This document shows positions 1-64,000 of a stretch of DNA of 64,000 nt, one piece after another. The stretch is from an uncultured Verrucomicrobiae bacterium (GTDB lineage Bacteria; Verrucomicrobiota; Verrucomicrobiia; Limisphaerales; UBA11358). Positions within the stretch are counted from its first letter, which is position 1. Each line of letters opens with the position of its first letter. Location: positions 119,147-183,146 of the forward strand of contig CAWDPX010000015.1 of the NCBI GenBank assembly GCA_963804345.1, read 5' to 3'. The notes under the pieces are model-generated. The model was not told where the DNA came from, made no database searches, and worked only from the letters and a program-made list of their open reading frames with translations. Made by a program: the position numbers and the translations under genes.

Positions 1-804
1 CCACTCCTGCGTAAACTCCAAGGAAAGTTTTTTGCCATGTTTCACTGGCCGAACATTTGTAGTCCCTGGGACAATCGTTCCGAGAATCTCACAAAGCCGC
101 TTTAGATCGCTATCGTAGTCGCGTGAGAGAACTTGAAGCACGCTGGCGGCATTACTCCCGTCACTCTTCAAATTCGTCCCAACATCCGGTTCCTGCATCT
201 CGCGAACCTGAGAGGGTTCGATTGAATAAACACGCATTAGTGATAAGCCCTTCAGCACGGGCGCAAACTCTTTGGTGCCACCAACAACCGGTAATGCGAG
301 AGCTTGCGGGTCCAAGGACGGAACCAGTCCCCCGATACTGGATTGAAAGCCTTGATCCCCACGATCAAACCAAGCGACTTCGGTTCGGCTCACAATGCGA
401 CATTGTTCGCGGACCACCTGAAATCCATAATTAGGAAGGGCCTTAATCTCGAAGGCATAGTGCCCGCTGATCGGTGTCCCGTTGGAGAATTGAAACTCAA
501 CCCCAATGCCTAAATTAGGCGGATAACTGCGACTCCCAGAACGGTGGCGCACGATGCTGATGCCACCACGTTTGTCGAACACCGCCTGAAGCGGCAAGGC
601 CATGCACTCGCTTAAAAAAGCAAAAGCGTCCACGACATTGCTTTTGCCCGCCCCGTTCTTACCAACCAGAAACGTCGGGTTCGACAGGTCAACTGCCTCA
701 GCGGGCACGCTGCGGAACCGCTTCAAAATCAATCTGCGTATGCGTATCGGAAGCTCTGCCATTTGGGAAACATTAACCGAGCGCCTTGAACTTGACGACT
801 TCAT
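1..804 (-). CDS. AAA-family ATPase (SMC/RecF-like head, AAA_21/COG4637-like); C-terminal part lies outside the window
   Basis: Own translation of the minus strand from ATG 804 (alternative ATG 762) gives ..MAELPIRIRRLILKRFRSVPAEAVDLSNPTFLVGKNGAGKSNVVDAFAFLSECMALPLQAVFDKRGG.. with Walker A GKNGAGKS. The frame stays open to position 1. The start overlaps the methylase stop (ATGA). It is absent from the ORF track because the window edge cuts it. Confidence 0.6.
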   Translation of the reverse strand, partial: MKSSSSRRSVNVSQMAELPIRIRRLILKRFRSVPAEAVDLSNPTFLVGKNGAGKSNVVDAFAFLSECMALPLQAVFDKRGGISIVRHRSGSRSYPPNLGIGVEFQFSNGTPISGHYAFEIKALPNYGFQVVREQCRIVSRTEVAWFDRGDQGFQSSIGGLVPSLDPQALALPVVGGTKEFAPVLKGLSLMRVYSIEPSQVREMQEPDVGTNLKSDGSNAASVLQVLSRDYDSDLKRLCEILGTIVPGTTNVRPVKHGKKLSLEFTQEW

Positions 805-3800
805 TTTATTCCCCTCATCGCAGCCTGCACGCCTTCGAGCATACGGCGCTCATCGCTGCCATCTGGGTAAAGGGCGTTCAAGGCGAGGGCGAGTCTTTCA
901 AAGCGTTTGCTTTGGCGCAACTCTGTTTCCAACACCTGACGTAAGAGCGTGCTGCGACCGAGACCGAATAAGAGCATGGCGCGATGCAGACGGTCGAGTG
1001 TCGTGAACTCGACTTCAGTGGTCGCCTTGCCGGGCACGGGCTTCGACTTCTGGCCGCGCTTGGGCTTGGACATCAACGCCGCTTCTTCGCGGCGTTGCGT
1101 GGCCAGGCCGAGTTCAAGCTGTTTCACATCTTCAAGCGTGATTTCGATGCCGGGGCGCGTGGCGGCTTCGCCGAGCAACTGTTCGCTGCGCTCGCGCACG
1201 GGCAGCAGGCGCACGATGCCTTTCTCGATCTCGATGACGCGGTGTTCCAGCGTGGGATAATGAATCCCCATCGGGCGCGTGATGCGGATGAACGTGTCGA
1301 ACGGCATCGAGAACCCGGCCTTGGCCTTTTTCGGCTTCGACTCGTCCTCGTCGTTCTCGGCCTCATCCTCGGCTTCGACGGCGGTTTGGCTTTGCCGTTG
1401 CCGTTGCCGTTGGCTTTCGTGGCTTGCAGCGTCCAGAGGAACAACGCCGTCATACGCGAATCTTCCTCGAAACCTTCCGCTGATGCCTCGCCGGAAGGCG
1501 CGTCGCCGAGCACTTGGCGCAGGGCTTCCTTGGAAAGCGTCTCGAAAACGTAGGCGAGGAAACCGCGCTGCTCTGGCTCAATGGCATCTGGGTCGCCGCC
1601 GAGCGGCACTTCGCGGTCGGCGGCGGTGAGCACTTTCTCGTAACGGCTGTAAGATTCCAGCGCCGGGCCGAGGCAGGAGAAGATGGCGTCCGCGCCGCGA
1701 ACCCCGTGCTTGACCAGCGTGGGCAGCCATTCCCGAATCCGCTTTTCCATCGCCGCCTTCACTTCCGTCCAATCGCCAACACCCGCGTCGGCAGGGCGCG
1801 GGCGGCAAACAAGGTGAACGCTCCCGGTTAGCGCGGCAGAATCACGAGCGCGAAGGCGCGATGCCATTTCAGTATTGATCGGCCACGATGCGGTGATCGC
1901 CCAGCCTCCGCGAATCATTCCAGAAAGCAACGCCTCCCAGCCTTCAGTAGTCTTGTGCGCGAAAACAACGCATCCAATGCCTTCAGATTTTATCACCCTT
2001 CGTCCTTCTGCGAAAGCCTCCGCCATTCCTGTGAAGAAGAAATCAGCGTCTTTAGGTTTTGATTTCTCATCCACCGCCGTCGTGACGGTCAGCTTCTCTA
2101 GCTTTTGGAGTGAGTGTGTTTGTGGCGTCGGAAGGGTCACGCAGTTGCGGATGGCCCGGCAGAACTCGCTTCAACCAAACAAAAAAGAAATCCGACAAAT
2201 CGGCATACGCTACGTTGTCCCAATAGGGAGGGTCGGTGAACCAGACCGTGGCGGTCGCATCAGGCAATGGCGATTTCGTCGCATCAGCTAACCTCACCTG
2301 CCCGACTGTCGAGGTCCGGCTAGATTCTACGACTTCAGAAAGTAACGTGTAGCCACTCTTGAAATTGCCAGGGCAGTTCGCGAATGGTTGAACCTCTGCA
2401 AAATCCCATACCATCGGGAACGCTTGCCTCCCGAAACCATGTTGAATTTTTTCTCCGTATGCGTTCCAGTCTTGTGAATGTCATGTTGCTCATTGCGAGC
2501 CGGTCGAGTGCAACAGCCATGAGTTCGGCGACTGCCGAAGACCCCGTGGAATCACGGCCGGTAATTCCCGAAGCAGCGCCGCGAGCTTTGCTAACGTTAG
2601 TTTCTGCCGGGCTGTAAAGAAATCTCCCCAATTATCCATTCCATAGATGCGGGGCGATGCGACGGCGCGAGTGTCCGTGCTGCCAAGGAGAAGGTTCGCT
2701 GGGCACCAAGTCGGCAGGTAATCGGCGCAACATTCGAGAAGCGGCATAAACAGCATCGATAGTCCTTTTTTGCAGCTATGCGAAATTGACCCGTCCGGGT
2801 TGGTCCTCTCGAACTGAAATGACGGCAATCAGTCTTGCACCACCAATTCGTCTTCTGTTTTCGTCGAATACAACATCAGCTCCGCCCCTCTGTTTTGAGA
2901 GTTGACTACGCACGCGAGCAGCCGGCAATACGACGTTACAACATGGGCACGTAGCGTTTGCTCTGCTGACAGTGGCGGCAGGAACAGCCTCATCGCCTTT
3001 TGGCTCAAACACCTCAAATCGGATTTCAGGTGTCTTGGTTGACTCCCTGATTATTTCATAGCGAAGTGCCTGTTTTGTTTTCGACTTTTTGCTAAACCAG
3101 AATGACCGCATGAAGGGAATTTCCGCGCCGCAGCCGATGCCTTCGCAGCGCACTGTCCGCGCCCAAAGGTAGGCGATGGGGCGGCTGCCGTCCGGTTCGG
3201 GCGGATAGAATTGCGCGAGTTCCTTTTCCGCCGCCGCCTTCACCTGCTTGCCGACGTGCCGCACCGCATCGGCGAGGCCGTGAACGACAATTTCTTTGCC
3301 CTTGTCGTCCGCCAGCTTGAACTCCGCGTTGCCGTAGCGCGGGATGTCTTCGAGCAGCGTCTTGAGAATGAGGCAGGCGACGGGATTGAGGTCGCTGGCA
3401 AAGGCTTCGCAGCCGAGCCGCAGGGCTTCGAGAGGAATTGAGCCGCCGCCGGAAAACGGGTCAACGACGACGGGCGTTTCTTCGGGATGCGCGGCTTTGA
3501 CGAGTCCCCGGCCAATTTCCAGATACAGGGCGTTGGCCGCGTGATCCCAGTTGGCGAACTCGCCGATGAATTTCAGGAGCAGTTCGCGCAGTTCCTCGTC
3601 GGATTTGCTGCGCTGTGCCATAACGCTTGGCGAGGAGTGCCCGCGCCGTGGTTTTGAAATCCGCCGGACAATCCCGGTCGCACGGGTCGGGCAGGAGCAA
3701 TCCGAGCAGAACCGACCGGCAGGCCGCCAGCGGTCGCCGCGCCCACCACAGATGAACATGTGGAGATGTGTCCTTTCGGGCGTAGATTTCTCCCTCGCCG

Positions 3801-3867
3801 AGTGTTCGCTGACCGCCGCGATGGGGAAATCAACTTCGATGAGGCGTTTGCAGGTGGAGGGGATCAA
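801..3867 (-). pseudogene. DUF1156/COG1743-type N6-adenine DNA methyltransferase with Zn ribbon, broken by at least seven frame changes
   Basis: Consecutive parts of one roughly 1020-aa enzyme are spread over ORFs 2776..3867, 2490..2828, 2335..2631, 2067..2414, 1124..2140 and 801..1307. Recognisable pieces: EVDFPIAAVSEHSARE (DUF1156 start); HVHLWWARRPLAACRSVLL, readable only in a second frame between about 3790 and 3615; motif I VVDPFSGGGSIPLEA; Cys-rich ribbon CEGIGCG..CPCC; YGMDNWGDFFTARQ; motif IV WFTDPPYWDNVAYADLSDFF; ASWPINTE. Confidence 0.75.
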
Positions 3868-3869
3868 GG

Positions 3870-3905
3870 GATTTATGATTTACGATTGGCGATTTACGAT
3901 TTGCG
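3870..3905. repeat. Simple tandem repeat (GATTTAYGATT units) between the NYN gene and the methylase
   Basis: Direct reading: gatttatgatttacgattggcgatttacgatttgcg. Confidence 0.7.
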
Positions 3906-3910
3906 CGTGG

Positions 3911-4543
3911 TCACGACTTTTTCTTGGGGCGGTAGTCGCGTGGATCAAGGCAGGCGTCGTAGGTGGCGCGGTCAATTTTGATCCAGTCGGTGCCGTTGAT
4001 GCCGCGACGGTTCGGACTGGCGGGGCTGAACGGGAACGCCGACGCCATTTTTATCCACCGGCCTTGCTGTGCCGCAATCTGGCGGATTTCGTCCGCAACT
4101 TCGGAGAGGTCCTGGTCCTGGCTGAACACGAGGGCCACGTCATAGGCTCGCTGGTGGGCAAGGCTGATGACATCAATGGCCAGGCGCACGTCCACTCCCT
4201 TTTCCTGTCCGACCACCGCCGAATGAGTTGTTCCGTCGGGGAGACGGATGGTTTGGAGCCGGTAGCGGAGCGGGCGGGAGAAAGCGTGAACGCCGTCACG
4301 AGTGAGTTGGAGGAGCTTCGCCTGCCAGAAATGGTTCCAGAACGCATTGTCATCGGCGGACGGAAAGCCGGTGTAAAATCGAGCTTGGACGAATTGCCAA
4401 CCTTGAATCTGGCAGAGACGCGCTGCCAGCGCCTTTGGGTCGCAGTTGGGATGTGTGTAGCCAAAAGCGGTCTTGGCCGCGTAAAACAGGTTTTGGCCGT
4501 CAACGAAGGCGACCGCACGTTTGATGGCAGGTTCAGCGGGCAC
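3911..4543 (-). CDS. NYN-domain (LabA/DUF88-like, PIN-fold RNase) protein
   Basis: 210-aa ORF. KRAVAFVDGQNLFYAAK.. and ..EKGVDVRLAIDVISLA..DVALVFSQDQDLSEV.. match the NYN acidic-residue pattern. GTG start with GGAG 7 nt upstream. Confidence 0.7.
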   Translation of the reverse strand: MPAEPAIKRAVAFVDGQNLFYAAKTAFGYTHPNCDPKALAARLCQIQGWQFVQARFYTGFPSADDNAFWNHFWQAKLLQLTRDGVHAFSRPLRYRLQTIRLPDGTTHSAVVGQEKGVDVRLAIDVISLAHQRAYDVALVFSQDQDLSEVADEIRQIAAQQGRWIKMASAFPFSPASPNRRGINGTDWIKIDRATYDACLDPRDYRPKKKS

Positions 4544-4563
4544 GGGTCATCTCCTTTCGGATG

Positions 4564-4605
4564 AAAAAATAACCCCGTCCGGGCCTTTCGGCGTGTCGAA
4601 CGGGG
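4564..4605 (-). terminator. Intrinsic-terminator-like hairpin plus U-run inside the 5' leader of the NYN gene (possible attenuator)
   Basis: The minus strand reads CCCCGTTCG-acacgccgaaaggcc-CGGACGGGG followed by TTATTTTTT. It lies downstream of the promoter at 4641-4668 and just upstream of the RBS and GTG at 4543. Confidence 0.5.
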
Positions 4606-4640
4606 AGTAGATAAAATCGGTTATTGTTGCGCTGTAATTA

Positions 4641-4668
4641 ACTATAGCAAGTTGCCTGCCGGTGTCAA
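4641..4668 (-). promoter_or_regulatory. Near-consensus sigma70-type promoter driving the NYN/methylase/ATPase genes
   Basis: Minus strand TTGACA (4668-4663), 16-nt spacer, TATAGT (4646-4641). It sits 25 nt downstream of the helicase stop. Confidence 0.55.
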
Positions 4669-4692
4669 TGGCCAAAACCCTTTCAAAACCCT

Positions 4693-7600
4693 TCATTTTC
4701 CACCTCCATAGGGCGGTGCATCTTCCTTTAACACCACCGGCTGTGTCATCGCGTTCACGTCAAGCCGGTAATGCTCGACCTTCTTGACCTCGTGCCACGG
4801 AAAACGTGCCGGGTCTTTGATTGGGTCTTCCAACTTCGGGGTCGTGTCGCAATGCGTGACGATGTAGAGCCAGTAGAGGTCGCGCCGGTCTCCGGCGATG
4901 CGCTTCTCGTTTGGCGACAGGAAAATGGTGCCGGTCGCCGCGCCGATGCCTTTGACTTCAATCAACCTGAGTTCGCCGGACACGCGATGCAGGCTGCGGA
5001 GGTCGAAGCCGAGGTTCTGGTCCTGCACGTCTTCAATCTTGCAGCCGCGTGCCTGCTCGTAAGCAATGACGGCGGCGATGGCTTTGCGCTCGGTTTCGCG
5101 GTCGGTCTTGAGATTCGTGTGGGCAGGGACATTCCGTTCCGGGTGCGGCAGCACGAGCGCCACGCCGATGCGTTCGACGCCCTGCAATGAAAGTGAACGC
5201 TGGCGTGCGAGGTCGCCAAGGCGCAGGTCACGGCGGCGTTGGAGGTCTTGAACCTTCTGCGCTTCAAGTTCGGCCAGACCCGTGGCCGTGGGGTCGCCTT
5301 TGTCCTGGGCGAGCAGATGTTTGGCAAGCACGGCGTCGCGTTTGGCGATGAGTTCCTCGAAACAAGTGCGGACGCTGCGTTCGATGAGATTGAGTTCGTG
5401 TTCGCGTTCGCCGGCAATTTCCGTGAGAAACGGTTGGAGCGCCTTCTCAAACAGGAATGTCTGCGTGCGCGTGTCATCGCTGGTCACGTTCGGCAGGAGT
5501 TGCGGCGGTTTCTCCGGGGCGATCAGGTCGAGCAGATAAGCCGGGTCGCGCAGGCGGCGGGTGCCGTCCGAATTGGTTTCCACCAGAAACAGGCGGCGGT
5601 GAAGAACGTTGCCGACACCATCGGTCACACCGGCGATAAACAATTCCAGCAGCGCGGGTTGTTCGCGTTCCAGTTCGTAGAAGACCGCGCCCTGACGAAG
5701 CTGGGGTTGCGTGTGCTCCCAAACCTGACGGCGCACGGCCTCAAACAGCGCGTGACCGGGCGTGACCCATTCAAGGCGGGCATCTGCTTCCAGCGTGCTG
5801 CGCTCGAAACAAATGCGGTCGTAACTGCGGGCCAAAGCCGGCAGCCGCCAATCTTTGGCGCGGCACTGGTCGTAAAGCCGCGTGGGAACTTTGCCGACGG
5901 TGAAGGCGCGTTGGATGTTTTTGATCGGGGTGAGCGGCAGGCCGACTTCACCTGCGCCAATCTCGAAGAAGCGGGCGACAGTCTCCGGCACGATGCGCCG
6001 CTCCTGCGCCATTGCGCGGCGTTCGACAAGCATCGGCAGGTTCAGGCTTTTCTTGGCCAAACCTTCAAGCGCCGACTGACAAATTTTGCGGAAGTCCTCT
6101 TCGCGCACTTCAACTTCAAGCCGGGCTTCAATGTCGTCGGCACTCATTTTGCCGGAGTAGAAATCGCGGAGGAAACGCTCGATTTGATTCGACGGCAACA
6201 CTTCGCCCACGACATTGAACACGGCGTCGTCGTCCAGCGCGTCCCGGATAAGCTGGAGCTTCTCCATCAATTTGTGAAGAACACGGCCTTCGACGGTATT
6301 TTGCGCGAAGAAATTGAAGATGAGGCAATCCTTGGTTTGGCCGTAACGGTGTATGCGACCCATGCGCTGTTCGAGCCGGTTTGGATTCCACGGAATATCG
6401 TAGTTGAACAGGACATGGCAGCATTGGAGATTGATGCCTTCGCCCGCCGCCTCTGTTGCCACGAGGACTTGCGTTTTCAAATCCCAGAAGTTGCGCTCGG
6501 CCCAAAGACGCGTGCCCTCCTCATCGCGGCGTCCGGGCTTCATGCTGCCGTGAATCTGGCCGACCGTAAGACCCCATGACTTCAACTTCGCCACAAGGTA
6601 ATCGAGGGTGTCTTTGTATTCCGTGAACAGCAGCAAACGAAGTTCCTTGTCGGCGAAGATGCCACGCTCGGTGAGTTGCTCCTTGAGCGTGCGGAGCTTG
6701 ATCTCATGGCCACCGTCTTCGACACGCTGCGCTTGCGTTATGAGTTCGGCGATTTCTTTGAGTTCCTGCTCAAGGTCGGGCTTGCGCCGGGCGAGCGTGG
6801 CGCGTTCGAGTTCGCGCTCCTTCATCTCGCGCTCGGCGTCGTCCATTTCCTCCCATTCATCTTCGGAGGGAACGTCCGGCATCGGGATTTCGCCAAGCTG
6901 GTTGGCCGTTTCTAAAAGTTCCTTGAGTGCCTTCTGACGGCGCATGAGCGACTGTTTCAGCGAATAGGTGGAACTGGCCATCCGGCGCTGATACATCGCC
7001 ATGATAAAACCCACGGCGCGGGCGCGACGTTCGTCTCCTGCTTCAGCGGCGCGGGCTGACTGGCGTTGAACGTAGTGCGTAACCGCCTTGTAAAGTTCCA
7101 TCTCATCGCCTTCAAGATTGAACGCGACAGTTTGCGGGATGCGCTTCGTGAACAGCTTTTCCGCTTTCCAGGTGCCGTCGGTCTGCGGCTTGGGGAAATT
7201 CAGCATGACCTCTTTCGTGCGCCGCAGGTAGCAGGCGGCTTCACGGCGCTCCATCGCATCGTGGATGGATTTCACGTCGGCATACGCTTCCTGGTCGAGA
7301 AGTTGAAGGAACAACGAAAAGTTCACCGGGTCGCCCTTGTGCGGTGTCGCGGTGAGCAGCAGAAAGTGCGATGTCTTCTCGCGAAGGAGTTCGCCCAGCC
7401 GATACCGCTCGCTCTTGTGTTCTGAATCGCGTGCTGACATGCGGTGGGCTTCGTCCACGATGACCAAATCCCAGTCTTCGGCCTGGCGGACACTCGGCAG
7501 GATTTCCTCGCGCTTTGCCAAGTCCATCGAAGTGATGAGTTGTGGCTTTTCATTCCACATATTCACGCCGTATTGGACGCGAAGGTCGGCTCCGCGTAGG

Positions 7601-8145
7601 ATATGGAACGATTCCTGAAAACGGTCGGCCATTTCGCGCTGCCACTGGAAGGCAAGGTTCGCCGGGCAGATAATGAGTACGCGCTCGACCAGCCCGCGCA
7701 ATTTGAGTTCCTTGAGCAGCAGCCCGGCCATGATGGTCTTGCCCGCGCCCGCGTCATCGGCGAGGAGAAACCGGCAACGAGCAGATTTCAACAGGTGGTT
7801 GTAAACAGCGTCGAGTTGGTGCGGCAACGGGTCAACCCGCGAAATGGACAAACCAAAAAACGGATCATATTCCTGTGCCAGCGAAATGCGGAGGGCTTCG
7901 AGACCGAGCTTGACGAGTTTTGGCTTTGCCGCGAATTGTTTTTCCGGTCGCTCAATCTCGATGGATTGGAGATCGGTCTTGGTCAGCGTGACGCCGCCTC
8001 GGAAAGTCTTCGAGCGTGTGCCGACAAGGTTCACCAATACGAAACCATCGCCCACGGTGGGATTGCCAATGATCCGCATCGGCTCGCTGAACTGCGAACC
8101 GTTCAACACGACGCCATCAACGAAGTCATTGGCGGAAATGCTCAT
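4693..8145 (-). CDS. SNF2-family helicase with C-terminal DUF3883 (restriction-endonuclease-like) domain
   Basis: 1150-aa intact ORF. LPHQLDAVYN, motif I LLADDAGAGKTIMAG, motif II VIVDEAHRM, LLLTATPHKG, helicase-C GEGINLQCCHVLFNYDIPWNPNRLEQRMGRIHRYGQ. The C-terminal part ..NLGFDLRSL..LRLIEVKG..IFLSPNEKRIA..YWLYIVTHC is typical of DUF3883. Confidence 0.85.
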   Translation of the reverse strand: MSISANDFVDGVVLNGSQFSEPMRIIGNPTVGDGFVLVNLVGTRSKTFRGGVTLTKTDLQSIEIERPEKQFAAKPKLVKLGLEALRISLAQEYDPFFGLSISRVDPLPHQLDAVYNHLLKSARCRFLLADDAGAGKTIMAGLLLKELKLRGLVERVLIICPANLAFQWQREMADRFQESFHILRGADLRVQYGVNMWNEKPQLITSMDLAKREEILPSVRQAEDWDLVIVDEAHRMSARDSEHKSERYRLGELLREKTSHFLLLTATPHKGDPVNFSLFLQLLDQEAYADVKSIHDAMERREAACYLRRTKEVMLNFPKPQTDGTWKAEKLFTKRIPQTVAFNLEGDEMELYKAVTHYVQRQSARAAEAGDERRARAVGFIMAMYQRRMASSTYSLKQSLMRRQKALKELLETANQLGEIPMPDVPSEDEWEEMDDAEREMKERELERATLARRKPDLEQELKEIAELITQAQRVEDGGHEIKLRTLKEQLTERGIFADKELRLLLFTEYKDTLDYLVAKLKSWGLTVGQIHGSMKPGRRDEEGTRLWAERNFWDLKTQVLVATEAAGEGINLQCCHVLFNYDIPWNPNRLEQRMGRIHRYGQTKDCLIFNFFAQNTVEGRVLHKLMEKLQLIRDALDDDAVFNVVGEVLPSNQIERFLRDFYSGKMSADDIEARLEVEVREEDFRKICQSALEGLAKKSLNLPMLVERRAMAQERRIVPETVARFFEIGAGEVGLPLTPIKNIQRAFTVGKVPTRLYDQCRAKDWRLPALARSYDRICFERSTLEADARLEWVTPGHALFEAVRRQVWEHTQPQLRQGAVFYELEREQPALLELFIAGVTDGVGNVLHRRLFLVETNSDGTRRLRDPAYLLDLIAPEKPPQLLPNVTSDDTRTQTFLFEKALQPFLTEIAGEREHELNLIERSVRTCFEELIAKRDAVLAKHLLAQDKGDPTATGLAELEAQKVQDLQRRRDLRLGDLARQRSLSLQGVERIGVALVLPHPERNVPAHTNLKTDRETERKAIAAVIAYEQARGCKIEDVQDQNLGFDLRSLHRVSGELRLIEVKGIGAATGTIFLSPNEKRIAGDRRDLYWLYIVTHCDTTPKLEDPIKDPARFPWHEVKKVEHYRLDVNAMTQPVVLKEDAPPYGGGK

Positions 8146-8208
8146 TTGTCACAAACGGAGAAACTTGTTCGTTGAGCGTGCGTATTCTGATTTTTTCCCA
8201 TACCCATG

Positions 8209-8235
8209 CCGCGTAAAAGGCGTTGCCTCACGCGG
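8209..8235. repeat. REP-like hairpin repeat (CCGCGTAAAAGGCGTTGCCTCACGCGG)
   Basis: Self-complementary ends CCGCGT/ACGCGG. An inverted copy lies at 8705-8731 (24/27 identical) and a partial copy near 63283-63300. Confidence 0.6.
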
Positions 8236-8318
8236 CCATTATCGTAAGCCGCGGGGGAGTTTTCGCAAATGTTTTATTGCTGAATTGGAGATGGGAGTTG
8301 GTCTGAGACGCGTGAAAC

Positions 8319-8498
8319 AAAGGCTTCCGTCTTCGTTACACTTCGCCGCGACAAGCCGGCGTGGCAGGGAAGGCTCCCGCCGTCGCTACAGCTATGGCGG
8401 GCAGGAAATGCTCCCGCCTTCGTTTGACTACGGCGCGGCAAGAAAGTTTTAAGGCCGCAAAAAAGACTCCCGCCGCCACCGAGACAAATCGGCACGAC
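8319..8498. repeat. Degenerate tandem array (about four units of 40-50 bp, core GGCTCCCGCCKTCG..GGCG.GRCAAG)
   Basis: Direct reading of four successive related units. The only ORFs here overlap one another and are probably spurious. Confidence 0.55.
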
Positions 8499-8704
8499 GT
8501 ATTTCCGGCAGGTATCGGCTTCCGTTGACATTCGTGTTCTGATCCCCACGTAAACTCCGATAAATCGCGAGCACGTGGCAGACCATTTCGATCCCCAGCC
8601 CAAGCGGATTCGTCCCCATCGTAGGACGAAAACGGGGTTTGGCAATTGGGAAATCTTTCACAGAAGAAAACGAAGGAAACAAAGCATGGAAACTTCGTTC
8701 ACTG

Positions 8705-8731
8705 CCACGTGAGGCAGCGCCTTTTACGTGG
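8705..8731. repeat. REP-like hairpin repeat, inverted copy of 8209-8235
   Basis: CCACGTGAGGCAGCGCCTTTTACGTGG; its reverse complement matches 8209-8235 at 24/27. Confidence 0.6.
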
Positions 8732-8792
8732 CCTTCTGTTCAATCGTGATGTGCCGCTGGCGGGACTTGTGAATAACTTTAATAACTTGGGA

Positions 8793-8820
8793 TTGGTTTC
8801 ACGCTCCAATTGGCTAGAAT
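8793..8820 (+). promoter_or_regulatory. Candidate sigma70-type promoter for the response-regulator gene
   Basis: TTGGTT (8793-8798), 16-nt spacer, TAGAAT (8815-8820), 40 nt upstream of ATG 8860. Confidence 0.3.
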
Positions 8821-8859
8821 ATGGTTTTCTGTTCATATGACATCAGAGGTTGCGATAAA

Positions 8860-9243
8860 ATGACATCAATTGAGGCATCAAAACTGCGGATTTTAGTCGT
8901 GGATGACGAACCGGCTGTCGGCAATACCGTCAAGATGTTGCTCGAATTTGACGGGCATGAGGTGGAGACCACCAACAGCAGCCAGGAGGCACTGGGCCTG
9001 TTTGAATCAGGCCGGTTTGACCTGGTCTTCACCGACTTTGCCATGCCCGGAATGAATGGCCATCAACTGGCCGCCGCCATCAAGGCAGGTGCGCCGGAGC
9101 AGCCGATCGTAATGGTTACCGGACACGCCGGAACTCTGCTGCCGTCACCCGACGTGGATTTGGTCATTGGCAAACCCTTCCTGTTGGAAGATCTGCGGGA
9201 GGCGATTGCCAGAGTCATGCCGGAAGAAAGCCTTACCGCTTAA
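8860..9243 (+). CDS. Single-domain response regulator (CheY-like receiver)
   Basis: KLRILVVDDEPAV..FDLVFTDFAMPGMNG..PIVMVTGH..VIGKPF carries the receiver-domain D-D-K pattern. The internal ATG at 8860 in ORF 8821..9243 gives the normal N-terminus. Confidence 0.85.
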   Translation: MTSIEASKLRILVVDDEPAVGNTVKMLLEFDGHEVETTNSSQEALGLFESGRFDLVFTDFAMPGMNGHQLAAAIKAGAPEQPIVMVTGHAGTLLPSPDVDLVIGKPFLLEDLREAIARVMPEESLTA

Positions 9244-9305
9244 AAACGGCTGAAACGAAAACTTTAGCATTTAGCCTTCAGCCTTTGCTGTGTTACCGTC
9301 CGGCC

Positions 9306-10931
9306 ATGACCTCCAGATTGGCCCTTTCGATTGGATCGCTTTTGATGCTCCTGCCGGCGGCAGTCTTTGCCGGCGTCACGCCTTACCCGCCCTATCCGGG
9401 CGCCGTGCCGAGCGAGTCTTACAAGGTGACGGTGAACGGCCAGCCGGTGTTCGTGCATCATTTTTTGACCTTTGACCAGTTCAACTGGATGGACTATGCC
9501 AGCTTCGCCATGACCGGAAAGGTCCACGTCGAAATCACCTCGTTTGTCTGCGACCGGAAGCTGCTCACCTGCAATATCAGGCCGCTCGCTTACGGCATCC
9601 AACCGAAGATCAACGGCAACACCGTCAGTTTTGATCTGGACCGGCCGCGTTATCTGGTTATTTTTTTCAACGATGAGCCGATGTTTTACAGCACCGGGCT
9701 GATGCTGTTTGCCGAACCACCGGAGCAGAACGTTCCCAAGCTCGGCGATACGAATGTGGTCAACATCATGGACTACCACGTTGACAACACGGGCAAGACC
9801 GTCGAAACCACGAACATCAATCAGGCCATCAGCGACGTTTCCGCCCGGCCCGGCGGCGGTGTGCTTTTATTCCCACCCGGTGTCTATCTGACCGGCACGG
9901 TGTTCATGAAGAGCAACGTCAAGTTTTACGTGGATGCGGGCGCCGTGATTCGGGGATCCAGCAGAAATGCGGATTATCCTTCGGCCCCCACGCCTGCCGG
10001 CGGAAGGCCGCTCAGGGCTTTTTTCATTTTTGACAATGTCGAGAATGCCGGCCTGATGGGGCAGGGCACCATTGACATGGAGGGCTATCCGTGGTTGTGG
10101 CATGACTTCCAACCCGACACCGCGGACGGACGCGCCCGGGACGCGGATGGAAAAGTGCTGGACCCGCATGGCACCGGAATCCGGGGCTACGTGGTCAACC
10201 ACTGCCGCAACATTTCCTTCGAGGACCTGTTGCTTCTCCGCTCCGCCTATTGGACAGTGTTTGTCATCGGCACCGACAATTTCTCCACCCGCAACCTCAA
10301 GATCGTCAACCGCAAGCAGCAGTATCATGACGACGATTACGATTTCAGTGCCAGCAGCCATGTCCGGATTGAAGACGGGTTCGCCATGTCCATGGACGAC
10401 ACCTGGGCTTTTTACCGCGGCACCGATCCCAAGACGGGCGAGCCCCGGGGCATCGAGGACTTTGTCGTGAAAGGATTTGTGAATTACACCTACACCGCCG
10501 GTCTGGCCATCGGGTATGGCGGCGCTCCGGCCGTCAAGCACCTGCGGTTCGAGGACGTGAACTTCATTGCCAACCACAACAAGTTCGCCATCTGGATTCA
10601 ACTGTCGCCGGCGTATTTCAGGGGGCGGGGATATTCCTCGGGCGCCAAATTCAGCCGCAATGCGCCCATGGACGATTTCCGATTTGTGAACTGCACGTTC
10701 GAGAACGACGGCGGGCAGGTTTATATTGACGGTGGCGAAAACCCCCTGACGAACTTTGCCTTTGAGAACTGCGCTTTTTACAAGACCACCAAGCCCAGCC
10801 TGATGATGGGAACGAACGTCGCACCGGTCCTGTTCAAGAACGTGAAGATCAACGGAGCAAAGATCCAAAATGCCGAACAGTTGGAGCGGGCCGGTTTCGA
10901 TCTTTCCGTTCCCGTCAAGTTCGAGCGGTAA
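9306..10931 (+). CDS. Secreted right-handed beta-helix glycoside hydrolase (GH28-like)
   Basis: Signal peptide MTSRLALSIGSLLMLLPAAVFAG. TNINQAISDVSARPGGGVLLFPPGVYLTG and ..HDDDYDFSASSHVRIEDGFAMSMDDTWAF resemble the GH28/pectin-lyase-fold acidic motifs. Confidence 0.6.
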   Translation: MTSRLALSIGSLLMLLPAAVFAGVTPYPPYPGAVPSESYKVTVNGQPVFVHHFLTFDQFNWMDYASFAMTGKVHVEITSFVCDRKLLTCNIRPLAYGIQPKINGNTVSFDLDRPRYLVIFFNDEPMFYSTGLMLFAEPPEQNVPKLGDTNVVNIMDYHVDNTGKTVETTNINQAISDVSARPGGGVLLFPPGVYLTGTVFMKSNVKFYVDAGAVIRGSSRNADYPSAPTPAGGRPLRAFFIFDNVENAGLMGQGTIDMEGYPWLWHDFQPDTADGRARDADGKVLDPHGTGIRGYVVNHCRNISFEDLLLLRSAYWTVFVIGTDNFSTRNLKIVNRKQQYHDDDYDFSASSHVRIEDGFAMSMDDTWAFYRGTDPKTGEPRGIEDFVVKGFVNYTYTAGLAIGYGGAPAVKHLRFEDVNFIANHNKFAIWIQLSPAYFRGRGYSSGAKFSRNAPMDDFRFVNCTFENDGGQVYIDGGENPLTNFAFENCAFYKTTKPSLMMGTNVAPVLFKNVKINGAKIQNAEQLERAGFDLSVPVKFER

Positions 10932-11237
10932 CCAGTCTGGCAGTAAAACCGACTCGTTCAAAATGCAACCAACCCCGGGCGCGGAAATAATGGAATAGAC
11001 ACACTCCTTTCTTGACACCCCCATAAATTCCATGAAAAAATCAACCTGGGAATATGAAAATCAGGCGTGGGCAATTCATATTTTTGGGGACACGGATTTT
11101 TTGTCTGAAAGCCAAAATACTTTGGGGTTTTCTCGAAAGAAAATTAGTAGTCTCAACGTATCCTTCCCAGTATAGGTGTCGTTATCGTCATTAAAAAGAA
11201 CGCATTAAAAAACACGGAATGTTTATCGGAGGAAAAC

Positions 11238-11825
11238 ATGAAGATGACTGGTAAATTTGTTGTGTCTGCTGCTGCTTTGGTGATTTGCTGTTGCAGCACA
11301 TCCCAAGCAATTACCAACAGTGCCATTGCCGTTTCAGGAACGAACATCATTCTTTCATGGCCGAGTTTCGGTTATGAAAGTTATCTTGTTCAATACCGCC
11401 AGACGCTAAACCCTGATGATTCGTGGTCGTGTCTCACCAACGCCTACCACGCAAACAGTACGAACCGCACGACGTTGACCCTTTACGGCGCGGTGACGGA
11501 GTCCGGTGGAAACGGCGGATCATTCACGGCAATGACCGCAGGCGAGAGCGCATACGATTCAATGGCTGCCGGGCCGCTGGCAGTGCCGGTTGATGTGACA
11601 ATTGGAGGAAGCAAGGATTGGGGTACTGTTGATAGATTTTGGGAATTTCGCAAAGATTGGATGGCGGAATGGGCAGGCATTTTTCAAGAGCCTTTGGACC
11701 TGGCTTTTGATCAAGCAAGCATTTTTTCAGGCTGGGTAGATGGCGCACATTATAGTCATCTTAAGAGATACGGCTATACGACGATGCTATTTTTTCAGTA
11801 CAACTTTGCGGGACAATGGCCCTGA
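11238..11825 (+). CDS. Secreted hypothetical protein (FN3-like N-terminal module)
   Basis: 195-aa ORF with a signal peptide. The module AVSGTNIILSWPSFGYESYLVQYRQTL is paralogous to the N-terminus of the next gene. AT-rich context. Confidence 0.5.
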   Translation: MKMTGKFVVSAAALVICCCSTSQAITNSAIAVSGTNIILSWPSFGYESYLVQYRQTLNPDDSWSCLTNAYHANSTNRTTLTLYGAVTESGGNGGSFTAMTAGESAYDSMAAGPLAVPVDVTIGGSKDWGTVDRFWEFRKDWMAEWAGIFQEPLDLAFDQASIFSGWVDGAHYSHLKRYGYTTMLFFQYNFAGQWP

Positions 11826-14005
11826 TGAACCTATTGAGAACTTTTTCCCGACTGTTAGCTGTTTGCGGTTCAAGTGTTTTTTTCTTCTGTTTGCCTGCTT
11901 TAGCGGCGGACGACCTGGGAATCGTTGACACTCCGTCCGTTGTGGATTTGCGGGCGGAAGCAACTGCCACTAACGTAACGCTCACTTGGCCGAGCGATTC
12001 GCGGGAGAGCTTCGTGGTGCTATGGCGCTCCAACGCAACGTATCGGGCCCAATGGATTGTCCTCACAAATCAAATGCGGGCGGGCCCAAAGAACCGCACG
12101 ATTTTTTTTGATACCACTGGCTTGACGCGGATCCAAGGGGACGCCGCGCGAACCAATCTGCTTGGACTGTATAGTGTTTATCTGATTCCAGATTTCTGGT
12201 TCGATATGCAGGGAGTCACCTTGTGCGGCGGTCCCAAAATATTTGGCGAAGATTTTTTGCCGTTTTATTACGATTTGGGTGGCGCGGGTTCCCCCCAGCA
12301 GAATGTCGGTCTCGTGGTGGATGGAGAAGAAGCGGGCTGGGGGATAATCCACGTTGAGCGTGTCAATTTCGGCACTGTGCAGAAGCCGCGCTGGATTGAT
12401 GCTTGGGGGTTTTGGTTCAAAATTGACCTTCTTACCAACGGCGAGCACACGCTGCAACTGCGTTCGATGCTGTCATTAAACGATTTCGTCGGCGACTGGT
12501 CTCAAACTGTTTTTCTTACGAACAAGCCGGGGCGGATAAGAATTCTGGTGAACGGGGAAAAATCAAACCGCAATAGCTGGTGGGATCAGCGACTTGGGCA
12601 TGACTTTCCCGTTCCGCAAACCACCGAAGAATATGCAGAAAAATTTCTTCATGAAGAAAGGAATCCACTGAAAGATAAAATTCCATCGCGGCCGCTAAAT
12701 TTGGAATCTGGCGAAATAAATGCCAAGTCTTCGGGAATGATCCTAGATTTGGGCGAAGTCAGCCATCGTATCACAATTACGCCGGAATACTCTAATGCGG
12801 TGCTGTCGGCTGTACTGCCGTATTTTTCTGATGTTGCGAAAAAATTAGATTTGCCGGTGACACAACCAATCACACCAGCGGACGTTGCAGGCTTCCATGT
12901 GCTACCGTTCCGGGAGATGACTTGCTCAATGTTGCTTAAAGACGGTTCTGTATTTGACTTTCACTTTGGTTTTATGAGCCGCTATTTGAGCCCTCAATCG
13001 GTGGATCATCTTCAGCCAGCACCGAATACTGTTCTAGGACAAAAGCATCAACCTGCGATTACGCAAGATGAAGCAATTGAAATCGCACGCAATGCCATTA
13101 AAAAACTAAGCATCCCATTAGAAGATGTTTTTGCCGAACAGAAACCACGGGTGGCTGTGCGGAAAAACAGTGATGCAACGAATGCAGTTCCCCATTACGA
13201 AATTCAGTGGATTGATCCGCGCGGAAGTGGCCAAATAATCGGCGAGGTTAATGCCGAAACCGAAAAAACTGCCCTTGTAACGTCTCCCGCTGTGGACATT
13301 GAAATCAATGGTGAAACGAAGCAGATTGAAAAAATAAAATTCGCGCTTCTGAAAAGCCTTCGGCGTCTTCCGCCGAAAATAAATATCACACCTGTTGCCA
13401 GTCCCGACTGGCCATCAGTGAATCCCGAATATGCCCGTCAACTCGTTCAGATTATATTCAAGGCCGTTGACGATTACGCGCAAAAACTTTCGCTGCCGAT
13501 TCCGCGGCCATTGACGACGAACAATGTTGCGCGCGCCGAAATCCATGACAACGAAGGCTGGCCGCACGCCGAAATTGAACTCACCAACGGCTGGCGGTTT
13601 GTTTATCGTCACACAATGGTCAATGGCTATTACGCACCGGACAATCTTTTTGCCAGCGATAATCGCCCAATCCACATCGAGGAATTTGAAGGCAAATGGA
13701 ACCTGACGACGAACCAGGCGATTGAGTTGGTAAGAAAGACCCTTACCAAACTGGATTATCCAACCAACAACATTCACATGGATTTTGCTCCGAATATCAT
13801 TCCCCCGGCCGGTGATTTTAAGAAAATCATTCCACGGTATTTCTTTGAGTGGTATTACGAAAATGCCGCGCACGATGACCTGCAATCCAGGTTGGAGGCG
13901 GAAGTCGATGCCAATAGTGGCAAGCTGGAATCCTTCTATTACGATGACAAAGCCTATTGGGGAAGCCGTCCGCCTATTGACGTGCCGATTTCGATAAAAA
14001 ATTAA
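11816..14005 (+). CDS. Large secreted hypothetical protein with internal PepSY-like repeats
   Basis: 729-aa ORF with a signal peptide ..CLPALAADD. The module TATNVTLTWPSDSRESFVVLWRS and a segment type recurring 3-4 times (..AIE[IL]..[KN].[IL].KL..P..) are present. It overlaps the upstream ORF by 10 nt. Confidence 0.55.
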   Translation: MALMNLLRTFSRLLAVCGSSVFFFCLPALAADDLGIVDTPSVVDLRAEATATNVTLTWPSDSRESFVVLWRSNATYRAQWIVLTNQMRAGPKNRTIFFDTTGLTRIQGDAARTNLLGLYSVYLIPDFWFDMQGVTLCGGPKIFGEDFLPFYYDLGGAGSPQQNVGLVVDGEEAGWGIIHVERVNFGTVQKPRWIDAWGFWFKIDLLTNGEHTLQLRSMLSLNDFVGDWSQTVFLTNKPGRIRILVNGEKSNRNSWWDQRLGHDFPVPQTTEEYAEKFLHEERNPLKDKIPSRPLNLESGEINAKSSGMILDLGEVSHRITITPEYSNAVLSAVLPYFSDVAKKLDLPVTQPITPADVAGFHVLPFREMTCSMLLKDGSVFDFHFGFMSRYLSPQSVDHLQPAPNTVLGQKHQPAITQDEAIEIARNAIKKLSIPLEDVFAEQKPRVAVRKNSDATNAVPHYEIQWIDPRGSGQIIGEVNAETEKTALVTSPAVDIEINGETKQIEKIKFALLKSLRRLPPKINITPVASPDWPSVNPEYARQLVQIIFKAVDDYAQKLSLPIPRPLTTNNVARAEIHDNEGWPHAEIELTNGWRFVYRHTMVNGYYAPDNLFASDNRPIHIEEFEGKWNLTTNQAIELVRKTLTKLDYPTNNIHMDFAPNIIPPAGDFKKIIPRYFFEWYYENAAHDDLQSRLEAEVDANSGKLESFYYDDKAYWGSRPPIDVPISIKN

Positions 14006-14112
14006 TCGGCCCTGAATCGCACAAACCTAATTATGTCTAACGGTTCGTTCCCTGCTTAATCAATCCGAGGCTCTTTTTGCTTGTGATGGAATAGTACCTG
14101 GGCACTCCGAAT

Positions 14113-14538
14113 TTAACCGATGTGGCCGCGAGGAAGACCCTCGAGCAAATTACTGCTTTCCTTGATGACACGATGCTCGAACATTGTTGATTCGAGAAGT
14201 CCCCGGACAAACGTTTTGGATTCTTCCGGAATAGTGTTGGCGGGCCGGTGAGGATTAATCCGGACATGGATGAGCCAGCCGCAATCTTTGTGGTCCGGGA
14301 AAAAGTATTGTCCCTTCAAATCCTCGTTCGGGTAAACATCAAACCAGGTTCCCATCGCGTGGTTCAGGTTCCAATAAAAGTACTTGATCACGAACGGCCG
14401 GTACCCGTCGAACATCTTCCGGTCTTTGGTTTGAGTGGCTGTTTGCCGGTGCCTGGCCAGATGATTTTTGATGCGCTTGAGGAGCACAGGCTCATCCTTC
14501 TTCAGGCATTTCCATCCGTAAATGGCAACCGGTTGCAT
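14113..14538 (-). CDS. Hypothetical protein; in the same frame as the upstream signal-peptide ORF 14551..14700, separated by a TAA
   Basis: 141-aa ORF. I recognised no family. Confidence 0.4.
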   Translation of the reverse strand: MQPVAIYGWKCLKKDEPVLLKRIKNHLARHRQTATQTKDRKMFDGYRPFVIKYFYWNLNHAMGTWFDVYPNEDLKGQYFFPDHKDCGWLIHVRINPHRPANTIPEESKTFVRGLLESTMFEHRVIKESSNLLEGLPRGHIG

Positions 14539-14550
14539 AAGGTTCGGGGG

Positions 14551-14700
14551 TTATGACTGGCGGCTCCAACACGAGTTGGATGGGCATGTGACGTCGGTCC
14601 CGGAACGCGGATAACGATCGTCCAGGCACACAACGGCGGGACCGGTTTTGACCAAAACCAGCCTCGCGGCAAACAGCGACAACGTCAGTGGCTTTTTCAT
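14551..14700 (-). CDS. 49-codon ORF encoding a signal-peptide-like sequence, ending in an in-frame TAA 4 codons before ORF 14113..14538
   Basis: Own translation: MKKPLTLSLFAARLVLVKTGPAVVCLDDRYPRSGTDVTCPSNSCWSRQS*. 14700 and 14538 are in the same frame. Confidence 0.3.
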   Translation of the reverse strand: MKKPLTLSLFAARLVLVKTGPAVVCLDDRYPRSGTDVTCPSNSCWSRQS

Positions 14701-14962
14701 ATTTCTGATCCACTTTCAAACTCAGCCCGGAATCAGCCAAGGCTCTCGCCAACGTAAATGATTTTTACCCTAAACGGATCGAAACGGAAGGAATCGGGGA
14801 CAAATTGCGGGTTTGCGGGGGTGAATTGCCCCGGGCGAGGGGTGAAATACCCGTGGTTTTCACAAGTGTAACCATTTGTTTCCGATCCGCCTTTGACGAA
14901 ATTACGAATTGATGGTCTGATGCGTTCGCAACCAATAAAAGACTGCAAATCCATGCTTCACC

Positions 14963-14995
14963 GGCGCTGGTGTCACTTGACCAGCGCCTTTTTTT
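14963..14995 (+). terminator. Rho-independent terminator on the plus strand with no annotated plus-strand gene upstream
   Basis: GGCGCTGGT-gtcacttg-ACCAGCGCC followed by seven T. Confidence 0.6.
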
Positions 14996-15058
14996 ATCTG
15001 ACAGCCCGTCGGGCGCGGCCGTTGGCGTCTGCCGCAAGCTCCGTCAGGGGCCGGCTGG

Positions 15059-15454
15059 CTAAACTGCCTTGTTGTCCCGGCTTTGAATCAACAGGGCGGA
15101 GATGACCCGTTTGACCTGCGTGGAGGACAGGATGCTTTTGAGGGTGGATGTGAAGTTCTCTTCATTTAAGCACTGTCTTTGCACATGAACGGTGTGGTCG
15201 GTCACGGTCAGGGGATAAATGGTGATGGAGTACTGCAGGGTGAGAATCGCAAACTTATGATTGTTGATAGCCGGAGCCGTGATGGCAAAATTGTAGATGA
15301 GGGTATTATTGACCGTTGGCTCCTGCTCAATGGAGCCGATCAAGACACCCTTGGTGAGCTGGCTCAAAATCGAGGCCTGCCCGCGTAAAATCGACGTCGG
15401 AGTTCTCTGATTGGCCGGGGCATTGAGCTCCCCCCACATGTTTTCGACACTCAT
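15059..15454 (-). CDS. Hypothetical protein
   Basis: 131-aa ORF in the AT-rich block. No motif recognised. Confidence 0.45.
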   Translation of the reverse strand: MSVENMWGELNAPANQRTPTSILRGQASILSQLTKGVLIGSIEQEPTVNNTLIYNFAITAPAINNHKFAILTLQYSITIYPLTVTDHTVHVQRQCLNEENFTSTLKSILSSTQVKRVISALLIQSRDNKAV

Positions 15455-15575
15455 AAGATTATTGCGTCCCCATCATACCCTGGCGACCAATGACTGCAAA
15501 CATATTGGCGGCGAAAACCGGTCTTCAGAATATTACCCGAAGAATGTATGGACATTGAAGGGAATAGGTGCTCCA

Positions 15576-15764
15576 ATGGGGATAATGGCAACCAAAGGCA
15601 TTTTCATGTTGAAAGATTATTTCGGGAAATTTTTTTTCCCACGCCTGCATCCTTCACAATACAACCAGCGGTTTAAAATTGTCGCAGCCACCCTGTCGCT
15701 GGGCCTGATCATCGCCGGCAGCGTGACCGTGGTAATGATTCTGAACGGAGTTGTGGGCCGATAG
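15576..15764 (+). CDS. Small membrane protein (one C-terminal TM helix)
   Basis: Internal ATG preceded by AGGTG. TM segment IVAATLSLGLIIAGSVTVVMIL. Confidence 0.3.
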   Translation: MGIMATKGIFMLKDYFGKFFFPRLHPSQYNQRFKIVAATLSLGLIIAGSVTVVMILNGVVGR

Positions 15765-15801
15765 AAATTTCCCGGATTCGCCAAAACCGGCGGATAAACC
15801 C

Positions 15802-16014
15802 ATGAACAACCCGAAACAAAAGTATACCATCTACCGGGACAACGATGTAATCGCCTCGGATTTGCTGTCATTGCCCTCGATCATGAAATTCGTCAGAAAT
15901 GATGCGCTCAAGGAACATTCCCAGGGGCGGCCGGCCTTTTATATGATTAGTGGTTCGCTCGGCTTCAAGCGCGCGGGAAGCCACTTGAAAGGCCGGGTGG
16001 TTTGGGACGGGTAA
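15802..16014 (+). CDS. Small hypothetical protein
   Basis: Internal ATG of ORF 15751..16014 (MNNPKQKYTIYRDND..). No homology recognised. Confidence 0.3.
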   Translation: MNNPKQKYTIYRDNDVIASDLLSLPSIMKFVRNDALKEHSQGRPAFYMISGSLGFKRAGSHLKGRVVWDG

Positions 16015-16223
16015 ATTTCCGGTTTGGCTGCGCTCCAGCCCTGGTTCTCCCGACCTGGAGCGCGGACCCGATCGCGCCCGGCGCGCGTTGAAGGTTGAAA
16101 TAAAACTTGCACGAATCCAAATCGTGAGGGAAATTAATGCGCAAGCAAGACCGATTTGAGTTCAAACCTCGTTGGATGTTTGTCGGAAGTTCTCCTTCAG
16201 TCTTTAAGAGAGGAAATTGATTT

Positions 16224-16844
16224 ATGGCCATGTTCATTTTTTGGAGCGCCATTGGAATTGTTGCCGGAGTCGTGTTCGGCTCCTTCTTTGAATGGACGCT
16301 GCACCGTTATGTCATGCACCACTCCGTCAAATGGTTCCGGTACCCGTTTGAACGGCACGCGCTGGTGCATCACCGGATTTTCAAGGCGGACCACACCTAC
16401 CACCTCGTGGATGAACGGGACAAGAAGACCATTCCCATGGCGTGGTGGAACGGGCCGGCCATCGTAGCCGTGTGCCAGTTGCCGTTCCTGGTTCCGGCCT
16501 TGCTGCTGCACCGATGGGGAATTTTGTGCGGCACGGCGGTGGCCTGCACGCTGTATTTTACGGCTTATGAATATCTGCATTGGTGCATGCATCTGCCAAG
16601 GAAACGGCACGTGGAACGCTCGGGCATCTTCTTCCGTTTGAACGGGCACCACCTGCTGCACCACCGTTATATGGGCAAAAATTTCAACGTGGTGCTGCCG
16701 CTCGCTGATTTGTGCTGCCGGACCCTGCTGCTGCGCTCGCAGGTCGCCTTTGCACAGGCGCAGGGTCCGTCCGTGCCGGACGTGCAGCCGAAGGGAAACC
16801 ATTCTTTCGAGGTTTTGGCGCTGGCGGCGGCGAAGAAGGTTTGA
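16224..16844 (+). CDS. Fatty acid hydroxylase / sterol desaturase superfamily membrane protein
   Basis: Histidine boxes HRYVMHH, HALVHHRIF and HHLLHHRY, plus several TM segments. Confidence 0.7.
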   Translation: MAMFIFWSAIGIVAGVVFGSFFEWTLHRYVMHHSVKWFRYPFERHALVHHRIFKADHTYHLVDERDKKTIPMAWWNGPAIVAVCQLPFLVPALLLHRWGILCGTAVACTLYFTAYEYLHWCMHLPRKRHVERSGIFFRLNGHHLLHHRYMGKNFNVVLPLADLCCRTLLLRSQVAFAQAQGPSVPDVQPKGNHSFEVLALAAAKKV

Positions 16845-17083
16845 GCGGCAGGAATGCCGTTGTTTTCCAGAACGTCGCCAACTCGTTTCGGAGGGGCGAG
16901 CTCCGCGAGTTCCATGCTTTTCCGATAAATTTAGGCGTCGTAGAACTCCGCCCTCCGAAAGCCCCGCTTGCGCATCAGCGGAGTTGCGTCAAATCTCAAT
17001 TGCTGCGTGACAAAGTCATCCGGGCACTGTCCAAACCAGCAAGAGCACCTGCCAACCGGGGCAGGGCCTGTAACGAGGTTGTT

Positions 17084-18370
17084 ATGTCAAGTTATTGCTA
17101 TGAAGCTGTGGATGCCGGCGGACTGAAGACCCAAGGTACGCTGGATGTCACCGATCAAAGCGAAGCGTTGAAACGGATCAAGGAAATGGGGTTGTTTCCG
17201 ACCCGGGTCGCGCCACCAACACCATTCCGGCGCAGGCAAAGAAGGACGTTTGCCCCTCCAAAAATGCTCAATTTGCGGGTTCGAATGCCGGTTGGAAACA
17301 TCAAACCGGCCACGCTCACCGTGTTCACCCGTCAACTGGCGACGCTGATTGACGTGGGGATGCCGCTCATGCGCGGGTTGCGCATCCTGCAGGAGCAGAC
17401 GGAGAACCGCGCGCTGAAACGCGTCATCACGGACATGGCCGCGGCCATCGAAGGCGGGAGTACGTTGTCCGAGGCCCTGGCGGCGCATCCAAGGGTTTTC
17501 AATCCACTTTACGTGAACATGGTCAAGGCGGGCGAAATGGGCGGAGTGCTGGAGGTGGTGCTCCGGCGCCAGGCGGAGTTCATGGAGAAGGCGCTGAAAA
17601 TCAAAGGCAAGATCAAGGCCGCCATGTTTTATCCGGTCGCCGTGCTGGTGGTCGCGACGGGCATCCTCGCGCTGCTGACGGTTTTTGTCATTCCGCGGTT
17701 CCAGGCAATTTTTGACGGGTTGCTCAATGGCCGGCCCATGCCTCCGTTCACCGTGTTGGTCTTGAAAATCAGCGATGTGTTCAAAAGCCACTTTCTGACG
17801 GTCGGAATGGTTGGGCTGGTTCTGGCGGTTGTGTTGCCGATTCTCATTCGCACCCGGCGCGGCCGGCGGTGGTTTGACCGCTTCAAACTGATTGTACCTG
17901 TCGCCGGCACGGTCTGCCGCAAGGTGGTGCTCTCCCGGTTTGCCCGGACGCTGGGGACCCTGCTTGGCAGCGGCGTGCCCATCCTTCAGGCGTTGACCAT
18001 CGTGAAAGAAACGGCCGGAAATGTCATCGTGGGTGGCGTGATTTCCGATATCCATGACAGCGTGAAGGAGGGCGGGAACATCGCCGGGCCGCTGAAAGAT
18101 GCCCGTATTTTTCCGGCGATGGTGTCCGGCATGGTGGACGTGGGCGAACAAACCGGCGCGCTGCCGGACATGCTCATGCGAATCGCCGACACCAGCGACG
18201 AGGAGGTGGACAACGCGGTCAGTGCCTTGACGTCGCTGCTGGAACCGGTCATGATTGTTTTCCTGGCCATTGTCGTGGGCAGCATCGTCATCGCCATGTT
18301 CCTGCCGTTAATGGCCATCATTGGGGGTGATGTCATAGGCGGCGGGGCGGGTGCCGGTGGTGGCAGTTAA
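17084..18370 (+). CDS. Type II secretion / type IV pilus platform protein (GspF/PilC family)
   Basis: From the internal ATG 17084: YEAVDAGGLKTQGTLDVTDQSEALKRIKEMGLFP, FTRQLATLIDVGMPLMRGLRIL, and a duplicated T2SSF-type region with three TM segments. Confidence 0.85.
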   Translation: MSSYCYEAVDAGGLKTQGTLDVTDQSEALKRIKEMGLFPTRVAPPTPFRRRQRRTFAPPKMLNLRVRMPVGNIKPATLTVFTRQLATLIDVGMPLMRGLRILQEQTENRALKRVITDMAAAIEGGSTLSEALAAHPRVFNPLYVNMVKAGEMGGVLEVVLRRQAEFMEKALKIKGKIKAAMFYPVAVLVVATGILALLTVFVIPRFQAIFDGLLNGRPMPPFTVLVLKISDVFKSHFLTVGMVGLVLAVVLPILIRTRRGRRWFDRFKLIVPVAGTVCRKVVLSRFARTLGTLLGSGVPILQALTIVKETAGNVIVGGVISDIHDSVKEGGNIAGPLKDARIFPAMVSGMVDVGEQTGALPDMLMRIADTSDEEVDNAVSALTSLLEPVMIVFLAIVVGSIVIAMFLPLMAIIGGDVIGGGAGAGGGS

Positions 18371-18604
18371 TAACGTTTCCAGACATCCGGGTTCATCCAT
18401 CGGCGTTGCCATCTTCGCTTTGCTTACCGCCGGGCCACAAAACCGAACCCACGTCATGTCACACCGCCGGGATGGCTGCCACTACGGCAGGCAGAGCCGG
18501 ATGCGCCGCCACCGCAACGGCGCAAATTTTTTCCTTGAACTGTTTGCCACAACGGATGGAGTATCAGCGCGAAAATGGTTTTGCTGTGAACAGAAGGGCA
18601 TGTC

Positions 18605-19459
18605 ATGAAAACAATTAACGAATGCTTTGGTCTCCATCGTATCACACTCGCGGGCAGCCTCGGTTTAATGGCGCTCGGCGTGATGGTCGCGGGCTGTGGG
18701 AAACCGGAAAAAATCACCATCCGGGGCTCGAACACGTTTGGAGAAGAATTGGCCCCGCAGCTCATTGCGGAGTACCGGCAGGAGCATCCCGCGGTTGTTT
18801 TTGACACGGAATACAAAGGAACCACGTATGGGATGGGGGCGTTGATGGTGGGGCGATGCGACATCGCCGCAGCCTCGCGTCCGGTGAGCACGAATGAATT
18901 GCAACTGGCCAAGGATCGCGATGTGGAGTTTAACGATCATGTCATCGGCGCTTACAGCGTGGCGGTTGTCGTCAACGCCGGCAGCCCCATCGGGAGCCTG
19001 ACGCGGGATCAAGTGCGGGACATTTTTACCGGAGCGGTCGCAAACTGGAAAGAGGTGGGCGGGCCGGATGCGCCGATTCATTTGTGCAGCCGCGATGAAA
19101 TTTCAGGGACCTATCTGGGCTTTCGGGAATTGGCGATGGAAAACAAGCCTTATGCCCTGGGCTTGAAAGCGTTCACCAATTACGTGGGAATCATCCAAAA
19201 GGTGGCTCAAGATGCGAACGGAATTGGTTATGCCAGCATTGATCTGGCCGGCAAGGACGGGGTCAAAGCCGTGGCGATCGGGGGCGTGGCTCCCACCGTC
19301 GCGTCGGTGAATGGTGGTCAATATCCTTACGCGCGTGTGCTCCGCCTTTACACCGATACGCCGAAGGAATCGGCGACGACACGGGATTTTGTCCAGTTTG
19401 TCCAGTCAAAGCGCGGGCAGGAAATCCTGACCCGAGTGGGCTTCGTGCCTCGTCCTTGA
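18605..19459 (+). CDS. PstS-family (PBP_like_2) periplasmic substrate-binding lipoprotein
   Basis: Lipobox ..MVAGC. ITIRGSNTFGEELAP.., DIAAASRPV.., GAVANWKEVGG.. and GTYLGF.. are typical of phosphate-binding-protein-like domains. Confidence 0.7.
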   Translation: MKTINECFGLHRITLAGSLGLMALGVMVAGCGKPEKITIRGSNTFGEELAPQLIAEYRQEHPAVVFDTEYKGTTYGMGALMVGRCDIAAASRPVSTNELQLAKDRDVEFNDHVIGAYSVAVVVNAGSPIGSLTRDQVRDIFTGAVANWKEVGGPDAPIHLCSRDEISGTYLGFRELAMENKPYALGLKAFTNYVGIIQKVAQDANGIGYASIDLAGKDGVKAVAIGGVAPTVASVNGGQYPYARVLRLYTDTPKESATTRDFVQFVQSKRGQEILTRVGFVPRP

Positions 19460-19567
19460 CATGGTTAAAGCCGGATGGAAGACGATACCGAAGGACGGAC
19501 GCGAACTCCAGTTGTTTGGCTTAACATGAAGCCAACCAACCGCCTTCCGGTTCGACGCGGCGTCAGG

Positions 19568-20113
19568 TCAAGGGTGGTGTTTTAGCTTTTGAAACCGCTT
19601 TTTGATTTCATTCCACTCCACATTTACCCGCAGAGTCGCATTTAACAATCGCGGGAGCACGTCCAGAGCGGCTTTCAGTTCGTCGCTGTTTTCAAACTCG
19701 AACCGCATTTTCCTGCCGTCCCGCAGGGAGAAATTCCAGCGCCCCGCCTGTTTGCCGTGAAGCGCGAAAAAGGACGGCGGTTCAATCGCCGCCTCGTGAA
19801 TCTCGGGAATATAGATTTTGAAATTGTTTTTGTTTTCGCGGAGCAACTCTTCCGGGTCCACCTGCCCGGCGCGCTGGAGAAATTCCTCGGTTTTCTTTTT
19901 CGCCCGCCGTTTCATGGATTCCCGGATCAGATATCCGATGAGCCCGAAATGAATCGTGAGCGCCTGCGCGGTTGCGCTCAGACCCGCGATCTGGATGAAG
20001 TAGAGGTCGTTTCCCCGCGCATGAACACGATACACGCTGTCCGAGCGGGTGGAGACCCGTTTGGCGTTAAATGTCGCTGAGTTTTCCATAATTGTCCTGA
20101 GTTGACGCGTCAC
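19568..20113 (-). CDS. Hypothetical protein
   Basis: 181-aa ORF (possible start at ATG 20089). No motif recognised. Confidence 0.45.
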   Translation of the reverse strand: MTRQLRTIMENSATFNAKRVSTRSDSVYRVHARGNDLYFIQIAGLSATAQALTIHFGLIGYLIRESMKRRAKKKTEEFLQRAGQVDPEELLRENKNNFKIYIPEIHEAAIEPPSFFALHGKQAGRWNFSLRDGRKMRFEFENSDELKAALDVLPRLLNATLRVNVEWNEIKKRFQKLKHHP

Positions 20114-20217
20114 GGGATTCTACGGTCAATGGATTTGCAACGCCAAGCCGAAAGGCACGACCACGGTAGTTTCTCCCGCCTCGACAAACCGCGGGGCGTG
20201 GGTAGATTTTAGTCAGA

Positions 20218-21300
20218 ATGAAGGGCGAGGTGGTCTATCTTTACGCGTTCGACGTGGCGAATGAAATCATCACGCCGCGGGTGCAGGAAATCCTGTCGGA
20301 AAAGCCGTTTCCATTTGAAATCCGGATGGACCGCACGCTGCCCAAGGACATGCCGCTCTACAAACCGCTCGCCATCGAGCCGTCGCCGCTGTCCGCCCCG
20401 TTGCACGGCGCGACCGTCCGCCGGCTGATTCGCATCTACGATGTCGGCGTGGTCACGGTGATGCTCCGCGTGGCGTTTGAAGCGGGCGCACTCGCCGACC
20501 TGATGCCGTTCCACAATCCGAAGCTGGAGAACGGGCTGACGCTGGACACGGTGGCCATGAAGCTTTGCGCGGAGGTTTGCGATGGTCTGAGGGAATTGAT
20601 GGTGGGGCGCACAGAGTTTCCGCCGCCGCCGGAAGCCTACACGGTGTTTTGCCTGACCGACCTGGCCGGGGCGGACGACGTGAACCGCTGGCTGGGCGAC
20701 CAGCGGCGCGAGGTGGCGGGCCTGCTCACGGAGACGCCGGCGAACCAGTTAAGCGAGACGCAGGTGGGCGAGGTGCTGCGCATCCAGCGCTCGTTCGAGA
20801 ACACGGACCTGGCGGTGATTGACTGGGACGCGGCGCTGGTGGCGGACCTGACGGGTTACGTGGACGACGTGTTGTACGCGCTGGAACTGGCGAACCTGCA
20901 ACTGGAGGAATTCCGGGTGATGGACCGCCGGCTCGACACGTATCTCGACCGCGCCTACGACGATCTGGAACGCCGGCGGCTGCCGTTGTTTGGCGGGGCT
21001 TTCAAGACCCTGCGCCATTTGCGTCGTTTCCGCGTGGACATGGCGAAGCTCACCGACGAGGTCACGCACATCACCAAATTTTTCGGCGACTGGTATCTCG
21101 CCCGCGTCTATCTCGGCGCGCGCGACCGTTTCTACCTCGACCAGTGGCGTGCCAGCGTGGAGCAACGCCTGGCCCAACTGGACAAACTTTACAGCGTCTT
21201 TCACACCGAGTTGAACGAGCAGAGGATGTTGTGGCTGGAAGCCATCATCGTGATTTTTTTCGCCATCGATTTGCTGATTCTGTTGTTCGTCAGGCGATGA
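20218..21300 (+). CDS. DUF155/RMD1-like protein with a C-terminal TM helix
   Basis: 360-aa ORF. The overall pattern and the terminal helix WLEAIIVIFFAIDLLILLF resemble the RMD1/YagE family. Assignment from memory only. Confidence 0.4.
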   Translation: MKGEVVYLYAFDVANEIITPRVQEILSEKPFPFEIRMDRTLPKDMPLYKPLAIEPSPLSAPLHGATVRRLIRIYDVGVVTVMLRVAFEAGALADLMPFHNPKLENGLTLDTVAMKLCAEVCDGLRELMVGRTEFPPPPEAYTVFCLTDLAGADDVNRWLGDQRREVAGLLTETPANQLSETQVGEVLRIQRSFENTDLAVIDWDAALVADLTGYVDDVLYALELANLQLEEFRVMDRRLDTYLDRAYDDLERRRLPLFGGAFKTLRHLRRFRVDMAKLTDEVTHITKFFGDWYLARVYLGARDRFYLDQWRASVEQRLAQLDKLYSVFHTELNEQRMLWLEAIIVIFFAIDLLILLFVRR

Positions 21301-21362
21301 CACGGCTGCGGCGCTTTGACTTGGCCAGGCGCGTTCATTCGTGGTTTAATTCCCGCGTTGCG

Positions 21363-22952
21363 ATGCGTCCGCTGATCCAGGAAATTACGACCGCCCACAC
21401 GCCGGAATCACTGGCTGAATGCTTGCGTAGCGAGTTGGGTGTTGTTTTGTTGCGCACATCATCATTCGATTCGCCGCAAGCGCGGCATTCGTTCGTTGCC
21501 GCGCGACCATTTCTCACGTTCCGCTCCTTCGGCTCGCGCTGCGAAATTTCCAGAACCCAAACCCCGGACGCCAGACCCCATCTTCAATTCGGCAACCCGT
21601 GGCAGATTCTGGACGCGCTGCTGGCGCGCTTCGAGTTGCTGGATGAAATTGACCTGCCGTTTCCACTGGGCGGCTGCTTCGGTTACTGGGGTTATGACCT
21701 GAAGAATTTCACCGAGCCGAAACTTCCGCGCCGCGCCTTCAACGATCTCGAATTGCCCGATTGCCACGTTGGCTTTTACGACAGCCTCGTCGTGTTCGAC
21801 CATCACCTCGGTAAAACCTTTGTCATCTCGACCGGGCTCGCTGCCGACGGTTCGCGCAGTGAAAAGCGGGCTGGGGAGCAGATGGAGTTTTGGCGAAGGC
21901 ATTTGGGAAAAACCCCCGCCCCGGCCCTCTCCCTTTCGGAAAGGGCAAGGGAGAATTTTTCGTCAGCCGGAGAAAGCGCCTGTGATCTACAAGGATGTTC
22001 CAACTTGCGAAAGCTTCTCCCTCTCCCGGGGGAGAGGGTCGGGGCGAGGGCGGGCGTTGTTTCAAACTTCTCCCGCGCCGATTTTCTTTCCGCCGTCGAA
22101 CGCGCGCAGCGATACATCCGCGCCGGGGACATTTATCAGGTGAACCTGTCGCAGCGGCTGACGGCTCCCTGCCCATTGTCCGGCTTGCCGCGGCGAAGCG
22201 TTTTGGCGAAGCCGGGCTGGGAAATGTTTCAACGCCTGAGCGCGGTTTCTCCCGCGCCGTTCTCCGCGTTCCTCGATTGTGGCGATTTTCAGATTATGTC
22301 GTCATCGCCGGAACTTTTTCTGCGCTTGAGCGGTTCGCACGTCCAGACGCGGCCCATCAAGGGCACGCGCCCGCGCGCCGCCGACCCGACGCGCGACGCG
22401 CAACTCGCCTATGAACTACAGACGAGCACGAAAGAACTGGCCGAACTGGTGATGATTACCGACCTGCTGCGCAACGATGTGGGCAAGGTGTGCGAGTTCG
22501 GTTCGGTGCAGACACCGGAGCTGGCGCGGCTCGAACGTTTCGCGCAGGTGCAGCATCTGGTTTCGACGGTGGAAGGCCGGTTGCGCGCGGGGGTGACGCA
22601 TCTGGCGGCACTGGCGGCATGTTTTCCCGGCGGCAGCATCACCGGCGCGCCGAAATTTCGCGCGATGGAAATCATTGATGAACTGGAGCCGCTGGCCCGC
22701 GGGCCGTATTGCGGCTGCCACGGTTATCTGGGATTCAATCGTGAGAGCCAGTTGAGCATCACCATCCGCACGGCAATTTGCAAAGATGGCCGCGCGCATT
22801 TCAACGTCGGCGCCGGCATCGTGGCCGATTCCAATCCGGAGGCCGAATACGAGGAAACGCTGGCCAAGGCGGCGGGTTTTCTGGCGGCGTTGAATCAACC
22901 ACGGATGGACACGGATGGACACGGATTACCGGTGGTGAAATCATCCAGCTAA
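21363..22952 (+). CDS. pabB: Aminodeoxychorismate (or anthranilate) synthase component I, carrying an in-frame 47-codon repeat insertion
   Basis: Chorismate-binding motifs: GDIYQVNLSQR, FSAFLD, SSSPELFLR, RPIKGTRPR, ELVMITDLLRNDVG, CFPGGSITGAPKFRAMEIIDELE, RGPYCG, TIRT. ATG 21363 gives the normal N-terminus. Confidence 0.85.
   Translation: MRPLIQEITTAHTPESLAECLRSELGVVLLRTSSFDSPQARHSFVAARPFLTFRSFGSRCEISRTQTPDARPHLQFGNPWQILDALLARFELLDEIDLPFPLGGCFGYWGYDLKNFTEPKLPRRAFNDLELPDCHVGFYDSLVVFDHHLGKTFVISTGLAADGSRSEKRAGEQMEFWRRHLGKTPAPALSLSERARENFSSAGESACDLQGCSNLRKLLPLPGERVGARAGVVSNFSRADFLSAVERAQRYIRAGDIYQVNLSQRLTAPCPLSGLPRRSVLAKPGWEMFQRLSAVSPAPFSAFLDCGDFQIMSSSPELFLRLSGSHVQTRPIKGTRPRAADPTRDAQLAYELQTSTKELAELVMITDLLRNDVGKVCEFGSVQTPELARLERFAQVQHLVSTVEGRLRAGVTHLAALAACFPGGSITGAPKFRAMEIIDELEPLARGPYCGCHGYLGFNRESQLSITIRTAICKDGRAHFNVGAGIVADSNPEAEYEETLAKAAGFLAALNQPRMDTDGHGLPVVKSSS
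21915..22055. repeat. Palindromic repeat element (arms CCCGCCCCGGCCCTCTCCC.. / ..GGGAGAGGGTCGGGGCGAGGGCGGG) inserted in frame in pabB
   Basis: 141 nt (47 codons), translated as PAPALSLSERAREN..LLPLPGERVGARAG. Related copies lie at 46005-46062 and 52750-52910. Confidence 0.7.
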
Positions 22953-23154
22953 AAAAGGGAAACGCTCCAGCCTGTGTGGAAAGCGGCGCTGAAGCGACCG
23001 CAATCCAAACGCTGGCGCGACTTTCCAACGGCTCCTCACCGCGCGAAGCGTCTGGACTGCGGCGCGTTCACCGCCGCTTTGAAGGGCGCGAAGGTAATCT
23101 GGTTTTCTCCACCACCAGCGTTTCGATGGATTCGCGGCCGTTCGTTCCAGGCGA

Positions 23155-24372
23155 TTATTTCGCCACGGATTGATTTATTTTGGCGGCCAGGTCATTTGCT
23201 TCCGGTTCGCTAAAATTCCCGCTGATCTCGGCTTGGCCACCCCTAATCTCCGACCGGATAGTCGGGGCGGAATAAAGCCGGCCATCAATGATGATTGCCA
23301 GCCGCCTGCCGACATTTTGATGAGTCACTTTTGCGAATCGTTTCGCCCCGGCGTCAGTGAAGGTGATTTGAATCCGCGGTTTGCCTGCGGGTTGGTTCGT
23401 GATCACGCTGGCCGACTTCAAGTCAGTCTGGTCCAGCAGAACCTTCTTCTGGACATAAAGGGTCTCGGTCCCCTTTGCGTCCGCGCCCGGCTGAACGACG
23501 GTCATGGGCTCAGCCTTGGCGGATGGCGCGCTGAGAACCAGACGGAACTGGAAGACCGAAGGAGCCGGGCTGCCGCCACCGGCGGAGGTGTCGCTGGAAA
23601 GCGCGACGGTCATCGCGCCGCCGGCCAGCAACAACGTCGCAGAGACCCTGAGTGCGAATTTGAGTTTCATCCAGGTCATAACTTTGATTGTTCCTTTCAC
23701 CAGGGCCAGGGTTGAAGCTGCAACTGCCGGCCCCTTGATGACGGTTGCAGTAATGGTCGTTGCCAATCCAACGGGTGCGGCGTGGGCGGAGTTGGTAGAA
23801 ATGGCTCCGGCGATGACAGCCGTGGTCGAGGAAACGCCGTGTTTGGAAAAATAGCGGCGCAGTTTTTCCAGCGCGTGGGCAACCCGCTTCTTCGCCGCGT
23901 TTTCGCTGGCGCCGAACGCGGCGCCGATTTCCTGAAAACTTTTCCCTTCAAAAAACCGGAGCGCGATGGCGTTGCGATCCTTTTCGCCGAGCTGCCCCAT
24001 CGCGTCCTCCAGCAGCGGAGCCATTTGCGGCCAGAGTTCCGGTTCCATTTCGTTGGCCAGAGATTGCATGTAAGCCTCCTGTTCGCGGTGAACCCGCCGG
24101 ATTTCAGTTCTCAGGAAGTTGGCTGCGGTCAGCCGGGTGGTTTGATACAGCCAGCCGGATAGGATGGTTCTTTGGCTCAAACGACCGGCTTTTTTGGACA
24201 GGATGATAAAGACCGCCTGCGTGATTTCCCCGGCGGCATCGGCATTGCCGGTTTTCCGCAGCGCGGCGGAATACACCAGGTTCACGTGCCGCGCCACCAA
24301 TGCCGCAAACGCTTCGTCGGAGTTCCGGTCGGCGTATTGCCGCAACAATTCCATGTCCGCCAATTCCTGCAT
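23155..24372 (-). CDS. ECF sigma factor fused to a TM segment and a SecD-P1-head-like extracytoplasmic domain
   Basis: Sigma70 r2/r4: LLRQYADRNSDEAFAALVARHVNLVYSAALR.., ITQAVFIIL.., DRNAIALRFFEGKSFQEIG... TM anchor STLALVKGTIKVMTWMKLK... C-terminal ..GAKRFAKVTHQNVGRRLAIIIDGRLYSAPTIRSEIRGGQAEISGNF... Confidence 0.8.
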   Translation of the reverse strand: MQELADMELLRQYADRNSDEAFAALVARHVNLVYSAALRKTGNADAAGEITQAVFIILSKKAGRLSQRTILSGWLYQTTRLTAANFLRTEIRRVHREQEAYMQSLANEMEPELWPQMAPLLEDAMGQLGEKDRNAIALRFFEGKSFQEIGAAFGASENAAKKRVAHALEKLRRYFSKHGVSSTTAVIAGAISTNSAHAAPVGLATTITATVIKGPAVAASTLALVKGTIKVMTWMKLKFALRVSATLLLAGGAMTVALSSDTSAGGGSPAPSVFQFRLVLSAPSAKAEPMTVVQPGADAKGTETLYVQKKVLLDQTDLKSASVITNQPAGKPRIQITFTDAGAKRFAKVTHQNVGRRLAIIIDGRLYSAPTIRSEIRGGQAEISGNFSEPEANDLAAKINQSVAK

Positions 24373-24445
24373 CTACCCATAAATGTCCGCTGCCGCCAAA
24401 AAGTGCCAATCTATTTTAACCCAATATCGGCGCGGGCATCGGTCC

Positions 24446-25855
24446 TCAAGGTGCCGGGGGCGTGACGACTGTGAATACGATGTCTCCTCCTTTTCCATTC
24501 ATCGGCTTGCCCCCATCGTCTTTCAGGTCCCAGCCGATGCTATAAAGGACATAGCCGGCGTCTTGCTTCCGGTAACGCAATGGCTGGCCATCAAACGGGT
24601 CCGTGAGGACCGCGTTCAAATAGCTCGGCGTCAATTCGGGCAAACCGGCGGGATACCGGTTGTTGTGCGCCGCGCGAAACTGCTCCAGCGCCACGGCGGT
24701 CAATGCCAGACGGAGATTGGCGAGACATCTTGCTTCCCGGTTGACATGTTTATCGAGACCGTCCGACAACCACACGTTGAGCAGAAGCCCCCGATCCGTG
24801 GCTTCGGTGACGCGCTGGCCCATCAAGTCGGCAACAACCTTCAAACGCCCGGGAAAGGCTTCCTTGCGGGCGGACAGAAGTTGCTGGAAAGTTGTATCAA
24901 GGTAGTCTTGTTCTTCTTTCAAGCTGGCGGCCTGTTTCAGATGTTCAACCAGCCGGCGGCGCTGTTCGTCAGGCATGTCCGTTGTCTTCAATGTGCTTAA
25001 ATCCCGAACTAATTTGGCCGGGTTGTTCAACAATGCCAAATGCATTGCCAGTTCCCCGGCCATGGCGCGGCTGAAACCCTCGCCCCGCGCATCGTAATCC
25101 TCCATGCTTTGCAGGGCCTTCGTAAGCCCGTTTAAAGATTCTGGTGACAATGTGGTGCGATTTACAACCTGATTCAATGCGTCCACGGCCAGGGAAACAC
25201 CCGCCGAACGCACCAATTGAGAAATCAACACCGGCTCGGCTTTCAGTGAACGCGCCAGCGCCAGGGTCATCAGGACATCATCGGCAGCTTGTTTTTCATC
25301 ATTGTTCTCCGCATCCAAAATGGCCGACATTTCCGCCAGTTGCATGCCATGCTTGATTCCGATCAGATGAGGCAGCAGGGTGTCAGAACCTTTGGTAAGG
25401 TCTATGGGATACCGGCTTTGCTCGTATTGTGTCCCTTGGGCGAAGAATTGCAGTGCCTCGCGGTTGTGCTGCATGAAGGCGGCCAGGGCGGATTTCATGG
25501 GCGCCGGCAGGGGTGTGCCGGGCAGCGGAGCCGGCAACTTTCCCAAGACCGGCAGATTGGCCATCTGGTCGGCACCCTTGATTTGCATCGCCTTGATGCC
25601 TCGCAAATTGAAGGTGGCGGCATTTTGTCCGGCGGGCAGTTCAATGTACCAAGCGTCGAGTTCCGCGAGCGTTTGGGGAAGAACGTCCGGAGGCAACCGG
25701 TTTGCTTTCGCTGAATGACCCCCCTTGATCAAAACGACGCTCGTGCCGGCTATAAGGATTAATGCCACGCCGACAACGACGGCGGTTTTTGCTTTGGTCC
25801 AGGCCACAATTTTCAATGCTCCTTGGATGAGGGTTGAGGTTGAACTTTCACACAC
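24446..25855 (-). CDS. Membrane-anchored hypothetical protein whose N-terminus equals the post-sigma anchor module of the ECF fusions (no sigma domain)
   Basis: It starts MCESSTSTLIQGALKIVAWTKAKTAVVVG, compared with ..GSTLTLIKGALKIMAWTKAKTAIVSG in the 27033..28517 protein. The C-terminal ..DPFDGQPLRYRKQDAGYVLYSIGWDLKDDGG resembles pseudopilin-type tails. Confidence 0.6.
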   Translation of the reverse strand: MCESSTSTLIQGALKIVAWTKAKTAVVVGVALILIAGTSVVLIKGGHSAKANRLPPDVLPQTLAELDAWYIELPAGQNAATFNLRGIKAMQIKGADQMANLPVLGKLPAPLPGTPLPAPMKSALAAFMQHNREALQFFAQGTQYEQSRYPIDLTKGSDTLLPHLIGIKHGMQLAEMSAILDAENNDEKQAADDVLMTLALARSLKAEPVLISQLVRSAGVSLAVDALNQVVNRTTLSPESLNGLTKALQSMEDYDARGEGFSRAMAGELAMHLALLNNPAKLVRDLSTLKTTDMPDEQRRRLVEHLKQAASLKEEQDYLDTTFQQLLSARKEAFPGRLKVVADLMGQRVTEATDRGLLLNVWLSDGLDKHVNREARCLANLRLALTAVALEQFRAAHNNRYPAGLPELTPSYLNAVLTDPFDGQPLRYRKQDAGYVLYSIGWDLKDDGGKPMNGKGGDIVFTVVTPPAP

Positions 25856-26140
25856 CCTTCAGACAACCCTGCAAACAAATCGTCACGCCCGATGCTGATT
25901 TACCTTTTCAACAAACCGGCAACGCGATGCTGATCTTGGAAAAGCGGCGGAGGGCCGCCGCAGTCCAAGACGCGAAGCGTTTGTTTGGGACTTACGAATT
26001 GCGCAAAGCGTTTGGAGTGCGCCGGCTTTAGCGGCGCTGTCGGGCGGGCGGAGAGGCTGGAAAGATGGATGTCCCCCATGCGGACAAAAAGCAGCGCTGA
26101 AGTCGCCGCAGTCCAGACGCTTCGCGAGTTCCGGTGACGA

Positions 26141-26893
26141 TCAAATTTCGCGAAGCGTCGTGGAGTGCGCCAGCCCTTCCGCCTTCGCGGCGCGCCGGCG
26201 CCAAAGTTGAATCAGCAGCACAGTCAAAACGCCAACGGCCAATAGAACCGCCGCTCCAACACCCATTTTGAAAAGCAGGGAACGCGGCGCGGTTGTAACG
26301 GAAAAAACATCGAAGCGTGCGGTGCCCGAAACCCAAGGCTCAAAAATATTGGCATCAATCCAGATATCGGCCGTCCGGGCTTTTGGCGGGGCGAGGATGC
26401 CTTTCATCGTAATCGTCCGGTATTCGGTCATGGCCGAATCGCCCGTGCGGGCGCCGACCGGGACGACCCGTTCGCTGATGAAGTTGGTGCCGGTTGAATC
26501 GAAAAAACGCAACTGGACTTGTATATTGTTCCCGGCAGCCACCCGGTCCGAGAGCTTGTAGGCGAATGAAAAGGTGATGGGCCTCGCTCCGCCGGCGGCG
26601 GGTCCAAGAGAAAAGTTCGGACAACGCCAGTCCGCGTTGTTTTCCTTGCCGGCCACCGTGTTGCTGATCACGAAAGCACAGCCACCGTTGGTGGCCGGGT
26701 CATTAAAATCAACCGATACAGAGCCTCCCCCATTCGCTCCCGTATACCAGTTCGCGCCGGCGCTGGACGCACCGGAATCGGGTGGTCCGAGGGAAATCTG
26801 TTCTTTCCCTGAAGCGGTTATTGTTGTGATCGCAAAGGTTGCGACCAGGAGGGCAATGATGTGCCGATGCATAAATTTGATGTTTTTATTCAT
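26141..26893 (-). CDS. Secreted hypothetical protein (CBM-like beta-sandwich guess) with a C-terminal TM anchor
   Basis: Signal peptide HIIALLVATFAITTITASG. C-terminal helix VGAAVLLAVGVLTVLLIQLW followed by RRRAAK. Confidence 0.45.
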   Translation of the reverse strand: MNKNIKFMHRHIIALLVATFAITTITASGKEQISLGPPDSGASSAGANWYTGANGGGSVSVDFNDPATNGGCAFVISNTVAGKENNADWRCPNFSLGPAAGGARPITFSFAYKLSDRVAAGNNIQVQLRFFDSTGTNFISERVVPVGARTGDSAMTEYRTITMKGILAPPKARTADIWIDANIFEPWVSGTARFDVFSVTTAPRSLLFKMGVGAAVLLAVGVLTVLLIQLWRRRAAKAEGLAHSTTLREI

Positions 26894-27032
26894 TTTAGAT
26901 CACTCCGATCAAAGCCAGCCGGATTGGTTGACCAACATCGGTCCAATCGCGACCAGCAACGCAATCAAAGTAAACGTCAAAAACTTCTGGCTTCACAATT
27001 CTTATGACATCGCCCTGACAGGTTTGTCCCGT

Positions 27033-28517
27033 TTATTTTGCCTTCTCCACCACCAGCATTTTGATGGGCATATTGGTGGGAACCAGTTCCAGGCCGAGTG
27101 GATCGAGCGCCCGGTTTACCTTGTCCCAATTCCGATTTTCCAAGTCGGCTTGACTGCAATTCAAATCAAAATCGTAAAGGTTGGTGAGGCCGGTCCCGTC
27201 AATAACGGGGACATTTGCCTCGTTCTCGAAACCGGCGATCAGGCCGATTATTGGTTCATTAAATCCCCGGTACAACTCACTTGAAACGAGCTCAAAGCCG
27301 CTACCCTGTTTGGGCCAGGCACCTTTAGTATTGAGTTTCAAGGCCGGGGCATTTGTAAATTTTACCTTGAGAAGCAAAACGTCCGCCGCGCGGATTTCGG
27401 TTTTGCCGACGACACCGAATTTTCGCCTTACTTCCTCCTGCAACGCTTTTTCATTTGCAGTTTGTCCGCCCGGCAAAGTGGCGATGTAATCATACTTGCG
27501 TGCCGGCAGTTCGGCATGGGAAATGACTCTGGCCGAAGAAAAAGAGCCGCTATAAGCGGCAGCAATGACTTCTTCTGCGCCAAGTCCCGTTCCGACCATT
27601 TTACCGCCAATGCCCTCGGCATGTTTGTGAAATTTGCTGGGCAGAATCCGAACCTGCGGCGGCTGTTCAAGCTGAAATCCGTGAATCTCACCTTCATTAG
27701 TTTGCCACGGATAAGTCCGGTGCTCCTGAATTTCTTTGACCGTGACGGTGGTTGTTCCGGCGGCAAGCAATACAAACACGCCGCTGACGATGGCCGTTTT
27801 CGCTTTGGTCCATGCCATAATTTTCAAGGCTCCTTTGATGAGGGTTAAGGTTGAACCGCTCGCCGCCGCTCCCTTTGCCATCGCGGCAACGGTAATGGAT
27901 TTTGCCAGCATCGCCGGCGCGATCTGGACGGAATTGGCGGAAATGGCTCCGGCAAGGACGTCCGTCGTCGAGGAGACGCCGTGTTTGGAAAAATAGCGGT
28001 GCAGTTTTTCCAGCGCGCGGCTGACCCGCTTGCGCGCGGTGTCTTCGCCCGTGCCCAAAGAATTGCCGACTTCCGCCAGGCTTTTGTTTTCAAAGAAGCG
28101 CAGCAGCACGGCTTGCCGGTCGGTTTCGCCGAGCGTTGCCAGCGCCTCGTCGAGCAGCGGCGACATTTGTTCCCAGAACAAATCGGGCGCGGTGGGTTGA
28201 AGTTCAGATTGCATGTTGGCCTCCTGTTCGCGCCGGCGGCGTTTGGCGTCGGCGCGCATTTGCGCCAGGGCGGCAAAGCGCGTGGTGCGGAAGAGCCAGC
28301 CGGCCAGGATGGTTTTGTTGGAAATCCGTCCGGCTTTTTGCGCGAGGATGATAAACACCGCCTGCGTGACTTCCTCAGCCAGATGCGGGTCGCGCACCTG
28401 CCGCAGCGCCATTGAATAGACAAAGCCGACGCGGCGCGAAACCAGCATCTCAAAGGCCGTTTCGGAATTGCCGGTGGCGTATTCCCGCAACAGCGCCATG
28501 TCGTCCATTGCCTGCAT
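27033..28517 (-). CDS. ECF sigma factor fused to a TM segment and a TIGR03435-like C-terminal domain
   Basis: Sigma r2/r4 as in the paralogues. Anchor GSTLTLIKGALKIMAWTKAKTAIV. C-terminal ..VPVIDGTGLTNLYDFDLNC..ALDPLGLELVPTNMPIKMLVVEKAK. Confidence 0.8.
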   Translation of the reverse strand: MQAMDDMALLREYATGNSETAFEMLVSRRVGFVYSMALRQVRDPHLAEEVTQAVFIILAQKAGRISNKTILAGWLFRTTRFAALAQMRADAKRRRREQEANMQSELQPTAPDLFWEQMSPLLDEALATLGETDRQAVLLRFFENKSLAEVGNSLGTGEDTARKRVSRALEKLHRYFSKHGVSSTTDVLAGAISANSVQIAPAMLAKSITVAAMAKGAAASGSTLTLIKGALKIMAWTKAKTAIVSGVFVLLAAGTTTVTVKEIQEHRTYPWQTNEGEIHGFQLEQPPQVRILPSKFHKHAEGIGGKMVGTGLGAEEVIAAAYSGSFSSARVISHAELPARKYDYIATLPGGQTANEKALQEEVRRKFGVVGKTEIRAADVLLLKVKFTNAPALKLNTKGAWPKQGSGFELVSSELYRGFNEPIIGLIAGFENEANVPVIDGTGLTNLYDFDLNCSQADLENRNWDKVNRALDPLGLELVPTNMPIKMLVVEKAK

Positions 28518-28576
28518 TCACCTATAAATGCCTGTTCCGGCCAAAACCGGACAATCTTTTTTTCGTTGCCGCAAGT

Positions 28577-28778
28577 GTTGGAGTTCAGGCTTCAGCCTGT
28601 TCGGGCGAATCCGCGCATTGCTCCCGGAGCGCCGAGCACCGCCTCGGCAAGATTTGCTGGAAATCGCCTGTTCGTGCCGAGCCGGTGCTCGGCGCTCCGC
28701 TTTCCGTGGTGCGGCATGGGGGCAGTGTCAAGTTGCGCCCGCCTGTTCCACCTGACAAGCTAAAGCTTGAACTCCAAC
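28577..28778. repeat. Composite palindromic element (outer arms GTTGGAGTTCAGGCTTCAGCCTGT / ACAAGCTAAAGCTTGAACTCCAAC; inner arms GGAGCGCCGAGCACCG.. / ..CGGTGCTCGGCGCTCC)
   Basis: Outer arms are complementary at 21/24. The element ends 22 nt upstream of the pabC ATG. Confidence 0.6.
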
Positions 28779-28799
28779 TTTATTACGTTAAAAACCTGC

Positions 28800-29693
28800 A
28801 TGTTCGTTTTTCTCAATGGCCAGTTTGTGCCCGAAGCGCAGGCCCTCATTCCTGTCAACGACCGCGGTTTTTTATACGGAGACGGGCTGTTTGAGACCCT
28901 GCGAGTGTGCGGCGGGCGGCCGTTTCGCCTGGCGCAGCATCTGGAACGGATGACGCGGGGCGCGGATTTCCTGAAAATTAAATGCCCGTTCACGCCGAGG
29001 GAACTAGTCAATTTTGCGGAACAGCTCATCGAAAAAAATCGAATGCCCGAGGCGGTCCTGCGCGTGACGTTGACGCGTGGACCGGGCGAACGCGGGTACA
29101 CGCCACAGACTGACAGCCGGCCAACAGTCGTGATGACGTTGCACGCCGTATCTGGAGCGCCGGCCTCCAGCTCGGCTCGCTCCGATCCATCGCTACCTCA
29201 ACAAGTCGTGCCGGAGGCCGGCGCTCCAATCCAGTGGCGTCTCATCACATCATCCCATCGTATTCCGGCAGGCGATCCGCTGTCGTCGTTCAAGACGGCG
29301 AACAAGTTGGTTCACGTCATAGCGCGCATGGAAGCCGTGGAAAAGGACGCGGACGAAGCGTTGCTCGTCAATACGAACGGCGAAGTGGTGGAAACGGCCA
29401 GCGGCAATTTGTTTTGGATTGGCGGCGGGAATATTTGCACCGTGCCCACGAGTTGCGGCGCGCTGCCCGGCATCACACGCGCGGTCGTGCTGGAAATCTG
29501 CCAGTCGCTCGGCCTGCCGGTGAACGAACGTGTCATCAAACCGGAGGCGCTGGGAAAATCGGAAGGCATTTTCATCACCCAGAGCGTGCTCGGCATCGTG
29601 CCCGTGGCCGCGTTTGACGGCGAGCCGGTCGCGCGGTCGCCGCTGGTGGAGCAAATTTCGCGCGCCTATGGCGAAATGCTTGCGAAGCCATGA
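28800..29693 (+). CDS. pabC: Class IV aminotransferase-fold enzyme, probably aminodeoxychorismate lyase, with an in-frame hairpin-repeat insertion
   Basis: MFVFLNGQFVP..DRGFLYGDGLFETLRV..FRLAQHLERM..SFKTANKL..EALLVNTNGEVVETASGNLFWI..PGITR.. is the fold-type IV PLP pattern. The function is inferred from the pabB neighbourhood. Confidence 0.65.
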   Translation: MFVFLNGQFVPEAQALIPVNDRGFLYGDGLFETLRVCGGRPFRLAQHLERMTRGADFLKIKCPFTPRELVNFAEQLIEKNRMPEAVLRVTLTRGPGERGYTPQTDSRPTVVMTLHAVSGAPASSSARSDPSLPQQVVPEAGAPIQWRLITSSHRIPAGDPLSSFKTANKLVHVIARMEAVEKDADEALLVNTNGEVVETASGNLFWIGGGNICTVPTSCGALPGITRAVVLEICQSLGLPVNERVIKPEALGKSEGIFITQSVLGIVPVAAFDGEPVARSPLVEQISRAYGEMLAKP

Positions 29694-29799
29694 ATCTGCC
29701 GGCCGTGGTTAATTATTTGGATTAGTCATCATCAAATCGTTTTTGTGCCATTGAAACCGGTTGGGTCGGCAGTATTCTGAATTGGAAGCGGTGGCGATG

Positions 29800-29938
29800 A
29801 GCCTGGCGTGCCACGGAAAGGTATTTCAACACCGACGTCAACGACCCGCTGCTTTACCACATGATCATCAATACCGGCCTGGTCAGCTACGATGACGCCG
29901 CGAAATTGATCGGCGACGCGGTTCTGAACTTGCATTGA
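29800..29938 (+). pseudogene. C-terminal relic (about 45 codons) of a cytidylate-kinase-like (AAA_33-type) gene
   Basis: Own translation: AWRATERYFNTDVNDPLLYHMIINTGLVSYDDAAKLIGDAVLNLH*. There is no N-terminal part upstream; a stop codon lies immediately before it. Confidence 0.45.
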
Positions 29939-29969
29939 AGGCGACTTCGGTCTTGGGTCGCCGTCCGGC

Positions 29970-31055
29970 TTGTGGCTTAATCTCCGGGTGCGCCGCAATC
30001 CCGGATTTTCAAAATTGCATTCACGCCGCAAAAAGGGCGGCGGCTGGCGCTGGCTGTTGGCGCTGGCCGTGTTCGCGGCCGGGGCGTGGTTTTGGTGGCA
30101 TCACGAGCATCCAACCAAAGTCATCCGCCCGCCGGTAAAGGCCTTGGCGCCGCGCCTGCGGCCATTTGTCGTTGTCCCCGAAACGCCGGCCAGTTTTCCG
30201 CGTCCGGTGCGCGGCGTGTTTGAAGCGCAGGTGGCATTGGCACGCCGGGCGATTTCGCCGGGGTCAATTGACGCCGCGCTCGGCTCGCAAACGCGGGCGG
30301 CGATTTCTGTTTTTCAGGGGATTCAAAACCTGCCCGGGACCGGCATCCTGGACACGAACACCCGGGCGCGGCTTATGCTGGACGCGCCGCTGCTGACGAC
30401 TTACACGGTCACGACAAACGACCTGGCGCGGTTGCAGCCGCTCGGCAAAACCTGGCTCGCCAAGTCGCAGCAAACGGCGCTCGATTTCGAAACGGAACTC
30501 GAACTTGTCGCGGAAAAAAGCCATTCGCATCCCGAACTGATCCGGCGGCTCAATCTGGGCGCAAATTGGACCAACATTGCGGCTGGCACGGTTTTGAAAA
30601 TTCCCGCCGTGGAATATCCAACACCGGCGGACAAGGCGGCATTCGCGGTCATTCATCTGTCGGGGAAATTTCTGGAGGCGTTTGACGCGCAGACGAACCT
30701 GCTCGCCCATTTCCCGTGCAGCATCGCGGCGAATGTCGAGAAACGGCCGGTCGGCGAGCTGCACGTGGTCGTCGTTGCGCCAAACCCCAATTACACGGTG
30801 GATCCGGAGCTTTTCCCCGAGTCAGCCGAGTTGCAGGCCATCGGCCACAAATTGATTTTGCAGCCCGGTCCGAACAATCCGGTGGGCGTGGCGTGGATTG
30901 GCCTGGACAAGACCGGCTACGGTATTCACGGCACGCCCGCGCCGGAGCAGGTTGGGCGGACGGAATCGCACGGTTGCTTCCGGCTGGCAAACTGGGACGC
31001 GGAGTATTTGTCGCGATTGGTGTGGATGGGGATGCCAGTGCTGGTGGAGCCGTGA
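29970..31055 (+). CDS. L,D-transpeptidase (YkuD) with a peptidoglycan-binding domain
   Basis: PG_binding_1-like GSQTRAAISVFQGIQNLPGTGILDTNT. YkuD active site HGTPAPEQVGRTESHGCFRL. Confidence 0.8.
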   Translation: MWLNLRVRRNPGFSKLHSRRKKGGGWRWLLALAVFAAGAWFWWHHEHPTKVIRPPVKALAPRLRPFVVVPETPASFPRPVRGVFEAQVALARRAISPGSIDAALGSQTRAAISVFQGIQNLPGTGILDTNTRARLMLDAPLLTTYTVTTNDLARLQPLGKTWLAKSQQTALDFETELELVAEKSHSHPELIRRLNLGANWTNIAAGTVLKIPAVEYPTPADKAAFAVIHLSGKFLEAFDAQTNLLAHFPCSIAANVEKRPVGELHVVVVAPNPNYTVDPELFPESAELQAIGHKLILQPGPNNPVGVAWIGLDKTGYGIHGTPAPEQVGRTESHGCFRLANWDAEYLSRLVWMGMPVLVEP

Positions 31056-31304
31056 GTGACAGCTGATTCCAAAGGGTAGGGCAAAGCTGCCGCTTTGCCT
31101 TGATCACAAAGTCGGCTAACAGAGAGGTGTCAGCACTGACAAGCTAAAACATCGCTTCGCTCGTTTTACGACAATTTCGGCGTCGCGGCAGCGACGCCCT
31201 ACCACGGCGCTCCCAGGCAACCGATTCCAAAAAGACGGGCAAATTATCATTGCCCGGCAACGCGCTTTGCCTTAACAGTTATTTAAATTCAACAAAGGAA
31301 ATTT

Positions 31305-31913
31305 ATGGCTATTGGAATTGGACTGATTATTGCAATTGTTTTGCTGGTGGTGGTGCTGGGCCTGGCCGGTTTCGTCATCGGCGTTTACAACAAGCTCGTC
31401 ACGATGCGCAACCGCTACAAAAACGCCTATGCGCAAATTGACGTGCAGCTCAAGCGCCGCTACGACCTGATTCCGAACCTGGTCGAGATTGCCAAGGGCT
31501 ACATCAAGCATGAGCGCGAGACGCTGGAGAATGTCACCAAGGCGCGCAACATCGCCTACGTCGCCTCCCAGGCCGCCGCCGCCAATCCCGGCGACGCCAG
31601 TGCCATGAAAGGTCTCGTCTCCGCCGAAAGCGGCCTCGCCGGCACGTTGAGCCGCCTGATGATGGTTTCCGAGCAGTATCCCGACCTCAAGGCCAACCAG
31701 AACATGATGCAACTCACCGAGGAACTGACCTCCACGGAAAATAAAATTTCCTTTGCCCGGCAGGCTTACAACGACTCGGTCATGGTCTACAACACCGACC
31801 GCGAAGTGTTTCCGAGCAACCTCATCGCCGGCATGTTCAACTTCACTGCGGCGGAGCTGTTTGTCGTTGACAAGCCCGAGCAGAAGGACGCGCCCAAGGT
31901 TTCCTTTTCGTGA
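31305..31913 (+). CDS. lemA: LemA family protein
   Basis: N-terminal TM helix, then YNKLVTMRNRYKNAYAQIDVQLKRRYDLIPNLVE..E.ETL..VT.AR. Confidence 0.85.
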   Translation: MAIGIGLIIAIVLLVVVLGLAGFVIGVYNKLVTMRNRYKNAYAQIDVQLKRRYDLIPNLVEIAKGYIKHERETLENVTKARNIAYVASQAAAANPGDASAMKGLVSAESGLAGTLSRLMMVSEQYPDLKANQNMMQLTEELTSTENKISFARQAYNDSVMVYNTDREVFPSNLIAGMFNFTAAELFVVDKPEQKDAPKVSFS

Positions 31914-31931
31914 TCCGAGTTAGCAACTTGA

Positions 31932-32165
31932 TTGAAGTTGCAGGCGCGTTTCATGGACGACACACCGAAATACGATTGGTTTAAATTCGGAATACATTCT
32001 TTTTGCGGGGCAGTTTTGGGTGCTTTTATTGGGCTGCGCGCGTGGGGAAGATCTGGATATGCGTTTTCAAGTTCATGGATGCCCGGTGTTTGTTTTATTT
32101 GTGGTGGAGCCTTAATCGTGGGTTTAATCGCCGGAGCGATTTCCAATTCGGGGTGGGATGAGTAG
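31932..32165 (+). CDS. Small membrane protein (two predicted TM helices)
   Basis: 77-aa ORF lying between lemA and the M48 gene. The stop is 2 nt before the next start. Confidence 0.4.
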   Translation: MKLQARFMDDTPKYDWFKFGIHSFCGAVLGAFIGLRAWGRSGYAFSSSWMPGVCFICGGALIVGLIAGAISNSGWDE

Positions 32166-32167
32166 TT

Positions 32168-34138
32168 ATGGATTTCTTTGCCCAACAAGACAAGACCCGC
32201 CGTAAAACGAAGCTGCTCGTTTTCTACTTCATCCTCGCGGTGGCGGCCATTGTGGTTGCCTGCTACTTCGTTGGGCTGATCATTTTTGCCGCCGCCCAGT
32301 CACACCATTATCATTACGGCGAGCAGGCCCAGTTCGTCCTTTGGAATCCGCAGCTTTTCCTGGGCGTCACCGTCGGGGTGCTGGCCGTGATTTTCATCGG
32401 CAGCGCCTACAAAACCAATGAACTGGCCGGGGGCGGCGGCTCCGTGGCCACGTTGATGGGCGGACGGCTCGTGAATTCAAATACCACCGACCCGGACGAA
32501 CGCAAATTGCTCAACGTGGTCGAGGAAATGGCCATCGCTTCCGGTGTGCCCGTGCCGCAGGTTTATGTGCTTGATGAGGAACGCGCCATCAACGCGTTCG
32601 CCGCCGGGCATACGACCAGCGACGCTGCCATCGGCGTCACGCGCGGCTGCATCCAGATGCTTTCGCGCGACCAGTTGCAGGGCGTCATTGGACACGAATT
32701 CAGCCACATTTTGAACGGCGACATGCGGCTGAACCTCCGGCTCATCGGCATCATCTTCGGGTTGCTTTGCATCGCCACGATTGGCCGCGTCCTGTTGAGC
32801 GCGCGCAGCCGCAGCAGCCGTGACAATAATGCGTTGCCGCTTGTCGGTCTGGCCCTGGTGCTGCTCGGGGCCATCGGCGTGTTCTTTGGCCGGTTAATCC
32901 AAGCCGCCGTCAGCCGCCAGCGCGAATTTCTCGCCGATGCCTCGTCCGTGCAATTCACGCGCAATCCCGGCGGACTTTCCGGCGCGCTCCAGAAAATCGG
33001 CCAGTATGGTTACGGTTCACGCCTCGAATCCGAGCACGCCCCCGACATGTGCCACATGTTTTTCGGCAATGGTGTGGCCGAGCCATTCTTCGGCCTCCTG
33101 GCCACGCATCCGCCGATTCCTGATCGCGTCCGCGCCATTGATCCAACCTGGGACGGGAAATTTCCACCGCTGGACGAAAAGCAAATCGAAGTGGTCAAAC
33201 GCGCCGCCCTTTCCGAACTGGAACACACACCCAAGCCGATGCCGGATTTTTTCAAGACCGTGTTGGGCGGCGCCATTATTGCATCGGACAGCGCGCCCGT
33301 GCCGCCGGTTATCCGGTCGCATTCCGTCCTGCCGAATCTCGGCAATCCCACGCCGCTGCATTTGCAGTACGCCGAGAAATTGCGTGATTCGCTGCCCGAA
33401 AGCATCAAAGTCGCCGCGCGCGAACCGCTCGGTGCTGTGGCGCTGATTTACGCGATGCTGCTCAGCCCAGACGAAACGACGCGCACGACGCAACTCGCCG
33501 AACTGGCCAAACGCGTGGACCCAGCAATTCAGGGGAAAACCATCGCGTTGAATCCCGATGTTTCGGCCGCCGCCGCGCACGCGCATTTGCCGATCATCAA
33601 TCTTGCGCTGGGCGCGCTGCGGCAGTTGACCGCGGAGCAGTTCAATCAATTTTCACAGACGCTCCAATGGCTTATCGAAAGCGACGGCAAGATTGAGCTG
33701 TTTGAATTCGTGCTGCAAAAAATCGTTCTTCGCCATCTCACGCTACAATTCAGCGGGGCGCGTCCGCCGGTCGCCCAATATTACACCCTCAAGCCGCTCG
33801 TGCCGGATTGCGCCGTCGTGCTATCCGCGCTGGCCAACGTCGGCAGCAGCGATGCCGCCCAAATCGGAAAGGCCTTTGAAACCGGTGCTCCGTATCTGCG
33901 CGCGCCGGACAACGCCGATCTGGCGTTGCTGTCGGGCGAACAATGCGGCGTGGATCAGATTGACGCCGCGCTCAACCGTCTGGCGCTGGCCGTGCCGACC
34001 ATCAAGAAGAATTTGATCGAAGCCTGTGTTTACACGGTCGGTGCCGATGGCGTGATAACGGAAACCGAAGCCGAACTGCTCCGTGCCGTCGCCGACACGC
34101 TGGATTGCCCCATTCCCCCGTTTGTGCAGACGGCGTAA
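32168..34138 (+). CDS. M48-family (HtpX-like) zinc metalloprotease with a long C-terminal TerB-like region
   Basis: TM helices, HEFSHILNGDM zinc motif, ..EFLADASSVQFTRNP... C-terminal ..DGVITETEAELLRAVADTL.. resembles TerB/DjlA-N-type domains. Confidence 0.8.
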   Translation: MDFFAQQDKTRRKTKLLVFYFILAVAAIVVACYFVGLIIFAAAQSHHYHYGEQAQFVLWNPQLFLGVTVGVLAVIFIGSAYKTNELAGGGGSVATLMGGRLVNSNTTDPDERKLLNVVEEMAIASGVPVPQVYVLDEERAINAFAAGHTTSDAAIGVTRGCIQMLSRDQLQGVIGHEFSHILNGDMRLNLRLIGIIFGLLCIATIGRVLLSARSRSSRDNNALPLVGLALVLLGAIGVFFGRLIQAAVSRQREFLADASSVQFTRNPGGLSGALQKIGQYGYGSRLESEHAPDMCHMFFGNGVAEPFFGLLATHPPIPDRVRAIDPTWDGKFPPLDEKQIEVVKRAALSELEHTPKPMPDFFKTVLGGAIIASDSAPVPPVIRSHSVLPNLGNPTPLHLQYAEKLRDSLPESIKVAAREPLGAVALIYAMLLSPDETTRTTQLAELAKRVDPAIQGKTIALNPDVSAAAAHAHLPIINLALGALRQLTAEQFNQFSQTLQWLIESDGKIELFEFVLQKIVLRHLTLQFSGARPPVAQYYTLKPLVPDCAVVLSALANVGSSDAAQIGKAFETGAPYLRAPDNADLALLSGEQCGVDQIDAALNRLALAVPTIKKNLIEACVYTVGADGVITETEAELLRAVADTLDCPIPPFVQTA

Positions 34139-34197
34139 TACTTAAAATGGCAGCGCTGCAGCACGGCCCAAATCGAAGGCTGAGCGGCAGCTCAGCC

Positions 34198-35850
34198 CTA
34201 CCTGGCTGGCTCAACTTCCAGGACCACCACCGATTTCGCGGGCAACGTGGTGATAAATCCGTTGTCCGTCACCTTGAAGGCGTTGAATTCCGTTGGTTTC
34301 ACGTTGTCCGGCTGGTCGAAGGTGTTGTGCGCGGTCATTTCCGGCGCAGTCAGGATGCGGCCGGAAATTTTCTGCGCCCTGGCCCCCTGCAATTCGCAAG
34401 GGACCTCGACGGATTGATTGGGATTCAGATTGCACAGCGTGACGTGAATTTTACCGGCCTGGTCGCGCGAGGCTGAGGCGCTGACTGCCGGAATTGTTTT
34501 GTCGCCGAAGGCATAATCCACGCTTTGCAGTTCGCTGGGCAGCAGCGTGGCGTCGTGATGGACGGTGTCCATTTCAAACACCCAGTAACTCGGTGTGACC
34601 GTCATCTTTTCATTGTCAGTGAGGATCATCGCCTGGAGCACGTTGATCATCTGGGCGATGTTCGCCATCTTCACGCGGTCGGCGTGATTATTGAAAATGT
34701 TCAACGTGACGCCGGCCAGCAGCGCGTCGCGCAGCGTGTTTTGCTGGTAAAGGAAGCCGGGATTGGTCCCCGGCTCGACGTCGTACCACGCGCCCCATTC
34801 GTCCACAATCAGGCCGACTTTTTTCTGCGGATCGTATTGATCCATGATGGCGGAATGTTTGGTGACGAGTTCATCCATGACCAGCGCACGCCGGAGCGTG
34901 TTGAACCATTCCGCCTCGTCAAATTTGGTGGCGGAACCCTTGTGCGACCAGTTGCTGGTGGGCAGGGTGTAATAATGCAACGAATAGCCGTTCATCGCCT
35001 GTCCCCCATGTTTCAGTCCGTTCGCGTTCTGCTTCATCAACACTTCGGTCCAATGGTAATCGGACTCCAGCCCGCCGCTCGCGACGCGGTAGATGTTGTT
35101 GCCCGGGTAGTCTTTCACGAAGGTGTTGTAACGGCTGAAATTGTCGGCACAGAACTCCGCCGTCATGTTGCCGCCGCAACCCCAGCTTTCGTTGCCGACG
35201 GCGAAGTAGGGCACTTTCCACGGCTGTTCGCGGCCGTTTTGCCGGCGCAGGTTGGCCATGGGGGAGCTGGCCTCTGACGTCATGTATTCAACCCACTCCA
35301 TCATTTCCTGCACCGTGCCGCTGCCGACGTTGCCGCAGATGTAAGGGGCCGCCCCGATCTGGTCGCAGAAATCCATGAACTCGTGCGTCCCGAAATGATT
35401 ATTCTCCGTCACACCGCCCCAGGTCGTGTTGATCATGGCCGGACGGTTGGTGGGCGTGCCGATGCCGTCCATCCAGTGGTATTCATCGGCGAAACAGCCG
35501 CCCGGCCAGCGCACCACCGGCACCCGGATTTTCTTCAATGCGGCAACGACATCGTTGCGGATGCCGCGGGTGTTGGGAATGGGGCTGTCCTCGCCCACCC
35601 AGATGCCGCCATAAATGCAATGGCCGAGATGCTCGGAAAACTGGCCGTAAATGTTCCGGCTGATTTCCGCGCCCGGCTGGTCCGCGTGAATGACGAGCCG
35701 GTTGGTTTTCACGACGGCCGGAGGCGGCTCCGGGCTGATCGGTGGCTGTGGGCTTTGAGCAATCGGATGCTTGGGGCTGGCGCAACCCGCCAAAAGGCCG
35801 AGGCAAAAGACGCTGACAACAGGGATGACCAGAAATGGTTTCGCGTTCAT
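34198..35850 (-). CDS. abfA: GH51 alpha-L-arabinofuranosidase (lipoprotein)
   Basis: Lipobox [55 protein letters not shown]. Confidence 0.85.
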
Positions 35851-35899
35851 GGCGGTAATTCAAAACCAGATTGAGCCACGCGCAAGCATTCTTTTTAGC

Positions 35900-35986
35900 A
35901 AGGCAAACTTCGAGTGGATCGACGTCTTTTCCAACCGGGAGCGGTTCCACAGCGCACCCGGTTACAAATCCCCGGTAGTGTCCTAA
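35900..35986 (+). mobile_element. Relic of an IS3-family transposase C-terminus
   Basis: ..SKANFEWIDVFSNRERFHSAPGYKSPVVS* matches the conserved ..YIE.FYNR.R.HS.LGY.SP..F tail of DDE integrase-core transposases. No upstream part is present. Confidence 0.55.
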
Positions 35987-36338
35987 TTTGAAATTAAGAA
36001 CTTCACACTTTTGGGTTATTGGGCTTTGATTGAGGCATGAAAGAAAACATCAAATCGGCAATCTTGGGCATTTGTCTCATTATTGCTGTTTTCGTTTACG
36101 TGCGCGGCACACGCTACCAAGCTGTTGCAACTCAAAACGGCTTCGGTGGAATGGTTATCTATGACCGAATCACTGGTGAACGCAAGTGACCTGAACTTGA
36201 AGTCCGTTTCCCCAAATTTTCTCTATGCATTGCGGCATTCGTGCCCGCTGCCTTTTTGCCTCCCCGTTTTGCTAAACCAGCATTGAGCCGCTCTCGTAGC
36301 CTTTTCCATCTTGATTGATGTGACATATTGGTAATGCG

Positions 36339-36569
36339 TTAAATAAATTCGTCAAAGTCGCCCCTCTTGCGTTTTTTGGCTATTGCGCGCTGTTCCCGCT
36401 TGGTTTTCACATTCCCCAATCCCGGTAGAAGTTCTATTGCCCGGTTGGCGGCTTTTACGGCATCTTGTTCTTCAACAGCCGATTTGTAAAATGGGTCTGA
36501 TTCAACCATTTTTCGGTCATACGGTGAAAAACTCTTAAAGAACTGATTCATTTCCTCATCGAAATTCAT
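36339..36569 (-). CDS. Small hypothetical protein
   Basis: 76-aa ORF in an AT-rich patch. No motif recognised. Confidence 0.35.
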   Translation of the reverse strand: MNFDEEMNQFFKSFSPYDRKMVESDPFYKSAVEEQDAVKAANRAIELLPGLGNVKTKREQRAIAKKRKRGDFDEFI

Positions 36570-36654
36570 TTTTTTGTCCTCACATCATTGACGATTTGAG
36601 TACGCACGGCAGTTAAATCAAGCCACGAGTTCTGATTGTTACAGAGAATTGGCC

Positions 36655-37929
36655 TTACTCAAAACGCGCGGGTTGTCCGGTGGTGGCCAGCACTGCGTGC
36701 CAGATGGAGTCGTTGGGATCCACACGTTTTACCTGTTTGGCCAGCATTTCAATGGGCACATGGATGAACCGGTCGTGCAGCAACCCAATCACCAAGCCGG
36801 TCTTGCCCGCCATCGCGGCATGCACGGCATGACGGGCATATTGGTCGCACAGAATCGCGTCTTCCGCATCGGCGGGCACGCTCCGGATGATATAGCTCGG
36901 TTCCAGGTAACGCATCACCACGGGAATTTTTTCCGCCCGGAAGTAAGATTCGATCTTTTCACGGAGGAACGGGCCGATGTCCCTGAGTTTGATGTTTCCC
37001 GAAGCGTCACGTTCCCCGCCTTTGTTTTCCAGCAGGTCCTGTCCGGTGCCTTCGGCCACCACGATGACTGCGTGCGCCCGTTTCAACGTGCGTTTCTTCA
37101 GTGCGTTGAGGAACCCGCCTTCGCCTTCCAGCTTGAACGGAATTTCCGGGATCAGACAAAAGTTCACCTCCTGGCTGGACACCGTGGCTTCCGCGGCGAT
37201 GAACCCGGCGTGCCGCCCCATCAATTTTACCAGGGCGATGCCGTTCTGAACGCTGTGAACCTCCGTGTGGGCGCAGGTAATGACCCGGGTGGCTTCCTGC
37301 ACCGCAGTCTGGTAGCCAAAAGTGCGCGAAACATAAGGCACATCGTTGTCAACGGTCTTCGGAACACCCACGACCGCCAGCGCGTGACCGCGCTTTTGTG
37401 CCTCCTGAAAAAGCTTGTAACCCCCGTGTTGTGTGCCGTCACCACCGACGACGAACAGGATGTTCACATCGCGTTTAATGAGATTCTCCACCGCCCGGCT
37501 GATGTCCACCGGACCGCGCGACGTGCCGAGTACCGTGCCGCCTTCCTTGTGGATGTCGTCCACGAGGTCAGCGTTGAGCACGATTGGCTCCAGTTCGCTC
37601 GCCGGATCAAGTCCGTGGTAACCGTCGCGGAAGCCCAGCACTTGCTTCACGCCGTAGGTATGGTGCAGTTCCAGGAAGGCGGAGCGGATGACGGTATTCA
37701 TGCCGGGGCAAAGTCCGCCGCAGGTTACAATGCCGGCACGAGTGGCTTTGGGATCAAAGAAAAGTTTTTCGCGCGGGCCAGCCATCTCAAAAAGGAGTTC
37801 CTCCGATGGCGTGACGCCCGGCGTCCGCACAATTTGCAACGGTATGTGTGCCTCGTCACTGACCGAGTGTCGAATCGGCGACGCGAAGCGGGCCGGGCCG
37901 AGCAAGGTGATGTTCGTTGAGCTATTCAC
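36655..37929 (-). CDS. pfk: 6-phosphofructokinase (PfkA family, long ATP/PPi type)
   Basis: AGIVTCGGLCPGMNTVIR, FVVGGDGTQHGG, GVPKTVDNDV, MGRHAGFIA. Proposed GTG start at 37929, because the 25 codons upstream in the tracked ORF lie over the pheT-tail relic. Confidence 0.85.
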   Translation of the reverse strand: MNSSTNITLLGPARFASPIRHSVSDEAHIPLQIVRTPGVTPSEELLFEMAGPREKLFFDPKATRAGIVTCGGLCPGMNTVIRSAFLELHHTYGVKQVLGFRDGYHGLDPASELEPIVLNADLVDDIHKEGGTVLGTSRGPVDISRAVENLIKRDVNILFVVGGDGTQHGGYKLFQEAQKRGHALAVVGVPKTVDNDVPYVSRTFGYQTAVQEATRVITCAHTEVHSVQNGIALVKLMGRHAGFIAAEATVSSQEVNFCLIPEIPFKLEGEGGFLNALKKRTLKRAHAVIVVAEGTGQDLLENKGGERDASGNIKLRDIGPFLREKIESYFRAEKIPVVMRYLEPSYIIRSVPADAEDAILCDQYARHAVHAAMAGKTGLVIGLLHDRFIHVPIEMLAKQVKRVDPNDSIWHAVLATTGQPARFE

Positions 37930-37990
37930 GCACCGTTGCCTGTAATTGCGACTTGAACGCCTCCACAATTTTCGTGTGCAGCGTTGCCTG
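37922..37990 (-). repeat. Relic copy of the pheT 3' end including its stop codon
   Basis: The reverse strand reads ..TLHTKIVEAFKSQLQATVRE*, against the real pheT end ..AAHTKIVEAFKAQLKATVRE* (41271-41330). 48/60 nt are identical by hand alignment. Confidence 0.75.
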
Positions 37991-38022
37991 TTGTCCACAA
38001 CCAAATCTTGACGGCAGAACTT

Positions 38023-41000
38023 TCATTCGTCCGCAGTATTTGCAGCCTGGTTGCCAAGCAACTCCTGGGCGGCACGAACAAATCCATTTTGGCCGATTGC
38101 CTTGCCCGGGGTGATGTTTTCCTCCAGTTCCTGCAACCTAAAACGGTATTCCATATCCCGGTCTTGTTCGCTGGCTTGCGCCGCCTGCTTTTCAACTTGT
38201 GCCTTGCTGGCCGGCAACGGATAAAGACTTTCGGGCTTGGCCGGGCGCTTCCCGGCGGCGATGGCAACATTGCTCCAGAGCGCGGCCAGATCGGAGACAT
38301 TCTCAAACGACGGATGGGTGTGCCGGCCCAGCGGATCCAGTCGAAGCAGATTGAAAACCACGGCATCGCGTTCCGGCGCGGGTTGAAAAACATGAGAACT
38401 GATGCCTTCGATTTTGACCCAGGCATTGAGATAATCCGGATCCAGTCTGACCGCCGCGTGATAATTGGTCAGCGCCTCCGGATAACGCCCTTCTTCTTCC
38501 CGCAGATAGCCGAGCAGATAATGCACCTGCGGCTTATTCGGCGTTTTTTGGGCCAGTTCGGTGAACACCTTTTCGGCAATGCCTTGCGCCCGTTCACCAT
38601 CAAACGCGCGCTCGCACCCGAAACAATAACTCTCCATGCGGCCAAACTGGTCAGGCATCAACTCGTAGGCGCGACGGTAATGTTCCTCCGCCTGCTGGTG
38701 CAATCCCATGTCCGACAATTGCACGGCCAGCCGCGCATGGATGCAATAGGCGTCCGCAAAACGGTTTAATGAATCCTGATACATGGCCACGGCCCGTTTG
38801 AGCAGGCCGGCGGCGTGAAATTGGTCGGCTAATTCCGCTTGATGCACGGATTGAACAACGCCACGCAAAGTTGCTGCCTCATTGGTGTCGCCCCGGGCGG
38901 CGCGGATCTCTGCCAGTTCGACATAGGCGCGGATGCGGTCGCCGGGACCTTCCTCGCCATCCGTGGGATCAATGGTAATGGCCTGGCGGGCGGCTTGTTC
39001 GGCTTCCGCCAAATGCTGGTGGGTGCGCAACCAGTGTGCCTTCCAGATCAACGGTCGTTCCTCGAACTGGTCCCGCGCAAACAAAGCATCCAGTTCGGCC
39101 GGGACGTTTTCATCATCCAGTGAGAGCAGCAATTCATAAAGCCGGTCGCAGCCGGGGGATTGATCGAACAGTGGGATGAGCAGTTTGCGCGCTTCCGCCG
39201 GGCGTCCGGTTTTGGCCAGCGCCGCAGCGGCGTAGTAGCCTGCCGGCACGTGCTGATCGGAATAAACCGGGTTCAAATCAGCCAGGTCTTTGACGCCCCA
39301 ATACGGCGCCTGATCGAACAGCTGCAACACGTCGGCGTCTCTTCCAGCATGGTGATAAAGCCGGGCCAGCGATGTCAGAATTTGAGCGGCGGGAGTGGAG
39401 CGTCCTTCGTAACCGTACATTCGCGGGTCGGCCTTCTTCGAGACGGCGTTGGACAAGGTTGTGGCCAGAACCATTTCCGCCTCCGGTCCCCGATTGATAT
39501 CCTCCAAAAGAGTTGCCAACGACAGTGCGGTATTGTTTCCCCACGGAGAATAATCCTGTTCATCCTGTTTTTGAACAGCCGCCCTGGTTGCAGTAATGCC
39601 TTCCTCCAGCCATTCCGGACGATCGAGGAGGTGGCCGATTTGCGCCAGCTTCAGTGCCAGGTCTCCGCGGCTTTCACGCTCGTAGTGGGCTGAGGCTGAA
39701 ACCGGTTCATTGGTTTGCATCAAGCGGCGAAGTTCGGTCACACCGGCCTCGACTTCGTCGTTGGCCAGCAACGCCTGATACAACAATTGTTGCAGATGCA
39801 GCCGTTGGCCCTTGCTCAGGCCGGGCTTGGAAATGGCGGTCTGAACCAGCTTGACCATTTCCGCGGTTTGACCCGCGTGCGCCGCCACCTGCACATACTC
39901 CTCCCAGAAAGGCAGATCCGGATTTTGCTGCAACAGTTCATGGAAAAAACCATTGAGCTGGCCGGCGAAACCGGCGCGTTCCATCTGCCGGACGGCTTCA
40001 TTCGGGAAGTAAGCGTCATTTTCCTTCTCAAATTGTCCGGCTACCGCCACGGCATCAGCCGTGCGCTCATGAGCTATCAGGCCAAGCAGATAATAAATCT
40101 GGGCGCTCTTCTTTTCATAGTCGCCGGAAGCCTCGGTCGGAAGCGGCATTGAAGGCAGGTCGGAAACGGCTGCCGGAGGTTCGTTGGTTTCGGGTTTGGC
40201 AAAGCGTTTTTCCATCGCTTCATACAAATCCACCGACTCCAGCGAATTGACCAGCGACCACTGCGGTGTTTTTAATTCTTTGACCAATTCCAACGCCAGT
40301 TTCTGCGCGAGCTTGTCGGTGGCCGTGCCGGTTTCAATGTTTAATTGGGCTTTGGATTTGACCAGGGCGTGCCGGAGAAATGCCTCGGCCTTTTCCGGTC
40401 CGACCAGCGGAACGAGGTCCGGGACTTGAAGACTGGATTGATAACGATAGTCTTCCCCGGATTGTTGGGCCGCCAGTTTCCGGTCCAATGCCTGCAGCAC
40501 GGCATCGGGATTGTCCATTGTGGCCATCAGGGAACTGCTTAGTTCCTCAAACAGGGAATTGTAAAAGTAGGCCTGCCGGGTTTTGGCCTTGGCGGCGAGG
40601 GCTTCCAAGGCGGCGATGTCTTCCCGCCGCTTGGTCGTGTCACCCAGAAGGGTGTGAGCCAGCAGCCGCAAGCCAAGCTTTTGCAACGACTGAGCGCCTT
40701 CGCCCGCCGGACGCGCTTCGATGGCCTTGCCCAGTTCCGGCCAACTGGAAGGCGGAGGCAGCGCCTCGACCAATTCCTCCGGTTGGATGGGATGGGACAT
40801 CCCGCCCTGTTGGCCATAATTGGCGGGCGTCTCATTCAGTTGCAGCAGGCGATCCACCAGTGCCAGCCATTGTTTCGCCGCTTCGGCCGGCGCCAGGCTG
40901 GCGGACTGTTGCTTGAAAGCCTTCAAATCCTCGCGCAGTTGTGACGTCGGCGATGGTTTTTCCTCCTTCGATTTCGGTTGGTTGCTGCCTTCTGCCGCCT

Positions 41001-41130
41001 GACGAAGAACGGCATCCGCTCCCTCATAATTGGTTGCCGACGTCGCTTCCGCCGTTGTGGTCCAAACCCAGGCGCCCACCATACACAACACGACACTGGC
41101 AACGATTTTGCGGCAGATTTTGATGTTCAT
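38023..41130 (-). CDS. Large secreted TPR-repeat protein
   Basis: Signal/anchor MNIKICRKIVASVVLCMVGAWVWTTTAEA. Multiple TPR-like units near the C-terminus (..AEEHYRRAYELMPD.., ..ALTNYHAAVRLDPDYLNAW..). Confidence 0.7.
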   Translation of the reverse strand: MNIKICRKIVASVVLCMVGAWVWTTTAEATSATNYEGADAVLRQAAEGSNQPKSKEEKPSPTSQLREDLKAFKQQSASLAPAEAAKQWLALVDRLLQLNETPANYGQQGGMSHPIQPEELVEALPPPSSWPELGKAIEARPAGEGAQSLQKLGLRLLAHTLLGDTTKRREDIAALEALAAKAKTRQAYFYNSLFEELSSSLMATMDNPDAVLQALDRKLAAQQSGEDYRYQSSLQVPDLVPLVGPEKAEAFLRHALVKSKAQLNIETGTATDKLAQKLALELVKELKTPQWSLVNSLESVDLYEAMEKRFAKPETNEPPAAVSDLPSMPLPTEASGDYEKKSAQIYYLLGLIAHERTADAVAVAGQFEKENDAYFPNEAVRQMERAGFAGQLNGFFHELLQQNPDLPFWEEYVQVAAHAGQTAEMVKLVQTAISKPGLSKGQRLHLQQLLYQALLANDEVEAGVTELRRLMQTNEPVSASAHYERESRGDLALKLAQIGHLLDRPEWLEEGITATRAAVQKQDEQDYSPWGNNTALSLATLLEDINRGPEAEMVLATTLSNAVSKKADPRMYGYEGRSTPAAQILTSLARLYHHAGRDADVLQLFDQAPYWGVKDLADLNPVYSDQHVPAGYYAAAALAKTGRPAEARKLLIPLFDQSPGCDRLYELLLSLDDENVPAELDALFARDQFEERPLIWKAHWLRTHQHLAEAEQAARQAITIDPTDGEEGPGDRIRAYVELAEIRAARGDTNEAATLRGVVQSVHQAELADQFHAAGLLKRAVAMYQDSLNRFADAYCIHARLAVQLSDMGLHQQAEEHYRRAYELMPDQFGRMESYCFGCERAFDGERAQGIAEKVFTELAQKTPNKPQVHYLLGYLREEEGRYPEALTNYHAAVRLDPDYLNAWVKIEGISSHVFQPAPERDAVVFNLLRLDPLGRHTHPSFENVSDLAALWSNVAIAAGKRPAKPESLYPLPASKAQVEKQAAQASEQDRDMEYRFRLQELEENITPGKAIGQNGFVRAAQELLGNQAANTADE

Positions 41131-41270
41131 AAGTGTTCCATTTGTGGGTTGTAATTGAATGTGTAAAATCCTTATAGCTCTTGGGGAAATGACTTTCAAC
41201 CAAGATTTTGCAGGATGCCGTCAATCCGCCCGTCACGTTTGCCTGCCATCGCTACATTGAAACGGTTGGT

Positions 41271-43844
41271 TTACTCCCGCACCGTTGCCTTCAACTGCGC
41301 TTTGAACGCTTCCACGATTTTCGTGTGCGCGGCGTTGGCTTCGGCGTCGGTCAGCGTTTTGTCCGCGGCGCGATAGGTGAAGGCGTAGGCCAGGCTTTTT
41401 TGGCCCTCGGGAACGTTTTTGCCGCGGAACACGTCGAACAATTCCACCGCTTCCAGGTTCGCCGGTTTGGTCTGCTTCACCACCTGCAAAACGGCGTCGT
41501 GCGTCGTGGCTTCGGGCACAATCATCGCCACGTCCCGGCGGATGGCGGGAAACGCGGGCAATGGCTTGAATGACTTGGCCGGATTCCGCCGCGCCAGCAG
41601 CAAATCCAGATTCAATTCCGCCAGCAGCACGGCGTCGCGCAAATCATATTTCTTCGCCAGCGCGGGCAGCAATTGACCGAACTCGCCAACTTGATTTTTG
41701 CCCTGCAAAATGACGGCCGATTCGAGAAAGAGCGCGGTGCTTTCCGCCTGGCGCGCAAACGTCATTCCGCGCAAACCGAATTGCTCGAAAAATTCCTCCA
41801 ACACACCTTTCAAATCGCAGGCGTCAAATTTCGCGTCGCGTTCGCTGCCGCTCCAGAAGGGCAGGGCACGCTGGCCGGTGAGCGCGAGAGCTAGGCGGGG
41901 TTTTTCAAGGAAGAGGTGTGAGTCGGCATTTGGTCCTTCCTTTGTGCCGAACACCTGCCCGATTTCAAACAGCGCCACGTCGTAATTCTTCCGGCTCAAG
42001 TTATGTCGCAACGAATGAATCAATCCCGGCAACAAACTGGGACGCAGCACGTCCATGTCCGAACTCAACGGATTTGCCAGTGTAACCAATTCGGCATTCG
42101 GCATTCGGCATTCGGCATTCGCTATTAGCGTCTGCCCTTGCGCTTCGTTCAGGCCCAGCCCGCTCAAAATCCGGCGCGCTTCTGCCAGGACGTCGTGTGT
42201 CGCGTCGAATGCGTTCGTGCCTAGCGCGCCGCGCGGCGGAGTGGACGGAATTTTGTCCACGCCATGCAGCCGGGCGATTTCTTCGATCAAATCCACTTCA
42301 CGTTTCAAGTCCACGCGGAACGTGGGAATCCGAAACGTGACCGGTTCCGGCGCGGCGTTGGCGCCAACTGGCCGCGCCTTGTGACCGGCGGTTTTCAAAC
42401 CAAGCTGGCCGAGATAAAACTCAATTTCTTCAGGCCGAAGCTCAATGCCGAGCAGTTCGTTCACCTTGTGATGCCGCAGCGTGATTTGCTTCGGCTCGAC
42501 CGGTTTCGGGTAGGCGTCCACGACGCCTTCGGCGAGTTGGCCGCCGGCGGTTTCGAGAATCAATTGCGCGCACCGCGCGCCGGCCCAGTCGTTGATGTCA
42601 ATGTCCGCGCCGCGCTCGAAACGATAGCTGGCGTCGGTGCGCAGTCCCAGCGTCTTGCTCGTGCGGCGGATGTTCGTGGGCGAGAAATAGGCGCTCTCGA
42701 TGAGCACGTCCACGGTGTTGTCCTTGATCTCGGAATTCTGCCCGCCCATGACGCCGGCCAGCGCGATGCCTTTTTGTTCATCGGCGATGAGCAGATTGTC
42801 CGAAGTGAGCTTGTGTTTCTGGCCGTCGAGCGTGATGAACTCCTCGCCGGCCTTCGCGCGGCGGACGACGATGGTTGGCTTGCAGCCGCCGTCGTCAGAC
42901 GGCGCATTCTTTCCATCCGAAGTTTGCGCCGACTCACGTCGGCGGCTACGGGAAATAAGGTGATAATCAAACGCGTGCAGCGGCTGGCCGATTTCGAGCA
43001 TCACGTAATTCGTCACGTCCACGACGTTGTTGATGCTGCGGACGCCGACTTTTTCCAGGGTGGTTCGGAGCCAGTCCGGGCTGGGGCCAATCTTCACGCC
43101 TTTCACGACACGAGCGGTGTAACGCGGGCAAAGGTCTGGGTCATCGAGGCGGACGCTGACCAAATCCGCCGTTTTTTCGGAGGGGCGAGTTCCACGAGTC
43201 CCTAAATTTGCTTCGGAATCAGGGCGTCGCGGAGCTCCACCCTCCGAAACGTTTGGCACCTTCAACGCATTTCCCGTCACTGCCGCGATCTCGCGGGCGA
43301 TGCCGATGACGCTGTTCCAGTCCGACCGGTTGGGCGTGATTTCGAGATCGAACACCACGTCGCCGCCGGTGCGGCCGAGATATTCGGCGAACGGCTGGCC
43401 GATCTTGGCGTCCGCCGGCAGAATGAGCAGGCCGTCCACCTTGTCCGGCAGGCCGAGTTCCTGCGGCGAGCACATCATGCCGTGGCTGGTGATGCCGAAG
43501 ACTTTTCGTTCCTTGATGACGAACGGTTCCGTGTCGCCGGGCTTCAGCGGCAGGGCGAAGTTCGGCAGGATGAGCGGCACCTTGTCGCCGGGTTTGTGGT
43601 TTTGCGCGCCGCAAATGATGACGCGCTCGCCCTTGCCGTCGTTGACCTTGCAGACGGAGAGCTTGTCCGAGCCGGGCACGGGGTCGCGCGTAAGGATTTG
43701 GGCGACGACGATGCCGTCGAACTCGCCGCCGGTTTTATGGACGCCCTCGACTTCGAGGCCGAGCATGGTGAGCCGCTCCGCCAGTTGTTCGGGCGACCAG
43801 TCGAAATCAACGTATTGTTTGAGCCAGTTAAGGGTGAGTTTCAT
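41271..43844 (-). CDS. pheT: Phenylalanine--tRNA ligase beta subunit, with several short in-frame insertions
   Basis: MKLTLNWLKQYVDFDWSPEQLAERLTMLGLEVEG, tRNA-binding domain GSDKLSVCKVNDG, B3/4 and B5 regions, FDVFRGKNVPEGQKSLAY. Confidence 0.9.
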   Translation of the reverse strand: MKLTLNWLKQYVDFDWSPEQLAERLTMLGLEVEGVHKTGGEFDGIVVAQILTRDPVPGSDKLSVCKVNDGKGERVIICGAQNHKPGDKVPLILPNFALPLKPGDTEPFVIKERKVFGITSHGMMCSPQELGLPDKVDGLLILPADAKIGQPFAEYLGRTGGDVVFDLEITPNRSDWNSVIGIAREIAAVTGNALKVPNVSEGGAPRRPDSEANLGTRGTRPSEKTADLVSVRLDDPDLCPRYTARVVKGVKIGPSPDWLRTTLEKVGVRSINNVVDVTNYVMLEIGQPLHAFDYHLISRSRRRESAQTSDGKNAPSDDGGCKPTIVVRRAKAGEEFITLDGQKHKLTSDNLLIADEQKGIALAGVMGGQNSEIKDNTVDVLIESAYFSPTNIRRTSKTLGLRTDASYRFERGADIDINDWAGARCAQLILETAGGQLAEGVVDAYPKPVEPKQITLRHHKVNELLGIELRPEEIEFYLGQLGLKTAGHKARPVGANAAPEPVTFRIPTFRVDLKREVDLIEEIARLHGVDKIPSTPPRGALGTNAFDATHDVLAEARRILSGLGLNEAQGQTLIANAECRMPNAELVTLANPLSSDMDVLRPSLLPGLIHSLRHNLSRKNYDVALFEIGQVFGTKEGPNADSHLFLEKPRLALALTGQRALPFWSGSERDAKFDACDLKGVLEEFFEQFGLRGMTFARQAESTALFLESAVILQGKNQVGEFGQLLPALAKKYDLRDAVLLAELNLDLLLARRNPAKSFKPLPAFPAIRRDVAMIVPEATTHDAVLQVVKQTKPANLEAVELFDVFRGKNVPEGQKSLAYAFTYRAADKTLTDAEANAAHTKIVEAFKAQLKATVRE
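42090..42122. repeat. Tandem heptanucleotide repeat (TCGGCAT x4 plus a partial unit) inside pheT
   Basis: Direct reading. Translated on the minus strand as ANAECRMPNAEL. The same GAATGCC units recur at 61443-61460. Confidence 0.8.
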
Positions 43845-43848
43845 AGTA

Positions 43849-44310
43849 CTAGCTTGTGAGAATCTCGAATATTAACTCGCGCGGCTTGAGATTGAGGTGA
43901 CGAGCTAAATCTTTTAGCGATCTAATGTCCAACTCGCCGTTGCAGTAATTCACAGAAATGGCCTGACTGCCGACGATCAGTTTGAGGTGGTCCCCTTTTG
44001 ATGTTTCGAGTCTGAAGCCGCTCCTTCGAAAATAACGTTCGCATTTATGAATCTTTGGCCCTGGTAGTGCCTCTTTGATGTTTGCAGCAGTTTCTAGCGT
44101 GAGTGACTCGCTAGGAACAAGATCGTCGCGATAATCCAACGACACACCGTTACGAAGCACTCTTGTGTTAAACGGTGAGAAGCCGAACTCGGCAACTAGG
44201 TTTTCATCAAACAGCAAATCAACCACATTAAATCCTGGCTTGATGTAAAATGGCGACGTTTGTGTCCCCATCCTTACTATGACAGGCTTTGTGTAATCGA
44301 ATTGTTGCAT
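43849..44310 (-). CDS. Hypothetical protein with a HicA-like C-terminal domain
   Basis: The C-terminal ..FRRSGFRLETSKGDHLKLIVGSQAISVNYCNGELDIRSLKDLARHLNL aligns by eye to HicA (..GSNHLKLRFHGRRSVMPRHPCDEIKEPLRKAIIKQLGL). The N-terminal 85 aa are unassigned. The stop lies 4 nt before the pheT ATG. Confidence 0.45.
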   Translation of the reverse strand: MQQFDYTKPVIVRMGTQTSPFYIKPGFNVVDLLFDENLVAEFGFSPFNTRVLRNGVSLDYRDDLVPSESLTLETAANIKEALPGPKIHKCERYFRRSGFRLETSKGDHLKLIVGSQAISVNYCNGELDIRSLKDLARHLNLKPRELIFEILTS

Positions 44311-44329
44311 AAATCTTTTTTGCCTTAGG

Positions 44330-44386
44330 TTAAAACAGTTTCAAAAACCGCATGTCGTTCTCGTAAAAGAGGCAGATGTCGTTGAT
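44330..44386 (-). repeat. Relic copy A of the pheS 3' end including its stop codon
   Basis: The reverse strand reads ..INDICLFYENDMRFLKLF*, against the real pheS end ..INDIRLFYENDVRFLKQF* (45488-45544). 50/57 nt identical. Confidence 0.75.
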
Positions 44387-44618
44387 GCAGTCGCCAAGCT
44401 CCGTCAGGAGCGGCATCTTTGTAGCCAGCACGCCACCCACCACCCAAGCCCCGTCGGGGCGGCATATTCCAACAACCACAAATTTTTGACCGGCGTTGTT
44501 CATTCGTTGGCGATGTCGCTCCTGACGGAGCTTTTTTCATTTTATTTGTTTCGTTCTACAAATATTTCGCTCCTAACGGAGCTTCGATCAGGGCTCGACG
44601 GAGTCTCGCCCCACCCAA

Positions 44619-44653
44619 TTAAAACTGTTTCAAAAAACGCATGTCGTTTTCGG
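44619..44653 (-). repeat. Relic copy B of the pheS 3' end including its stop codon
   Basis: The reverse strand reads ENDMRFLKQF*. 30/35 nt are identical to 45488-45522. It lies 4 nt after the carbonic anhydrase stop and in the same frame. Confidence 0.7.
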
Positions 44654-44657
44654 AAAT

Positions 44658-45437
44658 CTATTTGTCGTAAAAATGAACCTCGCCGGTGGCGAGGTCGTAC
44701 ATGCCGCCGACCAAGCCGATCTGGCCGTTGTCAATCATCTCGCGCAGGATGGGGCTGCGTTCGCGGATTTGTTGCAGGACCAACTGCACGTTCATCTCGG
44801 ATACCTTGTCCACAAATTGCAGGTTCTTTGAATTGCGCGGCTGGCCGTCGGCGGGGACGTGTTCGATGGCCGGTTTGATTTTGGCGAGCAGGCCGGTGAG
44901 GTTGCCCAGTTCCACGCTGTCCACGGCGCCCTTGATGGCGCCGCAATTGGAATGGCCGATGACGGCAATCAATTTCGCGCCCGAAACCTTGCAGGCGAAT
45001 TCCAGGCTGCCGAGGATGTCGTCATTCAGCACGTTGCCGGCGACGCGCGCGCTGAAAATGTCGCCGATGCCCTGGTCTAAAACAATTTCGATGGGCTGGC
45101 GCGAATCCAGGCAGCTCAGGACCACGGCAAAGGGATACTGGCCGGAGGCGGTGGTTTTGACGTCCGCCGGCTGATTGCGAACCAGCGGGTGGCCGGCCAC
45201 AAACCGGGCATTGCCGGCGCGCAATTCGTCGAGCGCTTTTTGTGGCGTCATGGCCGCCTGCGATTCCTTGGTGGGCGGAGCCACCGCGGCACCAGTGGTG
45301 CAAGCCATACCCGACATCGGGCAAGTCTTTGCCGGCATCGAGCAGCAGGATTGTTTGGGAGAATGACAGCCTGCCGCGAGCAACACGGCGACGGCCAGAC
45401 CGGCAAACAGCGAGAGGCGATTCAATGGAGCTTTCAT
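44658..45437 (-). CDS. Beta-class carbonic anhydrase (lipoprotein)
   Basis: Lipobox LLAAGC. VLSCLDSRQPIEIV and VIGHSNCGAIKGA match the beta-CA Zn ligands (C-x-D-x-R, H-x-x-C). Confidence 0.85.
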   Translation of the reverse strand: MKAPLNRLSLFAGLAVAVLLAAGCHSPKQSCCSMPAKTCPMSGMACTTGAAVAPPTKESQAAMTPQKALDELRAGNARFVAGHPLVRNQPADVKTTASGQYPFAVVLSCLDSRQPIEIVLDQGIGDIFSARVAGNVLNDDILGSLEFACKVSGAKLIAVIGHSNCGAIKGAVDSVELGNLTGLLAKIKPAIEHVPADGQPRNSKNLQFVDKVSEMNVQLVLQQIRERSPILREMIDNGQIGLVGGMYDLATGEVHFYDK

Positions 45438-45487
45438 TTGTTTTCGATGTCGCTCCTAACGGAGCTTTAAGGTGCCAAATTGGAACC

Positions 45488-46546
45488 TTAAAATTGTTTC
45501 AAAAACCGCACGTCATTTTCGTAAAAGAGCCGGATGTCGTTGATGCCGTAACGGATCATGGCGATGCGCTCGATGCCGAAGCCGAACGCCCAGCCGGTCC
45601 AGATTTCGGGGTCGTAGCCGACGTTCTCGAACACCTGCGGATGCACCATGCCGCAGCCGGCGATTTCCAGCCAGTCCTTGCCCAGCTTCTTCACGAGCGC
45701 ATTGCTGAAATCAATCTCGAAGCTCGGCTCGGTGTAGCTGAAGTAGTGCGGACGGAAACGGATCTTCACATCCTTGCCCAGCAATTCCTTGAAAACGAAT
45801 TCGACCGTGCCCTTGAGGTCGCCCACGGTGACGCCCTTGTCCACGTAAAGCCCTTCGATCTGCTGGAAGGTTGGATTGTGCGTGGCGTCGGCGTTGTCGC
45901 GGCGATAAACGCGGCCGGGGACAATAATGCGCACGGGCGGCGGCTGCGATTTCATCACGCGGATTTGCACGGATGACGTATGCGTTCGGAGCAAAAGTGA
46001 TTGACGTCCGCCCTCGCCCCGGCCCTCTCCCCCGGGAGAGGGAGAATTATCCGCCGATCCACTTGCAAGGTAGAAAGTATCCTGGGTATCGCGTGCCGGA
46101 TGGTCGGCGGGGGTGTTGAGGGCGTCGAAACAATGATATTCGTCCTCGATCTCCGGGCCGTCGGCGACGGCGAAGCCGAGCTTGCGGAAGGCGCGGACGA
46201 TGTCCTCGGTGACCTGCGTGAGCGGATGAAGCTTGCCGAGCGCGCGGCGGCGTCCGGGCAGGGTGAAGTCGGTCGGCTCCTTGGGCAGGGCGGCCTTGAG
46301 TTCGAGTTCGGAGCGGCGTTCGGCGAGCGCGGCTTCGAGGGCGATTTTGGCGGCGTTGATGAGTTTGCCGGCGGCGGGCTTTTCCTCTTTCGAGAGCGTG
46401 CCGAGTTGTTTCATCAGCGCGGTGAACTTGCCGTTGGCGCCGAGCCAGGCGCCCTTGGTCTGTTCGAGCGCGGCGGGGTCGGGCGCCGCCTTGAGTTCGG
46501 CGAGCGCGGTTTGTTTCAATGGTTCAATTTCGTTTAGCAGAGACAT
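45488..46546 (-). CDS. pheS: Phenylalanine--tRNA ligase alpha subunit, with an in-frame repeat insertion
   Basis: HPLTQV, PADHPARDTQDTFY, LLRTHTSSVQIR, FRPHYFSYTEPS, GCGMVHPQVF, AFGFGIERIAMIRYGI. Confidence 0.9.
   Translation of the reverse strand: MSLLNEIEPLKQTALAELKAAPDPAALEQTKGAWLGANGKFTALMKQLGTLSKEEKPAAGKLINAAKIALEAALAERRSELELKAALPKEPTDFTLPGRRRALGKLHPLTQVTEDIVRAFRKLGFAVADGPEIEDEYHCFDALNTPADHPARDTQDTFYLASGSADNSPSPGGEGRGEGGRQSLLLRTHTSSVQIRVMKSQPPPVRIIVPGRVYRRDNADATHNPTFQQIEGLYVDKGVTVGDLKGTVEFVFKELLGKDVKIRFRPHYFSYTEPSFEIDFSNALVKKLGKDWLEIAGCGMVHPQVFENVGYDPEIWTGWAFGFGIERIAMIRYGINDIRLFYENDVRFLKQF
46005..46062. repeat. Single arm of the CCCTCGCCCCGGCCCTCTCCCCCGGGAGAGGGAGAA repeat family, in frame in pheS
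   Basis: Translated as ..NSPSPGGEGRGEGGRQ.. between the conserved DTFYL and LLRTHTS blocks. Confidence 0.7.
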
Positions 46547-46569
46547 TTAAGGGAGTGTTGAGCTTCGCG

Positions 46570-46661
46570 TTTCAAGTTTCAAGTTTTCAGTTTTCAGCCA
46601 AAGCAAAACGGGCGGACCATCGCTGGCCGCCCGCTGAAAACCTGAAACTGAAAACCTGAAA
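46570..46661 (-). terminator. Nested hairpin between rplT and pheS: GC-rich terminator-like stem-loop plus U-rich tract, enclosed by about 28-nt complementary simple-sequence arms
   Basis: The minus strand reads TTTCAGGTTTTCAGTTTCAGGTTTTCAGC-GGGCGGCCAGCGATGGTCCGCCC-GTTTTGCTTTG-GCTGAAAACTGAAAACTTGAAACTTGAAA. Confidence 0.5.
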
Positions 46662-46664
46662 CGG

Positions 46665-47048
46665 TTACGCCTTTGCCAGAGTGGCGGCGGGCTTGGCCTT
46701 TAGCGCGTTCTTGGCGATGGTCACCAGTTCGCCAAACGCGGCGGCATCGGTGGCGGCGAGGTCGGCGAGCACCTTGCGGTCGAGCGCGCACTTGGCGGCC
46801 TTGAGGCCTTCAATAAAGCGGCTGTAGGTGAGGCCGGCGGCCCGGGTGGCGGCGTTGATGCGCACCTGCCAGAGATAACGGAAGGTGCGTTTTTTGACGC
46901 GGCGGTCGCGGTAGGCGTATTGGCGGCCGTGGTCAACGGCGTCGGAGGCGTAGCGGTAAAGGTTGGAGCGGCGCGCACGGTAGCCTTTGGCGGCTGTGAC
47001 CATCCGTTTGCGGCGTTTGCGGGAGGCGGCGGCGTTGGTAACTCGCAT
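46665..47048 (-). CDS. rplT: 50S ribosomal protein L20
   Basis: MRVTNAAASRKRRKRMVTAAKGYRARRSNLYRYA..AYRDRRVKKRTFR.LW..RINAA. Confidence 0.95.
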   Translation of the reverse strand: MRVTNAAASRKRRKRMVTAAKGYRARRSNLYRYASDAVDHGRQYAYRDRRVKKRTFRYLWQVRINAATRAAGLTYSRFIEGLKAAKCALDRKVLADLAATDAAAFGELVTIAKNALKAKPAATLAKA

Positions 47049-47085
47049 GAATCAGTTGAAAGTTAATGGTTGAAAGTTGAGAGCC

Positions 47086-47295
47086 TCAATGGCTGAACGG
47101 CAGATTTTGCGTGATGCGATACGCGTCGGTGGGATCCACCGTGGCTGAGCCACGGAGATGGCGCCGGCGCTTGGGATTCTTGGTCTGGGCCAGGTGGCGG
47201 ATGCCGGCGTGGTGGAACCGGACTTTGCCTGTGCCAGTGATCTTGAACCGCTTGGCCACGGACTTTTTCGTTTTGATGCCTTTGGGTCGTCGCAT
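47086..47295 (-). CDS. rpmI: 50S ribosomal protein L35
   Basis: MRRPKGIKTKKSVAKRFKITGTGKVRFHHAGIRHLAQTKNPKRRRHLR. Confidence 0.9.
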   Translation of the reverse strand: MRRPKGIKTKKSVAKRFKITGTGKVRFHHAGIRHLAQTKNPKRRRHLRGSATVDPTDAYRITQNLPFSH

Positions 47296-47374
47296 AAATC
47301 TTAATTACAAAAGAGCGCAAACTATACGCGGCGACAGGCGCTGAGGCAAGCGCCATTTTTGAATTAATCAAGAG

Positions 47375-49117
47375 GGGCGGCGGACAAAATTCTTCATCAG
47401 GCGGACAGGGAGAGAGTGTCATTGCGTTTGGCGTGTTGATTGAGCCGGTGTTTCCAGAACGGGTCCCAGCGCCGACTGCTGTGGATGCAACGCAACGCCA
47501 GCACGTTTTCTGCACCGGGCAGGGACCAGAACATGCCTGATTGTTTGCAGCGCGCGCCGATGACCGTCTTGCAGCCAGCCTCCACGACGCCCGAACCGAT
47601 AAAGTAACCTGCGGCGCGAAAGGAGCCATACTGCATGCGCTGGATATTGCGCTCAAAATAACCCAATTCCTCCCCCACGACTTGCGCTTGCGGTTGACCG
47701 AGGCAAGCTTGGCGGGTTTCTTTAATCAGCGACTCGACCTTGTCTTTGAGCAATCGCCTGGCCCAACGTCGCTGCCGGGTTTTGTGGTCCGGATGGTTTT
47801 TGCCCAGCAGGGCGTCGAGTACTCGGCCCGCGTGTTCCAGCGCATGATAAAAGTCCACGACCTGCACACAGCCTTTGAAGCAGTCTTTGCCCATGTTCTC
47901 CAAACCGGTGGCGCCGTCGATCAAGAGCACGGTTTTTCCTGCTGTGGCCAAGCCTCGGCGCAAGGCTTCCTGGCGCAGAATGGGGCCAAACTGGTCAATG
48001 GATTGGAAGCTGGAAACATAGGTGGTGGATTCATGGTCCCGCACGGGATGGCCTTTTTCATCCGTCCGATGCTGCGTAAAAACACAGCCCAGATAAACCT
48101 GGCGGGTCTTGGCCGTGCCGTCGGGTTGTTTGCCCGCCCTTCCGGCCAACTCCTTGGGGCGCATGGGCACACCGGTGCCATCGGCGCTGACATACATAAT
48201 GGGCGCGTCGCACCGGCCGGGTTGGGCCTGGCGCTGCTGCCAAACTTGCGCGTCCTGGCCCACTCGTTGCACGACGCGCTGGATTTGCCGGGCCGACACC
48301 TGGATGGCACCGGTTTCGGCCAGATGCCGCTCCGCTTTTTGGTAGCCTGTCTCATCGGCGCCCTCCAAACAGATCAGCCGGGCCAAAGCGGGCGTGTAGC
48401 CAACCTCCAGACCCAGCGCCGCATCGGCTGGATAGTGCCCCTGTTTTTTGCCCTCATGGTAGTAGTAGTCGCGCTCCAGTTGGAAGGTGCCAAACAAACC
48501 GTCCACCCGCAGGCACTCCCGTCCTTTGCGCTGCTGGCCGGGTGCGGGCTGATAGGCGGCATCGACACGGTCGGCCGCTTGTTGGAGCAGCCATTGCACC
48601 AGCGCATTGGCGGGCTTGAAGATGGCGGTGCGCACCAGCACTTCCAACTGCTGCACCGCCAAGCCGTTGGGCGTTTGCCCGCCAAAGTGCGCCATCAACT
48701 GTTGGATTTCCTGCTCTTGGGCCAGGAGGAGTTGTGGCGTGGGGTCTTTTTTTTTGCGCCCGCCACTCGCTCGGCGCGGGTTTTTTCCACCATGAGTTGC
48801 ACGTATTGCGCCATCAGTTCCTGGACCTGACGGTAGCCATCGATGGCGGCCTTGAGGTCGGGCACCTGTTCCGGGGGCACGTAGCGGGAAACGTTGCGGC
48901 CATTTTCATAGCATTGGTGATTATAGTAGGGCCCTTGCGGCCCTTGGCGAAGCACACTGATGGTGCCGCGATCCAGACGCTGGATTTGGGCGATGTCGTT
49001 GAGGAGCGATTGCGGAGTGGATTTGGTATTCATGGCCGGAAGTATATGTGTATGCCATATACCAAGGCAATAAAAAAAAGGCTAAAAACTGATTTTGAAG
49101 AATTTTGTCCGCCGCCC
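47375..49117 (-). mobile_element. Complete ISKra4-family-like insertion sequence (1743 bp) with 22-bp perfect terminal inverted repeats and a 9-bp target-site duplication
   Basis: IRL GGGCGGCGGACAAAATTCTTCA (47375-47396) and IRR TGAAGAATTTTGTCCGCCGCCC (49096-49117). Direct repeat AATCAAGAG at 47366-47374 and 49118-49126. Confidence 0.85.
47397..49033 (-). CDS. IS transposase encoded as two overlapping ORFs (112 aa plus 433 aa) joined by a -1 frameshift at A_AAA_AAG
   Basis: OrfB ..YVSADGTGVPM.., ..LLIDGATGLEN.. and ..GSGVVEAGCKTVIGARCKQSGMFWSLPGAENVLALRC..RWD.FW match my recollection of ISKra4 transposases. The OrfA frame reads GCA AAA AAA AAG at 48757-48746; the -1 frame continues KKDPTPQLLLAQEQEIQQLMAHFGG. 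Confidence 0.75.
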
Positions 49118-49180
49118 AATCAAGAGTCAACACGCGATGGCAGGGCAAACCGGCCGGTTAGCCCGGATTTGGTGGTGTCA

Positions 49181-49343
49181 AGGGCGTGTTGCCCAAATGG
49201 AACGGAGCGCGGGTGTCCCACCCGCAGCAGCCAGGATTGCCATATGAGCGCACAAAATTCCACGGGTTTTGGGGTTGTCGAACGTGCTGCGGCTGAGACA
49301 GCCGCGCTCCGCCGTCTCCAAACTGATTTGGGCAACACGCCCT
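49181..49343. repeat. Palindromic intergenic element bounded by 18-bp perfect inverted repeats (AGGGCGTGTTGCCCAAAT / ATTTGGGCAACACGCCCT)
   Basis: Direct reading. Inner arms GGAGCGCGGGTGTCCCACCCGCAGCAGCC.. / ..GGCTGAGACAGCCGCGCTCC. Confidence 0.6.
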
Positions 49344-49408
49344 CAAGTTGCGCCCAATCGAGAAGACGGTCATCGGTCCCAAGGCGGAATTCAGGTCATT
49401 CCGTCAAC

Positions 49409-51190
49409 CTAGGGAGCATAAACCGATCGGTAGAATCGCTTGCCGAACTGGCTCGCGTTGGTATCCACAAATGTAAACGGAGCGGTATTGGTCTGCAATG
49501 GAACCCAATTCACGAAATCGGTGGAGGCCTGGACGATGTACTGGCATCCCGGCACACCGCCAACGGTCATGGTGTACTGGCCGCTGGCATGGCCAACCGG
49601 GGCCAGGGAGCCCGCTACCGTGGCATAGACGGTCAAGACGGCGGTGCTATTGGTCGAACCGTTCCCGTCGGTCACCGTCACCGAATAGACACCGGATTGA
49701 TTGGTGACAATGTTTTTCAACGTCAACAACGAACTAACCGACGAAGACAGATTGGTGCCATTGAATTTCCATTGGTATTTCAAAGTCCCGCTGCCGGTGG
49801 CGCTTACGGAAAAGGCCTTGGTCTGGCCGACCAAGGCGGCCTGGTTGGTCAATTGACAACCCAGCAGGGGCCGCCCGGTGACCGTCACAGTGAACGTGCG
49901 GGTCACGATATTGTTGCTCTTTCCACCATCATTGACCATAACGGTAATCATTACCGTGCCGGTCTTGTTGAGCGCCGGCTTGAAGGTCAGGGAGCCCGTG
50001 GTGTTCGGACTGGTATATTTGACCGTCGGCTTGGGAATCAATGTGCCACTGCTGGAAATTGCGGCTACAGTCAGCGTCTGGGTTTCATTGGCCGCACCGG
50101 AGGTGATGCCGGACAGATTCACCGTTTGCGCGCTGGCATTCTCAAAGATGGCAAGGTCGCTGATGGCGTTCAACGTCGGCGGCTGGTTCACGGCGTTGAC
50201 CGTGACCGTAAAGGTCCGGGTGACATTGCTGTTACTTGTCCCACCATCGTTGACGGTGACGGTGACGGTTGCCGTCCCGGTTTTGTTGGCCACCGGCACA
50301 AGGGTCAGGGAGCCAGTGCTGTTCGTGCTGGTGTAATTCACCGTTGGATTTGGAATCAAACCCGTGTTGCTGGAAACCGCAGTGACGGTCAGCGTCTGGA
50401 TTTCATTGGCCGCACCGGAGGTGATGCCGGACAGATTCACCGTTTGCAGCCCGGAGTTTTCGCTGATGGTCAGGTTGCTGATGGCGCTCAACGTCGGTGG
50501 CTGGTTCACAGCGTTGACCGTGACGGTGAACGTGTTCGTGACGGAATCAACGCCGCCGTTGGCCGTGCCACCATTGTCATGGACAACCACCGTGACCGTC
50601 GCCGTGCCGAACGCATTCGTTACCGGCGCAAAGGTCAGGGAGCCAGTGCGGTTCGTGCTGGTGTAATTCACCGTTGGATTGGGAATCAAACCCGTGTTGC
50701 TGGAAAACGCAGTCACGGCAAGTGTCTGATTTTCATTGGTCGCCCCGGAGCTAATGCCGGATAAACTGACAGTTTGCAGCCCGGCGTTTTCATTGATGGT
50801 CAGATTGGTGATCGCATTCAACGTCGGCGGTTGGTTCACAATCGGAACATTCAAGGGAACCAGGTAGGACACCTCGCTTGACAACGGACTTTCCAGGTCC
50901 GAAGAAGCAAACGTTGTCGCCGCAAAGTAGTAGGTGGCTCCCGGGACCAGGCTGGAAATGGTTGTATTGGTTACGTTGCCAGCACAAATCTTGTTGGTAT
51001 AGGCACCGCTGGCTCCCCCGAAATATACGTTGTAACCCGCAACATTTGGATCAGTGCAGGCGTTCCACGCCAACGTTACACTCCCGGCCGCGAAGGCGGA
51101 AAGCTGCATAACTGAAAACAAGACGCTGAAGAAAAAAGACCCGAAAATGGTGCGTCTTGACCGAATTAATACTTGCACTTGGTACATCAC
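49409..51190 (-). CDS. Secreted adhesin-like protein: FN3-like module, three tandem cadherin/Ig-like repeats of about 106 aa, one Ig (I-set-like) domain, and a conserved C-terminal module
   Basis: Signal peptide. The repeats begin NQPPTL[NS]AI[ST][ND]L.I.EN... and end TFTVTVNAV. Ig-like segment ..FSVSATGSGTLKYQWKFNGTNL..SGVYSVTVTDGNGS. Confidence 0.7.
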   Translation of the reverse strand: MMYQVQVLIRSRRTIFGSFFFSVLFSVMQLSAFAAGSVTLAWNACTDPNVAGYNVYFGGASGAYTNKICAGNVTNTTISSLVPGATYYFAATTFASSDLESPLSSEVSYLVPLNVPIVNQPPTLNAITNLTINENAGLQTVSLSGISSGATNENQTLAVTAFSSNTGLIPNPTVNYTSTNRTGSLTFAPVTNAFGTATVTVVVHDNGGTANGGVDSVTNTFTVTVNAVNQPPTLSAISNLTISENSGLQTVNLSGITSGAANEIQTLTVTAVSSNTGLIPNPTVNYTSTNSTGSLTLVPVANKTGTATVTVTVNDGGTSNSNVTRTFTVTVNAVNQPPTLNAISDLAIFENASAQTVNLSGITSGAANETQTLTVAAISSSGTLIPKPTVKYTSPNTTGSLTFKPALNKTGTVMITVMVNDGGKSNNIVTRTFTVTVTGRPLLGCQLTNQAALVGQTKAFSVSATGSGTLKYQWKFNGTNLSSSVSSLLTLKNIVTNQSGVYSVTVTDGNGSTNSTAVLTVYATVAGSLAPVGHASGQYTMTVGGVPGCQYIVQASTDFVNWVPLQTNTAPFTFVDTNASQFGKRFYRSVYAP

Positions 51191-51535
51191 AGCGGTTCTC
51201 TACGCATAAGGCTTGCCAACCTGACAACGAGTCCGCAGGAAATTTTTGGAAACGAGTGACAAACTTTGGGACAAGGAAAACTCCTGAATTTATACAGAAA
51301 CAAATGCTTTCGATGCGGAAGTTAAATTTCAATATTTATTTTAAACACCGTGCCTCAATTAGCGGCATTCCATCCGGTTCTGACGAAAAAACCTTCAAGA
51401 CAGGGGTTGTCTTGAAAACGAGCAGTGATCATTGCAAATCGCACGCGCCAAAGACTTGTTGGCAGTGCCGCTGAAAACTTTAAGATTGCCGGCGCCTTAT
51501 TCGACCGCCGAATCAACTGAATTACACCGCCAGCC

Positions 51536-52684
51536 TCACCGCGTAATCCAACCGCCACCCACCACCAGATCGTCCTGATAAAACACCGCCGCCTGGCCGG
51601 GTGTGATGGCACGCTGCGGTTCATGCAATTTCACCTTCGCCCCGCCCTGCCCCGCTGGCGTCACCGTCGCTGGCGTGCCGGGATGGTTGTAACGGATTTT
51701 TACTGTGGCTTCGATTGTCTCCGGCGGTATGTCGAACGGAATCCAGTTGCAATGCTCCACCGTGAATTCGTCGCGATCCAGCGCCGAGTCGTCTCCCACA
51801 ATGACGCGATTGCTCGCCGCATCCAGTTCGATCACATAAACCGGCTTGGGCGTGGTGATGCCCAAACCTTTTCGCTGGCCGATGGTGTAAAATTCGATGC
51901 CGTCGTGATGGCCAAGCACGCGCCCGTGCAAATCCACAATCTCGCCGCGATGCTTCTGCGCGAGGTTCGCCTCCCGGAGAAACTTTCCATAATCGTTGTC
52001 CGGCACGAAGCAGATTTCCATGCTCTCCTCCTTGTCGGCGGTCTTGAGCTGGCACTGCCGAGCGACTTCGCGGGTGTCGCCCTTGGTTTTTCCGCCCAGC
52101 GGAAACATGGCTCTCGCCAGCTGGTCCTGCCGCAGCGAAAACAGGAAATAGCTCTGGTCCTTCTTCAAATCGCGTCCGCGCTTCAGGAGATAACGCCCCG
52201 GAAATTTGGTAGGGACGCGCTGCCGCGCGTCCGGGCTGACCGGCAGGTCAGCCCTACCAACCGGTTGAGAGGAATATTCAACCCGCGCGAAATGGCCGGT
52301 GGCGATGTATTGCGCGCCAAGCTGGTCTGCACGGTCAATCAGCCGGCCAAATTTCAAATTCTGGTTGCACAGCACGCACGGATTCGGCGTGCGCCCGGCC
52401 TTGTATTCGTCGGCAAAATATTGGATGACGTGCTTCTGGAATTCCGCCGACTCGTCAATCAGGTAATATGGGATGCCGAGTTGATGGCAGACGGCGCGGG
52501 CGTCGGTGACGGCCTGCGGGCCGCAGCACTTGTCCTCGGCGCGGTTCACGCAATCCTGCGGCCAGAGCTTGAGCGTGATGCCGATGACATCGTAGCCCTG
52601 CTCCAGCAACAACGCCGCCGTGGCGGAGGAGTCCACTCCCCCGCTCATGCCGACGACGACGCGCTGACGCTTTTGCGAATTCAC
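51536..52684 (-). CDS. mnmA: tRNA 2-thiouridine(34) synthase, with an in-frame hairpin-repeat insertion
   Basis: VVVGMSGGVDSS (PP-loop), CCGPQ, GRTPNPCVLCN, YIATGHFAR, DQSYFL, LGGKTKGDTR. Confidence 0.9.
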   Translation of the reverse strand: MNSQKRQRVVVGMSGGVDSSATAALLLEQGYDVIGITLKLWPQDCVNRAEDKCCGPQAVTDARAVCHQLGIPYYLIDESAEFQKHVIQYFADEYKAGRTPNPCVLCNQNLKFGRLIDRADQLGAQYIATGHFARVEYSSQPVGRADLPVSPDARQRVPTKFPGRYLLKRGRDLKKDQSYFLFSLRQDQLARAMFPLGGKTKGDTREVARQCQLKTADKEESMEICFVPDNDYGKFLREANLAQKHRGEIVDLHGRVLGHHDGIEFYTIGQRKGLGITTPKPVYVIELDAASNRVIVGDDSALDRDEFTVEHCNWIPFDIPPETIEATVKIRYNHPGTPATVTPAGQGGAKVKLHEPQRAITPGQAAVFYQDDLVVGGGWITR

Positions 52685-52749
52685 AGCAGGACATTATACA
52701 ATGCGCGGGCAGTGTGTAAATTACGTTTGCGGCGCAAAATGAATTTCAC

Positions 52750-52910
52750 GACCTCCCTCATCCCGGCCTTCTCCCCAAGGAGAAGGAGAATTGTTCGCCG
52801 TCTCTTTGAAAAGTCCACGGCGGGATTTGCCGGAAGTTTGTTCGTAAATCAGGCCACGGGCAATGGCTGTTCCTTCTCCCCGGGGGAGAAGGTCAGGATG
52901 AGGGCGAGCG
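52750..52910. repeat. Intergenic full-length copy of the palindromic CCTCATCCCGGCCTTCTCCCC.. / ..GGGGAGAAGGTCAGGATGAGGGCGAG element
   Basis: Two inverted arms of about 40 nt separated by about 80 nt. Same family as 21915-22055. Confidence 0.65.
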
Positions 52911-52987
52911 TTCCAGCCAACTTGCCTAACTCTTAATTTTCTCCACCACCAGCATCTCAATATGGGTCACAGGCTGGACCGTACAGC

Positions 52988-54652
52988 CTATTCCACATCC
53001 ACCAGGGTGAAACGAATTCGCTCGGTTATTTGAATGGGAACCGTTTGTCCTCGATTCATAGTTTCCATCGCTATGTTCTGATCGTAGGCGGCATCCACCA
53101 CCATCCCGAGCGCCGGATCGAACCAGGCATCGCCGGCAAATTTCCCTTTTATGTTTCGTCGGGGACTATTTTGAGCCGTGGCATCGGGTTTGGCTGAAAT
53201 GCTGCCCGCAACCCCGATGCGCATGCACTTGCGATCGTGATGTTGTTCCCAACTCTTGAAGGTGTACTCCATGTCGGTGGCCATGATGCCTACGGGACTG
53301 ACAAAATCCTTGGTTTTCCGCCAGCGATCGCCCGTCGCCACCGGCCGGTTGGGCATCATCTCCCCAAACGATGCATATTCTTTTAGAATGTCCCCGCTGA
53401 ACATTTGTTGGAATATCGCCCGGTCCTGCGGTTTTCCGATCGTTCCAACTTGTCGCATCAATTCCTCCAAGCCCTCCACTTTCTCCACCTGGCCATCCGC
53501 GTCGGTAATAAATTGGAAGCGGGTGCCGAGCTGCTTTCGCAACATGGCCGACACGGGAACGCCGGCATCCTGCGCCGTATCCTGTTTGGAATCGAAACTC
53601 GACACCTTGCGCTCTCCCAGGCTGACGTCCATTGTTTCGCCTGTAAATTCCAGATCCAATTGCCGGCCCCCGTTGTCGAGTTCCTTGCGGACGGACAGGG
53701 TATAATCCTGTGTCAGGTTCACCGACTGTTTGAACGACTGGGGCTGGCCGGACGACTTTGACTCCACGGTCTCAACCATCTCCGCCCGCATGGCGTAGGT
53801 CTTGCCAGCCTGCCACTGGATCTTCATTTCCGCCGGGTGATCGGACGGGGACTGGTGCGGTGTGAATTCGTTGACGGCAAGAGTTGCCGTTCCTGCCGCG
53901 AGCAGCACGCCCACGCCGGTAATGATTGCGGTTTTTGCTTTTGTCCATGCCATAAGTTTCAATGCTCCTTTGATGAGGGTTAAGGTTGAGCCGCTGGCCG
54001 CCGCGCCTTTGGTGATCGCGACCGCCGTTGCGGTTTTTGCAAGCAAAGCTGGCGCGGCTTGAACGGAGTTGGCGGAAATCGCCGCCGTCAGAACCGCCGC
54101 CGGAAGAACAACACCACGCTTCGTGAAGAACCGCCGCAGTTTTTCCACCGCGCGCAGGACACGCCTTTGCGCCGCCGCCTCGCTTACCCGTAACGCCGCC
54201 GCAACTTCGCAAACATTTTTGTCTTTGAAAAACCGCAGCATCACGGCGTCGCGATCTTTTTTGCCCAGCCGCGACATCGCTTCATCCAGCAAGGGCGCGA
54301 GTTGATTCCAGGCTGTAGCATCGGCGGGTTCCTGAAGGGTGGATTGCATATAGGCCTCCTGTTCGCGAAATTGACGGCGGCGTTCTCCGCGCAAGAAACT
54401 CAACGCCGTCAGCCGCGTCGTTTCATGCAGCCAGCCTTCCAGGACGGTGTCCGGGCGGAGGCCGGCGGCTTTGCGCGCAAGGATGACAAAGACCGCCTGC
54501 GTGATTTCCTCGGCATGGGCGGCAATCCCGACGTGACGGAACGCAATCGAATATACCAGATTGACGTGCCGCCGGACCAGTTCGGCAAAGGCTGCTTCCG
54601 AGCCTTGCCGGTCGTAATCCCGCAACAGTTCCATGTCGCTCACATCGGGCAT
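52988..54652 (-). CDS. ECF sigma factor fused to a TM segment and a roughly 300-aa unassigned extracytoplasmic domain
   Basis: MELLRDYDRQGSEAAFAELVRRHVNLVYSIAFR.., ITQAVFVIL.., DRDAVMLRFF... Anchor GSTLTLIKGALKLMAWTKAKTAIITG. Confidence 0.8.
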   Translation of the reverse strand: MPDVSDMELLRDYDRQGSEAAFAELVRRHVNLVYSIAFRHVGIAAHAEEITQAVFVILARKAAGLRPDTVLEGWLHETTRLTALSFLRGERRRQFREQEAYMQSTLQEPADATAWNQLAPLLDEAMSRLGKKDRDAVMLRFFKDKNVCEVAAALRVSEAAAQRRVLRAVEKLRRFFTKRGVVLPAAVLTAAISANSVQAAPALLAKTATAVAITKGAAASGSTLTLIKGALKLMAWTKAKTAIITGVGVLLAAGTATLAVNEFTPHQSPSDHPAEMKIQWQAGKTYAMRAEMVETVESKSSGQPQSFKQSVNLTQDYTLSVRKELDNGGRQLDLEFTGETMDVSLGERKVSSFDSKQDTAQDAGVPVSAMLRKQLGTRFQFITDADGQVEKVEGLEELMRQVGTIGKPQDRAIFQQMFSGDILKEYASFGEMMPNRPVATGDRWRKTKDFVSPVGIMATDMEYTFKSWEQHHDRKCMRIGVAGSISAKPDATAQNSPRRNIKGKFAGDAWFDPALGMVVDAAYDQNIAMETMNRGQTVPIQITERIRFTLVDVE

Positions 54653-54880
54653 TTGACTATTTATTGCCGATGGCCGCGAAATCAGACATTTAATTTTTCA
54701 ATCTTTTACTGCCGTGCCCGCACACGGGTTCAAGTGTTGTTCATAAGAAAGCGGTTCCGATGCATTGGGACCGCACTCAACAACGCGGCGCGAGTTGCGA
54801 CGGCGCACAACATCCGTGAAATGTCTTGGACTGCGCCAGCCCTCTGGCGCTTTGACCGGGGATCCCGCCAGACGAATGGC

Positions 54881-56344
54881 TTATTTTACTTTCTCCACCA
54901 CCAGCATTGTGATCGGCTCGCGACCCGGCACAAGTCCGAGGCCAAGTTGTTCAAGTGCTTGGTTTACGCTATCCAATTTTTGATTTTCCATGTCGGTTTC
55001 CTTGCAGTTTAAAACAAAATCGAAATGATTGGTGAGACCCGTCTTATTGATAACAGGGATGTTTGCCAAAGCTTCGGTTTCACTGGCCAAGTCACCCAAT
55101 GGCCGGTCTTGAAATTCGAGTCGGATTCCCGAATCTCTCCACAGCATGTAATCATTGGGGCTTGGGCGTGTGCGTTGTTTCAAGCCTGGCGCATTTGGAG
55201 ATTTCACCGTAAGAATCCAAACATCCACCTCACGCGTTTCAACTTTGCCAATAACACCGAATTTTCGTTTTACCTCTCGCTGCAATGCTTCATAATTCCC
55301 GTTCGCCAAACTCGCGATGAAGTCGAAGCGACCTTCCGGCAGTTTAGTGGAAAGAATCGTCCTCGCACTTTGGAAGCCATAAGCTGCCGCTACAACATCT
55401 CGAGCTGTGACTCCCGTTCCCATCAGTTTAGCGCTTTCCCCATCGCCACTTTGACCTCCGGCAAAAGAGGTAAACTTGCTGGAAAGAATTCTGACTTCTG
55501 GCGGTTGCCGATCCAGCACGCTACGAGCAAAAATGCCTTCATTTACCTGCCAAGTTGTTGCTCCGGCGGCGATCAACACTCCTGCGCCAATCATGATTGC
55601 CGTTTTGGTTTTTATCCAGGTCATAATATTCAGCGTTCCTTTCACCAGGGTCATGGTTGAAACCGCAGCGATTGACCCTTTGGTAATCGCCACGGCAGTC
55701 ACAGATTTCGCCAGCGCCACCGGCGCGGCTTGAACGGAATTGGCGGAAATCGCTCCGGCGATGATGGTCGTGGTCGAACTCATGCCGCGCTTCGTGAAAA
55801 ATTTCCGCAGCTTTTCCAGCGCCCGGTTCACGCGCATCTTCGCCGCGTCTTCGCTCGCGCCCAGCGCCGCGCCTACTTCCTTGAAATTCCGGCCTTCAAA
55901 AAACCGCAGCACGAGGGCGTCATGATCCTTTTGACCGAGTTGCTCCAGCGCTCCGTCCAGCAAGGGAGCGATTTGAGCCCAGGTTTCCGCCTCCGCTTCG
56001 CTTCGGCGCGACAAGTCGTCTTGCAGTTGGTCAACCTGCGATTGCATGAATGCCTCCTGTTCGCGGCGTTGCCGCCGCCATTGAATCGTCAGCGCATTGG
56101 CGCTCGCGTAACGCGCCGTGCGGCAGAGCCACCCACTTAAAATGGTTTTCGGGCCGAGCGACCCCGCCTTGCGCGCCAGAATGATGAACACCGCCTGCGT
56201 GATTTCCTCGGCCAGCTGCGGGTCGCGCACCTGCCGTAGCGCCACGGAATAAACCAGATTGACGTGGCGCGACACGAGCGCGGCGAACGCCTCCTCGGAA
56301 TTATGCCGGGCATATTCCCGCAGCAGGGTCAGGTCGTCATTCAT
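54881..56344 (-). CDS. ECF sigma factor fused to a TM segment and a TIGR03435-like C-terminal domain
   Basis: LTLLREYARHNSEEAFAALVSRHVNLVYSVALRQV... Anchor STMTLVKGTLNIMTWIKTKTAIMIG. C-terminal ..IPVINKTGLTNHFDFVLNC..ALEQLGLGLVPGREPITMLVVEKVK. Confidence 0.8.
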   Translation of the reverse strand: MNDDLTLLREYARHNSEEAFAALVSRHVNLVYSVALRQVRDPQLAEEITQAVFIILARKAGSLGPKTILSGWLCRTARYASANALTIQWRRQRREQEAFMQSQVDQLQDDLSRRSEAEAETWAQIAPLLDGALEQLGQKDHDALVLRFFEGRNFKEVGAALGASEDAAKMRVNRALEKLRKFFTKRGMSSTTTIIAGAISANSVQAAPVALAKSVTAVAITKGSIAAVSTMTLVKGTLNIMTWIKTKTAIMIGAGVLIAAGATTWQVNEGIFARSVLDRQPPEVRILSSKFTSFAGGQSGDGESAKLMGTGVTARDVVAAAYGFQSARTILSTKLPEGRFDFIASLANGNYEALQREVKRKFGVIGKVETREVDVWILTVKSPNAPGLKQRTRPSPNDYMLWRDSGIRLEFQDRPLGDLASETEALANIPVINKTGLTNHFDFVLNCKETDMENQKLDSVNQALEQLGLGLVPGREPITMLVVEKVK

Positions 56345-56446
56345 GGTTTCATTTATACATCTACGCCACCGCGAAAAGGTAACAGATTATTTTTGCGGCA
56401 GCGGGCGAGGTTTGGAACAAGGGCGCATCGTCATTCGCGCCCTTTT

Positions 56447-56605
56447 CATTAGCACCCGGCTTCAGCCGGGTGTTGAGAGACCAGTAAAATAAAAACCGTT
56501 TCAACAGTTTTTGCCCCATTCCCATCACAAGGCAAAAAGTGAAAGCCGTTGAAACGGCTTTCCGATTTCCGTCGCCCAACACCGGGCTGAAGCCCGGTGC
56601 TAATG
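56447..56605. repeat. Head-to-head pair of a roughly 70-nt repeat (CATTAGCACCNGGCTTCAGCCNGGTGTTG..AAACCGTTTCAAC..TTTTGCC) forming a 159-nt imperfect palindrome upstream of gltB
   Basis: Left arm 56447-56515. The reverse complement of 56530-56605 aligns to it by eye. Confidence 0.6.
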
Positions 56606-56678
56606 AGAATTTCCGCGCTCCTTTCGAAAGTGAAATGCGCCTCTTCTGAAAACATTTAATTGCGAAACAGCATAATTT

Positions 56679-59600
56679 ATGTCAAGAATAAGAGAACAAA
56701 TGGCGACGAATCGCCAGGAAATGACCAGAAGAACAACGCAGCGACACAACAAACACGGCACGGGTGCAGGCAGAGCGCCGTCGAAACAAGGACTTTACGA
56801 TCCACGCTTCGAGCATGAAGCGTGCGGTGTAGGCTTTGTGGTCAACATCAAGGGCAAAAAGTCGCACCCCATCGTCCAGCAGGCGCTCCAGGTGTTGCGC
56901 AACCTCCAGCATCGCGGCGCGTGCGGTTCCGAGGCGAACACCGGCGACGGCGCGGGCATTCTGATGCAGGTGCCCCACACGTTTTTGGAGCAGGCCTGCC
57001 GCGAAATGAAGATCGACACTGCCCGGCCCGGGCGAATACGGCGTCGGCATGGTCTTTCTCCCGCCGCATCCCACGGAACGCTACAAGTGCGAGGTGCTGT
57101 TTGAGGATATCGTCGCCACGGAAGGCCTGCGCCTGCTCGGCTGGCGGACCGTGCCCACCGAACACAGTTCGCTGGGTGAAACCGCCATCGCGTCCGAACC
57201 GGTCGTGCGCCAAGTGTTCATCGCGCGTCCCGACGGTCTGGCCGACGACCTCGCGTTCGAACGCAAGCTCTACGTCATCCGCAAACTGGCGAAGCGGGGC
57301 ATCCGCACCGCGGGACTCAGTGGCGGTGACAAATTTTACGTCTGCAGCCTGTCCGCCAAAACGATGATCTACAAGGGCATGTTGATGCCCGACCAGGTGG
57401 AACATTATTATCCGGACCTCGCGGACCCGTCGCTGGAAAGCGCGCTGTGCCTCGTGCATTCGCGGTTCAGCACGAACACGTTTCCCACCTGGGAACGCGC
57501 GCATCCGTACCGTTACGTCGCGCACAATGGCGAAATCAACACCCTGCGCGGCAATATCAACTGGATGCACGCCCGCCAGTCGCTGTTCGCGTCCGATTTG
57601 TTCGGCGACGATCTCAAGAAGCTGCTGCCGGTCATCAACGAGGACGGCAGCGACTCGGCCATGTTCGACAACGCGCTGGAATTTCTCGCGCTCTCCGGAC
57701 GATCCCTGCCGCACGCCGTGATGATGATGATTCCCGAGCCGTGGGAACGGCACCAGAGCATGGACGCGGAAAAACGGGCGTTTTACGAATATCATTCCTG
57801 CCTGCAGGAACCGTGGGACGGCCCCGCCTCCATCGCGTTCACCGACGGCGTGCGCATCGGCGCGACCCTGGACCGCAACGGACTGCGGCCTTCGCGCTAC
57901 TACGTAACGAAGGACGACCGGGTGATCATGGCCAGCGAAGTCGGCGTGCTCGACCTGCCGCCGGAAATGATCGTCCAGAAAGGCCGCCTGCAACCCGGCC
58001 GGATGTTCCTGATTGACACCGAACTGGGCCGTATCGTGGCGGACGAGGAACTGAAGGCCAAAGTCGCCCGGGAGCATCCGTACCAGGTCTGGCTCGATCA
58101 GAACCATGTGCTGCTGGAAAATTTGCCCGAGCCGCCGCACGTTCATGAGCCGGACCACCAGACGGTGTTCCAGCGCCAGCAGGCGTTCGGCTACACGTTC
58201 GAGGACCTGCGGTTCATCCTGGGTCCCATGGCCAGCGACGGCGTGCAGCCGCTCGGCTCGATGGGCACGGACACGCCGCTGGCGGTGCTCTCGAACAAGC
58301 CGCAATTGCTCTACAATTATTTCAAACAGCTTTTCGCGCAGGTCACCAACCCGCCGATTGATCCCATCCGCGAGGAAATCATCACCTCCACGGAAACGAT
58401 GCTCGGCTCGGAGGGCAATCTGCTCCAGCCCACGCCCGAAAGCTGCCGCATGATCAAGCTGGAGCATCCCATCCTCACCAACGAGGACCTCGAAAAGCTC
58501 CGGCACGTGGACCGCAACGGTTTCAAGGCGGTCACCCTGCCGATTTTGTTTCAAGGTGGTAGTGGCGCGGGCGTCTCGCCCGCGCGAAGCGAAGAAAAGA
58601 TTCTCACGGGCAGGATGCCCGTGCCACTAACAATCTCGAAGGCGCGCTGGAAAAACTGTTCGCCGCCACCGACAAGGCCATTGCCGGAGGCTCGAACATC
58701 ATCATTCTTTCTGACCGCGGCATCAGCGCCGAGAACGCACCGATCCCCGCGATGCTCGCCGTGGCGGGCCTGCATCATCATTTGGTCCGGCAAGGCACCC
58801 GCACGCGCGTCGGGCTGGTGCTCGAATCGGGCGAGCCGCGCGAGGTTCATCATTTTGCGCTGCTCATCGGCTACGGTTGCAGCGCCATCAATCCCTACCT
58901 CGCATATGACTCGCTCGATGACCTGATCCACGAAGGCCTGCTGCCCGGCCTCGACCACAAGACCGCCGTTAAGAAATACATCAAGGCGGTCGTCAAGGGC
59001 GTCGTGAAAACGATGGCCAAGATGGGCATCTCAACGGTGCAAAGTTATCGCGGCGCGCAGATTTTTGAGGCCATCGGACTGAACCACAACGTCATTGACC
59101 GGTATTTTACCTGGACGGTGTCGCGCGTCGAGGGCGTCGGCCTGGACGTGTTGACTGAAGAGGCGTTGGCCCGCCACCGCCAGGCGTTTTCCGACCGCCC
59201 GGTCAACAATGTGGCGCTGGACACCGGCGGCCAGTATCAATGGCGCAGCGACGGCGAGTTTCACCTGTTCAACCCGCAGTCCATTCACAAACTGCAGCTC
59301 GCCTGCCGCCTCGGCAGCTACGAGCGGTTCAAGGAATATTCCGCGCTGATCAACAACCAGGCGCAAAACCTCTGCACGCTGCGCGGCCTGCTCGAATTCA
59401 ACTGGGCGGAAAAATCCGTGCCTATCGAGGAAGTCGAACCGGTCGAGGAAATTGTGAAACGGTTCAAGACCGGCGCGATGAGCTACGGCTCGATCAGCCA
59501 GGAAACGCACGAGGCGCTCGCCATTGCCATGAACCGCCTCGGCGGCAAAAGCAACACCGGCGAAGGCGGCGAAGACCCGGAACGCTACATCTGGACGAAT

Positions 59601-61421
59601 GAGCGCGGTGACTCGAAGAACAGCGCCATCAAGCAGGTCGCCTCCGGCCGCTTCGGCGTGACGAGCAATTATCTCATCAACGCGAAGGAGCTTCAGATTA
59701 AGATGGCCCAGGGCGCGAAGCCGGGCGAAGGCGGCGAACTGCCGGGCCGCAAGGTGTATCCGTGGATCGCCAAAACGCGGCTCACCACGCCGGGCGTCGG
59801 CTTGATTTCGCCGCCGCCGCACCATGACATTTATTCCATCGAGGATCTTGCCCAGTTGATCCACGACCTGAAGAACGCGAACCGCAACGCGCGGGTGAGC
59901 GTGAAGCTGGTCGCGGAAGTCGGCGTGGGCACCGTCGCCGCCGGCGTCGCCAAGGCGCACGCCGACGTGGTGCTCATCAGCGGTTACGACGGCGGCACGG
60001 GCGCGTCTCCCCTCTCTTCGATCAAGCATTCGGGCATCCCATGGGAACTCGGCCTGGCCGAGACGCACCAGACGCTCGTGCTCAACAATCTCCGCAGCCG
60101 GATTTACGTCGAGGCCGACGGCCAGCTCAAGACGGGCCGCGACGTGGCCATCGCCGCGCTGCTCGGGGCGGAGGAATTTGGTTTTGCCACCGCGCCGCTC
60201 GTCACGCTGGGTTGCCTGATGATGCGCGTGTGCCATTTGAACACCTGCCCGGTGGGCGTGGCCACCCAGGACCCGCAGCTCCGCAAATTCTTCTCGGGCA
60301 GCCCGGACCACGTGGTCAATTTCATGCGGTTCATCGCCGCGGAATTGCGCGAGATCATGGCCAAGCTCGGCTTCCGGACGATAAACGAAATGATTGGCCG
60401 CACGGACAAGCTGGCCCCGCGAAAGGCGATTGAGCATTGGAAGGCGAAGGGCCTCGACTTCACGAGCATTTTGCAGCGGCCGGATGTCTGGCCGGAGGTC
60501 GTCCGCTACCGGCAGATTGACCAGGACCACGGCATCAAAAACTCGCTCGACGTGATGCGGCTGCTGGACATCTGCGAACCGGCCATTGAACGCGGCGAGC
60601 GCGTCCACGCCGACCTGCCCATCCGCAACGTCAACCGCGTCGTCGGCACCATCACCGGCAGCGAAGTGACGAAGAAGTGGGGCCCGAACGGCCTGCCGGA
60701 GGACACAATTAATCTCAAATTCACGGGCAGCGCGGGCCAGAGCTTTGGCGCGTTCATTCCCAAAGGCATGACGCTCGAACTCGAAGGCGACGCGAACGAT
60801 TATCTGGGCAAGGGCCTCAGCGGTGGCAAAATCATCGTCTATCCCTCGAAAGGTTCAACCTTTGCCGCCGGGGAAAACATCATCATTGGCAACGTGGCAT
60901 TCTACGGAGCCACGAGCGGCGAGGCGTTCATTTGCGGCATGGCGGGCGAACGTTTCGGCGTGCGCAACAGCGGCGTGAACGCGGTCGTCGAGGCCATCGG
61001 CGATCACGGTTGCGAATACATGACCGGCGGGCGCGTGATAGTGCTGGGCCGGACCGGGCGCAATTTCGCCGCGGGCATGAGCGGCGGCATCGCCTACGTG
61101 CTCGACGAAGCCGGCGATTTCCCGGCGCATTGCAACCAGGAAATGGTCAGCCTCGAAAAATTGAAGGACGCCGACGAAATCGAGATGATCTGGAAATTGA
61201 TCCAGCGCCACCAGGCGTACACGAAGAGCGAACGCGCCGCGAAAGCGCTGGCGGACTGGCGGCAGCTCGTGCCTAAGTTCGTCAAGGTGATGCCGAAGGA
61301 CTACCAGCGCGTGCTCGAATCCATGAAGAAGGTGAAGGAACTGGGCCTGACCGGCGACGAAGCCGTCATGGCCGCGTTTGAGGAAAACGTCCGCGACGTC
61401 GCGCGCGTCGGAGGAGGATGA
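56679..61421 (+). pseudogene. gltB: Glutamate synthase large subunit; the reading frame is interrupted twice (one extra nt near 57018; 68 extra nt at 58560-58629)
   Basis: Three ORFs (56679..57104, 57049..58926, 58752..61421) carry consecutive GltB sequence: HEACGVGFV (Ntn Cys), [15 protein letters not shown] after the shift, [17 protein letters not shown], ..[50 protein letters not shown]/Fe-S region [21 protein letters not shown]-terminal GXGXG beta-helix. Confidence 0.85.
58560..58629. repeat. Small palindromic MITE-like element (TIR GTGGCRCGGGC / GCCCGTGCCAC, flanked by TA) inside gltB, out of frame
   Basis: TA-GTGGCGCGGGCGTCTCGCCCGCGCGAAGCGAAGAAAAGATTCTCACGGGCAGGATGCCCGTGCCAC-TA. Deleting 68 nt restores ..[19 protein letters not shown]... 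Confidence 0.7.
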
Positions 61422-61612
61422 CGCAGCAAAAGCCCGAAATCCGAATGCCGAATGCCGAAAGAAATCCGAAATCCGAATGTCGAATTCCAAGCACCATCAA
61501 TTGACGCTTGCTGTTTTCGGATTTCGAGCTTCGGGCTTCTTTCGTCATTTGTCCTTTGTCATTCGGATTTTGCAATCCGGGCGGCAATGTTAAATACTGA
61601 TTTCTAAATAGC

Positions 61613-63160
61613 ATGGGCAAACCCACAGGATTCATCGAGTATTTGCGCGAGCTGCCGGCGGACCGGCCGGCGGCGGGACGCATCGCGGACTGGAAGGAAT
61701 TTCACCTGCACCTGCCGGAAGCCGGCCTGCGCAAGCAGGGCGCGCGCTGCATGGACTGCGGCACGCCCTTCTGCCACACCGGCACGCTCCTCAGCGGCAT
61801 GGCCAGCGGCTGCCCTATCCACAATCTCATCCCGGAATGGAACGACCTCATCTATCGCGGCCTGTGGAAGGAAGCGCTTGAACGGCTGCACAAGACGAAC
61901 AATTTCCCGGAATTCACCGGTCGCGTCTGCCCGGCGCCGTGCGAAGGCTCGTGCGTGCTCGGCATCAACGCCCCGCCCGTCACCATCAAAAGCATCGAGT
62001 GCGCCATCATTGACCGCGGCTGGGACGAAGGCTGGGTCACCGCCGAACCGCCGAAACAGCGCACCGGCAAAAAGGTGGCCGTCGTCGGCTCCGGCCCGGC
62101 GGGCCTGTGCGCCGCCGCGCAACTGAACAGGGCCGGCCACACCGTCACCGTTTTCGAGCGCGCCGACCGCCCCGGCGGGCTGCTCATGTACGGCATCCCG
62201 AACATGAAGCTCGACAAGGAACTGGTGGTCCTGCGCCGCATCAAACAACTTGAAGCCGAAGGCATCCGGTTCGTTTGCAACACCGAAGTGGCACGGGCGT
62301 CCCGCCCGTCTGAAGAAAAACCAGCAACAACTCACGGGCAAGATGCCCGTGCCACTACTATTTACCCGGCGGAAAAACTGCTTCAGGAATTCGACGCCGT
62401 CATTCTTGCCACGGGCGCCACCAAGCCGCGCGATCTGCCGATCGAAGGCCGCCAATTCAAGGGCGTTCACTTCGCAATGGAATTCCTCACCGCGAACACG
62501 AAGAGTGTTCTCGACGGAAAAAAGAACGGCAATTTCATTTCCGCCGCCGGCAAGGACGTCGTCGTCATCGGCGGCGGCGACACCGGCACTGACTGCGTCG
62601 GCACCTCAATGCGTCATGGCTGTGCTAGTTTGGTGCAGGTGGAGATTTTGCCCCGGCCGCCGGAAGAGCGCGCGGCTGACAATCCGTGGCCCGAATGGCC
62701 GAAGGTCTATCGCATGGATTACGGCCAGGAGGAAGCCGCCGCGAAATTCGGCGCCGACCCGCGCATTTATCTCATCACCGCGACGAAGTTTGAAGGCGAT
62801 GCCAACGGCCAGGTGAAAGCCGTCCACACCGTGCAGGTGAAATGGGAGAAAAACGACAAGGGCCAGTTCATTCCGAAGAACGTGCCCGGCACGGAAAAGG
62901 TTTTGCCCGCGCAACTGGTGCTGCTGGCGATGGGCTTTCTCGGACCGGAACAGCCGCTGCTCGACGCGCTCAAGCTCGAACGTGACCCGCGCACAAACGT
63001 GAAGGCTGAATTCGAGAAATACTCGACTAATCTCAATGGCGTCTTCGCCTGCGGCGACTGCCGTCGCGGCCAGAGCCTGGTGGTATGGGCGTTCAACGAA
63101 GGCCGGGGTGCCGCGAGGGAGTGCGACCGCTATTTGATGGGCCACACCGATCTGCCGTAG
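61613..63160 (+). CDS. gltD: Glutamate synthase small subunit (NADPH), with an in-frame copy of the same palindromic element
   Basis: [78 protein letters not shown]. Confidence 0.9.
62288..62355. repeat. Small palindromic MITE-like element inside gltD, in frame
   Basis: GTGGCACGGGCGTCCCGCCCGTCTGAAGAAAAACCAGCAACAACTCACGGGCAAGATGCCCGTGCCAC, translated ..[24 protein letters not shown].. between the conserved NTEV and ..[11 protein letters not shown] blocks. Confidence 0.7.
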
Positions 63161-63465
63161 CCAGCTTAAATCGTCCCCGTTCTCGTCCGCGTCCTCAAAT
63201 TAGATGTTCAGCGTTGGATGTTGAATGTTTTCCATCGCGTGAGGCTGAAGGCCCCGTAAAGTGACGGGCCACCACGGGGCGGAACGCCTTTTACGCGGCC
63301 TTTCTTATCCGCAATTCCACCCCTCGCCGGGCGCAATCCACCCCTCAAATCACGCAATGTGTCCCTTATTCATCACTTTTCCGCCCGTTTCGGTTAAATA
63401 TCACTCTGATGAATTGGTGGGTCGGTTACCCGAGGCGAAATTTAAAAACGAAATCGGAGAACATT

Positions 63466-64000
63466 ATGAAAAAGTCACGCATGTTGTTTGTAGTCGGCAC
63501 CCTGCTGGCGGCTGGCGGCCTAGCCCTCTCAGCGCGGGCGCAGAACGACGTTTATGCCGTTGAGTTCAACACCGGCGACAACGGTTTCGGCGTCATCAAC
63601 CTGATGAACGGCACCTTCACTCAAATTTCCGATCTGGGCCCGACCCTTTACAACGACATCGCCTACGCCCCGGACGGCACCTTGTATGGCCTGGCCAACA
63701 ATGGCGCGTCCCTGGTGACGTTTGACCGCGCGACTGGCGACGTCACGCCGGTCGCCTCGCTGGGCGGCTCGGGCATTGAATCCATCGCTTTCAATCCGAA
63801 CAACGGCGCGTTGTTCGGCGCCTCCGAGAGCGGCCTTTACACCATTGATCCGGCCACCGGCCAGGCATCGTATATTGGTGATTTTGGCAGCCCTTACGGC
63901 TGCAACCTCTGGCAGAACATCCGGTTTGACTCCGATGGCAACCTCTACTTGAGCAATACCAGCGGGAACACCGATATTTACCGGGTCAACACCGACACCG
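63466..64000 (+). CDS. Secreted hypothetical repeat protein (N-terminal part; continues beyond the window)
   Basis: ATG 63466 with GGAGA 6 nt upstream. Signal peptide MKKSRMLFVVGTLLAAGGLALSARA. Gly/Asn/Asp-rich, beta-propeller-like sequence. Confidence 0.6.
   Translation, partial: MKKSRMLFVVGTLLAAGGLALSARAQNDVYAVEFNTGDNGFGVINLMNGTFTQISDLGPTLYNDIAYAPDGTLYGLANNGASLVTFDRATGDVTPVASLGGSGIESIAFNPNNGALFGASESGLYTIDPATGQASYIGDFGSPYGCNLWQNIRFDSDGNLYLSNTSGNTDIYRVNTDT

Follow-up and report, generated by a model that had tools for sequence, protein, structure and literature searches.

An ISKra4-family insertion sequence upstream of rpmI-rplT

The window (the whole 64-kb stretch of DNA that was analysed) carries the rpmI and rplT ORFs and, upstream of their predicted promoter, an insertion sequence (IS) of 1,743 bp that spans positions 47375-49117 of the window sequence (Table 1). 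The initial annotation had described an ISKra4-like IS with sharp borders, formed by perfect inverted repeats of 22 bp and a direct repeat of 9 bp, and both parts of this description hold: the borders lie exactly where it had placed them, and the fused transposase scores 249.1 bits with the NCBIfam model NF033572 'ISKra4 family transposase' (cut-off 205, residues 167-523). The probability that a given 9-mer matches by chance, as a spurious target-site duplication (TSD), is about 4e-6, and the 22-nt inverted-repeat pattern occurs at only two places in the 64-kb window and in 0/100 shuffles; the pattern search detected no further copy of the IS in the window. The element is an intact and recently inserted ISKra4-family IS. 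Its GGGCGG... termini, 9-bp direct repeat (DR) and length fit the features of the ISKra4 group (GGG termini, 9-bp DR, about 1.5-2.0 kb). Related elements are 1,725-1,780 bp long and have a common terminal repeat with the consensus GGGYGYRRGACAAAATTCTTC; perfect 9-bp TSDs flank the window copy and no fewer than 15 related ones, which makes at least 16 elements. The AF2 model of the fused transposase (pLDDT 78.8) has its best Foldseek match to the transposase complexes of ISCth4, an IS256-family element (E=8e-9 to 7e-6), and the predicted fold is that of a Mutator-like DDE transposase related to IS256.

Table 1. Position of the IS, its coding regions and the adjacent host genes in the window
Feature	Position	Strand	Remarks
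rplT ORF	46665-47048	-	
rpmI ORF	47086-47295	-	
Host sigma-70-type promoter of rpmI-rplT	47321..47349	-	TTGCCT-17-TATAGT; predicted by promoter scan
TSD, 9 bp, AATCAAGAG	47366..47374	.	beside transposase 3' end; exact direct repeat of 49118-49126
Terminal inverted repeat, transposase-distal (3') end	47375..47396	.	22/22 complementary to 49096-49117; outer end starts GGGCGGCGGACAAAATTCTTCA
OrfB-frame coding segment	47397..48746	-	449 codons + stop 47397-47399; encodes a helical DNA-binding region and the DDE catalytic core; entered from OrfA via -1 shift at A-run
OrfA, 112 aa	48695..49033	-	DUF6788 N-terminal domain (residues 1-92), KKK linker, 16-codon zero-frame tail, TGA 48697-48695
A9 run on coding strand (T9 on plus strand), probable recoding site	48747..48755	-	with G48746 gives the in-phase heptamers A_AAA_AAA and A_AAA_AAG
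Candidate transposase promoter in IS leader	49041..49070	-	TTGCCT-18-TATACT; 8 nt upstream of OrfA ATG at 49033; predicted by consensus scan only
Terminal inverted repeat, transposase-proximal (5') end	49096..49117	.	22-nt arm, 100% complementary to 47375-47396
TSD, 9 bp, AATCAAGAG, second copy	49118..49126	.	exact direct repeat of 47366-47374

The -35 box of the rpmI promoter starts 25 nt beyond the end of the IS (the 9-nt TSD plus 16 nt). A similar arrangement recurs among the relatives: 13 of 32 flanks have TTG at offset 27 (background 1.8% per position), and 15 of 16 elements have it at offset 25-28. According to the flanking sequences, elements of this clade insert on the upstream side of -35 boxes, at a constant distance from them, and the rpmI-rplT promoter is likely to be the feature that was targeted in the window.

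The transposase is divided over two reading frames

OrfA and OrfB overlap on the minus strand at GCA AAA AAA AAG, after which OrfA continues with ACC. One base back after the AAG, reading proceeds as KKKDPTPQLLLAQEQEIQQLMAHFGGQ... and gives a product of 545 aa (OrfAB) that ends 22 nt from the end of the IS; the predicted peptide across the junction is ...AGAKKKDPTPQLLLAQEQEIQQLMAHFGGQ... The T9 run, the OrfA-frame codons around it and the 545-aa product of a -1 slip had all been noted in the initial annotation and are all present. No other A/T run of nine or more exists in the 64-kb window (0.13 expected).

OrfA has a Pfam match to DUF6788 (PF20586), and its AF2 model (pLDDT 84) has an alpha-beta-beta-beta-alpha topology. 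A fold search with OrfA returned only dsRBD/PUR-like matches, all non-significant (best E=0.02), and a literature search found no paper that mentions DUF6788. The position of the junction is the disordered linker that follows the DUF6788 N-terminal domain.

The split and the A-run are conserved

The comparison was based on 80 related loci with 61 non-redundant junctions. The run is A9 in 45 of these and A8 in 8, in each case with OrfB in the -1 frame, in total 53 of 61; these counts are not phylogenetically independent. Like the window copy, 54 of the 61 unique junctions have two ORFs with an offset of -1, and thus depart from the single-ORF trait of the ISKra4 group; -1 is also the direction in 54 of the 57 unfused junctions. 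The run is still there where the identity of OrfA to that of the window drops to about 31-35%. The only split relative with a run shorter than eight is L051, with a degenerate A5GAAG junction that retains A_AAG and would be a poor template for slippage. All split relatives have an in-phase slippery heptamer. At the protein level, the layout of a 112-aa OrfA and a 432-aa OrfB is found in hundreds of clusters: there are dozens of distinct OrfB clusters of 432 aa with 77-94% identity, and nearly all of the best 120 homologous OrfA clusters are exactly 112 aa long.

The initial annotation had left a choice between recoding and a one-base inactivating indel; a one-base deletion in a single-ORF gene and a homopolymer sequencing error would have the same appearance. 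Homopolymers are indeed error-prone, and A8 combined with a +1 offset is seen in three of the 61 junctions; two of these come from MFD-named MAG assemblies, which we assume to be long-read assemblies and therefore prone to homopolymer errors. However, the A9/-1 layout recurs across diverged relatives: it is found in 45 unique junctions, which come from a large number of independent assemblies, as well as in the hundreds of protein clusters, some of the contigs have k141_ or NODE_ names that suggest short-read assemblers, and the window element itself has perfect inverted repeats and a TSD. A deletion or sequencing error is therefore extremely improbable. For a simple mutation, the initial annotation had expected homologues with A8 or A10 in which the ORF is continuous and the heptamer is not conserved, and the opposite was found.

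Selection on the OrfB frame sets in directly after the run. Codon-position entropy in this frame straight after the run is 0.70/0.43/1.01 for the three positions, the encoded sequence is a conserved K[DE]P.P..LLAQ[DE].EIQ.L, and both are indicative of purifying selection. On the other side, a TAA formed where the run begins closes the OrfB frame in more than ten loci and the shift must therefore happen inside the run. These data also bear on the idea that OrfA and OrfB are separate subunits made without any recoding, OrfB being translated by termination-reinitiation at TGATG (48695-48699). The OrfA stop codon does overlap an OrfB-frame ATG in the window, and gene callers start the 432-aa OrfB at this ATG in many close relatives. 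Yet in about 40% of the split relatives the annotated start is an Ile codon (ATC) and no alternative start is conserved, the 17 codons between the run and the ATG are conserved as OrfB-frame protein with third-position variation, and natural fused variants join the two frames exactly at the run. Conservation of the OrfB frame upstream of an ATG that is itself not conserved rules out translational coupling at TGATG as the general mechanism, and we regard two independently made subunits as highly improbable, while a minor, independently started OrfB product could exist in the window element.

The unit that is conserved is larger than the heptamer. KKK is invariant within an otherwise variable, disordered linker, and the codon that precedes AAA AAA AAR ends with A in 39 of 54 split junctions, distributed over six codons (TCA, GTA, GCA, TTA, CTA, ATA); A at the wobble position has a background of 13% overall and of 2-8% in these six codon families. 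This codon usage points to selection on the length of the run, beyond the heptamer alone. The A_AAA_AAG heptamer that had been proposed as the frameshift site is present and in phase, but what the relatives have kept is a run of 8-9 A's.

Continuous ORFs do occur where the same run has another length: A10 in L004, L042, P0093 and P0005, and A7 in L005. Of the 61 unique junctions 4 are fused, at scattered tips among split relatives, and the nearest neighbours of each fused locus examined (L004, L005, L017, L042) are split A9 elements. Such variants would be expected if A9 was the OFF state of a DNA-level phase variation, with replication slippage to A10 or A7 producing ON copies that possibly supply transposase in trans to the A9 copies. 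Homopolymers are prone to replication slippage (PMC3711429), and P0093 (A10) occurs in many samples, next to a wide variety of flanks, which indicates that a fused copy is competent for transposition. Against phase variation speak the rarity and scatter of the fused forms, the general preference of IS transposases for action in cis (PMC5009743) and the fact that the copies that multiplied recently have A9, not A10. JAXGQW01 has six copies with 100% identical OrfB, all A9 and split; the closely related MAGs CAVRCI01 and CAVUDH01 have seven split A9 copies, each with a different perfect 9-bp TSD. The share of A9 among recently multiplied copies is 6/6 in JAXGQW01, 9/9 in CAVRCI01/CAVUDH01 (TSDs distinct where scorable) and 2/3 in CAVWKA01. 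Identical split copies with distinct TSDs, present within single genomes, indicate that split copies transpose, and we consider phase variation improbable.

Taken together, the transposase is very probably made through programmed -1 recoding at a conserved A-run. This is the other of the two options of the initial annotation, and it agrees with the retention of the run and the -1 layout in 53 of 61 related junctions and hundreds of clusters, where fused A10 and A7 forms are rare derived tips.

Transcriptional slippage or ribosomal frameshifting

In the mechanism that we propose, standard expression would yield OrfA, the DUF6788 domain with a short tail, which is presumably a non-catalytic regulator or a protein that binds the DNA ends. 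In a minority of events the frame would move by -1 within GCA AAA AAA AAG to produce the OrfAB fusion, the putative active transposase. This could be achieved by RNA polymerase slipping on the T9 template and adding one A (A10 mRNA), or by ribosomes slipping by -1 on A_AAA_AAA/A_AAA_AAG, with an identical protein as result. The molecular route, the efficiency of the shift and the regulatory role of OrfA are what we infer from the sequences.

If recoding occurs, we are slightly inclined towards transcriptional slippage as the main route, since the relatives keep a run of 8-9 A's, which exceeds the heptamer, and have no stimulatory RNA structure in common. In the literature, transcriptional slippage in IS elements is recognised by a conserved A9/A8 run together with a conserved two-ORF layout (PMC1088944; PMC3711429). 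In the terms of Baranov 2005, a run of conserved length of at least 8-9 A's at a conserved orfA/orfB overlap, the elements compared here are a good match, with 45 A9 and 8 A8 among 61 junctions. Mixed +1 and -1 directions among orthologues, the indicator of slippage used by Antonov 2013 (PMC3711429), are barely seen: just the three A8/+1 junctions deviate, including the two possible homopolymer errors. The eight unique split relatives that have only A8, and the A5GAAG of L051, count against slippage.

The shift might also be purely translational, on A_AAA_AAG and the tandem A_AAA_AAA, with negligible polymerase slippage; this would still be programmed recoding, by another route. The window element and every split relative contain an in-phase heptamer, and A_AAG is kept in the eight A8 relatives and in L051. 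A run of 8-9 A's always holds an in-phase X_XXY_YYZ heptamer and the ninth A adds a second, overlapping one, so that selection on run length fits ribosomal frameshifting too. A single dominant direction, here -1 in nearly all unfused junctions, suggests programmed ribosomal frameshifting (PRF) by the criterion of PMC3711429. Nevertheless, A is fixed at positions outside the minimal heptamer, and the relatives have neither a conserved downstream hairpin or pseudoknot nor a consistent upstream Shine-Dalgarno (SD)-like element. The IS elements known to use PRF (IS911, IS150, IS1) classically have A6G or A6C, not A9. A_AAA_AAG is exceptionally shifty in E. coli as tRNA-Lys(CUU) is absent there; our search found no tRNA in the 64-kb window, and 60 related loci yielded no tRNA-Lys. 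Overall, we consider an exclusively ribosomal route rather unlikely.

A downstream stimulatory structure, one of the checks proposed in the initial annotation, was searched for and no conserved one was found. The minimum free energy (MFE) hairpin of the window starts about 7 nt past the run and has a z-score of -0.65 to -1.1; it is not kept in 29 relatives (62% paired versus 60% in shuffles), and RNAalifold finds 0 pairs in the aligned relatives. A downstream frameshift stimulator is ruled out by the z-scores, the pairing frequencies and the empty consensus. Upstream, inspection of the aligned junctions by eye identified no consistent SD-like element, and there is no consensus structure for a nascent-RNA hairpin of the type that stimulates slippage in Roseiflexus (mean z -0.13). 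MFE hairpins closing within 4 nt of the run are predicted for 38 of 54 sequences versus 30.7 ± 3.4 in shuffles, a weak hint that is not controlled for phylogeny.

A more far-reaching reading is that the A9 tract is a dedicated slippage switch in a large and so far undescribed clade of ISKra4 elements that target promoters and have their centre in Verrucomicrobiota, a clade in which DUF6788 is a newly acquired, possibly nucleic-acid-binding domain and slippage sets the ratio between the DUF6788 regulator and the transposase. We put this forward tentatively, as a reading that is still rather doubtful. If true, programmed transcriptional realignment would extend to another IS family and DUF6788 would gain a function.

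Implications for annotation and recoding

The element provides a further example, at the level of a clade, of a mechanism that is already known, and does not overturn the current understanding. A major review lists A-run recoding for the families IS1, IS3, IS5 and IS630 only (PMC5009743), and the ISKra4 group would join the IS families with programmed recoding at an A-run. Hundreds of database entries currently show the transposase in two pieces, as a 'DUF6788 hypothetical protein' and as a truncated 'ISKra4 family transposase'; the recoding site permits annotation as a single orfA/orfAB gene, and DUF6788 becomes assignable as an N-terminal domain of IS transposases. The natural series of A8, A9, A10 and A9-then-C provides clean material to separate transcriptional slippage from ribosomal frameshifting. 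Insertions near -35 boxes, as here upstream of the rpmI-rplT promoter, may alter the expression of highly expressed genes in Verrucomicrobiota.

Comparison with known systems

The in-phase A_AAA_AAG is shared with IS911, IS150, IS1 and the dnaX of E. coli, all of which use -1 ribosomal frameshifting, and an orfA/orfB overlap is also found in the IS3 and IS1 families. In the general model for such elements OrfA is the N-terminal part, with a role in DNA binding or regulation, and OrfAB is the transposase (PMC5009743). IS3/IS1-type transposases, however, belong to an unrelated superfamily, and the run of the element described here is longer than the heptamer and has no conserved stem-loop, pseudoknot or SD-like stimulator.

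A further parallel is offered by the A9/A8 slippage elements of Deinococcus, Nostoc, Mesorhizobium and others (Baranov et al. 2005, PMC1088944) and by the dnaX of Thermus thermophilus: they have an A9, sometimes A8, of conserved length at the orfA/orfB overlap, with occasional A8-A10 variation, as seen here. These IS elements belong to other families (IS630, IS5, IS1, IS3; PMC5009743), and slippage is experimentally supported for dnaX and some of them, whereas for the element of the window it is a prediction from the sequence.

TnGBS/ISLre2 elements (p-MULT 3) likewise insert upstream of sigma-A promoters at a short, constant distance, often near tRNA or highly expressed genes. These form a different p-MULT family, and TnGBS is conjugative; we know of no recoding described for them.

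Among the Mutator-like elements, the ISMich2 group has two ORFs and a predicted -1 frameshift that is conserved throughout the group (PMC3942029). The statement of the initial annotation that ISKra4-family transposases are usually single ORFs is correct for the ISKra4 and ISAzba1 groups, with ISMich2 as the predicted exception. A two-ORF transposase restored by a -1 shift is also present here, which by itself is not enough to assign the element to ISMich2. ISMich2 elements are about 1.25-1.4 kb long with 8-bp DRs, compared with 1.74 kb and 9 bp here. Promoter targeting, present here, is reported for the ISKra4 group only, not for ISMich2 (PMC3942029).

The ISKra4 group (p-MULT 4 Mutator-like; Guérillot et al. 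2014, PMC3942029) resembles the element in transposase at the level of NF033572 and in insertion upstream of promoters. In Table S1 of that study, ISAcas3, ISAcce1 and ISCasp2/3 match the element in GGG termini, 9-bp DR and a length of 1.5-2.0 kb. The hosts found here are mainly Verrucomicrobiota, a phylum absent from the host list of PMC3942029. Four members of the group that we checked (ISCasp2, ISCasp3, ISBeg3 and ISAcas3) do not have the DUF6788-type N-terminal module. The described members of the ISKra4 group encode their transposase in one ORF, whereas in the element of the window the N-terminal module occupies a separate frame and is joined to the remainder of the transposase at A9.

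An ISKra4-type element with a split transposase

The ISKra4-type IS carries perfect terminal repeats and has an exact direct repeat of 9 bp, AATCAAGAG, on its two flanks, as the initial annotation had described; its inverted repeat sequence has no further occurrence in the window and none in shuffled sequences in a pattern search. The T9 at the OrfA/OrfB junction is the sole A/T homopolymer of nine or more within the 64-kb window (expected: 0.13). The OrfA-frame codons at this run are GCA AAA AAA AAG ACC, and re-reading of G48746 joins the frames in a -1 fusion product (OrfAB) of 545 aa, both as initially proposed. This product matches NF033572 ('ISKra4 family transposase') with 249 bits (curated cut-off: 205) and OrfA matches Pfam DUF6788. 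The transposase strand also has a T8 homopolymer in the IS leader, immediately before a candidate transposase promoter; it may act as an UP-like element or have arisen by chance.

Features of the element and its surroundings (window positions)
Feature	Position	Strand	Remarks
IS element, 1,743 bp	47375-49117		within region 47366-49126; perfect 22-bp inverted repeats at both ends
OrfA, 112 aa	49033..48695	minus	
DUF6788 domain	48758-49033		OrfA residues 1-92
Second long frame (OrfB)	runs to 47397	minus	ends 22 nt from IS end
T9 run	48747-48755	plus	A9 on coding strand
GC-rich hairpin (predicted)	48756-48795	minus	directly 5' of run
Leader A8	49072-49079	plus	
Candidate transposase promoter	49041-49070		TTGCCT-18-TATACT
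Apparent rpmI-rplT promoter	in 47321-47374	minus	TTGCCT-17-TATAGT, 25 nt from IS
ORF, 593 aa	49409-51190	minus	adjoins IS
Antisense ORF, 429 aa	47541-48830	plus	
Antisense ORF, 676 aa	48734-50764	plus	

Conservation of the split among relatives

With one genome searched per species, 235 relatives were found, of which the best 80 loci were retained. Most are from Verrucomicrobiota MAGs and a few from bins labelled Planctomycetota, Acidobacteria, Desulfobacteraceae and others. OrfA-like and OrfB-like segments were located in each locus and their frames compared, and the 76 analysable loci yielded 61 non-redundant junctions.

Unique junctions among the analysed relatives
Run	OrfB relative to OrfA	Junctions	Loci
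A9	-1	45/61	
A8	-1	8/61	
A5GAAG (degenerate)	-1	1/61	L051
A8	+1	3/61	L009, L015, L059
A10, A7 or A9	fused	4/61	A10: L004, L042; A7: L005; A9: L017

The run is retained even in loci where OrfA identity to the window falls to about 31-35%. Among the top database matches to the fused product are dozens of distinct clusters (90% identity level) that hold OrfB alone, each exactly 432 aa long and 77-94% identical, and almost all of the top 120 OrfA matches have exactly 112 aa. The split is therefore a conserved property of the clade. The initial annotation had also considered a one-base inactivating indel; a lesion is ruled out by the conservation of run and -1 layout across relatives and protein clusters, with split A9/A8 junctions prevailing over the few fused ones. 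Thus, the element with its split transposase is real and the alternative interpretation, programmed recoding, is right. Of the three A8/+1 junctions, two are from MAG assemblies with MFD names, assumed here to be long-read, and for one of these two, sibling copies carry A9.

Activity of split copies and origin of fused forms

Comparison of copies within single genomes found split siblings: JAXGQW01 has six split A9 copies with 100% identical OrfB, and the closely related MAGs CAVRCI01 and CAVUDH01 have nine, 95-100% identical. Each copy of such multi-copy elements has a different perfect 9-bp target duplication where ends are scorable, as predicted by recent transposition of the split form, which we infer to be active.

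Database proteins of about 545-550 aa derive from junctions with A10 (P0093 and P0005/L096), A9G followed by G (L097) or A8 with a compensating change nearby (P0001). At every scorable fused or aberrant locus (all but L015), the nearest OrfB neighbours are split A9 elements: L029 for L004 (86% identical), L016 for L005 (87.5%), L007/L008 for L009 (99.9%), L057/L058 for L017 (85.6%; L017 is fused by an A9 in the phase where relatives carry A8) and the L07x group for L042 (73%). This nesting indicates that fusion arose repeatedly through changes in run length and that the fused forms are derived. The constitutively fused P0093 is an identical 547-aa protein at ten listed loci (L081-L090) and indexed in 52 collection blocks; its neighbouring genes differ among these loci, so a fused gene is transposition-competent, suggesting a fused lineage widely spread in peat or soil metagenomes.

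Entry into OrfB

Between the run and the annotated OrfB ATG, variability follows frame-B codons (entropy 0.70/0.43/1.01 at positions 1/2/3) and the frame-B peptide is conserved (K[DE]P.P..LLAQ[DE].EIQ.L); the relatives' frame-A tails after the run have no conservation. About 40% of split relatives have ATC (Ile) in place of the ATG called as OrfB start. At more than 10 loci, the base preceding the run and its first two A's form a TAA that closes frame B, and the frame change must thus fall inside the run. These three observations rule out translational coupling, conceivable at the TGATG overlap of the window, as a general mechanism, and place the passage from OrfA into OrfB at the run.

Protein architecture

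In an AlphaFold2 model of OrfAB (alignment of 33 fused homologues, pLDDT 78.8), K94-K96 fall within residues 92-105, a disordered linker (pLDDT <50). It connects a compact N-terminal module, built from helix 7-15, three strands (24-52) and the long helix 54-92, to a helical region with the catalytic core. The best structural match of the whole model is the IS256-family ISCth4 transposase (E=8e-9), as expected of a Mutator-like p-MULT enzyme. The model of OrfA by itself is confident (pLDDT 84) and has the alpha-beta-beta-beta-alpha topology of dsRNA-binding domains; every PDB match was non-significant, including those to dsRBD or PUR modules (best E=0.02). By analogy to the model for IS1, IS3 and IS911 (PMC5009743), OrfA probably has a non-catalytic role, as regulator or end-binding protein, and the transposase would be OrfAB.

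The single-ORF ISKra4-group elements ISCasp2/3, ISBeg3 and ISAcas3 start directly at the helical region, and for the next-closest representatives at the 50%-identity level (35-45% identity, 420-440 aa), the alignment begins only at about query residue 123-130. DUF6788 therefore seems to be an addition specific to this clade. We found no mention of DUF6788 in the literature searched.

Recoding route

RNA-polymerase slippage and programmed ribosomal frameshifting (PRF) would yield the same protein. We lean modestly towards slippage. Split junctions have A9 (83%) or A8 (15%), the degenerate L051 being the sole shorter run. The residue before AAA AAA AAR is Ser, Val, Ala, Leu or Ile, encoded via six different codons, yet in 39 of 54 split junctions this codon has A in third position, against a wobble-A background of 13% overall and 2-8% in these codon families. 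The selected unit is longer than the heptamer, favouring slippage, and conserved A9/A8 runs at orfA/orfB overlaps are a published hallmark of slippage in IS elements (PMC1088944; PMC3711429). We also count for slippage that KKK is invariant in an otherwise variable, low-confidence linker and that no conserved RNA structure, including the downstream stimulator initially envisaged, was found on either side of the run in relatives. Pure PRF is the less likely route; in its favour are an in-phase X_XXY_YYZ heptamer in any A8-9 run, a second heptamer created by the ninth A, an almost invariable -1 direction and A_AAG retained in L051 without a long run. Mixed or other routes share the small remainder.

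Structure prediction gives a GC-rich hairpin (CGCGCC...GGCGGGCGC) that closes right where the run begins. Minimum free energy hairpins abut the run in 38 of 54 relatives' sequences (30.7 ± 3.4 in shuffles), a weak excess that hints faintly at a nascent-RNA stimulator of slippage, as in the Roseiflexus IS630 element.

Target choice and neighbourhood

TTGNNN starts 27 nt beyond one IS end (9-nt duplication plus 18 nt) in 13 of 32 flanks (background: 1.8% per position), and TTG is present at offset 25-28 in 15 of 16 elements (window and L005-L079 flanks). The clade inserts at a fixed distance from -35-like boxes, and these may flank the element on one side or the other. In the window, the box belongs to the apparent rpmI-rplT promoter downstream of the IS, and the transposase reads towards rpmI. 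Several related copies lie directly upstream of genes for tRNA-Leu, tRNA-Glu and tRNA-Phe (L073 2763-2844; L078 4740-4814; L026 4723-4983), consistent with targeting of strong promoters.

The adjoining 593-aa ORF would encode a repeat protein that appears to be secreted or on the cell surface: its N-terminal segment is hydrophobic, and it has tandem repeats of about 95 aa, at least three in number (…NQPPTL.AI.NLTI.EN.G.QTV.LSGI.SGA.NE.QTL.V.A.SSN..LIPNP.V.Y…). The two ORFs antisense to the transposase are most likely GC-rich chance ORFs; the larger crosses the IS end and target duplication and is therefore no real gene of either unit.

Comparison with known groups

Guérillot et al. 2014 (PMC3942029) split the family into three groups, ISAzba1, ISMich2 and ISKra4. 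Of these, the ISMich2 group alone was reported to have a conserved predicted -1 frameshift, and the ISKra4 group alone to target sigma-A promoters. A 2016 recoding review lists IS1, IS3, IS5 and IS630 as frameshift-using families (PMC5009743). The joining of orfA and orfB by programmed -1 recoding at an A-run is a well-known class of mechanism; new is its occurrence in a large, mostly uncultured clade of a family where it was predicted before only for another group. The clade resembles the ISKra4 group in its GGG ends, 9-bp direct repeats, length of about 1.75 kb and promoter targeting, but differs from the single-ORF members described there in having two ORFs, a -1 layout that it shares, by description, with the ISMich2 group.

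Follow-up and report, generated by a model that had tools for sequence, protein, structure and literature searches.

REP dimers inside both glutamate synthase genes of an uncultured member of the Verrucomicrobiota

Main finding

Both glutamate synthase genes of an uncultured Verrucomicrobiae bacterium carry a palindromic insert within their coding sequence in the window analysed here, the whole stretch of 64,000 nucleotides. The two inserts are dimers of GT(A/G)G-tagged REP units, in which inverted, GC-rich, GTGG-headed hairpins are separated by a variable spacer in a REPIN-like arrangement, and the presence of such dimers in flexible loops of both subunits is ordinary for this element family. 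The copy in gltD is old, common to relatives and translated, and the copy in gltB is a strain-level variant in an eight-residue loop that hosts other repeat families in other strains. The frame break at the gltB copy is probably a one-base consensus error of a long-read metagenome assembly and not the mark of a dead gene.

Anatomy of the two copies

The genes and the parts of their inserts are as follows.

56721..61421, plus strand: gltB, glutamate synthase large subunit, read in three frames
58560..58561, no strand assigned: left-hand TA bordering the gltB copy, with a counterpart TA at 58628-58629; a duplicated target or the final dinucleotide of the palindrome
58562..58627, no strand assigned: REP dimer (REPIN-like) within the gltB coding sequence, 66 nt, GTGGCGCGGGCGTCTCGCCCGCGCGAAGCGAAGAAAAGATTCTCACGGGCAGGATGCCCGTGCCAC
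58562..58586, plus strand: left REP unit of the gltB copy, with a GTGG tag, stem GCGCGGGC / GCCCGCGC and loop GTCTC
58587..58604, plus strand: spacer of the gltB copy, including an A4 run at 58595-58598
58605..58627, minus strand: right REP unit of the gltB copy, CACGGGCAGGATGCCCGTGCCAC, its GTGG tag readable on the minus strand
61613..63160, plus strand: gltD, glutamate synthase small subunit, 515 aa, intact
62288..62355, no strand assigned: REP dimer within the gltD coding sequence, 68 nt, in frame and translated
62288..62310, plus strand: left REP unit of the gltD copy, GTGGCACGGGCGTCCCGCCCGTC, with six-frame peptides identical to the Opitutus terrae GTAG-19 listing
62333..62355, minus strand: right REP unit of the gltD copy, CACGGGCAAGATGCCCGTGCCAC

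An earlier note on this DNA had described the same element of about 68 nt in both genes, bounded by 11-nt terminal inverted repeats. Two copies with common ends are indeed present, but they measure 66 and 68 nt, and their left stems, loops and spacers are not the same; likewise, the inverted ends are perfect in gltD, whereas the left 11-mer of the gltB copy has one mismatch against GTGGCACGGGC. The gltB copy is bordered by TA on either side, and the gltD copy by AA on the left and TA on the right. The heterodimers have loops GTCTC/AGGAT and GTCCC/AAGAT, with part of the spacer conserved. The left-unit stem of the gltB copy is the CGCGGGC variant, which is common in Acidobacteriota and Tepidisphaeraceae among the matches listed in the genome scan.

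Within the window, the dimer occurs only twice, in gltB and gltD, and the 11-mer with at most one mismatch occurs nine times against 2.5 expected, a count reached in none of 100 shuffles. Compared with shuffled sequences, the RNA of the two copies folds with free energies of -47.9 and -42.6 kcal/mol (z = -7.0 and -8.9), and the DNA gives z = -5.2 and -7.5; the gltB copy can form either one long hairpin or two separate hairpins. Both copies match copies in other genomes with E = 1e-11 to 1e-13. An Rfam scan of positions 56000-64000 at E<=1 returned no relevant family.

Relation to known palindromic repeats

REPs of the GTAG superfamily are imperfect palindromes of 20-40 bp with a GC-rich stem of 5-13 bp and a short loop. 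The units described here are 23-25 nt long, with stems of 6-8 bp and loops of 3-5 nt, and the tag expected at one end of a unit (GTAG or GTRG) is present as GTGG at the head of all four. Each pair of inverted units surrounds a spacer and is able to make one hairpin, which is the REPIN layout. Furthermore, the six frames of AGTGGCACGGGCGTCCCGCCCGTGA yield the same peptides, TGGTPVP among them, as the table of intragenic O. terrae GTAG-19 repeats (Di Nocera, De Gregorio and Rocco 2013, BMC Genomics 14:522; PMC3733652), for which GTGVPPVDSGSASDDHGRDARAT in uvrA is an example of a REP/dimer peptide (Additional file 3 of that paper). Judged from these six-frame peptides, the unit belongs to the GTAG-19 REP family.

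The same paper reports the GTGG tag variant and head/tail dimers for O. terrae, which has the most intragenic GTAG REPs; dimers or groups of 20-30 aa make up more than half of the intragenic inserts, dimers sit in frame within many genes, and single units are found in genes as well (PMC3733652). The likeness to our copies thus extends over the unit peptides, the GTGG tag, the GC hairpin, the formation of dimers, the verrucomicrobial host and the frequent in-frame residence in genes of known proteins, with 20-30 residues added. In contrast, the host here is not O. terrae but an uncultured verrucomicrobial bacterium of soil or peat, known from metagenomes only, a TA-flanked subfamily exists, and the gene list of that paper includes neither gltB nor gltD (PMC3733652).

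Two further systems invite comparison. With the REPINs (Bertels and Rainey 2011, PLoS Genet 7:e1002132), our copies share the inverted REP pair around a spacer, the folding into one hairpin and the many copies dispersed among genomes; however, Pseudomonas REPINs are extragenic and these copies are intragenic, and the family here spans several phyla, unlike REPIN-RAYT systems, for which mainly vertical inheritance is described. The Rickettsia palindromic elements (RPE; Ogata et al. 2000, as cited in PMC3733652) resemble our copies as palindromes that lie in frame in conserved genes and are tolerated as extra peptide, and this kind of residence in conserved ORFs is seen in the gltD copy and in copies from other genes. 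Nevertheless, the RPE host is an obligate intracellular alphaproteobacterium, RPE-4 and RPE-6 are classed with CGTC-tagged repeats, and RPE-1 is a longer palindromic insertion (PMC3733652). The GTGG-tagged unit works like an RPE but, going only by the published description of RPEs, is not expected to be one.

Dispersal across genomes

In the genome scan, the same dimer architecture was found in at least 119 DNA stretches from Verrucomicrobiota, Planctomycetota, Acidobacteriota and other genomes, with several of these loci deriving from the same MAGs. Among the matches listed, a stop-free frame of at least 60 codons was found on both sides of 46 of the 120 copies, and the element length showed no intrinsic multiple-of-three constraint. 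In-frame copies confirmed by Pfam lie in an exonuclease VII, an NAD-dependent DNA ligase, a Pyr_redox_2 enzyme, a topoisomerase, an MFS transporter and a radical SAM enzyme. The earlier note had taken the segments for copies of a repeat and had named conserved, lineage-specific protein insertions as the finding that would speak against this. Its reading is borne out by the wide dispersal of the unit, by the absence of the gltB copy from relatives with about 92% identity and by the occurrence of other families at the same sites.

The gltD copy

The gltD segment is translated in frame, as previously proposed, although 68 nt is not itself a multiple of three: 24 residues stand in place of three native ones, and the product has 515 aa against 494 aa in the empty alleles, a gain of 21 aa. 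In an alignment, the insert falls opposite a gap in Bacillus subtilis GltD (PDB 7MFM). The copy is present with two substitutions in relatives L120-L123, which are about 92% identical at the DNA level, and unchanged in the near-identical sister assembly from the same population (L125). An exact look-up found no record of the GltD of the window. An AlphaFold model of GltD built from an alignment reached a mean pLDDT of only 41 and was discarded as useless for judging the exposure of the loop.

The gltB copy and the broken reading frame

The gltB gene runs in frame 0 from 56721 to 57015, in frame 1 from 57017 to the element and again in frame 0 past it, whereas its orthologues are intact single ORFs of 1546-1599 aa. 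The earlier proposal that the gltB copy breaks the frame and that removal of 68 nt restores it was confirmed: across the element, the ORF at 57049-58926 gives way to the ORF at 58752-61421, and deletion of 68 nt leaves one open frame through the site. Two further anomalies lie upstream.

57016, plus strand: extra A relative to the sister assembly (GATCG[A]CACTG), a second frameshift that cuts off ~98 initial codons from the remainder of gltB
56750..56767, plus strand: compensated one-base indel pair in gltB, +C at 56750 and -T at 56767

The frameshift at 57016 had been missed in the earlier note. The compensated pair garbles six N-terminal codons of GltB, which read KHGTGAG instead of an NTARVSG-like sequence. 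One added base anywhere in 58563-58630 would bring the whole insert into frame, and two single-base repairs give an ORF of 1566 aa without stops. At 58551, what looked like an additional T compared with the sister assembly was set aside as an artefact of the alignment edge (TTT CAA GGT versus TTC AAG GCG).

The relatives L120-L122, about 92% identical in DNA, lack the gltB copy and carry no element at this place. The same loop holds a different element in L125 and in L126, that of L125 being palindromic and in frame; L125 is identical to the window over many kilobases yet carries this other element. Metagenome scans with junction patterns found the gltB insertion of the window in no other assembly, and protein searches with queries of 450 aa and 145 aa across the repaired insert returned only fragments without it; since these searches appear to favour hits of about query length, the missing insertion is weak evidence. 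Separately, Logan contigs from the short-read runs SRR28061837 and SRR27973230 are 100% identical to positions 18105-19959 of the window.

Whether gltB is dead, tolerates the element or contains a one-base error had been left open. We infer that an error is the best account, because of the other single-base anomalies (56750, 56767 and 57016), the signs of purifying selection on the gene and the one-base errors of the sister assembly. Outside the loop, over ~1540 residues, only two amino-acid changes unique to the window fall at otherwise invariant positions, the same number as in L125, and 20 nucleotide substitutions are specific to the window against 24 specific to L125; these counts indicate purifying selection on gltB. 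One-base errors in L125 have removed the invariant PGGLL from GltD and cut short an ORF of 554 aa, and the differences between the window and L125 come in patches of mixed mismatches and indels. That the assemblies are long-read ones is suggested by contig names of the form contig_NNNNN, by a contig of 343,727 bp and by the many fragmented gltB products encoded on long ENA contigs. The frame break and the 57016 shift would then be single-base consensus errors in the long-read assembly of a mixed population, and the real gltB would be intact, with an insert of 23 residues.

The main alternative is that gltB is a real pseudogene, in which an out-of-frame dimer (66 nt plus TA, 68 nt in all) inactivated the gene at the strain level and single-base indels followed. 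In its favour, the sequence as it stands shows three frame anomalies, every one of them in gltB, and the insertion is private to the assembly of the window. Additionally, a random insertion breaks the frame two-thirds of the time, and the lack of a multiple-of-three length constraint makes an out-of-frame insertion a priori likelier for any single event. Over the 17 kb that can be compared with L125, the frame anomalies of the window are confined to gltB, and this clustering is as compatible with a real pseudogene as with a consensus that is faulty at this locus. Nevertheless, the two unique amino-acid changes match the number in the intact gene of L125, the nucleotide changes specific to the window do not exceed those specific to L125, and three to four neutral indels without a matching non-synonymous load would be unexpected. 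Every indel is a single base, gltD directly downstream is intact, and one-base defects of the same sort affect invariant residues in the sister assembly. A pseudogene is therefore considered rather unlikely, and a consensus error remains the preferred reading.

Mobility and the flanking TA

Bacterial MITEs with a TA duplication, such as the Correia/NEMIS elements of Neisseria, are short, non-coding and bounded by terminal inverted repeats. The earlier note had suggested a MITE-like insertion with a TA target duplication. A classical MITE of this sort would be a deletion derivative of an IS630/Tc1-type DDE transposon that duplicates its TA target. The resemblance lies in the short length, the 11-nt terminal inverted repeats and the TA on both sides of some copies, namely the gltB copy and 12 of the 120 genomic copies listed, against about 0.5 by chance; all but one of the 12 are in Verrucomicrobiota or unclassified MAGs. 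However, the termini are the stems of two GTGG-tagged hairpins, following the grammar of REPs and matching the published GTAG-19 family, and single units also occur in O. terrae genes. TA is inconsistent: it is lacking to the left of the gltD copy and at most copies outside the Verrucomicrobiota. As TA is its own reverse complement, it cannot be distinguished from an extension of the palindrome (TAGTGGCAC...GTGCCACTA) and may just lengthen the inverted repeat. No parent IS is known, and neither the window nor the fetched loci showed a related transposase or an IS with such ends. The MITE proposal is thus not supported in the form given, a classical MITE is highly improbable, and TA is no more than a putative target duplication. 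A reconstruction of the duplication from filled and empty alleles was rejected, given that the native loop is remodelled at both sites.

As REP dimers, the elements would be mobilised in the form of single-stranded hairpin DNA by a REP-associated tyrosine (HUH/Y1) transposase whose gene lies elsewhere in the genome, and their persistence in essential genes would need a surface loop that tolerates 20-30 extra residues together with a length that keeps the frame. A tblastn search with six published RAYT/TIRYT sequences, covering the window and the fetched loci (~1 Mb), found no RAYT in the window; the sole Y1-like match in the fetched loci, at L065, is flanked by a different repeat family. The link to a transposase therefore rests on published work for other REPs.

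An improbable bypass of the frame break

It is scarcely credible that the frame break is real but bypassed, by a -1 ribosomal slip or by loss of the element from the RNA or the DNA, to give full-length GltB: the required shift is exactly -1, A AAG (in GAA GAA AAG, 58591-58599) is a slip candidate at which Lys-tRNA can re-pair from AAG to AAA, and the 8-bp GC hairpin of the right-hand unit begins 5 nt past it, but only this tetranucleotide is present in place of an X XXY YYZ heptamer, the candidate is not conserved because the insertion is private, the 57016 frameshift (GATCGACACTG) lies in no slippery sequence and would leave the protein divided all the same, and nothing suggests excision, the gltD copy being plainly translated in relatives. 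The features of programmed -1 frameshifting, a slippery heptamer with downstream structure and conservation, are thus not found together at gltB.

Loops as insertion sites and their meaning

At a single GltD site, at least six different palindromic repeat families were found among close relatives, in which no inserts were seen elsewhere in GltD, and the one eight-residue loop of GltB holds at least five. Each of the two loops is a hot spot for insertion by several repeat families. That they are preferred or self-renewing landing sites, beyond mere tolerance, is a doubtful extension of this observation; site-directed or mutually replacing REP-type elements could recognise a GTGG-like sequence or the resident hairpin. 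If insertion were directed or replacing in this way, the loops would form a cassette-like, fast-evolving surface segment in essential enzymes.

The copies in gltB and gltD leave the current picture of REP elements unchanged, and both subunits of a central nitrogen-assimilation enzyme join the list of REP-decorated proteins. For annotation, intragenic REP dimers in Verrucomicrobiota and neighbouring phyla add segments of 20-30 residues that should not be mistaken for domains or, in long-read MAGs, for pseudogene scars. With one site, many families and strain-level turnover, these loops offer a clean data set on site choice versus selective filtering.

Two copies of one palindromic element

As the earlier note had claimed, the same palindromic element lies in both glutamate synthase genes; no third copy was found within the 64-kb window, which is part of a 343,727-bp MAG contig from a member of the Verrucomicrobiota.

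58562-58627, copy in gltB: 66 nt, TA on each side, left 11-mer with one mismatch
62288-62355, copy in gltD: 68 nt, perfect 11-nt inverted ends, AA on the left, TA on the right

The 11-nt terminal inverted repeats described in that note are accordingly exact in gltD alone, and the double TA flank is confined to gltB. Both copies share the layout GTGGC-[ACGGGC loop GCCCGT]-spacer-[ACGGGC loop GCCCGT]-GCCAC and are predicted to fold, as one long hairpin or two hairpins, far more stably than shuffled sequence (RNA, -47.9 and -42.6 kcal/mol, z = -7.0 and -8.9; DNA, z = -5.2 to -7.5). The claim about reading frames was also borne out: gltD stays open through its copy, whereas gltB switches frame across its own and is repaired by a 68-nt deletion. 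In the leader or promoter region of gltB, some 110 nt ahead of its start, another palindromic family forms a 39-nt inverted repeat pair (56443-56481 / 56571-56609, 87% complementary) bearing GCACCCGGCTTCAGCCGGGTG hairpins.

A dispersed REP family

Each half of the element follows the grammar of a REP unit, with a GTGG tag in front of a GC hairpin. Di Nocera et al. 2013 (PMC3733652) divided REPs into GTAG- and CGTC-tagged superfamilies and reported that O. terrae is strongly enriched in GTAG repeats, with a GTGG tag variant, that intragenic GTAG REPs peak in this species, and that more than half of intragenic inserts are dimers or groups encoding 20-30 residues. Their Additional file 3 tabulates O. 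terrae 'GTAG-19' peptides, including ..SRAGRPCH, HGRDARAT and TGGTPVP, and dimers, including GTGVPPVDSGSASDDHGRDARAT in uvrA. Because the six reading frames of the window unit give exactly these peptides, the element is, judged by its translations, a dimer of that family, which it further resembles in tag variant, dimeric form and residence in genes. It resembles the REPINs of Bertels and Rainey, and no Rfam model covers it.

The element is widely dispersed: in a scan of one genome per species, the pattern GTGGCRCGGGC-N30-60-GCCCGYGCCAC matched at least 119 stretches of DNA. Hosts among the matches listed include Verrucomicrobiota, Planctomycetota (Tepidisphaeraceae, Phycisphaerae) and Acidobacteriota, and in nearly all of these matches the two hairpins are arranged as in the window copies, GTCCC/GGGAC, GTCTC/GAGAC and ATCTT/AAGAT being examples of their loops. 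The suggested TA target duplication fared less well, since TA stood on both sides of only 12 of the 120 genomic copies among the matches listed, all but one from Verrucomicrobiota or unclassified MAGs, and the outer bases were variable. TA is self-complementary, so that the same sequence would result from a duplicated 2-bp target or from a palindrome extended to TAGTGGCAC..GTGCCACTA; moreover, the loops of the empty alleles at both sites differ from the filled ones, and neither insertion junction can therefore be reconstructed.

An in-frame position inside genes is normal for this dimer family. Among the matches listed, 46 of 120 genomic dimers lay in a stop-free frame reaching at least 60 codons on both sides, against 70% of random segments, indicating a family depleted from genes yet far from excluded. 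Ten spanning ORFs were extracted, and in the six submitted to Pfam, intact domains surrounded the copy (exonuclease VII large subunit, NAD-dependent DNA ligase, Pyr_redox_2 flavoenzyme, bacterial topoisomerase, MFS transporter and radical SAM enzyme). A same-family copy at 3092-3144 of locus L050 is also in frame, within another Pyr_redox_2 flavoenzyme; it follows a beta-strand of the NAD-binding domain, and its place in the topology appears to resemble that of the GltD site.

Two loops used repeatedly

Comparison with relatives, another proposed check, separated the histories of the two copies. The gltD copy recurs, with two substitutions, in four relatives of about 92% DNA identity (L120-L123), and replaces 3 loop residues of a 494-aa baseline protein with 24, an insert with no counterpart in B. 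subtilis GltD (PDB 7MFM) when the two are aligned. The gltB element is missing from L120-L122 (FQAADGAKGLEGAL; intact ORF, 1546 aa). The sister assembly L125 (ENA ERZ25039529 contig_30269) matches the window at 100% identity over 18105-19959 and also, for many kb, between 47 and 64 kb; its gltB loop (equivalent to 58557-58635) carries in frame a different 100-nt palindromic element, GGAGCGCGGCTTG...CAACTCGCGCTCC, giving a 1577-aa product (GSAACPKPQRMESNESSKISNSQSQSDALRVETTRAP). L126, with GltD about 90% identical, has the same loop element as L125. Six differences from L125 fall within 25 nt right of the gltB site and almost none beyond, a pattern that looks like exchange of the loop allele by recombination. 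A 1.76-kb segment (47368-49126), which includes a DUF6788 gene and a transposase-like gene of the UPF0236 family, occurs once in the window and as a tandem duplication in L125.

Among the 120 closest GltD cluster representatives, about 90 were parsable at the site (equivalent to 62285-62365), and 25 carried an insert there; none of the parsed proteins had a comparable insert elsewhere. Relatives at least 81% identical in the alignment of GltD homologues hold at least six palindromic repeat families at this site.

ARASRP..DARAT
AQASRL..DACAT
RAGSPLPAA..GVTRPT, with GTAG-tagged ends
GFQP..CPT, including a triple tandem
two or more further families

One allele (P0045, locus L129) has three tandem units. 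The GltB loop, 8 residues (xAxDGAKG) across phyla, is likewise occupied in some relatives, by inserts from five or more families. Between families, the insertion points in the GltD loop lie 9-12 nt apart, which argues against one exact target nucleotide. A similar case is recB of two Xanthomonas species, with different REPs at about the same site (Di Nocera et al., PMC3733652). The simplest account of the shared sites is a tolerant loop together with high REP activity; less probably, elements insert preferentially beside a hairpin already present or a GTGG-like sequence, or displace copies already in place.

The gltB frame break

The frame change is present in the sequence, and we consider it likely to be a consensus error in a region of two coexisting haplotypes. 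Comparison with L125 and other relatives reveals a second frameshift in gltB, where an extra A at 57016 (GATCG[A]CACTG) moves the first ~98 codons into another frame (ORF 56679-57104); near the 5' end of the gene, +C at 56750 and -T at 56767 compensate each other but garble six codons. The element's frame is restorable by one base added anywhere in 58563-58630; with such a base in the spacer and A57016 removed, a 1566-aa ORF without stops results. L125 has one-base defects of its own, namely an indel pair (equivalent to 62170/62181) destroying the invariant PGGLL of GltD and an indel (equivalent to 53654) truncating an ORF of 554 aa in the window; these defects directly document how often indel errors occur in such assemblies. 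Differences between the two are patches of mixed mismatches and indels inside long identical stretches. That these are long-read assemblies is suggested by contig_NNNNN-type names, by very long contigs and by the many gltB products broken into frame fragments on long ENA contigs. In long-read consensus sequences, errors concentrate at methylated motifs; position 57016 is in GATC and the gltB spacer includes GATTC (GANTC), a lead rather than evidence.

Several frame defects in one gene (at the element, 57016 and 56750/56767) would also befit a real, very recent pseudogene, a reading we regard as unlikely, given that gltB is otherwise free of decay: only 2 window-unique amino-acid changes fall at positions invariant in five relatives, as many as in the intact L125 gene, and window-specific substitutions number 20 against 24 for L125. 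A -1 ribosomal slip on A AAG, 5 nt upstream of the right hairpin, would yield the right frame, but the site is unconserved, has no heptamer and would not rescue the shift at 57016.

Mobilisation and neighbouring repeats

No Y1/RAYT gene was found in the window, and only one of the fetched loci (~1 Mb) has one.

L065 2872-3225, minus strand: RAYT/TIRYT-like Y1 transposase gene, Verrucomicrobiae MAG

The repeat units on either side of it belong to another family (CCTGGGAGCGCTGGCGTCCCGCCGGCG...), and 2.5 kb away lies a GTGGCACGGGC dimer that is in frame in a topoisomerase gene. Since the window holds no such gene and this one sits beside another family, we infer RAYT mobilisation of the element from published work on other GTAG REPs (PMC3733652).

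The window is rich in REP-like elements, and its other dispersed palindrome families include TTCTCCCTCTCCCGGGGGAGAGGG... and TTTCGGAGGGGCGAGCTCCGCGAG...CTCCGCCCTCCGAAA.

22015-22057 / 46004-46046: dispersed palindromic repeat
16886-16960 / 43175-43249: dispersed palindromic repeat
28577-28778: dispersed palindromic repeat
8208-8236 / 8704-8732: dispersed palindromic repeat

Heptamer arrays, (CCGAATG)n / (TTCGGCA)n, occur at 61434-61459 and 42090-42115, one of them in the gltB-gltD intergenic spacer. Four minus-strand paralogous genes (23155-24372, 27033-28517, 52988-54652, 54881-56344) share DNA stretches 60-76% identical (repeat families D1-D6); the two looked up are sigma-70-type factors with a DUF3738 domain.

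The element is thus of a known kind in a known kind of place, and gltB with gltD is a new gene pair for it. The frame-breaking copy in an essential gene, the feature that had made the element look special, is probably an artefact of assembly. The part deserving follow-up is the recurrence of so many repeat families in these two loops.
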